Notes under the pieces: generated by a model
What the model was told of the DNA's origin: nothing
Seen by the model: only the letters and a program-made list of their open reading frames with translations
The model's database searches: none
Translations under genes and position numbers: made by a program
NCBI RefSeq assembly: GCF_044239665.1
Contig: NZ_JBIIBA010000014.1
Span: forward strand, 1-32,000
DNA: 32,000 nt
Source of the DNA: Sphingorhabdus sp.
GTDB taxonomy: Bacteria > Pseudomonadota > Alphaproteobacteria > Sphingomonadales > Sphingomonadaceae
Direction: 5' to 3'
Shown here: positions 1 to 32,000 of the stretch, one piece after another
How positions within the stretch are numbered: position 1 is the first letter of the stretch
Layout: the number at the start of each line of letters is the position of its first letter

Positions 1-147
1 GAGCGCGGTGTACGTTTTGGTCGCAAGCCAACGACAGAAGCGCAGATAGCAAAAATTCAATGGATGAAGCGAAATGGCTCATCAATCCGCGCTATCTGTA
101 AAGAGGTGAAAGTCAGTCCGAATACGGTTTATGCGATGTTGCAATGA
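1..147 (+). CDS. Serine recombinase (resolvase/invertase family), C-terminal HTH fragment; 5' end lies outside the window
   Basis: Frame 1 reads ERGVRFGRKPTTEAQIAKIQWMKRNGSSIRAICKEVKVSPNTVYAMLQ*. The GRKP linker followed by a short helix-turn-helix tail is the typical C-terminus of Tn3/Hin-type resolvases. Confidence 0.6.
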   Translation, partial: ERGVRFGRKPTTEAQIAKIQWMKRNGSSIRAICKEVKVSPNTVYAMLQ

Positions 148-315
148 AACGGGATTCTGGATGGATATGTCTCAGACTATTTTCTGAGAATCATTCAGAT
201 TTAATCAGTCTCCTTGATTATGAGTTCTACGAACTCATGCGATTTCGGGTTTCTTCGTAACCCTCATCGCTTTGTTTTTTTATATTTGTTGGTTGGTACA
301 TTTCGTTAGATTGCT

Positions 316-349
316 GCCACAGTGAGGCTTACGCTTCACTGTGGCTTTT
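316..349 (+). terminator. Rho-independent terminator-like hairpin downstream of the recombinase gene
   Basis: gccacagtga (316-325) pairs with tcactgtggc (336-345) and is followed by ttttgcacttttcg. Confidence 0.5.
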
Positions 350-726
350 GCACTTTTCGTTGAGTCGTTTAAGCCAATGATTGCACACAACCACGCAGTT
401 CAAATGAACTGAATGGGAGATAGGGTTACGCTGTTACCTTTATGTGTGGTGAGTTGTTCGCAACGCAGCGTCTTGGGAACCAATCATTTACCCCTAAGAC
501 ACATACAAGTTACCGCTTTCGCAGTCTCATCTTTCTTGATCCATCGCATAATATTTTTACAAGCCAGTTGCGACTTTGCTTGTTGTATTGCGTGTCTGTG
601 GTCACGCTTACTGGGCTGCAAGTTCTGTTGGCGACAGCTAGGCTGGCAAACTCAATGCGACGATAATGCCCTATGATAGAACATAGAAACGTGAATAGGT
701 TACAGACACGTTCTTTCTGCTCCACA

Positions 727-777
727 GATAAATACTAGTCAGATTGCGCTTACATTCTGACGATATGAGTATTTATC
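727..777. promoter_or_regulatory. Inverted repeat GATAAATACT-N31-AGTATTTATC bracketing the region just upstream of gene A1 (putative operator)
   Basis: 10-bp arms at 727-736 and 768-777. An inner gtcaga/tctgac inverted repeat is also present. The same half-site recurs at 7709-7718, 7744-7753 and 4967-4976. Confidence 0.45.
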
Positions 778-794
778 ACGGAGTAAGGAAAACT

Positions 795-1100
795 ATGAAA
801 AAAGACACGATTTTAGAAGTTTTTGGGTATCTTAAATCTAAGCAGATTGTTTCTGGCGAGAGCGAATTTTCTGAGCATTGGCTTGGTTGTTCAGAAGGCT
901 ACATGCGTAAATTACGACATAAGAAAACAGAACCAAGTTTGGGCACAATCGCAATATGTGCGAGTAGATTACAGAACGCTGCTGAGCAGTTGAGAACATT
1001 GCCGCGCTATCAGCCATTGGCAAAACAGCTTACATCAATGAGTATCAAATGTCGTTCGTTGGTTGATGCAGACAGCGTCGAGTTTGATCTGAGTAATTAA
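795..1100 (+). CDS. Island backbone protein A1 (101 aa), putative XRE/Cro-like HTH regulator
   Basis: ATG at 795 is preceded by aaggaaa. The segment FSEHWLGCSEGYMRKLRHKKTEPSLGTIAICASRL fits the XRE-type HTH pattern (LGxSxxYxxxxxxGxxxPSLxxxxxxAxxL). The paralog at 7771-8076 is 82% identical (18/101 differences by hand count). Confidence 0.55.
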   Translation: MKKDTILEVFGYLKSKQIVSGESEFSEHWLGCSEGYMRKLRHKKTEPSLGTIAICASRLQNAAEQLRTLPRYQPLAKQLTSMSIKCRSLVDADSVEFDLSN

Positions 1101-1159
1101 AACCAACTTGGAAAAAGGTTCCTTTTGCTGCACGGTTTGGATCTGTCACATCAAGACGG

Positions 1160-1795
1160 TTGGGTTTCTCATTGCACAAGTCAGACGAAGCACGGTTGGC
1201 AAAGCTTCACGATTTATTGGATCGATTGAGGCGTGGCGAAATCGTGCAAAATCGTCAGCTTCAGACTTGGCTTGGTGAGCAAGGTTATAAGGAATACGAG
1301 GATAGTTGGTCGAACACATTAGATCAGCGCAACTTGCTTAGTAGAAAATCTGGCGCAGTTATCGAGTATGAGGAGCTGCTGAAGAAGGCAATACTGCTCT
1401 ACAATCGCGGTGAAACTGCAAGTCAGCGAGGAGTGCGATCAGCACGACAGCTACACGCAAAAGCACAAACGGCTTTCGAACGGGCACTGCTGTATCTTGA
1501 AGAGCAACTAAGCATCGATCCGTCGTTGCAAATCTGGCTCGACAGACAATGTGATTTCACTGCTAGTAACTACCCCAGTCTTGACCCATTTAGCGTTCCA
1601 CGAGCTATTACTAGTCGCAGCTTAGACAATCAGAGCGGTCCAATTTCAGAAAAGATTGATAGCAAAAGACAGTGCAAAATTCGTGCGGTGGAAGCGGTGA
1701 TTGAGCAAATTAAGTGTCCAGAAGAGCGTCTAACAAATGAAGACATAGCTGCGAAACTTCGAGCACTAACGGCAACGATGGGGAAAAGGGCGTGA
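1160..1795 (+). CDS. Hypothetical protein B (211 aa), predicted mostly helical, no recognisable domain
   Basis: Long open frame in roughly 45% GC DNA. The only possible start is TTG at 1160, since there is no in-frame ATG or GTG upstream and the in-frame stop is at 1094. Its stop overlaps the start of the next ORF. Confidence 0.5.
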   Translation: MGFSLHKSDEARLAKLHDLLDRLRRGEIVQNRQLQTWLGEQGYKEYEDSWSNTLDQRNLLSRKSGAVIEYEELLKKAILLYNRGETASQRGVRSARQLHAKAQTAFERALLYLEEQLSIDPSLQIWLDRQCDFTASNYPSLDPFSVPRAITSRSLDNQSGPISEKIDSKRQCKIRAVEAVIEQIKCPEERLTNEDIAAKLRALTATMGKRA

Positions 1796-2274
1796 CTAAA
1801 GAACGGGAAAAACTAGGAAATGATCTTGCAATAGCTATCGCTCAATCGTCTGGGATTGGTGACAATCTCTTATGCATAGCTGAACATGTCGTCACTGAAA
1901 TCGAGTATCGGCATGGTATCGATGACGATCTAGGAAACGTATATCACGACTTTAAGATAATTTCCGACGGTTTACTCATAAGAACGACAGATGGATACGA
2001 CTACAAAGATGCTGATGCATTTATCCAAAACCGCATAAAAAGCAGAGACGTAAAGGCATCCGCTTGTCTAAAAAATGGAAGAGAACTCCAGATAGAATTT
2101 CTACTTACGTTTCTTTTCGGCGCCCATCTCGTCGATGAAGTCGAGATATATGTATGTATCAACAACAGAGACATTAGAGGGAATGATGTTACGTTAAGTG
2201 GGGAAATATACAGCGAGGATGTTTCTGAATCTGACCTGAAAGGCGCGTTATTGTGGCTAACGCTTCAGCGTTGA
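1792..2274 (+). CDS. Hypothetical acidic protein C (160 aa), no recognisable domain
   Basis: GTG start at 1792 overlaps the TGA of ORF B (GTGA) and is preceded by ggggaaaaggg. There is no internal Met. The ORF ends 3 nt before the 693-bp repeat begins. Confidence 0.5.
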   Translation: MTKEREKLGNDLAIAIAQSSGIGDNLLCIAEHVVTEIEYRHGIDDDLGNVYHDFKIISDGLLIRTTDGYDYKDADAFIQNRIKSRDVKASACLKNGRELQIEFLLTFLFGAHLVDEVEIYVCINNRDIRGNDVTLSGEIYSEDVSESDLKGALLWLTLQR

Positions 2275-2276
2275 TT

Positions 2277-2969
2277 GGCTAGATTTCGGTAGGAATATCA
2301 AAGCGAAGGATTCACATTGAGTTCTCGAAAAAGGAGAATGCAATGTCGCTAATATCATCGCTGAAGCTGATCGAGTTTCGACCAGAAACAGCACAAGGGC
2401 GCATCTTCGTGCGTCGTCGCAAACTGGCAGATAAGATCGATCAGCAGATCAAGCTTGCTACAGACCCAGCGTATGCACCAAGCAAGTTTGTTACTGTCAC
2501 TGACGAAAGCGGCAATCAGCATCGTCGTGAAGTAGCAAAGCGCATCAAGCGATGGTGGGTCGTGAACGCTGACGATACAGTTCAACTAACAGTGCGTTAT
2601 GGCAGCAAACCAATTGAGCTTGCGAAGGGCAAGAACGCTATTCAATGCGCTAATGCTTCAGAGGTCAGCACGGTTCTTTCAACGGTAAAGGAAGCTGTTT
2701 TGAACGGCGAACTTGATACTGTTTTGAACAGCGTCACTGGCGTTAGTTCGAAAGCGAAATAATCACGAGAAAGGCACTGGAAAGAGACGATTTGCGTAAG
2801 TATGATGTTTACACATTGTGCATCTACGACACGAGATTTCAATTACATACCTAAGTGATTGATTTAATGGAATAAATCTTAAATCGCATTAGTTACACAA
2901 AAATAAAAATTGGAGCTAACTAATTGATTTATATATGTTTTATAGCAGTGAATCGTTGAGTGGGAGTAG
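2277..2969. repeat. Direct repeat copy 1 (693 bp; partner at 8208-8900)
   Basis: Hand alignment at a constant offset of 5931 bp gives no indels and about 26 mismatches. The last 28 bp (atagcagtgaatcgttgagtgggagtag) are identical. Confidence 0.9.
2343..2762 (+). CDS. Island backbone protein D1 (139 aa), conserved hypothetical
   Basis: ATG is preceded by aaaggaga. It has a near-identical paralog at 8274-8693 (4/139 aa differences). The basic central region KRIKRWW has no motif I can name with confidence. Confidence 0.7.
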   Translation: MSLISSLKLIEFRPETAQGRIFVRRRKLADKIDQQIKLATDPAYAPSKFVTVTDESGNQHRREVAKRIKRWWVVNADDTVQLTVRYGSKPIELAKGKNAIQCANASEVSTVLSTVKEAVLNGELDTVLNSVTGVSSKAK

Positions 2970-3153
2970 AATGCGTTACTAAGTAACTGATATTGTTTGT
3001 TTATTTAGTTACACAAAACATTCACGACGCACAAAAAATCGTTTGTTTCCAGTTCCAGCAAGCTTATTGTTGCACAGCTACTTACACATTCTTGTCACTA
3101 CTCTAAATCGTAGGCGACATTGCTGTTTGGGTGCGCTTGAGGGGAAATAGACA
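2763..3153. other. attP-like hybrid junction: AT-rich arms with repeated TTAGTTACACAAAA / TTACACA motifs around the repeat end at 2969
   Basis: The 14-mer TTAGTTACACAAAA sits at 2889-2902 and 3005-3018. TTACACA also occurs at 2809-2815 and 3082-3088, all in the same orientation. A perfect 13-bp palindrome, gttactaagtaac, lies at 2975-2987. The integrase gene starts at 3154. Confidence 0.45.
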
Positions 3154-4395
3154 ATGTCACATCGAGTTAAGGCTGATGACGGTCGTATCTGGCTGTTTGA
3201 TAAGGTGCTTATTGAGCAGCGAGGTGTTTACTGGCACTTCAGAATGTGGCTTGATGGTGAGAACAAATATGTTCGTGAGAGCTTAAAAACTCGCGATTTA
3301 GAGACAGCAAAAAAACGAGCAGAAGATCGTTACATCGAGCTTCGTTCAGATCAGAAGTCTGGCAAACGCTACTTCTCGATTACAGCAGAAGAAGGGGTGA
3401 ATCTCTATCTCGCTGACAAACAAAAGCTGGTCGAACTCAAGACAATCACAAAGGGGCGTCACGGCACAATATCGACGCATCTTGGTCACTGGCTGGACTA
3501 TATCAAGCGTGACACAAAGCTGAAGGAACTGGAGCGAAACGCTGCTGAAGGCTACTTCGCTTATCGTATCAAAAACGCAAAGCACGGCATCGCACATACA
3601 ACGCTTGCAAACGAGCAAGGCACTATCAACGCAATGATGGCGTATCTTTTTCGTGCAAAACAGAGTGTCGTCGAAGCGTTCGATTTCCCCAAGCTTAGTA
3701 AGTATGAAATCGACAACGAAGCAATTCGACGAGCTACGCTTACTAACGACGAGTATAATGCATTGACCAAAGCAATGCGTTCATATGTCGCTCGTAAGGC
3801 AAACAAGCTCGACGATGATGAACATATGATGCGTGAGTTGGCGAGGCACTATGTTTTGATTGCAGCAAATGCGGGGCTGAGAACGGGTGAGCAGCAGCAA
3901 CTTCGCTGGTGTGATGTGAAGATGAAAAAGCACGAGCTTGGCGCAGCGATGCAGACGAAGCTGCTTGCCGAAATCTATGTGCGCAAAGAGACGAGTAAGG
4001 TTCGTAAGGATCGTAAATTATACTGTCGTGGGGGTACTTACTTCGAACGCTGGAAAGAGCTTTCCAGGCATACGAGCAGCACTGATTTGATATTCAGTCT
4101 CGACGGCAAAACACGCATTTCGAATCGTGCAATTCTCTATCATTTCCATCGTATGGTGAAGCTTGCAGGCATTGTAGATCACGAAGCACGAGGTATCGTT
4201 CCATACAGCTTACGGCACTTTATGATCACGCAAAGGGTGCTGAGTGGTTTATCGTTTCAGCAAGTCGCAGAGATGTGTGGCACGAGCGACACTGAGATCA
4301 GAAAGACATACTATCACTTGATAGATGATCGTCGTTTGGCGAACGCTGTGGCTGACTTTAGGCGTGACAAAGATGGTCGAATAATTCCCATCTAA
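3154..4395 (+). CDS. int: Tyrosine recombinase / phage-type integrase (413 aa)
   Basis: RBS gagggg lies 9 nt upstream. Catalytic-domain landmarks are AGLRTGE (Arg I), YSLRHFMIT (box II Arg) and EIRKTYYH (Tyr region). The long N-terminal domain is typical of arm-binding integrases. Confidence 0.85.
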   Translation: MSHRVKADDGRIWLFDKVLIEQRGVYWHFRMWLDGENKYVRESLKTRDLETAKKRAEDRYIELRSDQKSGKRYFSITAEEGVNLYLADKQKLVELKTITKGRHGTISTHLGHWLDYIKRDTKLKELERNAAEGYFAYRIKNAKHGIAHTTLANEQGTINAMMAYLFRAKQSVVEAFDFPKLSKYEIDNEAIRRATLTNDEYNALTKAMRSYVARKANKLDDDEHMMRELARHYVLIAANAGLRTGEQQQLRWCDVKMKKHELGAAMQTKLLAEIYVRKETSKVRKDRKLYCRGGTYFERWKELSRHTSSTDLIFSLDGKTRISNRAILYHFHRMVKLAGIVDHEARGIVPYSLRHFMITQRVLSGLSFQQVAEMCGTSDTEIRKTYYHLIDDRRLANAVADFRRDKDGRIIPI

Positions 4396-4543
4396 CTTAA
4401 AACATTTAAGTTAGCTCCGCTCGAAGCTACGAAAGCGTTTCTGGATCAGGTACTTTTGGAGTGGCGGGGCATCTTCAGCAATGATAGCTCCACGCAAATC
4501 ATCACATTAACAGCAGCGCATCATTCGTAAGTTAGGAAGTCTA

Positions 4544-4933
4544 ATGTTCAAAGAAGCTACTTTAATTCTTGCTGCCATTAGTGCGCCTGCGCCTGTCTCG
4601 CCTGAGCTGACGGTCGCTGATGGTTGGCTTTCGTTGCTTGATGCTAACAGCTGGTCTGCAAGCTGGAATGATACTGGAAAACTGTTTCGTTCGCAGCTGA
4701 CGCAGGAGCAGTGGGTAAAAACAGTTCAATCAGTTAGGGAGCCTTTAGGCACAGTTGTGTCGCGGGTCGTGAACGGTTCGAGTAAATCGAAATCACTGCC
4801 TGGTGCGCCTGATGGAGAGTATGAGATTTTACAGTATCGTACAGTTTTTTCGAAAAAGGCTGACACGATTGAAACAGTCATTCTTGCTCGTGAAGACGAC
4901 AAATGGAAGATAGTCGGTTACTTCATCCGTTAG
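4544..4933 (+). CDS. DUF4019-like small exported protein (129 aa)
   Basis: RBS aggaag. The N-terminus is hydrophobic (LILAAISAPAP). The C-terminal LPGAPDGEYEILQYRTVF...WKIVGYFI matches my memory of the DUF4019 family pattern. Confidence 0.5.
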   Translation: MFKEATLILAAISAPAPVSPELTVADGWLSLLDANSWSASWNDTGKLFRSQLTQEQWVKTVQSVREPLGTVVSRVVNGSSKSKSLPGAPDGEYEILQYRTVFSKKADTIETVILAREDDKWKIVGYFIR

Positions 4934-4997
4934 ATTAGCAATCGAGTAAGCCTGCAGCTCCCGAGTGATAAATACACTTGAAAGCAGGGTGTATGGG

Positions 4998-5426
4998 ATG
5001 AACGCACGAGAAGAATTGAAACGCTGGATTGCTATGGTGATCGAGCTATCATCAGAAGAAGAAAGCAAGACGATCAAGCAGGACATTGACCTGTTTCTGT
5101 CAGTCGCAGGGGAGTTGTCAGGGAAATTGGCTGATAGAAACACTGCGCTTGCGAAACAGTGTCGCTCAAGCAGCAAATCAAAGCCACCGAAGCCTGCTCC
5201 TCAGAAAGCCCAGAAGCAACCTAAGCCAGAGCCAAGCACTGCTGATACCCCACAATCCCAAAACGATTCAGAGGACCGTTCACAGGAGCGATCAGGACAA
5301 TCGTCGCAGAAACAACAAGCACCGACATCTCCCACTCATCAGCAACGAGCATTGCGTGGGTATGTCTATGGGGCACAAAATGATGAGGTTGCATTTCGCA
5401 AAGCTGCGCAGGCTATAACACGATGA
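4998..5426 (+). CDS. Hypothetical protein with a helical N-terminus and a long Pro/Gln/Ser/Lys-rich low-complexity linker (142 aa from ATG 4998)
   Basis: The open frame spans 4965-5426. ATG at 4998 follows agggtg. The stop overlaps the next start (ATGA at 5423-5426). A GATAAATACA half-site lies at 4967-4976. Confidence 0.5.
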   Translation: MNAREELKRWIAMVIELSSEEESKTIKQDIDLFLSVAGELSGKLADRNTALAKQCRSSSKSKPPKPAPQKAQKQPKPEPSTADTPQSQNDSEDRSQERSGQSSQKQQAPTSPTHQQRALRGYVYGAQNDEVAFRKAAQAITR

Positions 5427-5767
5427 ACGACAGGCTTATCCAAAGCCAGAAGCGGCTGCACGACAGTCTGTTTGAACTTTACATTGATGGTGGGTTGGAA
5501 CTGTTTCAGGCTGGCACTCGTGGCTTAAAGCGTGAGTTAATTATAAGGCTTGAGACAAGCGCACTCACACCAGAGAAGGGTGAAATAATTCACTACTATG
5601 CAATCAATCGTTGGGATGAAAACGATGAGTTTGACGAGTGGGCAAAGCCGTCAATGGCTCTGTCAGCGGAAGCTGAGCGCATTTTAGGAGTGACGAATGA
5701 GCAGCTTGCTCATTGTCGTGCAAGTGATTATGCACTCGACGATTTTTTCCGTTTCCTGCAGTTCTGA
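5423..5767 (+). CDS. Truncated, degenerate DnaQ-like (DEDD) exonuclease N-terminal fragment (114 aa)
   Basis: LIIRLETSALTPEKGEIIHYYAI...AERILGVTNEQL...FFRFLQF follows the ExoI-region pattern (vlDxETTGLxPxxxxIIEigav...vHGITxexL...Fxxfl). The first acidic residue is Arg (RLE instead of DxE). The ORF stops before the ExoII and ExoIII motifs. Confidence 0.45.
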   Translation: MNDRLIQSQKRLHDSLFELYIDGGLELFQAGTRGLKRELIIRLETSALTPEKGEIIHYYAINRWDENDEFDEWAKPSMALSAEAERILGVTNEQLAHCRASDYALDDFFRFLQF

Positions 5768-5774
5768 GAAGATT

Positions 5775-6269
5775 GTGATCGTCACTGAGCGCCTCAAGTT
5801 ACGCCTGCCAAAACTCTCCGATTTGGAAGACATTCACGAAATATTCTGTGACGATGAGGTAATGACTTACTGGTCAAATGGAGCTCATCAAAGCATATCT
5901 GAAACAAGAACTTGGCTTACGCCACTTCTTGATTACAATCCTGAAAGCCAATTTGACTTTTTCATTGATTTTCAAGGAAAAATAGTTGGTAAACTTGGTT
6001 TCTGAAAATTACCAGAAGTCGGTTTTATTCTTAATAGATCTTATTGGGGAATAGGTATTGCTTCAGAGGCAATGAGAGGACTAATAAGTTATGTCAGAGA
6101 ATATAATATTTCTGATCATTTATTTGCTGATGTAGACCCACGCAATTTAAGATCCATCAATCTATTGAACAAGTTTGGTTTTGAAAATATTGGTTTTGAA
6201 AGACAGACATTTGAAACTCATATAGGCTGGTGCGATAGCATTTATTACAAGTTAGAGTTAAAAGACTGA
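5775..6269 (+). pseudogene. GNAT (RimJ/RimL-like) N-acetyltransferase interrupted by a single in-frame TGA at 6003-6005
   Basis: ORFs 5697-6005 and 6072-6269 share one frame. Read-through gives ...GKIVGKLGF*KLPEVGFILNRSYWGIGIASEAMRGL..., which includes the GNAT motif A (RxxGxG/A). TERLKLRLPKLSDLEDIHEIFCDDEV is a typical RimJ/L N-terminus. GTG at 5775 is a plausible start. The segment is about 35% GC by eye. Confidence 0.7.
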
Positions 6270-6286
6270 ATTGTTATTTGTGTTGT

Positions 6287-6853
6287 TCAAATCACATTAA
6301 CAGCATTTGCCAATTGCTCATCACTGACCCAGCAATATCCAGCAGTAGTAGCAATGTTAGCGTGACCCATAGCTTGCTGAATTGTCGCCATCCCAATGCC
6401 AGCAGCGTTTAAGCGTGTAGCAAATGTCCTTCTGCCTGAATGACTGCTCGTTTTGATACCAGCGGCTGCGTAGATTGCTTTGAAGCGCAAGCTGAGACTG
6501 ATGTTGCTAAAATGGTTGCCAGTCCGTGTTGAGCGAATGAATGCTTTGCTCTCATCAAGCTGGCTAATCTGAGCGAGATATTGATTTAGGATTTTGCGAA
6601 GTTCGTCTGAGATGAAAACCCTGCGTGAGCGATTGCCTTTCGTTTGATGTTTGCTGAGATTGATGACTTCTACTGCTCGTCTATCAATCCCGCGAACATC
6701 AGAAATCTTCAAAGCCGCAATCTCTCCAATGCGCATCCCAGCTAAGATACTAAGCGACAAAGCCGTTCTATCTCTGAGACCGTTATTCCCTGTGTCAGCG
6801 ATACGCATCACTCGTTTGATTTCGTCTTTAGTCAGAACCTTTGCTTTTGCCAT
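6287..6853 (-). CDS. Minimal tyrosine recombinase, catalytic domain only (188 aa from MAKAK), FimB/FimE-sized
   Basis: AGMRIGE (Arg I), SSHSGRRTFATRL (HxxR) and GHANIATTAGY (His/Tyr) are present. There is no N-terminal core-binding or arm domain. The start at 6853 is chosen over the ORF-track start at 6931. Confidence 0.8.
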   Translation of the reverse strand: MAKAKVLTKDEIKRVMRIADTGNNGLRDRTALSLSILAGMRIGEIAALKISDVRGIDRRAVEVINLSKHQTKGNRSRRVFISDELRKILNQYLAQISQLDESKAFIRSTRTGNHFSNISLSLRFKAIYAAAGIKTSSHSGRRTFATRLNAAGIGMATIQQAMGHANIATTAGYCWVSDEQLANAVNVI

Positions 6854-7093
6854 TTTGCTTGTCTCACATAAACTTTTCCGATGAGAGATTCTTAAATTAA
6901 TCAGACATTTGATCCTACCGATTTCCTCCATCAGTCGTTTTGTTGTTTCCCAATGACCTATGTCGTTTTCACAAACTTTTGATTCTTTGTTAATGTCTTT
7001 GCATTTTGGGTATTATGAAGACTTGCGCTGAAATCACTCAGCACATTGCCTTGTCCATAAGACGCACGACTTCACCGCAGCATAGCTGTCCTG

Positions 7094-7726
7094 TTAGTTC
7101 GAGTTGCGCCTAATGTATCGCTGCTCAGCCCTTGCAAGATGCTGATCGAATGCGATCGAGGCATCGTTAATGTGCTGGAAGCGATCTGCTGCTGATCGTA
7201 GGTCGATCAACGCAGTGTCACGCATCTTGGGTTGATACTGATCGAGATGCGTCAGCTTCGCATTGAAGCCGTTCATCTCACCATCGTGATCTTCGTGAAG
7301 CAGATACCAGGAAGCTCGTTGCTTGCTGAAAACGGGCAGTATCTCGTTCTGCTCAGCTACCGCTGCGCCCGCACCCTCCATACCAGCCCAGAGCGCATTA
7401 AGCAGAACGCAGAACTCTCCCGTGTCACCCAGAGATCGAGCAAGGAAGTGCGAATGTATGTTGTCCCCGTTCCTGCCGCTGTGCGTGTAAACAAAACGCT
7501 GAACTCGATTCTGCCTACCCTTTGACTGCCCGTAACAGATACGATCCAACTTGCTCCAGAAGTGCGACCATTGTCGCTGTGCTTCTTCAATCCCAATTTT
7601 GTGTCCAACAGCGAAGTTCAGTGTCCCATAAACATTCCAATCATACGACGAAGCCCACTTCGCCCAGTTCAGTCTCACTAACGATTTTGCGACCATTCTC
7701 ATTTCCCAGATAAATACAGTGAGCAA
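7094..7726 (-). CDS. Hypothetical protein with HUH-type rolling-circle Rep-like motif order (about 200-210 aa; start uncertain between 7726, 7702 and 7696)
   Basis: The motif order is YGTLNF (motif I-like), about 55 aa, NIHSHFLA (HxH, motif II-like), about 50 aa, then SWYLLHEDH (a possible Tyr motif). It is divergent from gene A2 across a palindromic region. Confidence 0.4.
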   Translation of the reverse strand: MLTVFIWEMRMVAKSLVRLNWAKWASSYDWNVYGTLNFAVGHKIGIEEAQRQWSHFWSKLDRICYGQSKGRQNRVQRFVYTHSGRNGDNIHSHFLARSLGDTGEFCVLLNALWAGMEGAGAAVAEQNEILPVFSKQRASWYLLHEDHDGEMNGFNAKLTHLDQYQPKMRDTALIDLRSAADRFQHINDASIAFDQHLARAEQRYIRRNSN

Positions 7727-7753
7727 GTCACTTGCTACTGATGTGTATTTATC
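7709..7753. promoter_or_regulatory. Inverted repeat GATAAATACA-N25-TGTATTTATC with a nested near-perfect palindrome, lying between the divergent Rep-like and A2 genes
   Basis: Arms lie at 7709-7718 and 7744-7753. The inner sequence cagtgagcaagt c acttgctactg has one mismatch. Confidence 0.45.
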
Positions 7754-7770
7754 ACTGGGAGATCGAAACG

Positions 7771-8076
7771 ATGAGAAAAGATATTATTTATGAAGTGCTT
7801 GGGTTTCTAAAAGACAAAGGAATTGCTGCGACTGAAAGCGAGTTCAGCGAACATTGGTTAGGTTGTTCGGAAGGGTATTTGCGTAAGCTGCGTCATCAAA
7901 AAACAGAACCAAGTCTGGGCACGATAGCAATTTGTGCCAGTCGATTAATGTGCGCCGCTGAGCAGTTGAAAACATTGCCGCGTTATCAGCCATTAGCAAA
8001 ACAGCTTACATCTATGAGTATCAGATGTCGTTCGTTGGTTGATGCTGACAGTGTTGAGTTCGATCTGGCTGGGTGA
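7771..8076 (+). CDS. Island backbone protein A2 (101 aa), paralog of A1, putative XRE/Cro-like HTH regulator
   Basis: ATG at 7771 follows gggaga. It shares 82% aa identity with A1, and the C-terminal 60 aa are nearly identical. Confidence 0.55.
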   Translation: MRKDIIYEVLGFLKDKGIAATESEFSEHWLGCSEGYLRKLRHQKTEPSLGTIAICASRLMCAAEQLKTLPRYQPLAKQLTSMSIRCRSLVDADSVEFDLAG

Positions 8077-8126
8077 GTTTTCTGTTTTAGGAAAGCGGAA
8101 CAGAAAGCTGAAATGACAAATGGTGC

Positions 8127-8174
8127 GCTGTCGGTTTTCCCGACAACGCATTGATTGTCGGGAAAACCGACAGC
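8127..8174. repeat. Perfect 20-bp stem / 8-nt loop hairpin in the empty A-D slot
   Basis: gctgtcggttttcccgacaa (8127-8146), loop cgcattga, then ttgtcgggaaaaccgacagc (8155-8174). A weaker 7-bp hairpin lies at 8080-8105. Confidence 0.9.
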
Positions 8175-8207
8175 TTACTTTAAACTTTAAAGCTTGAGTT
8201 TTTGCGA

Positions 8208-8900
8208 GGCTACATTTCGGTAGGAATATCAAAATGAAGGATTCACATTGAGTTCTCGAAAAAGGAGAATGCAATGTCGCTAATATCATCGCTGAAGCTG
8301 ATCGAGTTTCGACCAGAAACAGCACAAGGGCGCATCTTCGTGCGTCGTCGTAAACTGGCAGATAAGATCGATCAGCAGATCAAGCTTGCTACAGACCCAG
8401 CGTATGCACCAAGCAAGTTTGTTACTGTCACTGACGAAAGCGGCAATCAGCATCGTCGTGAGGTAGCGAAACGCATCAAGCGTTGGTGGGTCGTGAACGC
8501 TGACGATACAGTGCAACTAACAGTGCGTTATGGCAGCAAACCAATCGAGCTTGCGAAGGGCAAGAACGCTATTCAATGCACTAATGCGTCAGAGGTCAGC
8601 ACGGTTCTTTCAACGGTCAAGGAAGCTGTTTTGAACGGCGAACTTGATACTGCTTTGAGCAGTGTCACTGGCGTTGGTTCGAAAGCGAAATAATCACGAG
8701 AAAGGCACTGGAAAGAGACGGTTTGCGCAAGTATGATGTTTACACATTGTGCATCTACGACACGAGATTTCAATTACATACATAAGTAATTGATTTATTG
8801 GAATAAATCTTAAATCGCATTAGTTACACAAAACTAAAAATTGGAGTTAACTAATTGATTTATATATATTTCATAGCAGTGAATCGTTGAGTGGGAGTAG
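8208..8900. repeat. Direct repeat copy 2 (693 bp; partner at 2277-2969). Its right end coincides with the island/chromosome boundary
   Basis: Same alignment as copy 1. The sequence after 8900 (gcgttcacccgcaatgacc...) is GC-rich chromosome. Confidence 0.9.
8274..8693 (+). CDS. Island backbone protein D2 (139 aa), paralog of D1
   Basis: 97% aa identity to D1, with the same RBS and context. Confidence 0.7.
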   Translation: MSLISSLKLIEFRPETAQGRIFVRRRKLADKIDQQIKLATDPAYAPSKFVTVTDESGNQHRREVAKRIKRWWVVNADDTVQLTVRYGSKPIELAKGKNAIQCTNASEVSTVLSTVKEAVLNGELDTALSSVTGVGSKAK

Positions 8901-8913
8901 GCGTTCACCCGCA

Positions 8914-9123
8914 ATGACCGCCGCGCTATCGCCTGCGCAGATTAGCGAGATCGTCGAAATGGCGCTGTCGGATCATATCAGCTTCACGCAGATTTCGGCG
9001 CAGCACGGGGTCACGCCTGACGAGATTAAAGTCATCATGCGCACCCAGTTAAAGCCCGGAAGCTATCGCGCATGGCGCAAGCGTGTGCGCGATTTCGGCG
9101 ACCGGCGGGCGCATTATAAATGA
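8914..9123 (+). CDS. DUF2805 (TIGR03643-like) family small protein (69 aa)
   Basis: MTAALSPAQISEIVEMALSDHISFTQI...YRAWRKRV matches my memory of this family. The ORF-track start at 8887 (TTG) lies inside island DNA, so ATG 8914 is preferred. Confidence 0.6.
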   Translation: MTAALSPAQISEIVEMALSDHISFTQISAQHGVTPDEIKVIMRTQLKPGSYRAWRKRVRDFGDRRAHYK

Positions 9124-9151
9124 TATTCATGGCAGATAACGGACCCAGCAT

Positions 9152-9505
9152 ATGACCCTAACTCTCTACGGCATTCCCAATTGCGACACCGTCAAAAAAG
9201 CGCGGAAATATTTGGATGCGCGCGGCGTCAGCTTTGCCTTTCATGATTATAAAAAGGCAGGGGTGACGCAAGAACATCTGGCGCGCTGGGCCAGCCAAGT
9301 CGGCTGGGAAAAGCTGCTGAACAAGGCGGGCACGACGTTTAAGAAGCTGCCCGATGCGGATAAGGCCGACATAGATGCGACCAAGGCGATTGCGTTGATG
9401 GTTGCCAACCCGTCCATGATCAAACGGCCAGTGGTTGAAGGCGGCAAGGCTTTGCTCGTCGGGTTTAAGGAATCCGAATGGGATGCGCTTTTGTCGCAGA
9501 ATTGA
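9152..9505 (+). CDS. ArsC/Spx-family protein (YffB-like)
   Basis: LYGIPNCDTVKKARKYL at the N-terminus and SMIKRPVV near the C-terminus; 117 aa. Confidence 0.8.
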   Translation: MTLTLYGIPNCDTVKKARKYLDARGVSFAFHDYKKAGVTQEHLARWASQVGWEKLLNKAGTTFKKLPDADKADIDATKAIALMVANPSMIKRPVVEGGKALLVGFKESEWDALLSQN

Positions 9506-9530
9506 AATGTCGCGCAGGCATGACAGCAGG

Positions 9531-10598
9531 ATGAAATTCTTACATATCCTCTTGATCGCCACCCTGTCATTGTCGCCCTTCTCCATTTCGGAAAGCCACG
9601 CCATGGAACAACCGCTTGAAGGCAAAGTCATCGTCATCGCCCATCGCGGCGCATCGGGCGAGCGGCCCGAGCATACGTTGGCAAGCTACCGCCTCGCGAT
9701 TGAACAAGGCGCCGATTATATTGAGCCGGACTTGGTGCTCACCAAGGATGGCGTTCTGGTCGCGCGGCATGAGAATGAGATTTCGGAAACCACTAACGTC
9801 GCGGACAAGGCCGAATTTGCCGACCGCAAGATGACCAAGGTCATCGATGGCCAGAAAATGACAGGCTGGTTTACCGAAGACTTCGCCCTCGCCGAATTGA
9901 AGACCCTGCGCGCGAAAGAACGCCTACCGCAATTGCGCAAGGCAAATATGGCCTATGACGGGCAGTTTGAGATACCGACCTTTGACGAGATCCTCGCTTT
10001 GGCCAAAGAGGCAAGCAAGACGACGGGTCGGACGATAGGCGTCTATCCCGAAACCAAGCACCCAAGCTATTTCACCGCGATTGGTCTGCCGCATGAAGCG
10101 CCGTTGCTGGCCGCGCTGACCAAATATGGTCATGTCGACAAAAGCGCGCCGGTGTTCATCCAATCGTTCGAGGTCGAAAATCTGAAAGCCTTGCGGTCCA
10201 AAACGAAATTGCGCCTGATCCAGTTGATGGCGGACACAGGCAGCCCGCCCGACCGCAGCGATTTGACCTATGCCGCAATGGCAACGGCAGAGGGCCTAAA
10301 GGCCGTGGCGAGCTATGCCGATGGCATTGGCCCCAATAAGGCACTCATCATCCCGCGTACTTTGCTGGGCAATCTGGGCGATCCGACGACCCTTGTCGCG
10401 GACGCACATAAACTGGGTCTTGCGGTTCACCCGTGGACGTTTCGCCGCGAAAATTACTTCCTGCCCCTCGCGCAAAAATCCGGCGTTGATCCGCGTGGGA
10501 CAGGTGACTTGAACGCAGAGATAAAAGCCTTCTTGGCTACCGGCGTCGACGGCATTTTCAGCGACAATGTGACCGAAGCGGTGGCGGCGCGCCAATAA
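9531..10598 (+). CDS. glpQ: Periplasmic glycerophosphodiester phosphodiesterase
   Basis: Signal peptide MKFLHILLIATLSLSPFSISESHA. VIAHRGASGERPEHTL...YIEPDLVLTKDGVLVARHENE is the GDPD signature. An alternative start lies at 9507. Confidence 0.8.
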   Translation: MKFLHILLIATLSLSPFSISESHAMEQPLEGKVIVIAHRGASGERPEHTLASYRLAIEQGADYIEPDLVLTKDGVLVARHENEISETTNVADKAEFADRKMTKVIDGQKMTGWFTEDFALAELKTLRAKERLPQLRKANMAYDGQFEIPTFDEILALAKEASKTTGRTIGVYPETKHPSYFTAIGLPHEAPLLAALTKYGHVDKSAPVFIQSFEVENLKALRSKTKLRLIQLMADTGSPPDRSDLTYAAMATAEGLKAVASYADGIGPNKALIIPRTLLGNLGDPTTLVADAHKLGLAVHPWTFRRENYFLPLAQKSGVDPRGTGDLNAEIKAFLATGVDGIFSDNVTEAVAARQ

Positions 10599-10653
10599 GA
10601 CGAAGACTCTATTTGCTTTTGCCCGCGGCGATTAGCGGCTAAGCCCCTGCGCT

Positions 10654-11520
10654 ATGTCTACACATTCAAAAACGCTCACTTTCGATACATCCACCAGTCG
10701 CGCGAACCCGACGCCTTCGCCGATGAAGCGGCTGACCGTGCCGCGCATTCGGCAGCAAAAGGGTAAGGAACCGCTGGTGATGCTGACGGCCTATACCGTC
10801 CGCATGGCGCAGTTGATGGACCCGCATTGCGACATGCTGCTCGTCGGTGATTCGCTGGGGCAAGTGATTTACGGCCTGCCGCACACCGTGGCGGTGACGA
10901 TGGAAATGATGGCGGCGCATGGCGCGGCGGTGGTGCGCGGCAGCTATCACGCCGCCGTCATCGTCGATATGCCCTTTGGCTCCTATGAAGCATCGCCCGA
11001 ACAAGCATTTGTCAACGCATCGCGACTGTTGAAAGAGACCGGCGCGGCGGCGGTGAAGCTGGAAGGCGGCAAGGTGCTCGCGCCCACGGTGGAGTTCCTG
11101 ACCTCACGCGGCATTCCGGTGATGGCGCATGTCGGATTAACGCCGCAGGCGGTGAACATTCTGGGCGGCTATGGCGTGCGCGGCAAAAGCCCAGAAGAAG
11201 CCAAGTCGATCGTCGATGATGCGATGTCCATGTCCGACGCCGGGGCATTTGCCATGGTGATTGAAGGCGTACTTGAACATATCGCCATTGAAATTACGCA
11301 AAAAGTTGCCTGCCCAACCATTGGCATTGGCGCGTCGGCGCAATGCGACGGGCAAGTGTTGGTTGCCGAAGACATGCTGGGCTTGTTCGACCGCGTTCCC
11401 AAATTCGTCAAGAAATTCGGTGATATGGGTGTCGGCGTTGAGGACGCTGTGCGCGCTTATGCCGCTGGCGTGCGTGACCGCAGCTTCCCCGGACCCGACC
11501 AGCTATATCAGCCTGTATAA
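10654..11520 (+). CDS. panB: 3-methyl-2-oxobutanoate hydroxymethyltransferase
   Basis: LVMLTAYT...MLLVGDSLG...VDMPFGSY...AVKLEGG are canonical PanB motifs. Confidence 0.9.
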   Translation: MSTHSKTLTFDTSTSRANPTPSPMKRLTVPRIRQQKGKEPLVMLTAYTVRMAQLMDPHCDMLLVGDSLGQVIYGLPHTVAVTMEMMAAHGAAVVRGSYHAAVIVDMPFGSYEASPEQAFVNASRLLKETGAAAVKLEGGKVLAPTVEFLTSRGIPVMAHVGLTPQAVNILGGYGVRGKSPEEAKSIVDDAMSMSDAGAFAMVIEGVLEHIAIEITQKVACPTIGIGASAQCDGQVLVAEDMLGLFDRVPKFVKKFGDMGVGVEDAVRAYAAGVRDRSFPGPDQLYQPV

Positions 11521-11597
11521 AGCAGGCTGGCCTATCGGGCCAAGTCGGGCTAAGGACCGTGTTGACCAATTTTGACTAAACAAATTCGGAGGCCCTT

Positions 11598-12362
11598 TTG
11601 GCTTTGACACCGACTGAAAAGCCCGCGGATAAAGACCGGAGCGGTAGCGACGAGGCATTTTTGCGTGAGGTCGATGATGCCGTCCGCGCGAGTGACCTGA
11701 GCAGTTTTTGGACGCGTTATGGCCGCTGGCTTTTGGCGGCTGTGGTGGCCGGACTTTTGGCCTTTGCTGGCTGGATCATCTATCACAATCAAATGCAGGC
11801 CGCAGCAGATTTGCAAAGCGAAGAATTTGTCGACGCAATGGACAAGTTGCGCGCTGGGCAAGAAAAAGAGGCGCGCGCCAAATTGGCAGTGCTCGCCAAG
11901 GCCGATCAACCCGGATATCGCGCCATGGCGCAATTGGTGGAGGCAAATCTGCTCGGTGAAGATGGTGAGACCAAGAAGGCGATTGCTATCTATGCCAAGG
12001 TTGCAGGCGACGACAGCCTGCCACAGACATTCCGCGATCTGGCCCTGATCCGCCAAGTGAGCGCCGAGTTTGACGCCATCGCGCCGCAGCAAGTGATTGA
12101 CCGATTGAAACCACTGGCGACCGCTGGCCACCCTTATTTCGGCAGCGCGGGCGAATTAACCGCCTTAGCCTATATGAAAATGGGTAAGGACAATTTGGCT
12201 GGCCCTATTTTTGCGCAGATCGCGAAACAAGAGGACGCGCCGCAGACCTTGCGCAGCCGTGCCCAGCAAATGGCAGGTGCGCTTGGTATCGATACCGTTC
12301 AGCTTGACGTAACCCGCAATGCGGCAGCGAAGGCTGGCGATAGCGCCGCCAAAGGAGAGTGA
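11598..12362 (+). CDS. Membrane-anchored TPR-like protein (YfgM-like)
   Basis: TTG start, a single TM segment (WLLAAVVAGLLAFAGWIIY) and a helical repeat body. It sits in the conserved position upstream of bamB-der. Confidence 0.6.
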   Translation: MALTPTEKPADKDRSGSDEAFLREVDDAVRASDLSSFWTRYGRWLLAAVVAGLLAFAGWIIYHNQMQAAADLQSEEFVDAMDKLRAGQEKEARAKLAVLAKADQPGYRAMAQLVEANLLGEDGETKKAIAIYAKVAGDDSLPQTFRDLALIRQVSAEFDAIAPQQVIDRLKPLATAGHPYFGSAGELTALAYMKMGKDNLAGPIFAQIAKQEDAPQTLRSRAQQMAGALGIDTVQLDVTRNAAAKAGDSAAKGE

Positions 12363-13708
12363 CTTTGAAGACCATATCCAAATTGCTTCTGGCACTCGCC
12401 GTGACAACGTCGCTTGGTGGCTGCGCCGTCATTGACGGGGTGCGCGGTGATTCCGGTAAGAAGAATAACACGCCGACCGTCGGCGCACGCGTCAGCATTT
12501 TGGGCACAGAGCGTGATACCGAGGTCGATGCGTCCTTGGCCGATGTCGCCGTCACCCTGCCGCCAGCATTGGCGAATGAAGCATGGGCACAGCCCGGCGG
12601 CAATGCCGCGAAATCGCCCGGTCATGCGGCGCTTGGTCAAAATCTGAAACGCATTTGGACCGCAGATGTGACCGGTGCCAACCCACGTGCACGCTTGGCC
12701 GCGAGCCCAGTGATGAGCGATGGCCGCGTCTATGTCGTCGACACCACCGCGCGCGTTACGGCATTTGATGCGAACACCGGCGCACAAATCTGGACAAACG
12801 CGCTTGAGGTTGACAGCGACGGCAAGCCTTCGCGTTATGGCGGCGGCGTCAGCGCAACCAGCAGCAATGTTTTTGCGACCAATGGCGTCGGCGATGTCGC
12901 CGCGCTTGTGGCGGAAACTGGCGCGCTTGTGTGGAAAAAGCGTCCAGCCGGACCCTTGCGTGGTGCGCCGACATTGTCCAACGGTAACCTATATGTGATG
13001 ACGCAGGACAACCAGATTTACGCGCTGCGCCAAAGCGATGGTGAGCCCCAATGGAAAGAGGCCGGGCCAGTTGCGGCATCGGGCATATTTGGCGTTGGCG
13101 CCCCTGCTGCGGCACAAGGCACCGTCATCGCTGGCTATTCCAGTGGTGAGCTTGCCGCCTATCGGTATGAAAATGGCCGCAGCCTGTGGAACGACACCTT
13201 GTCGCGTACCGCAATGTCGACATCGGTTTCGACGCTGACCGATATTGATGCCGACCCTGTCATCGACCGTGGCCGCGTCTTCGCTTTGGGTAAAGGCGGA
13301 CGCATGGCGTCCTATGAACTGGTCACTGGCCAGCGCATTTGGGAAATCAACATTGCGGGTATTTCGACACCCGTGACGGCAGGTGAATGGGTGTTCGTCA
13401 TGACCGACGAAGCCCGTTTATTGAGCGTTGCCCGTTCCAGCGGGAAAATCCGTTGGATTTCGAAGCTGCAGCGTTACGACAATGCAAAGAAGAAAAAGGG
13501 CCCGATTAGCTGGTATGGCCCTATTCTTGCCGGCGGTCGCTTGATCATTGCCAATTCGCGCGGTTCCATCTGGGCGGTTGCGCCAGAAGATGGCACAGCC
13601 ACTGAAGTTGCCGACGTAAAATCTGATGTGTCGCTTGCGCCGATTGTCGCGAACAACATCTTATATATTCTGGATGATTCCGGCCGCATTTCCGCGTTCC
13701 GCGGCTAG
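12359..13708 (+). CDS. bamB: Outer membrane protein assembly factor BamB (PQQ-like beta-propeller lipoprotein)
   Basis: Lipobox LGGC, repeated beta-propeller-like blades, and synteny with der. Confidence 0.8.
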   Translation: MTLKTISKLLLALAVTTSLGGCAVIDGVRGDSGKKNNTPTVGARVSILGTERDTEVDASLADVAVTLPPALANEAWAQPGGNAAKSPGHAALGQNLKRIWTADVTGANPRARLAASPVMSDGRVYVVDTTARVTAFDANTGAQIWTNALEVDSDGKPSRYGGGVSATSSNVFATNGVGDVAALVAETGALVWKKRPAGPLRGAPTLSNGNLYVMTQDNQIYALRQSDGEPQWKEAGPVAASGIFGVGAPAAAQGTVIAGYSSGELAAYRYENGRSLWNDTLSRTAMSTSVSTLTDIDADPVIDRGRVFALGKGGRMASYELVTGQRIWEINIAGISTPVTAGEWVFVMTDEARLLSVARSSGKIRWISKLQRYDNAKKKKGPISWYGPILAGGRLIIANSRGSIWAVAPEDGTATEVADVKSDVSLAPIVANNILYILDDSGRISAFRG

Positions 13709-13731
13709 GCCATAAAAGGAGAAGTAGCGGC

Positions 13732-15135
13732 ATGTTGCCGACGGTAGCCATTATCGGTCGGCCCAATGTCGGCAAGTCCACTTTGTTCAACCGGCTGGTT
13801 GGCAAGAAACTCGCGCTTGTCGACGACACGCCGGGCGTCACCCGTGACCGGCGTGAAGGCGAAGGCCGCTTGTTCGACTTGGAATTCACCATTGTCGACA
13901 CGGCGGGTTATGAGGATGAAGATCCCGACACCCTGCCCGGCAGAATGCGGATGCAAACAGAAGCCGCGATTGCCGGCGCACAAGTCGCCCTGTTCCTGAT
14001 CGATGGCCGCGTGGGCGTGACCCCGCTTGACGAAGAAATCGCCCGCTGGCTGCGCAGCAGTGCAACGCCGGTCGTACTCGCGGTCAATAAGGCCGAGGGC
14101 AAGCAAGGCGATAATGGCATCTTAGAAAGCTACGCACTTGGCTTTGGCGACCCCATCGCCATTAGCGGCGAGCATGGCGAAGGCATGGCCGACCTGTTTC
14201 AATCCTTGCTGCCACATATTGACGGGGGTGCATTTGAAGTCCCTGATCCCGAGGCACCCGACGCGATATTGAAGCTGGCGATTGTCGGGCGGCCCAATGC
14301 CGGTAAGTCGACGTTGATCAACAAATTATTAGGCGAGAACCGCCTGATTACGGGCCCCGAAGCCGGAATTACCCGCGACAGTATTTCGGTCGACTGGATC
14401 TGGACAGACCCAAATCCCAAAGAAGGCGAGCCTGATGAAGAAGGCAATATTCCGCCATTGCTGACCGAACGCCGCGTGCGCTTGATTGACACCGCTGGCA
14501 TGCGCAAGCGCGCCAAGGTGCAGGATAAGCTGGAAAAGCTATCTGTGGCCGATGCGCGCCATGCTATCGATTTTGCCGAAGTGGTTGTGTTGTTGCTGGA
14601 TGCGACCAAGGGCTTGGAGGTGCAGGATCTGAAAATTGCAGACCATGTGATTCAAGAGGGCCGCGCGCTGATCATCGCGATCAACAAATGGGATGTGGCG
14701 GTTGATGGCAGCGGCCTGTTCAAGGGCATTCGCGCTGCGCTCGAAGAAGGCCTGTCGCAGTTAAAGGGCGTTCCGATGATCGCGGTGTCGGCATTGACCG
14801 GCAAGGGGCTAGACCAAATGATTTCCGCTGCGTTCGATGCGCGCGAAGCGTGGAACAAGCGCGTGCCAACGGGCATTCTCAACCGCTGGTTTGAAGCCGC
14901 GATTTCGGCAAACCCGCCACCTGCCCCTGGGGGCAAGCGAATAAAGCTGCGGTACATGACCCAAGCGCGGAACCGTCCGCCGACCTTTGTCATCTTTGGC
15001 AACCGAACAGACGAGTTGCCCGCCAGCTATGCGCGCTATTTGCTCAACGGTATCCGCCGCGATCTGGATTTTGGAGCCGTGCCTGTGCGTATTAACTTCC
15101 GTTCGTCGAAGAACCCGTTCGCCGACAATAGTTAG
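13732..15135 (+). CDS. der: Ribosome biogenesis GTPase Der (EngA)
   Basis: Two tandem G domains (GRPNVGKSTLFN and GRPNAGKSTLIN, with DTAG twice and NKxD twice). Confidence 0.95.
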   Translation: MLPTVAIIGRPNVGKSTLFNRLVGKKLALVDDTPGVTRDRREGEGRLFDLEFTIVDTAGYEDEDPDTLPGRMRMQTEAAIAGAQVALFLIDGRVGVTPLDEEIARWLRSSATPVVLAVNKAEGKQGDNGILESYALGFGDPIAISGEHGEGMADLFQSLLPHIDGGAFEVPDPEAPDAILKLAIVGRPNAGKSTLINKLLGENRLITGPEAGITRDSISVDWIWTDPNPKEGEPDEEGNIPPLLTERRVRLIDTAGMRKRAKVQDKLEKLSVADARHAIDFAEVVVLLLDATKGLEVQDLKIADHVIQEGRALIIAINKWDVAVDGSGLFKGIRAALEEGLSQLKGVPMIAVSALTGKGLDQMISAAFDAREAWNKRVPTGILNRWFEAAISANPPPAPGGKRIKLRYMTQARNRPPTFVIFGNRTDELPASYARYLLNGIRRDLDFGAVPVRINFRSSKNPFADNS

Positions 15136-15179
15136 GGATTGCGGCTAAGGATGGCGGCTAAGGATTGCCCAGCGCAATA

Positions 15180-15665
15180 TCAGTCCTCAATGGGTTTTGA
15201 CTGCAGCTGGATGTAATTTTCTATCCCCATGCGCGCAATCAAGTCGAACTGTTTTTCCAGCATATCGACATGCTCTTCTTCGCTTTCCAATATGGATGCG
15301 AATAGGTCGCGGCTGACATAATCGCGGACGCTTTCGCTATGCGCAATTGCATCCTTCAGCAGCGGCAGCGCTTCATATTCGAGCTCAAGATCGGCTTTCA
15401 GGATTTCCTCAACTGTCTCGCCAATACGCAGACGACCAAGCAATTGGAAATTGGGTAGGCCATCCAGAAACAAGATACGCTCCGACAATTTGTCGGCATG
15501 CTTCATCTCGTCAATCGATTCATGCCGTTCAAAATGTGCCAAGCGCGACACGCCCCAATTGTCCAGCATGCGATAATGCAGCCAATATTGATTGACCGCA
15601 GTCAGTTCATTTTTGAGCGCCTCGTTCAAAAATTCGATGACTTTTGCATCACCCTTCATCGCCAT
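15180..15665 (-). CDS. bfr: Bacterioferritin
   Basis: [31 protein letters not shown] is the canonical Bfr N-terminus; 161 aa. Confidence 0.95.
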
Positions 15666-15760
15666 GTCCTTTAGGTTAGTTGCGCATATACTAGCGCGTT
15701 AATGCATGACCGTGAAGGCGAAAAAATGGCGGAAAAGCTGATTTTTTCAACCCGCTATTG

Positions 15761-15931
15761 CTAAGCGGTTGCAGGTCCGGTGCTGATAATGTTTCGCGCG
15801 AACGACAGGCATTGGCCGCATTTTGGCTTACGCCCAAGGCGCGCATATACGTCATTCGGACGTTCCGAGGCACAACGCACCGCAGCGCGCAGGTCTTTTT
15901 CCTTGATAGCATTACAGATGCAAACGACCAT
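15761..15931 (-). CDS. bfd: Bacterioferritin-associated ferredoxin (BFD-like 2Fe-2S protein), 56 aa; absent from the supplied ORF track
   Basis: Hand translation gives MVVCICNAIKEKDLRAAVRCGSERPNDVYARLGRKPKCGQCLSFARNIISTGPATA*. It has the CxC...CxxC cysteine pattern and sits directly upstream of bfr. Confidence 0.75.
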   Translation of the reverse strand: MVVCICNAIKEKDLRAAVRCASERPNDVYARLGRKPKCGQCLSFARNIISTGPATA

Positions 15932-15985
15932 GGATCAACTCCTATGGAATCGCCTTACCGTTAATGCGAACTGATTGCAATAGCA

Positions 15986-17215
15986 TTAACGACGCATGGC
16001 CTGTACTTTTCCGCGCGCTAAGCTTCGCCACAGCCATTCCAACGGACCATATTGGAATGTCATCAGCCATGGCTTTGACCACAGCAGCATCACTGCCCAC
16101 GCGCCCAGCACAAACAGCCATAATCCGGCGCGGCCAACATCGCCGTACAAGCCAAAGCCATAACCATAAAAAATGCTGGTCATAACAATGCTTGTGCCCA
16201 GATAGTTGCTGAACGCGGTGCGGCCCGCTGCGGCGACCCGCGTGAGCATCGGATGGTTGCGGTAATGACCGATGAGCAGAATCAAGAGCGCGGCATAGCC
16301 AATCGTCAGCATCAGACGCGGAATGCCGCCCCAGACGTACAGAACCGCAAGCGCGGTGATCCGGTCGAAATCAACGGCGACTATCCAAAGCGCCAGAGAC
16401 AGGGTCAGCAGCAACCCAATCGGCACCAGCCGCAAGGCCCAACGCTTGTAAACGGCCAGTTCCCATTCCCCCGTTACGAAACCGCTTTTTTGCATCGCCA
16501 TGCCGATCATCATCAGCGGCAATGTTTCGCCAATGGATTGCGGCACTAAGGTGAATGGCGTGCTCCACTCGCCAAACTTATCCCATGTAATCGCGGCATA
16601 GCTGCCCCTGTGTAGCGCGAGGTCAGGCGCAATGTTAAAAGCAAGGTCGCCACTCGCCATCAGCTCGCGAAACTGGCGGGCCGTGTCGGCGCTGGCGTCG
16701 GGCTGGGTTGCGACATATTGAAAGACCTGAAGCCCGCCAAATTGTAAGCCCCAGAACACCAGCCCAACCGCAAAAATGATTAAAGCGACCTTGATCAGCT
16801 TTACGGGCGCCCAATCGCGGAAACGAAAGGCGATCATGCCAATAATCGCATATAAAAACAGGATATCCCCGAACCAGATGAAGAAATAATGCGCAAGGCC
16901 GAATAGAGCGAGCCACGCCATGCGGCGATAATGCACTTGCGCGGCGCTCTGGACCTTTGCCTCGGCGCGGGCGATGATGAGCATCATGCTCGCGCCGAAC
17001 AAAAGCGAGAATAGCCCGCGCATTTTGCCGTCAATGAAGATGAAGGAAAATGCCCATGCAATTTGGTCTGCCAACGTGTCGGTGCCATAAGCTGCAGGCG
17101 TAACATAAGCCCATTCTGGCATCGCAAAGCCGATGATGTTCATCGCCAAAATGCCCATCACCGCAAAGCCACGCATCGCGTCCAAGCTGATATGCCGTTG
17201 TTCCGTACCCTGCAT
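15986..17215 (-). CDS. DUF418 (YeiB-like) polytopic membrane protein
   Basis: The N-terminal ISLDAMRGFAVMGILAMN motif and many TM segments; 409 aa. Confidence 0.7.
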   Translation of the reverse strand: MQGTEQRHISLDAMRGFAVMGILAMNIIGFAMPEWAYVTPAAYGTDTLADQIAWAFSFIFIDGKMRGLFSLLFGASMMLIIARAEAKVQSAAQVHYRRMAWLALFGLAHYFFIWFGDILFLYAIIGMIAFRFRDWAPVKLIKVALIIFAVGLVFWGLQFGGLQVFQYVATQPDASADTARQFRELMASGDLAFNIAPDLALHRGSYAAITWDKFGEWSTPFTLVPQSIGETLPLMMIGMAMQKSGFVTGEWELAVYKRWALRLVPIGLLLTLSLALWIVAVDFDRITALAVLYVWGGIPRLMLTIGYAALLILLIGHYRNHPMLTRVAAAGRTAFSNYLGTSIVMTSIFYGYGFGLYGDVGRAGLWLFVLGAWAVMLLWSKPWLMTFQYGPLEWLWRSLARGKVQAMRR

Positions 17216-17342
17216 GCCTTACCCCCTGTGTTACGACATTAATACAGCGATCCTGCATAAGCGTCCAGTGCGTTTAACTTTTCTTATTGACACTGATGTA
17301 GGTAGTTTTTACCTATATCCCATCATTTTTGGTGGATTCGTT

Positions 17343-18119
17343 ATGACTGAACTGCACTTTTCGCACCCTGACCGCCCCTTTGCAAAAATGCAGCCGTTGA
17401 AGGCGTGGCGTCATTTTCGTAAGCTGATTGCCAACAAAGAAGACACAGAGCAGGTCTTTCACATCATTGCAGCCTTAAGCGGTAGCAAATTTAGAAAGAT
17501 GGCGCGGAAATTTTGGGAAACACCCAAGGGCAGAGCGTTGCTCGAAAGCAATGAGCGCCTGATTGACATGCTCGATGATCATGACAGCATCAAGAAGCTT
17601 CCAGAAGGTACGGTTGGCCGTGCTTATGTGGATTTCATGGAGCGCGAAGGCCTTAGCGCTGCGGGTCTTGAGGCGGAATATGCCCAGTTCCAAACATCCT
17701 ATCCCATGTTCGGCGATGTGGTTGAACGCTATGGTGACCGCTTGCGCGACACCCATGACATGCTGCACATCCTCACCGGCTATGGCCGCGATGCGCTGGG
17801 CGAACAATGCGTGCTTGGCTTTACCTATGCGCAAAATCACAATCTGGGCGTCGGCTTCATTGCCTATGCCGGCGGATTGGAACTGAAATATCGCGTGGCG
17901 AAAGCAGCGCCGATTATGAAGGCTGTCCACGAAGGCTATCGTATCGGCAAAGCGGCGAAGAACATCGTTCAGGAAGATATCGCAGCCTTGTTGCGCGAGC
18001 CTTTAGTCGATGCCCGTAAGCGCTTGGGGATTGCCGAACCAGTGACCTACAAAGCGGCCCATGCCGCGATGCGGTCGGAAGGTATTGACCCGTATAATTT
18101 GCTGGCTGCGACGGCTTAA
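17343..18119 (+). CDS. Coq4-family protein (258 aa)
   Basis: The HDxxH-x11-E motif is present as HDMLHILTGYGRDALGE (nt 17754-17804). ATG 17343 is preferred, because the ORF-track start at 17133 overlaps the divergent DUF418 gene. Confidence 0.65.
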   Translation: MTELHFSHPDRPFAKMQPLKAWRHFRKLIANKEDTEQVFHIIAALSGSKFRKMARKFWETPKGRALLESNERLIDMLDDHDSIKKLPEGTVGRAYVDFMEREGLSAAGLEAEYAQFQTSYPMFGDVVERYGDRLRDTHDMLHILTGYGRDALGEQCVLGFTYAQNHNLGVGFIAYAGGLELKYRVAKAAPIMKAVHEGYRIGKAAKNIVQEDIAALLREPLVDARKRLGIAEPVTYKAAHAAMRSEGIDPYNLLAATA

Positions 18120-18167
18120 ACCTGAGACGCGCATTCCCGTTCGTCTCGATTGGAGAGGAGAGGCTCT

Positions 18168-20366
18168 TTAGCTTTCCATCCAGTCCTTGAAGAAGCTGTC
18201 ATGCGCAGCGCGCAGTGTCGCAATCGGCACGTCAAAGCCCGGCCCTGCGACCGATGCGCCGCCAACCGTGCCTATCCGCGTCATCGGAATGCCTGCGGCC
18301 TGAATTTGGTCCGCAGCGGCTCTGGTCACAACATAACGCGCCTGATCCTCACCAAAAGCGGTGAAGGCGTCGCCGATTTCTTCGAGCGCACATCCCTTAT
18401 TACTGGCCAACGCCATTTCGGTCAGCGCAACAAGCAATCCGCCATCGGCGACATCATGCACGGCGTTCACCTTGCCATCGTGAATGAGTTGGCGCACAAA
18501 TTCGGCATGCGCCCGTTCCTGCGCCAAGTCGACAGGCGGCGGCGCCCCGTCTTCGCGGCCATGCAATTCGCGCAGCCATAAGGACTGGCCAAGATGCCCG
18601 TTGCTATCGCCGATCACAAAAATGCCGTCGCCTTCGTTCTTAAACGCGATTGTCGCCATCTTGCTGACATCTTCCATTATGCCAACGCCGCCAATGGCGG
18701 GCGTTGGTAAAATCGCGCTGCCGCCGCCTGTGGCCTTGCTTTCATTATATAAGGACACATTGCCGGACACGATCGGGTAATCGAGCGCGCGGCAAGCATC
18801 GCCCATGCCTTCGAGGCAACCCACAATCTGCGCCATGATTTCGGGGCGCTGCGGGTTGGCAAAGTTCAGGCAGTTGGTAATCGCCAGCGGCGTTGCGCCA
18901 ACGGCGCTGATGTTGCGATAGGTTTCGGCCACCGCCTGCTTGCCACCTTCATACGGGTCGGCATAGCAATAACGCGGCGTGCAATCGGTGCTCATCGCCA
19001 GCGCGCGGTTGGTACCGTGGATGCGCACGACCGCTGCATCCCCGCCCGAAAGCTGCGCCGTGTCGCCGCCTACTTGGCTATCATATTGTTGCCATATCCA
19101 TGCGCGGCTTGCGAGGTCAGGGCTAGCCATCAGCTTCAACAAATCCGCGCCGATGTCGTTACTCGCAGGAACGTCGCCCAGCGGCTGAACCTTGGCCCAT
19201 GCCTTATAGTCTTCCTTCGACGCAGCGGGACGATCGTACAAAGGCGCGTCTTCGGCGAGCGGGCCGAGCGGGATATCGCAGACCACTTCGCCCTTCCACG
19301 TCAGCACCATATGGCCGGTGTCCGTGACTTTGCCGATGACCGCGAAATCCAGTTCCCATTTGTCAAAAATCGCCTTGGCAAATTCTTCACGGCCGGGCTT
19401 CAGCACCATGAGCATGCGCTCCTGGCTTTCGGACAGCATCATTTCATAAGGCGTCATGCCCTGCTCGCGGCACGGCACCTTGTCCATGTCGAGGAGGATG
19501 CCCGCTTTGCCATTGGTCGCCATTTCGACGCTGGAGCTGGTTAAGCCCGCCGCGCCCATGTCCTGAATCGCAACGATTGCGTCCGACGCCATCAGTTCAA
19601 GGCACGCCTCAATCAGCAGTTTTTCCGTGAACGGGTCGCCAACTTGAACCGTGGGGCGCTTCTCTTCAATATCTGCGCCGAAATCGGCAGACGCCATGGT
19701 CGCGCCATGAATGCCATCACGGCCCGTCTTTGAACCGACATAGACGATGGGATTACCAAGGCCCGTTGCGGCGGAATAAAAAATCTTATCTTGGTCTGCA
19801 ACGCCAACGGTCATCGCGTTCACAAGGATATTGCCATCATAAGCCGGATGGAAATTGGTCTCACCGCCCACGGTCGGCACGCCAACGCAATTGCCATAGC
19901 CGCCAATGCCGGCAACAACGCCCTGCACCAGATGCTTCATCTTCGGATGGTCAGGCCGCCCGAAACGCAGCGCATTCATATTGGCCACGGGCCGTGCGCC
20001 CATGGTGAACACATCGCGCAATATGCCGCCCACGCCCGTTGCCGCGCCTTGATAGGGTTCGATATAAGATGGGTGATTATGCGATTCCATCTTGAAGATT
20101 GCGGCAAGCTTGGTGCCATTTGGACCGTCGCCAATGTCGATAACGCCCGCATTTTCGCCGGGGCCGCAAATGACCCAAGGGGCCTCAGTCGGCAATTTCT
20201 TCAAATGGATACGTGAGGATTTATAAGAGCAATGCTCCGACCACATCACCGAGAATATCCCAAGCTCTATCAAATTGGGTTCGCGCCCCATAGCGTGCAA
20301 GATGCGCGCATATTCTTCTTCGTTTAGACCATGGTCGGCGACAATTTGGGGCGTAATTTCGGACAT
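18168..20366 (-). CDS. purL: Phosphoribosylformylglycinamidine synthase subunit PurL
   Basis: [22 protein letters not shown] and the duplicated AIR-synthase-like domains; 732 aa. Confidence 0.95.
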
Positions 20367-20480
20367 GAGAGGGCTTTAGCGAGACCGCTTACGTTTATCC
20401 AGCCTGTTTGATTTTGATTACGTGCGAATTGCCCAATCCCATGCGCCACGCGCGCAGCCGAGAGGCCGGAAAGGGGCCAG

Positions 20481-20519
20481 CACAAAATAAATGGGCGCTG
20501 GCATCGCTACCAGCGCCCA
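20481..20519 (-). terminator. Rho-independent terminator-like hairpin on the minus strand, about 115 nt upstream of the purL start
   Basis: gggcgctgg (20494-20502) pairs with ccagcgccc (20511-20519). On the minus strand it is followed by atttattttgtgc. Confidence 0.5.
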
Positions 20520-20868
20520 CTGCGTCTGACTTTCGAAGTCCATGGCCACAAGGGCCATTTTTTCTCCGTCTGACGTCCGGTTCCCCAACGTCACCCGAAG
20601 GTTTCCTTGGTTCACCTTGGTACCTTGGGTATCCTATCCGGCGTTGCGTCACTTGCGTGATGCCGCACTCGATATTCGTTTTCTTCGTACCCACCATCTT
20701 CACTGCATTTCCTGTCTTGCGACGGGTTGCCTGTGCATTTGGCGATCCTGCAGTCTGTCTCCTCCGCTCCGCCTGCCCGTTTCCGGTCTGGCTTTGCATC
20801 GAAGCGTTCCTGCCTGATGCCTTGAAGGTCTCATGACTTTCGAGTCGTTCAAAGCATGATTTGCGGAG

Positions 20869-20877
20869 TTATCCACA
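20869..20877 (+). promoter_or_regulatory. Perfect consensus DnaA box TTATCCACA, with an imperfect inverted partner at 20890-20901
   Basis: Exact 9-mer match. The partner tgtggtggacaa reads TTGTCCACC on the opposite strand. Confidence 0.4.
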
Positions 20878-21172
20878 GCGCGCGCACTTTGTGGTGGACA
20901 AAATGGAGGATAAGTTTGGAGCCCAAAACGATACGGCCCCCACGCAGTGCATGGAGGCCGTAAAAATTGTCCGGGGGCGAGGGGGGAGAGGAGGGGAGAG
21001 CCGCCCGGTCAATAAGAGTTTCGACAATCGCTTGCCGTTGCAGATCAAATAGGGTCGCGATGAAAATGCTGCAATTGCGAAAACAATGGGGCCAGTTGCG
21101 TGTTTTGCAACTAGCCCTATTTCTGTTGGAAACGCGTTGATTTCGTTCCCAAATTATCACAAAAATTAGCAG

Positions 21173-21967
21173 TTAAGGCGCGATTCCATTGCCCGGCAGC
21201 GACGCATTTACGATACCGCCATCGCACGCAATGGTCTCACCCACGATATAATCGCCAGCCCGCGCCGCAAGGAAGATAGCCAGACCAGCCATATCCTCTG
21301 GCGTTCCGATTCGTGGGAACGGGATATTCTTGCCCACCGCTTCTGCATGGTCGCGGGCATCCTTATTCATGTCCGACTGAAATGCGCCCGGCGCAATGCC
21401 CGAAACCAAGATATTGTCTTTGACCAGTTCAGCCGCCAAGCGGCGAGTCAAATGGATCACGGCAGCTTTCGATGCCTGATAGCTGTAGGTCTGCCACGGG
21501 TTGATACGCAAGCCGTCGATAGACGCAATGTTGATGACCTTGCCTGGGCGGTCAAAGGTGGCGGCTGCTTTCAACTGCGGGTGCAAGGCTTGCGTCAAAA
21601 AGAATAAGGATTTGACGTTCAGATCCATCACACGGTCCCAGCCGCTTTCTGGAAACTGACCAAATTCCGCGCCCCATGCGGCCCCGGCATTATTGACCAA
21701 AATGTCCAACTTCTCCTCACGCGCCGCGATTTGTTCAGCGAGTGAGAGGCAGCCGTCTACGGTCGAAAGGTCGCAAGGCAGGCCGATGACCTGATCGCCG
21801 AATTCGGCGACGGTTTCCTCAATCTGACCGACCTTACGGGCGCTGATATACACGCGCGCTGCGCCAGCCTTGAGATAGCCTTCGACGATCATCTTGCCGA
21901 TGCCGCGCGATCCGCCGGTGACTAAGGCTACGCGGCCCTTGAGGTTGAATAATGTGTTGATGTCCAT
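21173..21967 (-). CDS. SDR-family oxidoreductase (264 aa)
   Basis: TGGSRGIG Rossmann motif, NNAG and YxxxK (YQASK). The start at 21967 has an aggaga RBS; the ORF-track extension into the REP palindrome is rejected. Confidence 0.85.
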   Translation of the reverse strand: MDINTLFNLKGRVALVTGGSRGIGKMIVEGYLKAGAARVYISARKVGQIEETVAEFGDQVIGLPCDLSTVDGCLSLAEQIAAREEKLDILVNNAGAAWGAEFGQFPESGWDRVMDLNVKSLFFLTQALHPQLKAAATFDRPGKVINIASIDGLRINPWQTYSYQASKAAVIHLTRRLAAELVKDNILVSGIAPGAFQSDMNKDARDHAEAVGKNIPFPRIGTPEDMAGLAIFLAARAGDYIVGETIACDGGIVNASLPGNGIAP

Positions 21968-21985
21968 GGGTCTCTCCTGACAGTT

Positions 21986-22089
21986 CCCCTCCCGCAGGCG
22001 GGAGGGGTTAGGGGTGGGGCTCGCCACAGGCGAGCGGGCTAAGAAGAAGGCGACAGCCCTCCCCAGGCCCCTCCCGCATGCGGGAGGGG
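21986..22089. repeat. GC-rich intergenic palindromes (REP-like): cccctcccgcaggcgggagggg, gctcgccacaggcgagc and cccctcccgcatgcgggagggg
   Basis: Three hairpins at 21986-22007, 22019-22035 and 22068-22089, lying between two convergently ordered minus-strand genes. Confidence 0.6.
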
Positions 22090-22096
22090 AGAATGC

Positions 22097-23233
22097 TCAA
22101 TAACCGTTCATCGTCGCCACGCGGTCTGCGTGGTAATAAGCGTCGCCGAAAAATTCGTTCAAGCTGCGGTCACGCTTCATATATAGGCCGATGTCATATT
22201 CGTCGGTCATGCCGATACCGCCATGCATTTGCACGCCTTCTCGCACCGAAAGATTGCAGGCAAGTCCGGCTTTCGCCTTGGCTGCCGCGACATATAGTTC
22301 GGCCTTAGCATGGCCTTCGTCCATTAAGGATTGCGCCTTCAGTACAATCGAACGCGCGCCTTCCATTTCGCCATATAAATGCGCGGCGCGGTGTTGAAGC
22401 GCCTGAAATTCGCCAATGACGCGGTCGAATTGCTTGCGCGTTTTGAGATATTCAAAGGTCATGTCCATCGCGCCTGTGCCCACGCCTACCATTTCAGCAG
22501 CAGCGCCCACCCGTCCGGCATCAAGCATCTTGGACAGCACCGCCCAACCGCCATCGACTTCGCCAATCACGGCGTCGGCATCCACCTGAACACCGTCAAG
22601 TTTTACATGCGCAGCAACGGCAGAATCAACAAGCCTTGCTGCCTCCATCGACAGGCCGGCGGCATCCTTGTCCACCGCGAACAAGGTCAGACCATCGGTT
22701 TCACCTGCCGCGCCAGCCGTGCGCGCCGCGACGATCAGCATGTCCGATGACGCGCCTTGCACGACAAATTGCTTTTGCCCCGTCAGCTTAAAGCCATTGC
22801 CGCTGCGTTCCGCAACGCAGGCGATTTTCTCCGGACGGTGCTTGACGCCTTCTTCAATCGCGATGCCGATCACGGTTTCGCCAGCCAATATGCCGGGGAA
22901 CCAGCGGTCGCGCATCGCCTTATCCGCCAGCTTCAACGCCTCAACCGCCGCAACTGACGTGGTCAGGAAAGGCGATGGTGACAGGTTGCGGCCGATTTCT
23001 TCAAGGACAATGCCAGCCTCAATCTGGCCCATGCCCATGCCGCCATCGGCTTCGGGGATGAGGATGCCCGTAAAGCCCATTTCGGCAAATTGCTTCCACA
23101 AGCCATGGCTGAAACCGTCCTTGCAGCCCATGTCGCGAAACTTGCGGAAATGGGTGACGGGCGCTTCGCTCGCCATGAAATCCCGCGCGGTGTCGCGCAG
23201 CATATTCTGGTCGTCGTTTAAGGTCATTGCCAT
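22097..23233 (-). CDS. Acyl-CoA dehydrogenase family protein (378 aa)
   Basis: ACAD three-domain layout. The C-terminal GGIGMTDEYDIGLYMKR is typical. RBS agagagg lies 7 nt upstream. Confidence 0.85.
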   Translation of the reverse strand: MAMTLNDDQNMLRDTARDFMASEAPVTHFRKFRDMGCKDGFSHGLWKQFAEMGFTGILIPEADGGMGMGQIEAGIVLEEIGRNLSPSPFLTTSVAAVEALKLADKAMRDRWFPGILAGETVIGIAIEEGVKHRPEKIACVAERSGNGFKLTGQKQFVVQGASSDMLIVAARTAGAAGETDGLTLFAVDKDAAGLSMEAARLVDSAVAAHVKLDGVQVDADAVIGEVDGGWAVLSKMLDAGRVGAAAEMVGVGTGAMDMTFEYLKTRKQFDRVIGEFQALQHRAAHLYGEMEGARSIVLKAQSLMDEGHAKAELYVAAAKAKAGLACNLSVREGVQMHGGIGMTDEYDIGLYMKRDRSLNEFFGDAYYHADRVATMNGY

Positions 23234-23261
23234 ATTAAAGCCTCTCTAAATTTATCTCGTC

Positions 23262-23335
23262 ATTCCCGCGCAGGCGAGAATCCAACTCCTGCGCCGTAGT
23301 TTTAGCTGTCAGGAGTGGGCCCCGCTTGCGCGGGG
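23262..23335. repeat. Intergenic palindromic repeats (attcccgcgcaggcgagaat type and ccccgcttgcgcgggg)
   Basis: Hairpins lie at 23262-23281, 23285-23316 and 23320-23335. The cattcccgcgcaggcg-gaat motif is a recurrent alphaproteobacterial intergenic repeat (from memory). Confidence 0.5.
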
Positions 23336-23348
23336 GTAACGGTCGTGT

Positions 23349-24509
23349 TTAACCGCCCGGCATCTCAAGGATGCGCTTAGACACGACGTTCAACATCACT
23401 TCGCTGGTGCCGCCCTCAATTGAGTTCGCCTTGGTCCGCAGCCAATTGCGTGCCTTTGACCCGCCATTGGCGCGTTCGCTTTCCCACTCAAGCGCTTGGC
23501 TGCCGCCAATCGACATCACCAGTTCATTGCGTTTCTTGTTCAATTCGGTGCCGACATATTTCATCAGGTTGGAATAAGCTGGGTGCGCCTTGCCCGTTTT
23601 CCATTCGTCCATGAAACGTTCGCCATGCGCACGGAAGGTCAGGTTATCAACATCGAACAAGGCCATTTGCGCGCGCAGCACAGGCTCTTGCGACAAGGTC
23701 GCCTTCATCGCCGCGCCGATCGAGGTCACGCCGCCATCGCCGCCCATGCCCGAGATCATTTCGCGTTCATGGCCCAACAGATATTTCGCCACATCCCAGC
23801 CGCGATTGATTTCGCCAACGATTTGATGCTTCGGCACAACAACATTGTCGAAAAATGTCTCGCAGAAAGGCGAATTGCCAGAGATCAGCTTGATCGGCTT
23901 GGTCGTAACACCCGGCGTTTCCATGTCGAACAACAAGAAGCTGATTCCTTGATATTTGTTCGTCTTGTCGGTGCGGACCAAACAGAAAATCCAATCAGCC
24001 TTGTCCGCATAAGAGGTCCAGATTTTCTGGCCATTGACGACCCAATGATCGCCTTTATCTTCGCCAAAGGTTTGCATCGACACAAGGTCACTGCCCGAGC
24101 CCGGTTCGGAATAGCCCTGACACCAACGGATTTCACCGCGGGCGATTTGGCCCATATAATGTACTTTTTGTTCTTCCGTGCCGAATTTCAGCAAGGCTGG
24201 TCCAAGCATCCAGATGCCGAAGCTGTTGAGCGGCGAGCGGCAACCCAGCTTTGCCATTTCCTGACGCAGTATTTTTGTTTCCTGCGGGGAAAGGCCAGCG
24301 CCGCCATAAGCCTTGGGCCAATCGGGCACGGTGTAGCCCTTGGCGACGCAAGCTTCGAGCCACAATTTTTGCGCTTCGGATTGGAACACGAAGTTGCGCC
24401 CACCCCAGCAGACGTCTTCGTCACCCTTGGCCGGTGTGCGCATTTCGGCGGGGCAGTTTTCCTCCAGCCAAGCGCGCGCCTCGGCGCGGAATGTTTCAAG
24501 GTCGGACAT
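23349..24509 (-). CDS. Acyl-CoA dehydrogenase family protein (386 aa)
   Basis: MSDLETFRAEARAWLEEN..., GYSEPGSGSDL, WTSYA. The start at 24509 has an aggaga RBS. Confidence 0.85.
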   Translation of the reverse strand: MSDLETFRAEARAWLEENCPAEMRTPAKGDEDVCWGGRNFVFQSEAQKLWLEACVAKGYTVPDWPKAYGGAGLSPQETKILRQEMAKLGCRSPLNSFGIWMLGPALLKFGTEEQKVHYMGQIARGEIRWCQGYSEPGSGSDLVSMQTFGEDKGDHWVVNGQKIWTSYADKADWIFCLVRTDKTNKYQGISFLLFDMETPGVTTKPIKLISGNSPFCETFFDNVVVPKHQIVGEINRGWDVAKYLLGHEREMISGMGGDGGVTSIGAAMKATLSQEPVLRAQMALFDVDNLTFRAHGERFMDEWKTGKAHPAYSNLMKYVGTELNKKRNELVMSIGGSQALEWESERANGGSKARNWLRTKANSIEGGTSEVMLNVVSKRILEMPGG

Positions 24510-24720
24510 GACGATCTCCTGTTTAATTGCGTGATGAATTTTTGGGCGGTCACGCACCGAAACGCAAGTCTTTATCGGTGAGCGATGCATGCCGTAACGT
24601 CATTTGCATCTCGATTGACAGACGAGGTCGCGGCCCTAGCATATGCGCGGGATATAGGAGAGAAACATCGTGCGATTCGCCGGAAAACACGCCTTTTCGC
24701 ATTTTGTGATTTAAGCCGAC

Positions 24721-26136
24721 ATGACATCAGTCGTAGCACTTCCCCGATCGTTAAAAGTCATGCACGGCCTTGGCTCAGTTGCTTATGGCGTCAAGGACAA
24801 TGGCTTTTCCGTCTTCCTGTTGATTTTCTATAATCAGGTGTTGGGAATTGACGCCGGCATTGTTGGCACCGTCATCATGGCCGCACTGATATTCGATGCC
24901 TTTGTAGACCCGATCATTGGCGAATTGTCCGACCGCACGCAAAGCAAATGGGGCAGACGCCTGCCCTGGCTTTACGCTGCCGCTATTCCGCTTGGCCTTA
25001 TATGGCTGTTGCTGTGGCACCCGCCTGAAATGGGCCAGACAGGCACGATCATCTGGCTGTTCTGCACGGCGGTCTTGGCGCGCACCTTAGTGGCGATGTG
25101 CGAAGTGCCGTCTATCGCCCTCGTGCCCGAGCTGACCGGCGATTATGACGAACGCACACGTTTGATGCGTTATCGGTTCCTTTTTGGCTGGGCAGGCGGC
25201 TTGCTGATGCTCATTTTCGCTTATGGCATTTTCTTCAACGGAGAAAAGGGTGTGAGCGACCCTGCGGGATATGACGCTTATTCGGTCTGGGGCGCGCTGA
25301 TGATGAGCGGCGCGGTGTTGATCTCCGCGCTTGGCCAGCATCGGCATGTGGCCAAGCAATCCCCCCCAGCACCGCGCGGCGCTGGCTTTCGCCATGCTTT
25401 TGCCGAGGTGAAAGCGACATTGTCGAACCGCGCCTTTCTGTGGCTCGTGTTCGCCGCTTTGTTCGGGCTCATCAATCAAGGGATGACCTTTGCGCTCACC
25501 AATTATCAGCTCTCCTTTCTGTGGCAGCTGCAGCAGATGGAAATGCTTTATTATGCGCTGACCCTATTTTCGACGGTCGTCATTGCGTTCGTCATTGTCC
25601 CGCCTGTCTCCGCCCGAATGGGCAAGAAAAATGCGGCGATCCTGTTCGCGATTATCTCACTGACCTTCACCGGTTCATTATACGGTAGCTGGCTGCTTGA
25701 CCTTGTGCCCGGCGCGCCGTCGGATCCTTCGATCCTGTTCATGTTTGCGTTAATGACCATCGCCAATAGCGCGGCGGTGAGTATGATGATGCTGACCTCC
25801 TCAATGATGGCCGATGTCGTGGAGGCATCGCAGCAGGAAACGGGCCGACGCTCCGAAGGGCTGTTTTTCGCAGGCTATTTCTTCATGCAGAAATGCGCGG
25901 TTGGCATCGGCACCTTTGCCGCCGGGATGATTCTGAGCTTTGCCAATTTCCCGCAAGATGCGAAGCCGGGCGAAGTTGATGTCGCCGTCCTCGACGGGCT
26001 GGCGTTATATTATATGGTCACGGTATTAGGCATTGGCATTATCGGCATCCTGATCCTGCGCCATTTCCCGATTTCGCGCGAAAGTCACAATGAACGCTTG
26101 CGCGCCTTGAACACGGCGACAGAGTCTGCCAGTTAA
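24721..26136 (+). CDS. MFS transporter, GPH (glycoside-pentoside-hexuronide:cation symporter)-like
   Basis: 12-TM-like profile. VDPIIGELSDRTQSKWGRRLPW matches the GPH loop motif. An alternative start lies at 24760. Confidence 0.75.
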   Translation: MTSVVALPRSLKVMHGLGSVAYGVKDNGFSVFLLIFYNQVLGIDAGIVGTVIMAALIFDAFVDPIIGELSDRTQSKWGRRLPWLYAAAIPLGLIWLLLWHPPEMGQTGTIIWLFCTAVLARTLVAMCEVPSIALVPELTGDYDERTRLMRYRFLFGWAGGLLMLIFAYGIFFNGEKGVSDPAGYDAYSVWGALMMSGAVLISALGQHRHVAKQSPPAPRGAGFRHAFAEVKATLSNRAFLWLVFAALFGLINQGMTFALTNYQLSFLWQLQQMEMLYYALTLFSTVVIAFVIVPPVSARMGKKNAAILFAIISLTFTGSLYGSWLLDLVPGAPSDPSILFMFALMTIANSAAVSMMMLTSSMMADVVEASQQETGRRSEGLFFAGYFFMQKCAVGIGTFAAGMILSFANFPQDAKPGEVDVAVLDGLALYYMVTVLGIGIIGILILRHFPISRESHNERLRALNTATESAS

Positions 26137-26168
26137 CCAGTCAATTAAATTTGAAAGAGGAATGAGTC

Positions 26169-27452
26169 ATGGATTTCGATCTCAACGACAAGCAAACATA
26201 TTGGCGGGACCGTATCCGCGACCATAATGAACGCTTCTTGCGTCCACGCGTCGCCGATTATTATGCCGAGCAGGCCGTGGGCGACCGTTGGAAAGTGCTT
26301 CAAGTCGTTGAAGAGGAAAAGGCGCGCGCGAAGGCCGCTGGCCTTTGGAACCTGTTCATGCCGCCAACGTCGGGCCGCGTGCATGTCGACGACAGCGTGC
26401 ATTTCGAAGGCCCCGGCCTCACCAACATGGAATATGCATTGTGCGCCGAAGAAATGGGCCGCATCGGCTTTGCATCTGAAGTCTATAACTGTTCGGCGCC
26501 AGACACCGGCAATATGGAGGTATTCCTGCGCTACGGCACAGCCGCACAAAAAGAAAAATGGATGATTCCTTTGATGAACGGCAAAATCCGTTCTGCCTTT
26601 TTGATGACGGAACCAGCCGTTGCGTCGTCGGATGCCACCAACATCGAAACATCGATCCGCCGCGAAGGCGACGAATATGTCCTCAACGGCGTGAAATGGT
26701 GGTCATCAGGCGCAGGCGATCCGCGCTGCAAAATCGCGATTGTCATGGGCAAGACCGATTTCGAAGCCAAGCGCCATGCGCAGCAGTCGATGGTCCTGAT
26801 GGAACTCGATGCGCCAGGCGTGAACATCCTGCGCCATCTGCCTGTGTTCGGCTATGACGATGCTCCGCATGGTCATATGGAAATCGAATTGAAAGATGTC
26901 CGCATTCCGGCATCGAACATGTTGCTGGGCGAAGGTCGCGGGTTCGAGATCGCGCAAGGCCGCCTTGGACCAGGCCGCATCCACCATTGCATGCGCACCA
27001 TTGGTACGGCGGAAGAAGCGCTGGAGAAAATGTGCAAGCGCCTGCAATCGCGCGTTGCCTTTGGCAAGACCGTTGCCGAACATAGCGTATGGGAAGAGCG
27101 CATTGCGCGTGCCCGTATCGACATTGAAATGACGCGCCTGCTTTGCCTGAAGGCAGCGGATATGATGGACAAGGTCGGCAACAAGGCAGCAGCAGCCGAA
27201 ATCGCAATGATCAAGGTGCAGGCACCAAATATGGCTTTGAGCATCATCGACAATGCCATCCAAGCGCATGGCGGCGGCGGTGTGTCCGACGATTTCGGTC
27301 TCGCATCTGCTTGGGCGCATCAGCGTACCTTGCGTCTGGCCGATGGTCCCGACGAAGTGCATGCCCGCGCCATCGCGCGTATGGAATTGGGCAAGCATGG
27401 CGGCCGTGGCAAAGAAGGCATGTCCAGCGGCGATATGGGGGCAACACGGTGA
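26169..27452 (+). CDS. Acyl-CoA dehydrogenase, ACAD10/ACAD11-type
   Basis: [49 protein letters not shown] and [14 protein letters not shown] match the ACAD10/11 C-terminal domain as I remember it. Confidence 0.85.
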
Positions 27453-28537
27453 AGGCTGCCGTTTTAATCGAAGCGGGCAAACCGCTTCAGATTGAGCAGA
27501 TCCATATCTCCAATCCCGGGCCGCATGAGGTGCTGATCCGCACCGCGGCCTGCGGGCTATGCCATAGCGACCTGCACTTCATCGAGGGCACTTACCCCCA
27601 TCCACTGCCCGCCATCCCCGGGCATGAGGCGGCGGGCATTGTGGAGGCTGTAGGCAGCGAAGTGCGCACCGTGAAGGTGGGTGACGCCGTTGTCACCTGC
27701 CTTTCGGCGTTTTGCGGCCATTGCGAATATTGCGTTACTGGACGCATGTCCTTGTGCCTTGGCGGCGACACGCGCCGCAAGGCGGGTGAGGCCCCGCGTC
27801 TGACGCGGCCGGATGGCAGCATTGTAAACCAGATGCTGAACCTGTCGGCTTATGCCGAAATGATGCTGGTGCACGAACATGCATGCGTCGCAATCCATCC
27901 CGACATGCCTTTGCCACAAGCGTCCGTTATCGGCTGCGCCGTGACTACTGGGGCGGGCACGATATTCAACGCGTGCAAGGTAACGCCGGGTGAAACTGTG
28001 GCCGTTATCGGCTGTGGCGGTGTTGGTCTTGCGACCATCAATGCTGCGAAAATTGCTGGCGCTGGCCGCATCATTGCCGCTGACCCCATGCCGGAAAAGC
28101 GTGCGCTTGCAATGCAGCTGGGTGCCACCGATGTCATCGATCCCATGGACGCCGATGCAGCCAAGCAAATTCAGGAATTGACCAAAGGCGGCGTCGATCA
28201 TGCGATTGAGGCTGTAGGTCGTCCCGCATCGGGCGAGCTTGCGGTCAAGTCGCTGAAGCGCGGCGGAACGGCCACCATCTTGGGTATGATGCCGTTGCAG
28301 CATTCGGTTGGCCTTTCGGCAATGGACCTATTGTCAGGCAAAAAACTCCAAGGCGCGATCATGGGCGGAAACCGCTTCCCCGTTGATATTCCACGTCTGG
28401 TGGATTTCTACATGCGTGGGCTGCTTGATCTCGACACCATCATTTCGGAAACCATTCCGTTGGAGCGGATTAACGAAGGCTTTGACCAGATGAAGCGCGG
28501 TGACTCCGCCCGTTCGGTCATCGTTTTTGACCAATGA
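27449..28537 (+). CDS. Zn-dependent alcohol dehydrogenase (MDR family, 362 aa)
   Basis: GTG at 27449 overlaps the upstream TGA. Motifs are [15 protein letters not shown], the CxxCxxCxxxxxxxC structural-Zn loop and GCGGVG. Confidence 0.85.
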
Positions 28538-29616
28538 GCGCAGCCGCAACCCCGATTGACGCGCAAACCGCCTTTACCGGAACGGTTGCGCCAACCGGAG
28601 CTGACATCCTCGACGCCGATAAATTGGCGGCATGGATGTCGGAAAATGTCGAAGGCTTTAAAGGCCCGGTCGAGATTCTGAAATTCGCAGGTGGGCAGTC
28701 AAACCCGACTTACCGGTTGAACGCGAAAAGCGGTTCCTACGTCCTACGCCGCAAGCCATTTGGTGCTCTGCTACCCAGCGCGCACGCCGTTGACCGTGAA
28801 TATAAGGTGATTGCGGGCCTGTATCCCACGGGCTTTCCAGTCGCCAAGCCATTTGGCCTGTGTGCCGATGACAGTGTCGCTGGTTCGATGTTCTACATCA
28901 TGGATATGGTCGAAGGACGCACTATCTGGGACGGTTCCATGCCGGGGTCAAACCCGCCTGAGCGCCGCGCCACTTATGAGGCGATGATTGATACCCTCGC
29001 GGCCTTGCACAATGTGGATGTTGAAAGCGCTGGCCTGTCCGATTTTGGTAAGCCCGGCAATTATTTCGGGCGGCAGGTGGAACGCTGGACGAAGCAATAT
29101 CGGTTCGCCGAAACCGAAGTCATGCCCGAAATGGAGCGGCTGATCGCATGGCTGCCCAAGACGCTGCCCGAACAAACGCGCACTAGCGTGGTGCATGGTG
29201 ATTATCGCATCGACAATATGATCTTCGATGCCAAAGAGGCGAAGGTCGTTGCGGTTCTGGATTGGGAATTGTCGACCTTGGGCGATCCGCTAGCTGATTT
29301 TACCTATGTCGCAATGGCATGGGTGACGCAAAATGAAGGCCGGTCGGGCATTATGGATTTGGACCGCGCTGCACTTGGCATTCCCGAACTCGACGCGATG
29401 GTGGAGCGTTATTGCGCCGCCACGGGCCGCGACGGCGTGCCCGATATGAACTGGTATTTTGCCTATAATTTCTTCCGTCTCGCTGGGATTGTTCAAGGTA
29501 TCAAAAAACGCGTCATCGATGGCACCGCAAGTTCGTCCCATGCGCAAGCCATGGCCGAACGCGTGTTCCCGCTGGCCGATTCCGCCTGGAAATTCGCCGA
29601 AAAAGCCGGGGCGTAA
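28534..29616 (+). CDS. APH-fold phosphotransferase, ACAD10/ACAD11 N-terminal-domain type
   Basis: ATGA overlap with the ADH gene. FAGGQSNPTYRL, LRRKPFGALLPSAHAVDREY, VVHGDYRIDNMIF and WEL. Confidence 0.8.
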   Translation: MSAAATPIDAQTAFTGTVAPTGADILDADKLAAWMSENVEGFKGPVEILKFAGGQSNPTYRLNAKSGSYVLRRKPFGALLPSAHAVDREYKVIAGLYPTGFPVAKPFGLCADDSVAGSMFYIMDMVEGRTIWDGSMPGSNPPERRATYEAMIDTLAALHNVDVESAGLSDFGKPGNYFGRQVERWTKQYRFAETEVMPEMERLIAWLPKTLPEQTRTSVVHGDYRIDNMIFDAKEAKVVAVLDWELSTLGDPLADFTYVAMAWVTQNEGRSGIMDLDRAALGIPELDAMVERYCAATGRDGVPDMNWYFAYNFFRLAGIVQGIKKRVIDGTASSSHAQAMAERVFPLADSAWKFAEKAGA

Positions 29617-29623
29617 AAATAAG

Positions 29624-29759
29624 TTCCTCCCCATCGACTTGCGATGGGGAGGGGGACCATCCGCAGGATGGTGGAGGGGAATGAAACGTCGCCGCCCCTC
29701 CGTCATCCAAAGCTGCCGCTTTGGCTGCCACCTCCCCATCGCAAGTCGATAGGGAGGAA
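29624..29759. repeat. MITE/REP-like element of about 136 bp with 28-29-bp terminal inverted repeats
   Basis: ttcctccccatcgacttgcgatggggagg (29624-29652) against cctccccatcgcaagtcgatagggaggaa (29731-29759), with one mismatch. An internal hairpin, accatccgcaggatggt, is also present. Confidence 0.6.
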
Positions 29760-29777
29760 TGAGTGAGAGGAATGCAA

Positions 29778-30539
29778 ATGTCATTATTCGATATGACCGG
29801 TAAGGTCGCCATCATCACAGGTTCGTCGCGTGGCATTGGCCAAGCGATTGCCGAAGAAATGGCCGGGCAAGGCGCAAAGGTTGCGATTTCCAGTCGAAAT
29901 ATCGAGGATTGCGAAGCAGTGGCCGCTGGCATCAATGCCAAGCATCCGGGCGCTGCGATTGCCGTGGCCTCAACCCTCTCGTCCAAAGGGTCCTTGCAAA
30001 ACCTTGTCGACGAAACCCGCAAGGCATTTGGCAAAGTCGACGTTCTGGTCTGCAATGCGGCGTCGAACCCGCATTATGGCCCCATGGCGACGATCACGGA
30101 CGAACAACTGCGCAAGGCGCTTGATCACAATATCGTGTCGCAACATTGGCTGATCCAGATGGTCGTGCCCGAAATGATCGAACGCAAATCGGGCTCTATC
30201 GTGATCGTGTCATCCATTGCCGGCTTGCGCGGCTCGCCGATCTTGGGCGCGTATGCGATCACCAAGGCGGCGGATATCCAGATGACCAAAAACCTCGCCC
30301 GCGAATATGGCCCGTATAATGTGCGGATCAATTCGATCGCGCCGGGACTGGTGAAAACCGATTTTGCCAAGGCCCTATGGGAGAACCCCGAAAATCTGAA
30401 GGCGTCTACCTCTGGCGCGGCATTGGGCCGCATCGGCGAGCCGCGCGAGATCGCCGGCGCTGCGGTGTATTTGGCATCCGACGCATCAAGCTTTATGACA
30501 GGGCAGACAATTGTCGTTGATGGAGGCGTCGTCGTATGA
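29778..30539 (+). CDS. SDR-family oxidoreductase
   Basis: [12 protein letters not shown] and YAITK. ATG 29778 lies 7 nt after gagagg; alternative starts are at 29772 and 29763. Confidence 0.85.
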
Positions 30540-31333
30540 GTGGAGCATTAGCAGGCAAAGTCGCCATCATCACGGGCGCGGGTTCGGGCATTGGCCGGGC
30601 CTCCGCCATCCGCTTTGCGGCCGAGGGTGCGAAGGTCGTTTTGGGCGACATGGCGGCTTCCGTCCATGACACCGCTGCGATGATCGGCGATGCGGCGACC
30701 GCCGTGCAAATGGACGCAGGCGATGAGGCGGATGTCACAGCTTTAGTCGCCAAGGCCATCGCGCTGCACGGACATCTCGACATCGCCTTTGCCAATGCGG
30801 GCATTTCCGGCGGCATGGAGGGTATTTTCGACAATACGGTCGAGAACTTCACCAGCGTTCTGCGCGTCAACCTGATTGGTCCGTGGCTGATGGTTAAGCA
30901 TGCCGGAAAGGTCATGGCCGATGCAGGCAATGGCGGGTCGATCATCTTGACAGCAAGCGTCGCGGGCATTCGTTCGGGCGCAGGCGGACCACCTTATTCG
31001 GCGTCGAAGGCTGGCGTCATCAATCTGGCGCAGGTCAGCGCGCAGCAATTGTCGGGCACCAATGTCCGCTGCAACGCGATTTGCCCGGGCCTCACTGAAA
31101 CCGGCATGACGAAGCCGACTTTCGATTATGCCCGCGAAAAGGGCGTGACCGAAAAAATCGGCCGCCTAAACCCCTTGCGCAGAGGTGCGCAGCCAGAGGA
31201 GCTTGCTAATGTCGCCTTGTTCCTTGCCAGCGACCAAGCCTCTTATGTCAACGGCCAAGCCATTGCCGTGGACGGCGGGCTTTCCAGTTCGCACCCCGTA
31301 ACGCGCCAATTAACAGGACAAACCGCCGTATGA
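30536..31333 (+). CDS. SDR-family oxidoreductase
   Basis: [11 protein letters not shown] and YSASK. ATGA overlap with the upstream SDR gene. Confidence 0.85.
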
Positions 31334-32000
31334 GCGCCGAAGATTTAGGTTTCGTGCCCGACCGCCTCGCGCGGATTCCTGCCTTTATTCAGGCCAATTA
31401 TCTCGACAATGGCAAATTGCCCTTTGCGTCCGTGCTGGTAGGGCGCGGTGACGATATCGCGTTGCAATGGAGCTCGGGCGTTGCCGAAGATGCCATTTTC
31501 CGCATCGCATCGATGACCAAGCCAATCACTTCGGTCGCGTTCATGCAATTGGTGGAACAGGGGAAGGTCGCGCTGACCGATCCGGTCAGCAAATATATCC
31601 CCGAATTTGCAAAATTGGGCGTGTTTGTGGGCGGTGGCGGCAATGTGCCATTTATGACGCGCGCGCCATCCACGCTTATGCGGGTGGTTGACTTGCTGCG
31701 GCATACGGCCGGATTCACCTATAGCTTTCAGGAACAGGGCAATGTCGATGCGGCCTATCGCAAGACCGATGTTGAAAGCTGGAGCAAAAATACATCGCAA
31801 AGCGTGATTGACACGCTCGCGCAAATCCCGCTGGAATTCGACCCGGGCACGCAGTGGAATTATTCGGTTGCCACCGACATCGTCGGCATATTGGTTGAAC
31901 GGATCAGCGGACTATCCCTGCCTGAATATTTCCAAACGCATATTTTTGCGCCTTTGGGCATGACCGATACATTTTTTCAAGTGCCCGCCAATAAGGCAGC
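31330..32000 (+). CDS. Serine hydrolase (class C beta-lactamase/esterase family), 3' end outside the window
   Basis: ATGA overlap with the upstream gene. Hand translation gives [20 protein letters not shown]...[24 protein letters not shown], which contains the SxxK motif. It is not in the ORF track because the frame is open-ended. Confidence 0.75.

Follow-up and report, generated by a model that had tools for sequence, protein, structure and literature searches.

We analysed a window of 32,000 nucleotides. Its positions 1-8900 very probably make up the right portion of an array in which two related site-specific integrative elements stand in tandem. The stacking of two such elements at one att site, which an earlier note on this DNA had proposed, is backed by a complete set of att sequences, by an empty site and by loci in which element 2 stands alone. 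Element 1, the left unit, runs past the left window edge, its left boundary and the guaA gene being outside the window, and element 2 is a complete unit of 5931 bp (2970-8900) with its own att pair at 2958 and 8889.

Organisation of the two elements

The two units are delimited by a direct repeat of 693 bp, for which ungapped comparison of 2277-2969 with 8208-8900 gives a constant offset of 5931 bp, 26 mismatches (96.25% identity) and 0 indels, and the final mismatch is at 2941, which leaves 28 identical bases at the repeat terminus; the figures of the earlier note are thus exact. Outside either end of the block identity drops at once, while within it the values are 95.5% before the open reading frame, 96.7% in the DUF6641 frame, where 10 of the differences are synonymous and 4 non-synonymous, and 95.4% in the P arm; the 12-bp core is identical (100%). 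The repeat is the homologous right-end module of two elements and not a target duplication; indeed, the argument that an identity of about 96% and not 100% speaks against a duplication made by the insertion event itself is sound. A weaker second repeat (765-1091 versus 7741-8067, 79%) spans the DUF6626 genes of both elements, which have 79% nucleotide identity. The GC content is 0.435 in 1-2969, 0.451 in 2970-8900 and 0.566 in 8901-32000, and repeat copy 2 ends at this rise from 44-45% to 57%, at 8900/8901, as had been noted. Searches for tRNA, tmRNA and Rfam families gave 0 matches within the window, in agreement with the earlier view that no tRNA is involved.

The visible part of element 1 lies on the forward strand and begins with the C-terminal HTH of a serine recombinase (resolvase; 1-147, Pfam HTH_7, E 1.4e-7), the gene being cut by the left window edge; window positions 1-134 have 94% nucleotide identity to the resolvase gene of a guaA element of about 17 kb on the Sphingomonadales MAG contig NCGG01000021. 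There follow a DUF6626 gene (744-1100, Pfam PF20331, E 7e-22, with a likely start at 795 that gives 101 aa) and two listed open reading frames annotated without function, at 1160-1795 (211 aa) and 1792-2274 (160 aa). The latter two proteins have no match in Pfam, PHROGs, NCBIfam or PADLOC and their genes are both missing from element 2, and in many relatives a homologue of the 211-aa protein sits before DUF6641. Repeat copy 1 (2277-2969), the right-end module of element 1, consists of DUF6641 at 2343-2762, the P arm at 2763-2957 and the core at 2958-2969. A relative of about 17 kb (L084 and L024) displays such a unit in full.

Element 2 opens with its P' arm (2970-3153, forward strand), which contains a polymorphic patch (2985-3004), and continues with a 413-aa tyrosine integrase (3154-4395, forward strand; Pfam Phage_integrase PF00589, E 1.6e-11; phrog_1 integrase, E 2.5e-22), whose start at 3154 places it 184 bp past repeat copy 1, as previously described. 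In all single-element loci of relatives this gene adjoins guaA, and both its homology and its position suggest that the protein is the catalyst of integration. The subsequent cargo or accessory region (4544-6269, forward strand), which has identical gene calls across all related contigs, holds a DUF4019 gene (4544-4933), a 153-aa frame (4965-5426), a 114-aa frame (5423-5767) that weakly resembles DEDDh proteins, and two frames (5697-6005 and 6072-6269) that together make up a split GNAT acetyltransferase. Two genes are on the reverse strand. One (6287-6931) encodes a short tyrosine recombinase that consists of the catalytic domain only (188-214 aa; Pfam Phage_integrase, E 1.8e-32), has Xer-like and invertase-like NCBIfam matches below cut-off and keeps its position in relatives. 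The other (7094-7696) encodes a 200-aa candidate HUH (Rep-type) endonuclease, as suggested by its motifs and by weak fold matches: the GTLNF, HxHF and Y...HE motifs are invariant in 19 homologues, the AF2 model has a pLDDT of 82, and HUH Rep nucleases are among the top PDB matches in Foldseek, none of which is strong (best E 0.03, prob 0.93). Returning to the forward strand, the DUF6626 gene (7741-8076, Pfam PF20331, E 1.5e-20) is separated from the repeat by a hairpin with a perfect 20-bp stem (8127-8174, dG -25.4 kcal/mol, z -8), which may act as a terminator or as a Rep origin. Within repeat copy 2 (8208-8900), which forms the right-end module of element 2, DUF6641 spans 8274-8693, the P arm follows at 8694-8888 and the attR core closes the module at 8889-8900. 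On the B' side the host DUF2805 gene (8914-9123, forward strand), called from Pfam and from the gene calls in syntenic contigs, comes first and is followed by host housekeeping genes (an ArsC-family protein, GDPD, panB, yfgM-like and bamB).

No MOB or T4SS family was matched in the window with Pfam or NCBIfam, the only mobilisation candidate being the HUH-like protein. PHROGs returned integrase families and two unknown-function families only, and DUF6641 had 0 matches in 50,697 phage records and 1 distant match in IMG/VR. We have rejected a prophage or phage satellite, since PHROGs gave no structural, packaging or interference genes and DUF6641 is all but unmatched in these phage and viral collections.

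Attachment sites and occupancy of the guaA locus

The integration target is the 3' end of guaA, the GMP synthase gene, which lies to the left of the window. The earlier note had named no target gene. Alignment of attB, attL, attR and the internal junction reveals a common 12-bp identity, GAGTGGGAGTAG, that encodes EWE-stop, and the crossover takes place in 8 bp, GAGTGGGA, within these last guaA codons. The empty attB (L006) reads GACGATC / GAGTGGGAGTAG / GCGTTCACCC, attL (L001) reads GACGATC / GAGTGGGAGTAG / AATGCGTTAC, attR reads GAATCGTT / GAGTGGGAGTAG / GCGTTCACCC and the window junction at 2958 reads GAATCGTT / GAGTGGGAGTAG / AATGCGTTAC, so that the four junctions constitute a complete att set. 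The internal site (2958-2969, forward strand) is a P(1)-core-P'(2) hybrid, as is confirmed by comparing window positions 2930-3000 with attL and attR of single-element loci, and its crossover is confined to GAGTGGGA at 2958-2965; both this junction and the right end, P(2)-core-B', are as the earlier note had predicted. The second host of element 2 has GAGTGGGAATAA as attR and GAGTGGGAGTAG as attL, and the guaA ending ...IEWE-stop is preserved at attL. Across 13 family members from alpha-, beta- and gammaproteobacteria, attL is GAGTGGGA followed by GTAG, and attR, about 220 bp past DUF6641, is GAGTGGGA followed by the host's own ending (ATAA, GTAA, ATAG or GTGA), a pattern that places the crossover inside GAGTGGGA. 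A 14-nt motif, TTAGTTACACAAAA, is a candidate arm-type integrase binding site: it has exactly 3 matches in the 32 kb (2889-2902 on the forward strand, 3005-3018 in the P' arm of element 2, and 8820-8833), all within att arms, where 0.09 would be expected.

The unoccupied site upstream of the DUF2805 gene, for which a search in related genomes had been proposed, was found in a metagenome contig of the same host (L006), in which guaA is directly followed by DUF2805, with identities of 100% on the left (guaA) and 99.87% on the right (window). Other metagenome contigs of this host (L001, L003 and L009) have element 2 alone between guaA and DUF2805, with boundaries at exactly 2970-8900; in L001 and L009 it comes straight after guaA, at 99.92% identity over window positions 2958-14000. 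These empty and single-occupancy alleles contradict the possibility that 1-8900 is a fixed syntenic core of close relatives. The element has also been transferred between hosts, as its copies in the window's host and in a second, diverged host (L008, L010-L012) are 99.83% identical, the guaA genes of the two hosts being 87.5% and the flanks 79-89% identical; in the second host, too, element 2 is found alone with these exact boundaries. The P(1)-core-P'(2) junction itself had 0 matches in other public contigs (two metagenome scans and one viral scan), and the tandem state of this element pair thus rests on one assembly. Nor did these scans return a junction of an excised element 2 circle.

As a class, these are very probably site-specific integrative elements with a tyrosine integrase at a gene 3' end, as seen from the integrase position, the core identity and the empty and occupied alleles. 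At its right end each element has a DUF6641 gene, a P arm of about 195 bp and a repeat of guaA's final codons (...GAGTGGGAGTAG). In the proposed mechanism the tyrosine integrase would exchange strands in GAGTGGGA, pairing attP (P-core-P') with a chromosomal site that bears the core. One element would have been resident first and the second would have recombined with the resident's own att site and not with a naked attB, the product being guaA-core-P'(1)...P(1)-core-P'(2)...P(2)-core-DUF2805. From such an array three excision products would be possible, namely element 1, element 2 and both together.

Order of arrival and alternative explanations

The earlier note had element 2 integrating into the attR of a resident relative. 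The stacking stands, but this order is only one of two that fit, since element 1 entering the attL of a resident element 2 (guaA-core-P') yields the same product; the topology is symmetric and nothing in the window dates either event. This other history, or one in which the two elements were acquired or retained as a ready-made tandem and most cells lost element 1, has in our judgement slightly less than an even chance. In this host population element 2 commonly stands alone, at about 99.9% identity in several samples, and no contig of this host has element 1 alone. Also, the 693-bp blocks of L010 and L012 are recombinant, type 2 on the left and type 1 on the right, the order to be expected when homologous recombination frees an element 2 circle from an array whose left unit is of type 1. 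Apart from the symmetry of the topology, two observations point the other way: attR x attB recombination was predominant in the plasmid assay of GIsul2 (PMC9376610), and the P' patch at 2985-3004 differs between the window's element 2 and the same-host single copies, from which it follows that the resident element was not simply the L001 allele. The order of arrival is therefore not readable from topology; if anything, the state with element 2 alone leans to element 2 having been resident first.

Two further explanations dispense with stacking altogether. In an assembly chimera, two strains with different elements at guaA/DUF2805 would have been joined via the shared right-end module or the core, and the tandem would be present in no cell. 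The absence of the junction from other public contigs is compatible with this, as is the fact that element-1-like units exist alone at the guaA site in related hosts (L021, L024), and in the short-read assembly GCA_041447055.1 the contig with the element 1 genes is 1944 bp long and breaks off about 100 bp inside the repeat. Yet a false join of P(1)-core-B' to B-core-P'(2) would have to cross only 12 shared bases, far under assembler k-mer sizes, the repeat copies still differ at 26 positions and have been neither collapsed nor made uniform, the window has no N and no gap, and the junction fits site-specific recombination to the base. The same topology is moreover found in a chromosome-level relative, a Marinomonas chromosome (L034) with three units, two P-core-P' junctions and one P-core-B', at an offset of 6713 bp and 77-89% identity, and we consider a chimera very improbable. 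A composite element whose right-end module was duplicated internally, by unequal crossing-over or replication slippage and not by two integrations, would explain the long direct repeat and the relatedness of the upstream DUF6626 genes, but is hardly credible: 2970-8900 is free-standing in two hosts with its own attL and attR, the repeat terminates exactly at the core, the sequence past copy 1 is the P' arm found after guaA in single-element loci, the copies diverge by 3.8% with mostly synonymous changes, and the interval from DUF6626 to the repeat is wholly different in the two units.

Relation to known systems and the wider family

The arrangement that we favour, a tandem of two integrated elements, is of a real and well-known kind, and its maker is a little-studied element family. 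GIsul2 and its CR2-sul2 unit are described in PMC9376610, which in turn cites Harmer et al. 2017; according to PMC9376610, GAGTGGGA at the guaA 3' end was experimentally shown to be the GIsul2 core, an internal third att site (attLR) gave three excision circles and two separately excisable units, and accretion of more units at the GIsul2 attR was reported. The guaA 3' end as target, the 8-bp core and an integrase gene adjoining guaA are common to both systems. However, the 413-aa integrase has no BLASTP similarity to GIsul2 Int (E 1.4) and lacks the Arm-DNA-bind_3 and Phage_int_M domains that Pfam finds in the latter, the backbone consists instead of the short tyrosine recombinase, the candidate HUH protein, DUF6626 and DUF6641, and its hosts come from aquatic Sphingomonadales and further environmental Proteobacteria. 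From the GIsul2 gene list of pAB3, alpA, repA/repC, trbJKL, ars, ISCR2 and sul2 had no match in the window with Pfam or NCBIfam. Of the traits of the GIsul2 family, target and core are shared, and homology to its P4-type integrase with an arm-binding domain and the alpA-repA/repC-trbJKL backbone are absent. In searches of plasmids, tblastn gave no GIsul2-type integrase match, and relatives of the 413-aa integrase are all but absent from 72,556 plasmids.

That site-specific elements accrete in tandem has been documented as a general process, and tandems of ICEs, IMEs and CIMEs, including ICESt1/ICESt3-CIME and SGI1 arrays and tandems with a decayed partner that lost its integrase, have been reviewed (PMC5704250). 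As in those, the array reads attL-element-attI-element-attR with a hybrid site inside once a second element has entered the resident's att site, the units are related and not identical, units without integrase occur (L032, L054, L058) and recombinant hybrids arise (L010, L012); the present units differ in being very small (5.9 kb) and in having no conjugation or recognised mobilisation genes. SXT/R391 arrays are a further example of tandem accretion. Other IMEs at the guaA 3' end are ATE-1 of Trueperella pyogenes and the IncP island of Brucella suis (PMC5704250), which, compared by description, likewise combine a tyrosine integrase with the same target gene end.

Both elements belong to a widespread and apparently unnamed family of aquatic Proteobacteria, among whose cargo are a Type ISP restriction enzyme and acyltransferases. 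A Novosphingobium acidiphilum isolate scaffold (L022) is a circular permutation containing P-core-P', which is indirect evidence of an excised circular form. The EWE-stop end of guaA is universally conserved, and the family's integrase lineage, which is not detectably related in sequence to the P4-type integrase of GIsul2, may have converged on the same 8-bp crossover. Once excised, the elements may be replicated or mobilised by the small HUH protein, and tandem docking together with homologous recombination in the conserved DUF6641/P-arm module may be a routine means of cargo exchange. Taken jointly, these propositions amount to an undescribed family, very widespread among aquatic alpha-, beta- and gammaproteobacteria, of miniature integrative elements (about 4-17 kb), with an integrase unrelated to that of GIsul2 converging on GAGTGGGA, HUH-driven replication or mobilisation and routine cargo swapping by tandem docking, which we advance tentatively, as possible and not yet as probable.

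The locus is a clean natural example of tandem accretion, documented in its empty, singly occupied and tandem states and by a copy in another host, and natural variation alone has narrowed the crossover to 8 bp. For genome annotation, the interval between guaA and its downstream gene is worth checking for stacked islands broken by short-read assemblies. The guaA stop-codon region, the docking site of GIsul2 in clinical bacteria, also serves a sequence-unrelated integrase lineage in environmental Proteobacteria, and a conserved backbone without assigned function (DUF6626, DUF6641, the short tyrosine recombinase and the candidate HUH protein) is flagged, which moves cargo, the Type ISP restriction enzyme being one example, between freshwater and marine hosts.

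Accreted elements at the guaA docking site

Positions 1-8900 of the window belong to two guaA-specific integrative elements accreted in tandem. This reading had essentially been reached in an earlier note, whose description of the direct repeat also proved exact. The two repeat copies (copy 1, 2277-2969; copy 2, 8208-8900) show no gaps when aligned and keep a fixed offset of 5931 bp, with 26 mismatches over 693 bp (96.25% identity), the last one at position 2941, so that the terminal 28 bases are identical; the likeness ends sharply at both block borders. Each block comprises a 66-bp upstream stretch, a DUF6641 ORF of 139 aa (14 differences between copies, 10 of which are synonymous), a 195-bp non-coding arm and a perfectly shared end of 12 bp. 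A second, weaker repeat (765-1091 versus 7741-8067, 79% identity) corresponds to the two DUF6626 genes and lies at another offset; in element 1, the left unit ending at 2969, about 1.1 kb of additional genes separate DUF6626 from DUF6641. The window is free of N, and its GC content is 0.435 and 0.451 left of 8900 against 0.566 to the right. Within the otherwise 55-60% GC host region there are dips to 0.47-0.51 at 15001-16000 and 17001-17500, near ferritin and DUF418 genes as judged from syntenic contigs. Scans of the window for tRNA, tmRNA and Rfam families gave no matches, in agreement with the earlier view that no tRNA is involved, the target being the protein gene guaA, off the left edge of the window.

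The metagenome contigs that resolve the site were found by exact-protein look-ups. Those from the same organism (L001/L009, an 86.7-kb contig, and L003) carry a single element with the extent of element 2 (2970-8900) in the interval that separates guaA (GMP synthase) from the DUF2805 gene; from 2958 to 14000 the window differs from L001 by 9 mismatches in 11,043 bp. An unoccupied site, which it had been proposed to look for, is present in contig L006, where guaA is directly beside DUF2805, its stop 13 bp before that gene. This empty allele matches the guaA end of L001 at 100% over 742 bp and the window, from 8889 on, at 99.87%; a restored guaA/DUF2805 site (attB) would read GACGATCGAGTGGGAGTAGGCGTTCACC.

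In attB the 12-bp core GAGTGGGAGTAG is preceded by ...GACGATC and followed by GCGTTCACCC. The attL of L001 has the same left flank and core followed by AATGCGTTACTAAG, its attR has ...GTGAATCGTT, the core and GCGTTCACCC, and the window junction at 2958 has ...GTGAATCGTT, the core and AATGCGTTACTAAG. As the flanks line up, the internal site is P-core-P', formed by the right-end (P) arm of the left unit and the integrase-side (P') arm of the right unit. The core sequence, GAG TGG GAG TAG, forms the last codons of guaA itself and encodes E-W-E-stop.

The element recurs at this site in a second host, as a whole element in four contigs (L008 and L010-L012) and as the left junction in three shorter ones (L013, L015 and L016). 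Between the two hosts element 2 shows 10 differences over 5930 bp (99.83% identity), against 87.5% identity for the guaA genes and 79-89% for the flanks, a comparison of sequences which indicates that element 2 moved horizontally between them recently. In the second host attL is GAGTGGGAGTAG and attR is GAGTGGGAATAA: its own guaA ending has been displaced to attR, which places strand exchange left of the ninth base, within the 8 bp GAGTGGGA. This crossover is confirmed across the family by 13 loci at which attL is GAGTGGGA followed by GTAG and attR is GAGTGGGA followed by a host-specific ending (ATAA, GTAA, ATAG or GTGA).

The junction of this particular pair had no matches in exact and degenerate searches of JGI metagenome contigs (two scans) and IMG/VR, and no independent tandem or circular copy of the pair was found in these collections. 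An assembly chimera is nevertheless very improbable, since just 12 shared bases would have had to bridge the join and two distinct 693-bp copies would not have survived it. That a single element was duplicated internally is, if anything, slightly less probable still, being contradicted by the free-standing element 2.

Element 1 and exchange between the two units

Only the right 2969 bp of element 1 are visible, and they encode a resolvase C-terminus (Pfam HTH_7), DUF6626, two unknown genes and DUF6641. Positions 1-134 and 278-868 match a Sphingomonadales MAG contig (L024 plus L084) at 94% and 90% identity; there, a unit of about 17 kb occupies the interval from guaA to DUF2805, with the order integrase (56% identical to Int413, the 413-aa tyrosine integrase of element 2), p148, p114, Type ISP enzyme, resolvase, DUF6626 and DUF6641. 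Element 1 may plausibly be built like this unit. The Type ISP restriction-modification enzyme that the unit carries (1601 aa; L084:12920-17725, contig NCGG01000021) is cargo, and thus the family moves defence genes. The left end of element 1 was not recovered by protein look-ups, which matched only contigs of 2 kb or less; in the short-read assembly GCA_041447055.1 the element 1 genes are on a 1944-bp contig corresponding to window positions ~437-2380, whose right break falls some 100 bp beyond the start of the 693-bp repeat.

The topology of the pair does not date its events, since attP of element 2 recombining with attR of element 1 gives the same product as attP of element 1 recombining with attL of element 2. 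The common allele in this host is element 2 alone. In a plasmid assay of GIsul2, a known guaA-targeting genomic island, recombination between attR and attB was predominant (PMC9376610), which weighs on the other side.

Right ends were typed at the 26 positions where copy 1 (type 1) and copy 2 (type 2) differ, and most single-element contigs are pure type 2. Two right ends are recombinant: in L010:12744-13436 the first 13 sites are type 2 and the last 13 type 1, and in L012:6305-6997 22 sites are type 2 and the last 4 type 1. This left-2/right-1 order would fit an element 2 circle freed by homologous recombination between the repeats of an array arranged as in the window, and would arise from the reverse array too; whichever the array order, the two types have at some time shared a cell. 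Further, when 11 kb of the window are compared with L001, 8 of the 9 differences fall in a 20-bp patch of the P' arm (2985-3004), both variants of which are present in both hosts, and this suggests patchy exchange between related elements.

Gene content of element 2

In Int413 (3154-4395) only the catalytic domain is recognisable. The 14-nt motif TTAGTTACACAAAA, found at 2889, 3005 and 8820, has all its occurrences in att arms (3 in 32 kb versus 0.09 expected) and is, from its sequence and placement, a candidate arm-type site. A 114-aa ORF (5423-5767) weakly resembles the N-terminal region of DEDDh/DnaQ exonucleases (NCBIfam E 1.8e-4; PADLOC DEDDh E 3e-6) and retains the same short length beside the integrase in relatives such as L084. 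The GNAT acetyltransferase gene (5697-6269) is split into two ORFs of 102 and 65 aa, identically in every element 2 copy from the two hosts, so that it represents a disrupted cargo gene carried along unchanged. It is followed by a short recombinase, Xer-like or invertase-like (6287-6931).

A 200-aa protein encoded on the minus strand has the invariant motifs GTLNF, HxHF and Y...HE, in that order, and a confident AF2 model (pLDDT 82). Its best Foldseek PDB matches include HUH Rep nucleases (SIRV1 ORF119, geminivirus Rep, parvovirus NS1 and Rep), all matches being weak (E between 0.03 and 0.4); its profile matched nothing among PDB sequences, and the HUH pointer, a weak one, comes solely from the fold search. 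The protein is probably a HUH endonuclease, which would act in rolling-circle replication or mobilisation of the excised circle. Just past DUF6626 and 33 bp ahead of the repeat lies a hairpin (8127-8174) with a perfect 20-bp stem and an 8-nt loop (dG -25.4 kcal/mol, z -8), kept in L019, which could be a terminator or an origin for the candidate HUH protein.

For the function of DUF6626 and DUF6641 no lead was obtained from PDB, phage, plasmid, PADLOC or literature searches. DUF6641 had no match among PDB sequences or in phage or plasmid records, no mention of it was found in the literature, its AF2 model (only pLDDT 74) had no credible fold match, and an exact look-up of the copy 1 protein returned nothing on record. 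The backbone proteins had no defence-system match in PADLOC.

A family of guaA-specific elements and its relation to known systems

A genome scan with a DUF6641 profile yielded 63 loci, onto which the window proteins were mapped, the resolvase-fragment and DUF2805 matches marking DNA homology only (frames at window 1-144 and 8914-9123). The recurrent order is guaA, a 413-aa-type integrase, accessory or cargo genes, the short tyrosine recombinase and the 200-aa protein (both on the minus strand), DUF6626, often a homologue of p211 (the 211-aa element 1 protein, 1160-1795), DUF6641 and a right end about 220 bp beyond. Hosts include Sphingomonadales, Rhodobacterales, Hyphomicrobiales, Halomonas, Marinomonas, Cellvibrionaceae, Legionellales and Methylophilaceae; in one locus, from a Sphingorhabdus MAG (L028), the guaA protein is 98% identical to that of the window's host, which assigns the window to Sphingomonadales.

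Stacking recurs in a Marinomonas MAG chromosome (L034; OZ245329, 1-20411), where cores at 3928 and 10641 are each followed by a P'-like arm and an integrase and a third core, at 18336, by host sequence, which makes at least three units in tandem. Its p211-DUF6641-P-arm modules are 77-89% identical at an offset of 6713 bp. The middle-unit integrase aligns in two pieces and may be frameshifted. The isolate Novosphingobium acidiphilum DSM 19966 has a whole element on a 6970-bp scaffold (L022), which begins a short way before int, passes through DUF6641, the P arm and the core, and stops 74 bp into P'. The scaffold is circularly permuted across P-core-P', lacks about 60 bp and has no terminal overlap, a pattern suggestive of either an extrachromosomal circle or a homotandem in this cultured strain. 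Integrase-less units between guaA and a P-arm/GAGTGGGA site (L032:6700-10650, L054:6520-10650 and L058:5420-10650) retain DUF6641, with a p211 homologue in L032 and L054, and their remaining ORFs are large (402-612 aa). By analogy they look like decayed cis-mobilizable remnants, such as have been described for other accretions (PMC5704250). A tandem reading of L058 was downgraded, there being no integrase after its second core.

GIsul2 integrates at the guaA 3' end at 5'-GAGTGGGA-3' and has an internal third att site and three excision circles, and in a related guaA island further units have accreted at attR (PMC9376610); docking site and stacked architecture are thus alike. However, BLASTP shows no similarity between Int413 and the GIsul2 integrase of pAB3 (E 1.4), and Int413, unlike the latter, is without Arm-DNA-bind_3 and Phage_int_M domains; the alpA/repAC/trb backbone of GIsul2 is also absent from the elements described here. 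Among 72,556 plasmids (PLSDB) Int413 had one match below 1e-5 and no meaningful similarity. Membership of the GIsul2 family was rejected on these grounds. The window resolvase fragment gave no alignment with GIsul2 resG. The elements are not phage-like by comparison with PHROGs, phage records and IMG/VR.

Tandem accretion itself is a known phenomenon with ample documentation among ICEs, IMEs and CIMEs, and several IMEs are listed as targeting guaA (PMC5704250). New here are the identity of the target and of its 8-bp crossover, independent alleles in the empty, single and cross-host states, and evidence that the elements form a widespread, apparently unnamed family, the integrase of which bears no sequence relation to the known GAGTGGGA-specific integrase.

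Follow-up and report, generated by a model that had tools for sequence, protein, structure and literature searches.

The interval between the conserved genes A and D of a small integrative element in Sphingorhabdus sp. is probably the right-hand variable region of a family of elements that insert at the 3' end of guaA, a region whose modules would be swapped by homologous recombination. The stretch of DNA analysed, hereafter the window, comprises 32,000 nucleotides (positions 1 to 32,000 of contig NZ_JBIIBA010000014.1) and contains two such small mobile elements as a head-to-tail tandem pair adjoining the guaA integration site. Occupancy of the interval varies across related loci, the two genes that fill it in element 1 (B and C) occur independently of one another, element 1 has a recombinant structure, the phylogenies of A and D are discordant, and the element core corresponds to the guaA end. 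The window elements 1 and 2 are designated W1 and W2, and related loci are designated L followed by a number.

Element 1 is truncated by the start of the window, such that its integrase and left end fall outside. The gene guaA itself is likewise beyond the window, and its junction with the element is observed in L063 and L022. The first recognisable feature of element 1 is the 3' end of a serine recombinase (resolvase) gene (1..146, plus strand, cut by the window start), the product of which is 94-96% identical to the C-terminus of the resolvase encoded ahead of A in L005, L008, and L067; PF00239 is present in the L067 copy. The right attachment arm of element 1 (2763..2969) includes arm-type repeats, namely TTAGTTACACAAAA at 2889 and two copies of CTAAsTrATTGATTTA, and the core TTGAGTGGGAGTAG at 2956-2969, which copies the 3' end of guaA. 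The arm terminates in ATCGTTGAGTGGGAGTAG, a copy of the last guaA codons. The left arm of element 2 (2970..3153), with a second TTAGTTACACAAAA at 3005, follows directly and is collinear with the sequence after guaA in L063 and L022.

Element 2 encodes a tyrosine integrase (3154..4395, plus strand; PF00589, E 1.6e-11; phrog_1 integrase, E 2.5e-22), which shares 78-89% identity with those of L004, L022, and L063. A short second tyrosine recombinase of 214 aa (6287..6931, minus strand; PF00589, E 1.8e-32) is kept beside Rep and A in L001, L003, L004, L010, L022, and L066. Divergent from the second copy of A lies Rep210 (7094..7726, minus strand), a putative HUH-type replication or nicking protein. 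This assignment is by motif: an R-x-R-x-V...H-x-H motif with a downstream Tyr is conserved in an alignment of six relatives, and Rep210 has no family match in Pfam, NCBIfam, or PHROG and no sequence match in the PDB. Element 2 also contains a split acetyltransferase remnant at 5697-6269. Its right-end module (8208..8900, plus strand) is comprised of the D leader, D2 (8274-8693), the right arm, and the core, with TTGAGTGGGAGTAG at 8887-8900 forming the junction with host DNA. The GC content of the island is 42-48% versus ~57% for the host. For the TIGR03643 ORF, the TTG start at 8887 is an artefact of ORF listing and falls within the core; since the core is the guaA 3' end, insertion into a TIGR03643 gene was rejected. 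No Rfam match was found over 1-9600, and no tRNA was found in the window.

The GAGTGGGA-containing core indicates insertion at the guaA 3' end, with the guaA junction visible in L063 and L022. The core GAGTGGGAGT is present at both ends of the element in L063 and L022, and in the window each of the two right ends has it. An integrase, a core repeated at the ends, a circular form (L014, a 7.5 kb circular contig), and junctions of the D-att-Int type (the window, L004, and one 4-kb ENA contig) together mark these as mobile elements. The family would consist of small (~6-10 kb) integrative elements of Alphaproteobacteria, mainly Sphingomonadales, inserting at the guaA 3' end. In the proposed backbone an inward-facing integrase at the left end is followed by a first variable region, the short tyrosine recombinase, and the putative HUH protein, after which would come A (DUF6626), the second variable region, and finally D (DUF6641), adjoined by the right attachment arm.

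An integrative element with the same target and the same GAGTGGGA site, GIsul2, has been described (PMC9376610), and elements that target the guaA 3' end have been reviewed together with integrative mobilizable elements (PMC5704250). Going by that description, the present elements share with GIsul2 the guaA 3' end target, the GAGTGGGA core, an integrase on the side of guaA, a resolvase gene carried by some members (here element 1, L005, and L067), and recombination among several att copies leading to tandem or composite structures. Apparent differences from GIsul2 are that the integrase here has no close relative in the plasmid collection, the only match being 28% identical and from Rhizobium; that scans of the window revealed neither alpA, repA/C, or sul2 nor genes for transfer, toxin-antitoxin, or arsenic functions; that the hosts are Alphaproteobacteria; and that the backbone consists of DUF6626, DUF6641, and unnamed proteins. 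The elements also resemble tycheposons, the small integrative elements of Hackl et al. (bioRxiv 10.1101/2020.12.28.424599), in having a tyrosine integrase that faces inward from one end, a small module for replication, mostly unknown cargo, tandem junctions at a shared attachment site, and modular swapping. They differ from tycheposons in their hosts and in their target, which is the end of a protein gene, guaA, rather than a tRNA, none being present in the window.

Within each element the variable interval is bounded by A on the left and D on the right. A1 (795..1100, plus strand, 101 aa) belongs to Pfam DUF6626 (PF20331, E 4.5e-22; 78.8 bits, passing the gathering threshold of 27.3), and D1 (2343..2762, plus strand, 139 aa, pI 9.8) to DUF6641 (PF20346, E 4.1e-16; 59.7 bits, passing the threshold of 27). 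A2 (7771..8076, plus strand), likewise a DUF6626 protein, is the left flank of the slot in element 2. The identities reported by an earlier, sequence-only reading of this DNA are reproduced: A1 and A2 agree at 83/101 residues (82%) and D1 and D2 at 135/139 (97%). At the nucleotide level, 2277-2969 and 8208-8900 form a 693-bp repeat of 96.2% identity, and a second match, 765-1091 versus 7741-8067, has 79.8% identity. The longer repeat begins 3 nt past the stop codon of C (2272-2274), and the right boundary of the slot is thus as sharp as that reading had claimed. The repeat and the right-end module open with the D leader (2277..2342, plus strand; GGTAGGAAT ... AAGGAGAATGCA-ATG), recognised by its conservation and kept upstream of D whether B, C, or a spacer comes before it (W1, W2, L001-L004, L019, L022, and L029). 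Because the D-plus-arm module of element 2 is equally similar (95-97%) in at least eight other genomes and metagenomes (L001, L002, L003, L019, L020, and L058-L060), local gene conversion was rejected as the source of the 96% repeat. D has 406 homologues, with no relative in IMG/VR or in phage and plasmid collections, and a literature search found no papers mentioning either DUF6626 or DUF6641.

The slot of element 1 holds B and C, two ORFs with a 4-nt overlap (GTGA) on the plus strand. B (1160..1795, start possibly TTG at 1172) is a 211-aa all-helical protein, a semi-conserved and optional neighbour of D. It is preceded by a leader motif (CTTGGAAAAAGGTTCCTTTTGCTGCACGGTT; 1107..1137, plus strand) that is conserved before B whether B follows A (W1, L019, L004, and L022) or E, a further slot gene (L001, L002, and L058). 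B has 96 homologue clusters. It has no Pfam domain, no PADLOC, PHROG, or NCBIfam match, no PDB sequence match, and no recognised enzymatic motif; its AlphaFold2 model (pLDDT 83) consists of long helices, with no fold match in the PDB at E up to 0.001. C (1792..2274) is a 160-aa acidic alpha/beta protein encoded by a rare cargo gene with a good ribosome-binding site. A search of 5.8 billion clusters gave 3 relatives and one of 1.84 billion representatives gave 5; homologues reach down to 29% identity. C likewise has no Pfam, PADLOC, PHROG, or NCBIfam match. Its AlphaFold2 model (pLDDT 89.6, pTM 0.84) found no fold match in the PDB or BFVD (best E 0.13-0.35, TM < 0.3); helix-grip-like folds among the weak top matches were not significant and were set aside. 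With a common strand, gaps of 60-70 nt or a 4-nt overlap, and no convincing terminator between genes, A-B-C-D in element 1 can be read as a single rightward transcription unit. Counts of predicted promoters and terminators did not exceed shuffle expectation, and a predicted promoter before D was discounted because it overlaps the ribosome-binding site of D.

The equivalent interval of element 2 (8077..8207) is an empty-slot spacer comprised of a 12-bp hairpin (8077-8108) and a 20-bp hairpin (8127-8174) followed by CTTACTTTAAACTTTAAAGCTTGAG. Measured to the start of D (8077-8273) it is 197 bp, and no plus-strand ORF is present in either 8077-8207 or 8077-8273, in agreement with the sequence-only reading that it held hairpins only. 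An antisense ORF of 110 aa (7993-8325) spans the spacer and reaches into the end of A on one side and the start of D on the other; it was treated as spurious, its element 1 counterpart being just 45 aa. The RNA fold energy of the spacer is -70.7 kcal/mol (z = -7.0 versus shuffles) and it contains a terminator-like prediction, with no match in Rfam. The same spacer is present in L003, and a diverged form in L029. Given that this 197-bp architecture recurs in W2, L003, and L029 although the D of L029 is only 62% identical, the empty state of element 2 appears to be a minimal, evolutionarily maintained one.

Contents of the A-to-D interval were compared in a sample of ~68 loci, mostly short metagenomic contigs, gathered through D, so that elements without D escape the sample. 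Among the loci with at least 3 kb of upstream sequence, some two thirds have A upstream of D and on its strand. Across ~21 non-redundant loci the interval ranges from 197 to 8,995 bp and displays ~14 states, which include empty; B; a C-like gene alone; B and C; E and B; E, B, and C with small genes; a recurrent pair of large minus-strand genes encoding proteins of 578-633 aa and 466-473 aa; and a type I restriction system. W2, L003, and L029 have the empty state, B is the sole slot gene in L004, L019, and L022, and a C homologue is the sole one in L062. W1 carries B and C; L001 carries two ORFs, E, and B; L002 carries three ORFs, E, B, and C. Five states (those of W1, W2/L003, L019, L001, and L002) occur among elements whose D-plus-arm modules are 95-97% identical. 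Flanks are thus linked across relatives and content differs among close relatives, as in a hotspot.

With ~14 states in ~21 loci, the slot is truly variable and B and C are not a fixed pair, and on these two points, as on the linkage of A to D, the expectations of the sequence-only reading held. B is found without C in L001, L004, L019, L021, L022, and L063, and the C homologues of L062 and L063 lie directly behind A, that of L063 apart from E-B-D. The term cargo slot, which that reading had also used, fits only part of the content. B and E are semi-conserved, A is itself swapped, and the interval is not a simple cargo bay. E, a gene for a protein of 257-274 aa (~260 aa), is the commonest left neighbour of D and is missing from both window elements. 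It precedes B in L001, L002, L021, L058, L059, and L063. B and E, semi-conserved neighbours of D, occur too widely and in positions too regular to count as cargo, and part of the slot is thus optional backbone; B is probably an element-level accessory or regulatory gene. True-cargo behaviour is limited to C and to the minus-strand genes between A and E.

A stronger form of this argument would make B, with or without C, a backbone regulatory or maintenance gene of an E-B-D operon, and element 2 a reduced, possibly defective and trans-dependent element whose slot is a site of decay. The 96 homologue clusters of B fit such a role, as do its position immediately upstream of D or of C-D in ~9 loci, the presence of E before it in six, and its company with E and the short recombinase in L064 and L065, two loci whose available sequence showed neither A nor D. 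The lack of E from both window elements and the acetyltransferase remnant of element 2 are consistent with decay. However, most D-bearing loci lack B, C is found without B and B without C, and a structured spacer of the same length marks the empty state in three independent loci, one with a D of only 62% identity, unlike what random deletion would leave. Element 1, moreover, is a recombinant and not a deletion product. The backbone-and-decay explanation is possible but on balance doubtful.

Recombination is suggested instead by mosaic identity, which favours the exchange of modules within a variable region. Window positions 444-1706 match L019 at 96.5% and are divergent beyond, positions 1178-2965 match L002 and L058 at 96.2%, and the overlap of the two stretches falls within B. 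Compared with the A-B-D layout of the L019 type, element 1 has an extra C module (1707..2275, plus strand) comprised of an alternative 3' end of B and the entire C. Judged from these matches, element 1 is in all likelihood a recombinant of two relatives with a crossover within B, which indicates homologous module exchange. Comparable discordance is evident elsewhere. A and D are 95% and 65% identical between L001 and L010, and 49% and 97% identical between W1 and L001; over 153 pairs the A and D identities have a Spearman correlation of 0.39. A1 is 99% identical to the A of L019, and since A ranges from 35 to 99% identity while D holds at 96-97%, A too is a swapped module and not a fixed anchor. 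A conserved non-coding stretch upstream of A1 (278..783) has 94% nucleotide identity to L005 5471-5978 but the adjoining A proteins are only 47% identical, which points to a recombination breakpoint at the start of A. Breakpoints coincide with gene boundaries.

In the mechanism proposed, the second variable region would be a series of interchangeable modules, each headed by a short conserved leader particular to it: cargo genes on the minus strand beside A, and then E (260 aa), B, and C, all three of them optional. Changes in occupancy would result from homologous recombination between related elements, with crossovers in the modules that they share (the 3' end of A, B, and the D leader with D and the arm), and tandem or co-resident copies at one attachment site could ease the exchange. 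Element 1 would then join an L019-type left part (A and 5' B), within B, to an L002-type right part (3' B, C, and D). In element 2 a hairpin spacer would part A from D in a minimal, empty state. Temperate phages and the hotspots of ICEs (SXT/R391 HS1-5) provide a precedent, in that homologous recombination at gene-boundary sequences shuffles modules between backbone genes. The elements here are far smaller than these mosaics and have no conjugation or virion genes.

Site-specific exchange could in principle produce a similar pattern if the slot were an integron-like cassette site with the short tyrosine recombinase acting on hairpins. The recombinase is encoded near the slot, hairpins dominate the empty slot, and inversions affect the middle segment of the L063 element and the gene E in L041, L043, L047, and L048. 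Yet the 20-bp hairpin occurs only in W2 and L003 and is missing from all filled slots, the hairpin of L029 is different, no repeats bound B, C, or other modules, no inverted repeats flank the end points of the L063 inversion, and the junctions of element 1 lie within homologous coding sequence. IntI models scored 17-22 bits against cutoffs of 265-435, the integron integrase reaching 22 against 435. A cassette site is accordingly highly improbable, and homologous exchange of modules is retained as the preferred explanation.

The sequence-only reading had likened the slot to the defence and accessory hotspots of phage satellites and integrative islands, and had asked for a scan for defence or toxin-antitoxin genes. 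In PADLOC-DB v2 none of A, B, C, and D found a match at E up to 0.1, and B and C matched no toxin or antitoxin family in Pfam, NCBIfam, or PADLOC. Searches of Pfam, PHROG, NCBIfam, and PADLOC with A-E and 26 slot proteins returned only DUF6626 and DUF6641, apart from the restriction genes of L017 and an IS transposase. With D, A, B, C, and Rep210 as queries, the PDB yielded nothing credible by either sequence or profile, and beyond the two DUF assignments all sequence and structure searches on A, B, C, D, and E were negative. The type I restriction system in the slot of L017 is the sole recognised defence system among the ~14 slot states. Other systems, a type II restriction system in L063, a Type ISP enzyme adjoining B in L064, an Hhe/PDC-S37-like helicase-nuclease in L065, and, in L067, a gene of type IIG-like character, are situated either in the left variable region or in settings that lack A and D. 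Recognised defence is thus in the slot in L017 alone and elsewhere in the element in four other relatives, in a small sample without a background rate. Satellite hallmarks (psu/delta/sid/alpA/primase, packaging, and capsid redirection) were not found by PHROG and Pfam in ten element proteins, which gave only integrase matches and two PHROGs of unknown function. The analogy with defence hotspots and phage satellites is accordingly a weak one.

P4-like satellites and P2-like prophages have accessory or defence hotspots (Rousset et al. 2022, PMC9122126; also PMC13586616). The slot resembles these in being a short interval between conserved genes, with content that differs in near-identical elements and is exchanged as modules, and in that some occupants are restriction systems. 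It differs in that no P4 or P2 hallmark gene is present, the integrase alone being recognisable, and D is missing from IMG/VR and the phage collection. The occupants here, moreover, are mostly unknown proteins, with known defence in 1 of ~14 states, and part of the interval (E and B) is semi-conserved.

By analogy with the restriction systems found elsewhere in these elements, C and other slot genes may be conflict-related cargo, for defence or counter-defence; for C this is an extrapolation, as only 1 of ~14 slot states has a recognised defence system. One version takes B and C together as a two-gene conflict module (toxin-antitoxin, abortive-infection, or new anti-phage). Their 4-nt overlap on one strand, the good ribosome-binding site of C, their opposite charges (pI 8.7 for B versus 4.65 for C), and the restriction and helicase-nuclease genes in relatives of the element would suit such a module. 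Co-occurrence is not obligate, however, with B without C in at least six loci and usually alone, and C homologues without an adjacent B in L062 (alone) and L063 (apart from B); neither protein has a PADLOC, Pfam, or NCBIfam match, and B is 211 aa of long helices without a recognised enzymatic motif. A two-gene conflict module is on this evidence quite unlikely. In another version C and other small acidic slot proteins would be counter-defence factors, anti-restriction proteins or inhibitors of other immunity, that aid establishment in a new host. C is small and acidic (net charge -12, pI 4.65), belongs to a rare, fast-evolving family with a confident fold lacking a match, and lies directly behind A in L062 and L063. 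Unrelated acidic proteins occur in the slots of L001 (141 aa, pI 4.5), L002 (127 aa, pI 4.5), and L017 (85 aa, pI 4.05, and 172 aa, pI 4.75). Acidity is weak evidence, though, and C has no similarity to ArdA, Ocr, Acr, the families of a viral structure library, or PHROGs; a counter-defence role is unlikely, if worth noting. More broadly, the A-to-D interval could tentatively be viewed as a reservoir of new conflict systems of Alphaproteobacteria, with C, the 578-633/466-473-aa pair, and the small acidic proteins as effectors, in a new class of rolling-circle-replicating, tandemly accumulating mini-islands that shuffle such systems by homologous exchange; this is a speculative and rather improbable reading.

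The slot is an ordinary kind of feature, in an element family for which no literature was found on its two defining DUFs. Variable hotspots between conserved genes are the most productive source of new anti-phage and counter-defence systems, and to our knowledge nearly all hotspots mapped so far are in elements of Enterobacteria, Vibrio, or Pseudomonas. If the slot genes are element housekeeping, the value of the finding is limited to annotating two DUF families. The present comparison provides anchors that are easy to search for (DUF6626, DUF6641, the families of E and B, and the guaA-end core), a shortlist of candidates (C, B, and the 578+466-aa pair), and, in element 1, a clean natural case of module exchange with a crossover inside B. 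The element family is widespread in freshwater and marine Alphaproteobacteria, and its proteins are almost entirely uncharacterised.

A low-GC island occupies the window from 1 to ~8900, with 42-48% GC against ~57% in the host, and is composed of two elements in tandem. Host genes to its right (ArsC, GDPD, panB, TPR_21, PQQ, Der, ferritin, DUF418, Coq4 and PurL) are syntenic with freshwater Sphingomonadaceae contigs. A 43-nt direct repeat in the window (29799-29841 and 30554-30596, 74% identity) is not a mobile-element feature; it encodes the 11-residue motif with which two adjacent short-chain dehydrogenase paralogues bind their cofactor.

Element 2 (2970-8900) is complete. It encodes an integrase (3154-4395), a DUF4019 protein, a 153-aa protein, a small DnaQ-like protein and a second tyrosine recombinase, which is short (6287-6931, minus strand). 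It also has the remnant of a split acetyltransferase (5697-6269), a minus-strand gene for a 210-aa protein (putative Rep; 7094-7726), and the genes for the DUF6626 protein A (A2, 7771-8076) and the DUF6641 protein D (D2, 8274-8693). The remnant comprises two adjoining ORFs of 102 and 65 aa that look like one RimJ-type acetyltransferase gene broken in two by a frameshift or stop; of the two, just the second gives an NCBIfam match, a weak one (E 2e-4). The gene for the 210-aa protein is divergent from A across a gap of just ~45-75 bp, and relatives of the protein, with no family match, occur in L001, L003, L010, L014 and L017. Its conserved R-x-R-x-V...H-x-H motif and downstream Tyr resemble those of HUH proteins, making it a candidate rolling-circle Rep or relaxase. 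Element 1 is truncated by the window start, and only its right part is visible: the 3' end of a resolvase gene (1-146), conserved non-coding DNA upstream of A (278-783), A1 (795-1100), B (211 aa, 1160-1795), C (160 aa, 1792-2274) and D1 (2343-2762). The non-coding stretch of ~500 bp has no credible ORF and several short hairpins, e.g. 316-345; it may be an origin, resolution site or regulatory region of a resolvase-type backbone.

The sequence-only reading had placed a variable cargo slot between conserved A and D, filled in element 1 and empty in element 2. The flank identities were borne out (A 82% and D 97% in protein, the A genes being ~80% identical in DNA), as was the overlap of B and C, which is 4 nt. 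The right slot boundary is indeed sharp, with the C stop at 2274 and the right-end repeat (2277-2969 and 8208-8900, 96.2% identity over 693 bp) starting at 2277. The element 2 interval contains no plausible ORF and has hairpins of 12 bp and 20 bp, its spacer folding with z = -7.0 against shuffles. All four genes are real: A and D match DUF6626 and DUF6641, both over Pfam thresholds; B has 96 homologue clusters; and C, although its homologues are few, has divergence down to 29% identity plus a confident model.

Related loci were collected by alignment of D homologues (18 genomic and 39 metagenomic), and the set was extended by contigs carrying B, C and D homologues. A, B, C, D, Rep, recombinases and E, a gene of ~260 aa, were located by tblastn and jackhmmer. 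In about two thirds of the loci that extend far enough, D has A upstream of it on the same strand. The B-C pair is not always carried, and the A-to-D interval, ranging from 197 bp to 9 kb with ~14 states, is a real variable slot. The empty state includes element 2 (W2), L003 and L029; B is the content in L004, L019 and L022/23, B with C in element 1 and a C homologue alone in L062. Larger contents comprise two minus-strand ORFs with E and B (L001), three minus-strand ORFs with E, B and C (L002, L059 and an 85-kb contig from the same host locus), E with various minus-strand genes (L008, L010, L030/L055, L034 and L035/36/49), and E with an IS-interrupted type I restriction system and a 172-aa protein (L017, a Roseovarius genome). 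A further state, a pair of large proteins of 578-633 aa and 466-473 aa, is found in L005 and L067/68, the larger protein also occurring in L035/36/49. This minus-strand module (L005 6284-9365; L067 6767-9880, where the larger protein is split 453+123; L035 7074-8900; L049 3227-5128) recurs in slots of distantly related elements, matches nothing in Pfam, PADLOC, PHROG or NCBIfam, and is a candidate new system. The empty slot of L029 has the same spacer architecture though its D is only 62% identical; the empty state is thus being maintained and is not the scar of a recent deletion.

The variability of the slot therefore stands, but to call the A-D interval a bay with a fixed anchor on either side would be too simple. 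E, of 257-274 aa with a YWWEYLRR-like motif, is the gene found most often to the left of D (~17 loci; >20 counting E-B(-C)-D arrangements), is absent from both window elements and found no match in family scans; examples are L002 2573-3397, L008 9097-9870, L034 1941-2753 and ~25 other loci. B, the second most frequent left neighbour, keeps a constant leader motif (window 1107-1137) whether it follows A or E. In L064 and L065 it travels with E and a short recombinase, near a Type ISP restriction enzyme or Hhe/PDC-S37-like helicase-nuclease, neither A nor D being detected in the sequence examined. Given this recurrence by D, constant leader and presence with E and a recombinase, B counts as a semi-conserved, optional gene of the element and not as free cargo. 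C does show cargo behaviour; with 5 hits among 1.84 billion representatives it is very rare, and its position shifts from after B in the window to directly after A in L062 and L063. A itself is exchangeable: its identity to A1 ranges over 35-99%, and several of the loci concerned have a D that stays at 96-97%.

Element 1, judged by its sequence matches, is a visible recombinant. Window 444-1706 is 96.5% identical to L019 (A-B-D type) and 1178-2965 is 96.2% identical to L002 and L058 (E-B-C-D type), the two stretches overlapping inside B. Compared with L019, element 1 has a C module at 1707-2275, made up of C and a different 3' end of B. Local gene conversion was rejected as the source of the 96% repeat, since the D leader, D and arm are 95-97% identical in both window elements, L001, L002, L003, L019, L020 and L058-60, irrespective of preceding content; this makes the repeat a right-end module common to many of these elements. 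A and D are discordant between L001 and L010 (A 95%, D 65%) and between element 1 and L001 (A 49%, D 97%). The non-coding stretch 278-783 is 94% identical to L005 5471-5978, whereas the adjoining A proteins are only 47% identical. That slot content changes via homologous recombination is indicated jointly by breakpoints falling at gene boundaries or within shared genes, by the conserved leaders of the modules and by the co-residence of elements in tandem. Site-specific cassette insertion is unsupported: only W2 and L003 have the 20-bp hairpin, no repeats were found bounding modules, and integron-integrase models score far under threshold. In L063 (Sphingomonas lacunae CP053015, 2391-9046) the whole middle of the element is inverted relative to Int and E-B-D; the inverted part takes in p153 and exo, then a type II restriction system and the short recombinase, then A and a C homologue. 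Neither inverted nor other repeats were found at the inversion end points. The restriction system lies in a second variable region, between integrase and short recombinase.

B is modelled with confidence as a bundle of long helices (pLDDT 83) with a conserved extended segment (VPRxITSRSL) and two predicted C-terminal helices, and has no fold or sequence match in the PDB. C, modelled with very high confidence from only seven sequences (pLDDT 89.6, pTM 0.84), is predicted to have two N-terminal helices, a five-stranded sheet and a C-terminal helix, with nothing significant in the PDB or a viral structure library. It is acidic (pI 4.65), as are several unrelated small slot proteins. Pairing of B and C is not obligate, which counts against a toxin-antitoxin reading. 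The suggested defence theme drew no PADLOC match for B or C (nor any in Pfam, PHROG or NCBIfam); one slot, that of L017, does hold a restriction system. Large recognised defence genes also lie beside B or the short recombinase (L064 1103-6013; L065 239-5269; L067 1-3312), namely a 1636-aa Type ISP restriction-modification enzyme, a 1676-aa Hhe/PDC-S37-like helicase-nuclease and a type IIG-like gene. By analogy with this family habit of carrying restriction and helicase-nuclease genes, defence or counter-defence would be the most likely theme of slot cargo. Our best guess is that A-B-C-D in element 1 would form one rightward unit, in which B may serve the element and C may be conflict-related cargo.

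Both element right ends terminate in ATCGTTGAGTGGGAGTAG. The left junction is included in L063 and L022, where guaA ends in PPGTIEWE and a stop; GAGTGGGAGTAG lies exactly at the integrase-side junction and GAGTGGGAGTGA is found again after D. The element family thus targets the guaA 3' end, which is the attachment core (IVEWE or TIEWE plus stop, GAGTGGGAGTAG); guaA of the host lies left of the window. Core copies are at window 2952-2969 and 8883-8900, L063 870-890 and ~11270-11285, and L022 ~225-245. Position 2956-2969 is attR of element 1 fused to attL of element 2, with arm-type repeats (TTAGTTACACAAAA) on both sides of this internal junction, and 8887-8900 is the final attR. A 78-aa TIGR03643 ORF called from TTG at 8887 would start inside the core; its true start is probably the ATG at 8915. 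The experimentally defined GIsul2 site has the GAGTGGGA core found here (PMC9376610), and the attachment site is common to GIsul2 and the window elements. No close relative of the element integrase was found in a plasmid collection. L014, a 7510-bp contig labelled SAR324 with Int, short recombinase, Rep-like gene, E and D, is a circular molecule by its 43-bp terminal overlap. Read-through from D across the att region to Int in L004 (Novosphingobium acidiphilum, 6970 bp) and a 4089-bp ENA contig indicates circular or tandem forms; on the evidence of these contigs, excised or tandem forms are common.

In its behaviour the A-D slot resembles the accessory hotspots known from P4/P2 elements, SXT-type elements and tycheposons. 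By membership tests, neither slot nor element belongs with satellites, integrons, toxin-antitoxin pairs or known defence systems. As regards tycheposons, the attachment site speaks against membership, the target being guaA and no tRNA lying in the window; as regards the GIsul2 family, the site is shared, but the plasmid collection gave no close integrase relative. A literature search found no paper mentioning DUF6626 or DUF6641. The A-D interval is a genuine, well-behaved variable region of an element family for which no literature was found, and, while unsurprising in principle, it is worth searching for new genes.

Follow-up and report, generated by a model that had tools for sequence, protein, structure and literature searches.

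Near the left end of the window, the 32,000-nucleotide stretch of Sphingorhabdus sp. DNA analysed here, two open reading frames, B and C, overlap by four bases between genes of two uncharacterized protein families. A preliminary description made from the letters alone took them for a two-gene cassette in the variable slot of a mobile element, and proposed that they might act together as a toxin-immunity or phage-defence pair. Are B and C a unit, or two genes that happen to be neighbours? We approached the question through the element that carries them, the loci in which each is found, and the features of the two proteins.

The guaA-targeting element and its slot

A 14-base core, TTGAGTGGGAGTAG, which is a copy of the guaA 3′ end (codons ...IEWE and the stop), is common to the guaA stop in a related locus (L001; related loci carry L numbers here) and to both element right ends in the window. 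The first core is followed by the left end of an element, beginning at 2970 with AATGCGTTACTAAG, and by an integrase gene (int); beyond the second lies chromosomal DNA, with GC content rising from ~45% in the element to 57% at about 9000, and the guaA stop region ...ATTGAGTGGGAGTAG is repeated at the element right end. Given this arrangement of the two cores, the window therefore contains tandem copies: the right part of copy 1 (1-2969) and the complete copy 2 (2970-8900; Table 1). In each, a rightward string runs DUF6626, slot, DUF6641, att; the slot holds B and C in copy 1 and is empty in copy 2, and thus the same genome bears a sister element with an empty slot. Copy 2 also contains DUF4019, an exonuclease fragment and a broken GNAT gene. 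L004 and Sphingomonas lacunae are syntenic with the window in the chromosomal flank, and the sequencing runs containing the sequence are mostly lake metagenomes. The guaA att core, the tyrosine integrase and the tandem copies thus place B and C on a mobile element, as first proposed.

Table 1. Features of the two element copies in the window, by position
Feature	Position	Strand	Remarks
DUF6626 gene, copy 1	795..1100	+	Pfam PF20331, E=7e-22; left slot border, first gene of the rightward string
Palindrome AAAAGG-TT-CCTTTT	1113..1126	.	Within the conserved B leader
Gene B	1160..1795	+	211 aa, TTG start; 207 aa if TTG 1172 is used
Gene C	1792..2274	+	160 aa, GTG start, acidic
DUF6641 leader (GGTAGGAATATCAA...AAGGAGAATGCA-ATG)	2276..2342	+	Conserved in five aligned loci; right slot border
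DUF6641 gene, copy 1	2343..2762	+	Pfam PF20346, E=4e-16; last gene before att
att core TTGAGTGGGAGTAG, copy 1/copy 2 junction	2956..2969	.	Copies guaA 3′ end
Tyrosine integrase, copy 2	3154..4395	+	413 aa; Pfam PF00589; downstream of copy-1 DUF6641, same strand
Small tyrosine recombinase	6287..6931	-	Catalytic domain only; Pfam PF00589, E=2e-32
HUH-motif protein	7094..7726	-	210 aa; divergent from DUF6626; motifs invariant in eight homologues
DUF6626 gene, copy 2	7771..8076	+	Pfam PF20331, E=1.5e-20
Empty slot, copy 2	8077..8273	.	197 bp, non-coding; 14-bp-arm hairpin at 8133-8168
DUF6641 gene, copy 2	8274..8693	+	97% identical to copy-1 DUF6641
att core, right end of array	8887..8900	.	Chromosomal DNA (about 57% GC) from 8901

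The same architecture recurs elsewhere. In L001 (B 89% identical to that of the window) the element is flanked by guaA on one side and chromosomal genes on the other, in the order guaA, int, DUF4019, further genes, small recombinase (- strand), 210-aa protein (- strand), DUF6626, B, DUF6641, and the layout guaA, int ... DUF6626, B, DUF6641, chromosome is found in both L001 and L130. Every intact element has DUF6641, whether or not it also has B. The small recombinase, which matches NCBIfam models of Xer and of tyrosine invertases, is a backbone gene that recurs in related loci. The 210-aa protein carries the motifs GTxxF, HxHF and Y...E, and from these is probably an HUH endonuclease, Rep or relaxase; the motifs are the basis of that assignment, since no curated HMM matched the protein in Pfam, NCBIfam or PHROG. 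The genes flanking the slot are clear members of DUF6626 and DUF6641, both Pfam families without known function and neither mentioned in the literature searched; B and C belong to neither. A search of positions 1-9500 against Rfam found nothing.

In being a small chromosomal island with a tyrosine integrase, inserted at the 3′ end of guaA, the element resembles GIsul2 and the PIME family, guaA-targeting integrative mobilizable elements whose cargo hotspots can hold immune systems and whose hallmark genes are alpA, repA/repC, traJ/traI and trbJKL (10.64898/2026.01.12.698999). None of these hallmarks was found among the element ORFs with Pfam and NCBIfam, however, and the backbone, unlike that of PIME and GIsul2, comprises the small tyrosine recombinase, the HUH-motif protein, DUF6626 and DUF6641. 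Plasmid records contain no close relative of the integrase, the best match being 28% identical, and B and C are absent from the PIME paper (10.64898/2026.01.12.698999). Tycheposons were rejected as the identity of the element because they do not target guaA. A phage-satellite reading was dropped as well: B gave no tblastn match in phage or plasmid records and none in IMG/VR, and DUF6641 gave none in phage records and a single distant one in IMG/VR.

What occupies the slot differs among elements, from nothing in copy 2 of the window to B alone (L001), C alone (L006, L132) or 2-6 kb of cargo. In S. lacunae the cargo zone has a BsoBI-type restriction-modification system, and other elements have an AAA ATPase and methyltransferases there. 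The borders are sharp: homology to other elements stops at 1091 and resumes at 2276-2277, metagenome contigs break at exactly 1091 and 2277, and in one lake metagenome depth is about 110x over DUF6626 and 31x over DUF6641 but only 7x over B-C. Recombination in the conserved genes on either side exchanges the contents of the slot, and the term variable slot is therefore well chosen. A variable place between conserved genes of a mobile element is also where known anti-phage defence systems are located, a match that is suggestive only. P4-like satellites and SXT carry hotspots for defence or cargo between conserved genes, which the slot resembles in being empty or filled with unrelated genes in near-identical elements and in its abrupt breakpoints. 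It differs from them in that the window slot contains no defence gene known to PADLOC, and in that B, unlike freely swapped cargo, is fixed beside DUF6641 and co-diverges with it.

B beside DUF6641

The attachment of B to DUF6641 is evident well beyond the window. B has 96 homologue clusters, spread over Alpha-, Beta- and Gammaproteobacteria, with 16 invariant columns that include the motifs D/R, S-R-S and K-R. When the element proteins were mapped onto 137 related loci with profile HMMs, DUF6641 was found at most 300 bp downstream of B in 39 of 57 full-length genes and at most 1 kb downstream in four more (43/57); C followed B in just three of the 57, all from the window's own lineage. The B-DUF6641 order extends through Sphingomonadales, Rhodobacteraceae, SAR116, Porticoccus, Halomonas, Marinomonas and others, at B identities of 35-45%. 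For a sample with no bias towards B, we used 80 metagenome loci seeded on DUF6641, of which 71 were informative: B lies directly upstream in 40 of these (56%), and the loci without it have membrane proteins, hydrolases, methyltransferases, an AAA ATPase or a Sel1-repeat protein in its place. Across loci, the identity of B and that of DUF6641 drop together (Pearson 0.96, Spearman 0.43), and B is therefore an old resident beside DUF6641.

It is a resident that elements can do without. In 94 pairs of loci DUF6641 is at least 90% identical and yet the presence of B differs, and 64 of 82 nearest neighbours share the same B state, where chance alone would give 56%. B is thus dispensable, its presence varying among near-identical elements. 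Whichever gene precedes it, the leader of B is conserved (the window, L001, L004, L008 and L009); it includes a palindrome that is possibly a protein-binding site.

An AlphaFold2 model of B from a 69-sequence alignment is all-helical (mean pLDDT 84), in line with the helical character ascribed to it at the outset, beginning with four long helices and ending with two, between which lies an irregular, conserved stretch. Foldseek searches with this model against PDB and BFVD returned nothing better than E=0.16. A match to DUF5321 in 11 of 69 members (best E=8e-5) falls in a coiled-coil-like stretch and was judged spurious, and profile-profile comparison revealed no relation between B and the recurrent L079-type gene family upstream of DUF6641.

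Most likely, B would be a basic helical bundle (pI 8.7) that works as a binding or regulatory factor together with DUF6641 in the life cycle of the element, in its regulation, excision or transfer. The dispensability and exchange of B fit cargo, including defence cargo, as well as they fit a life-cycle factor, and B, alone or with DUF6641, might instead be a cargo module for a new form of defence, anti-defence or exclusion. We consider this unlikely. B does adjoin the cargo zone with its restriction-modification system, ATPase and methyltransferases, other guaA-inserted islands are reported to have immune systems in their hotspots (10.64898/2026.01.12.698999), and the invariant polar residues of B could be functional; but B matches none of 5027 PADLOC models and no known fold, it has kept its position while diverging alongside DUF6641 to 35% identity, as typical hotspot cargo does not, and DUF6641 is retained by intact elements irrespective of B.

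C and its acidity

C is very rare. A first search recovered three clusters, a wider profile seven at 90% identity, and an exhaustive profile search five representative clusters among 1.84 billion proteins, for eight clusters in all among 5.8 billion proteins. It is always on this mobile element, and outside the window's lineage it occurs in L006 (69% identical to the window's C), L128 (41%), and L129 and L132/L133 (36%). In all of these it stands directly after DUF6626 with no B beside it, and four of the five lineages with C thus lack a B next to it. The complete genome of S. lacunae has one element with both genes, 7 kb apart and on opposite strands: a DUF6626-C module lies inverted beside int, B-DUF6641 lies at the far end, and the BsoBI-type restriction-modification system lies between them.

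As the preliminary description stated, C is acidic and has no internal methionine: its start codon is its sole Met, its pI is 4.65, and 29 D+E residues against 17 K+R give a net charge of about -12. An AlphaFold2 model built from four sequences places two N-terminal helices before a beta sheet at low confidence (pLDDT 59), and the Foldseek search of PDB, with nothing below E=0.28, started from a model too poor to trust. We picture C, most likely, as an independent acidic accessory protein that would bind and block a basic partner.

A rival view, which makes C an inhibitor that works by itself (for example as an acidic mimic or in anti-defence) or the immunity protein for a toxin encoded elsewhere, seems to us improbable, though it has points in its favour. 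The acidity is kept in all homologues (pI 4.3-4.9), and the protein is small, single-domain, rare and patchy, and confined to the element. Set against this, C has no homology to anti-restriction or immunity families in Pfam, NCBIfam or PDB sequences, and the Foldseek matches of its low-confidence model are meaningless. Nor is it nearly as acidic as DNA mimics of the Ocr or ArdA type, its own acidity being moderate; it shares no sequence match with them, and its model is too poor for a comparison of folds. A defence, exclusion or anti-defence role for B alone or for C alone is possible.

A bolder proposal joins these readings and sees the slot as a hotspot for new conflict genes in an undescribed family of guaA mini-islands, B being a new-fold module for defence, exclusion or helper hijacking and C a new acidic inhibitor made of a single protein; to this combination we give little credence. 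The mini-islands it envisages, with an HUH protein and two tyrosine recombinases, are widespread in aquatic Proteobacteria, and in them B would act with or without DUF6641 and C would plug into the same operon.

B and C side by side

A re-check of the ORFs bears out the coordinates, the GTGA overlap and the TTG (B) and GTG (C) starts: the GTG of C (1792-1794) runs into the TGA stop of B (1793-1795), and the identical four-base overlap is found in L004, L005, L007 and L137. In five lineages the aligned start codon of C is GTG or ATG, always preceded by a G-rich Shine-Dalgarno-like run, which supports the GTG start. The start of B is less certain, with L004 having ATG at the position that matches TTG 1160 and many homologues beginning where TTG 1172 lies, four codons further on; it would be non-ATG either way. 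The conservation of the reading frames in homologues was a check that the preliminary description had called for, and the frames and start positions of both genes are kept, those of C with their length down to 36% identity. Because of this, and because dN/dS against relatives is low (0.09-0.31 for B, 0.17 for C), the two are more than chance ORFs, and both are real genes under purifying selection.

The resemblance of B and C to a type II toxin-antitoxin system is easy to see: they are short, overlapping and co-oriented, lie on a mobile element and have opposite net charges. It is nonetheless very unlikely that they form one functional pair, whether toxin-antitoxin, toxin-immunity or two-gene defence, held together by translational coupling. 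The overlap and the Shine-Dalgarno-like run are kept in all B-C loci, the basic B and acidic C share the variable slot, and such an overlap and run would equally be expected of a co-adapted pair; but dozens of loci in three proteobacterial classes have B without C, most C lineages have no adjacent B, and in S. lacunae the two lie far apart and face opposite ways. Since a toxin gene should be inherited together with the immunity or antitoxin gene cognate to it, and each of these genes is found without the other, the proposed pairing is not supported and is largely refuted by the distribution of the genes; as a type II system it fails on co-inheritance across lineages.

The B-C loci themselves make up one narrow freshwater clade (C 98%, B 93-100% identical), and comparison of the window with the B-only relative L001, where homology breaks at 1706 and 2276, reveals a single replaced block, 1707-2275, comprising the last ~30 codons of B together with C. 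One clade and one block make the juxtaposition look like the product of a single recombination event. The B-C lineage has its own variant of the B C terminus, of which adaptation to C could be the cause.

Searches for families were negative. Neither B nor C matched Pfam, PHROGs, PADLOC, NCBIfam or PDB sequences, as single sequences or as profiles, and PADLOC-DB (5027 models) yielded no family for B, C, DUF6626 or DUF6641 at E<=1. No known toxin or antitoxin family was matched in Pfam, NCBIfam, PADLOC or PDB sequences, or by fold, no DNA-binding antitoxin domain was recognised in either protein, and profile-profile comparison found no relation between the two. The proteins are thus as unrecognisable to sequence, profile and Foldseek searches as they had been from the letters alone, and the defence or toxin-antitoxin role once suggested for them gained no sequence or fold evidence from PADLOC or the fold searches. 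In our judgement B and C are probably separate, individually dispensable single-gene modules, stacked in the rightward string of the guaA element. That either ORF goes untranslated is exceedingly improbable: both starts are non-ATG, no known family is matched and RNA coverage is very thin, but frames and start positions persist to 35% identity, dN/dS values lie well under 1, and B folds with confidence in prediction.

As separate modules, B and C may nevertheless be expressed together. Both would be translated from one rightward transcript, C by reinitiation at its GTG behind the Shine-Dalgarno-like run, and in an excised circle or a tandem array this transcript would point across att towards int. 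Between DUF6641 and int a scan turned up no terminator-like site, and a rightward string that faces int in this way would thus place the slot genes for expression with int when the element is mobile; we infer that they are expressed then or when the element is newly arrived. The single transcript and its read-through into int are suggested by gene order and by the lack of a terminator motif, in a scan whose promoter and terminator counts were not above chance. Metatranscriptomes contribute a few short contigs over parts of B and C, in which DNA carry-over is possible and which are too sparse to show an operon.

For experiment, the distinction matters: a toxin-immunity or defence-pair reading would lead to the cloning of the wrong unit, and the units that the evidence indicates instead are B alone, B with DUF6641, and C alone. 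What interest the locus has, a modest one, rests on the B family and the element family and not on a toxin-immunity cassette. The B family comprises about 100 clusters in three proteobacterial classes, and its confidently predicted structure has no match among solved or viral folds; the element family in which B has a fixed place is seemingly undescribed in the literature searched. In lake and marine bacteria the element is found as tandem arrays at guaA, and its variable cargo includes a restriction-modification system; the element may therefore help to explain strain-level differences in gene content among these abundant environmental groups.

Tandem copies at guaA

The element is an integrative one that targets guaA, and we find it in two tandem copies across positions 1–8900 of the window; the 14-base core of its att sites, TTGAGTGGGAGTAG, copies the 3' end of that gene. 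Related elements likewise lie in tandem arrays at loci L025, L026 and L030, with three copies in L025 and decayed copies in some of these arrays. In the partial left-hand copy (copy 1), the resolvase/invertase fragment is followed by some 600 bp without a convincing ORF before DUF6626, a stretch that corresponds in place to the HUH-motif gene of the complete copy (copy 2). The cargo of copy 2 itself (5423–6270) looks decayed: besides a DnaQ-like exonuclease fragment, it holds a GNAT acetyltransferase broken by a stop and a frame change near 6003.

Features of the element and of related loci
Feature	Position	Strand	Remark
Serine resolvase/invertase C-terminal helix-turn-helix (HTH_7)	1–147		ends at 147
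Palindrome AAAAGG-TT-CCTTTT	1113–1126		leader of B
att cores	2956–2969; 8887–8900		
DnaQ-like exonuclease, N-terminal fragment	5423–5767		copy 2 cargo
Tyrosine recombinase, catalytic domain only	6287–6931	−	
HUH endonuclease-like motif protein, 210 aa	7094–7726	−	invariant GTxxF, HxHF, Y...E
Empty slot of copy 2	8077–8273		197 bp, non-coding; B and C here in copy 1
Hairpin in empty slot	8133–8146 / 8155–8168		14-bp arms
Second family upstream of DUF6641	L079:5153–5920; L091:537–1370; L114:1489–2253		254–277 aa
Sphingomonas lacunae element (L130)	CP053015.1, 1536481–1557098		

Two backbone proteins

The element family keeps both a 413-aa integrase and the catalytic-domain-only recombinase, which at about 190–214 aa is the same size as the FimB/FimE invertases and may serve in inversion, resolution or transfer. 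The gene for the 210-aa protein is transcribed divergently from DUF6626 and belongs to the backbone at many related loci. The HUH-like motifs of the protein make it a candidate Rep or relaxase; it matched no curated HMM.

Occupants of the slot between DUF6626 and DUF6641

In the sphingomonad clade (the window, L001, L004, L008 and L009), B is accompanied by its palindrome-bearing leader independently of which gene stands upstream. B and C homologues can also lie apart within one element: in that of S. lacunae they are separated by 7 kb, the unit of DUF6626-C and the small recombinase has the opposite orientation to that found in most elements of this kind, and the cargo includes a BsoBI-type endonuclease with an N6/N4 methyltransferase. 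Directly upstream of DUF6641, some elements that lack B carry a second recurrent family, with motifs FAEPK and RNPNRSNARY and a terminal GxFP, for which profile comparison found no relationship to B. Separately, an ORF on a MAG contig (L016:998–1402) runs from the C-terminal half of B straight into that of DUF6641; this fusion arose either by deletion or through chimeric assembly.

In one lake metagenome run (X1), assembler depth over positions 600–3200 was ~110x at DUF6626, ~7x at B–C and ~31x at DUF6641, and contigs ended at 1091 and 2277. Many slot variants thus coexist in one lake population.
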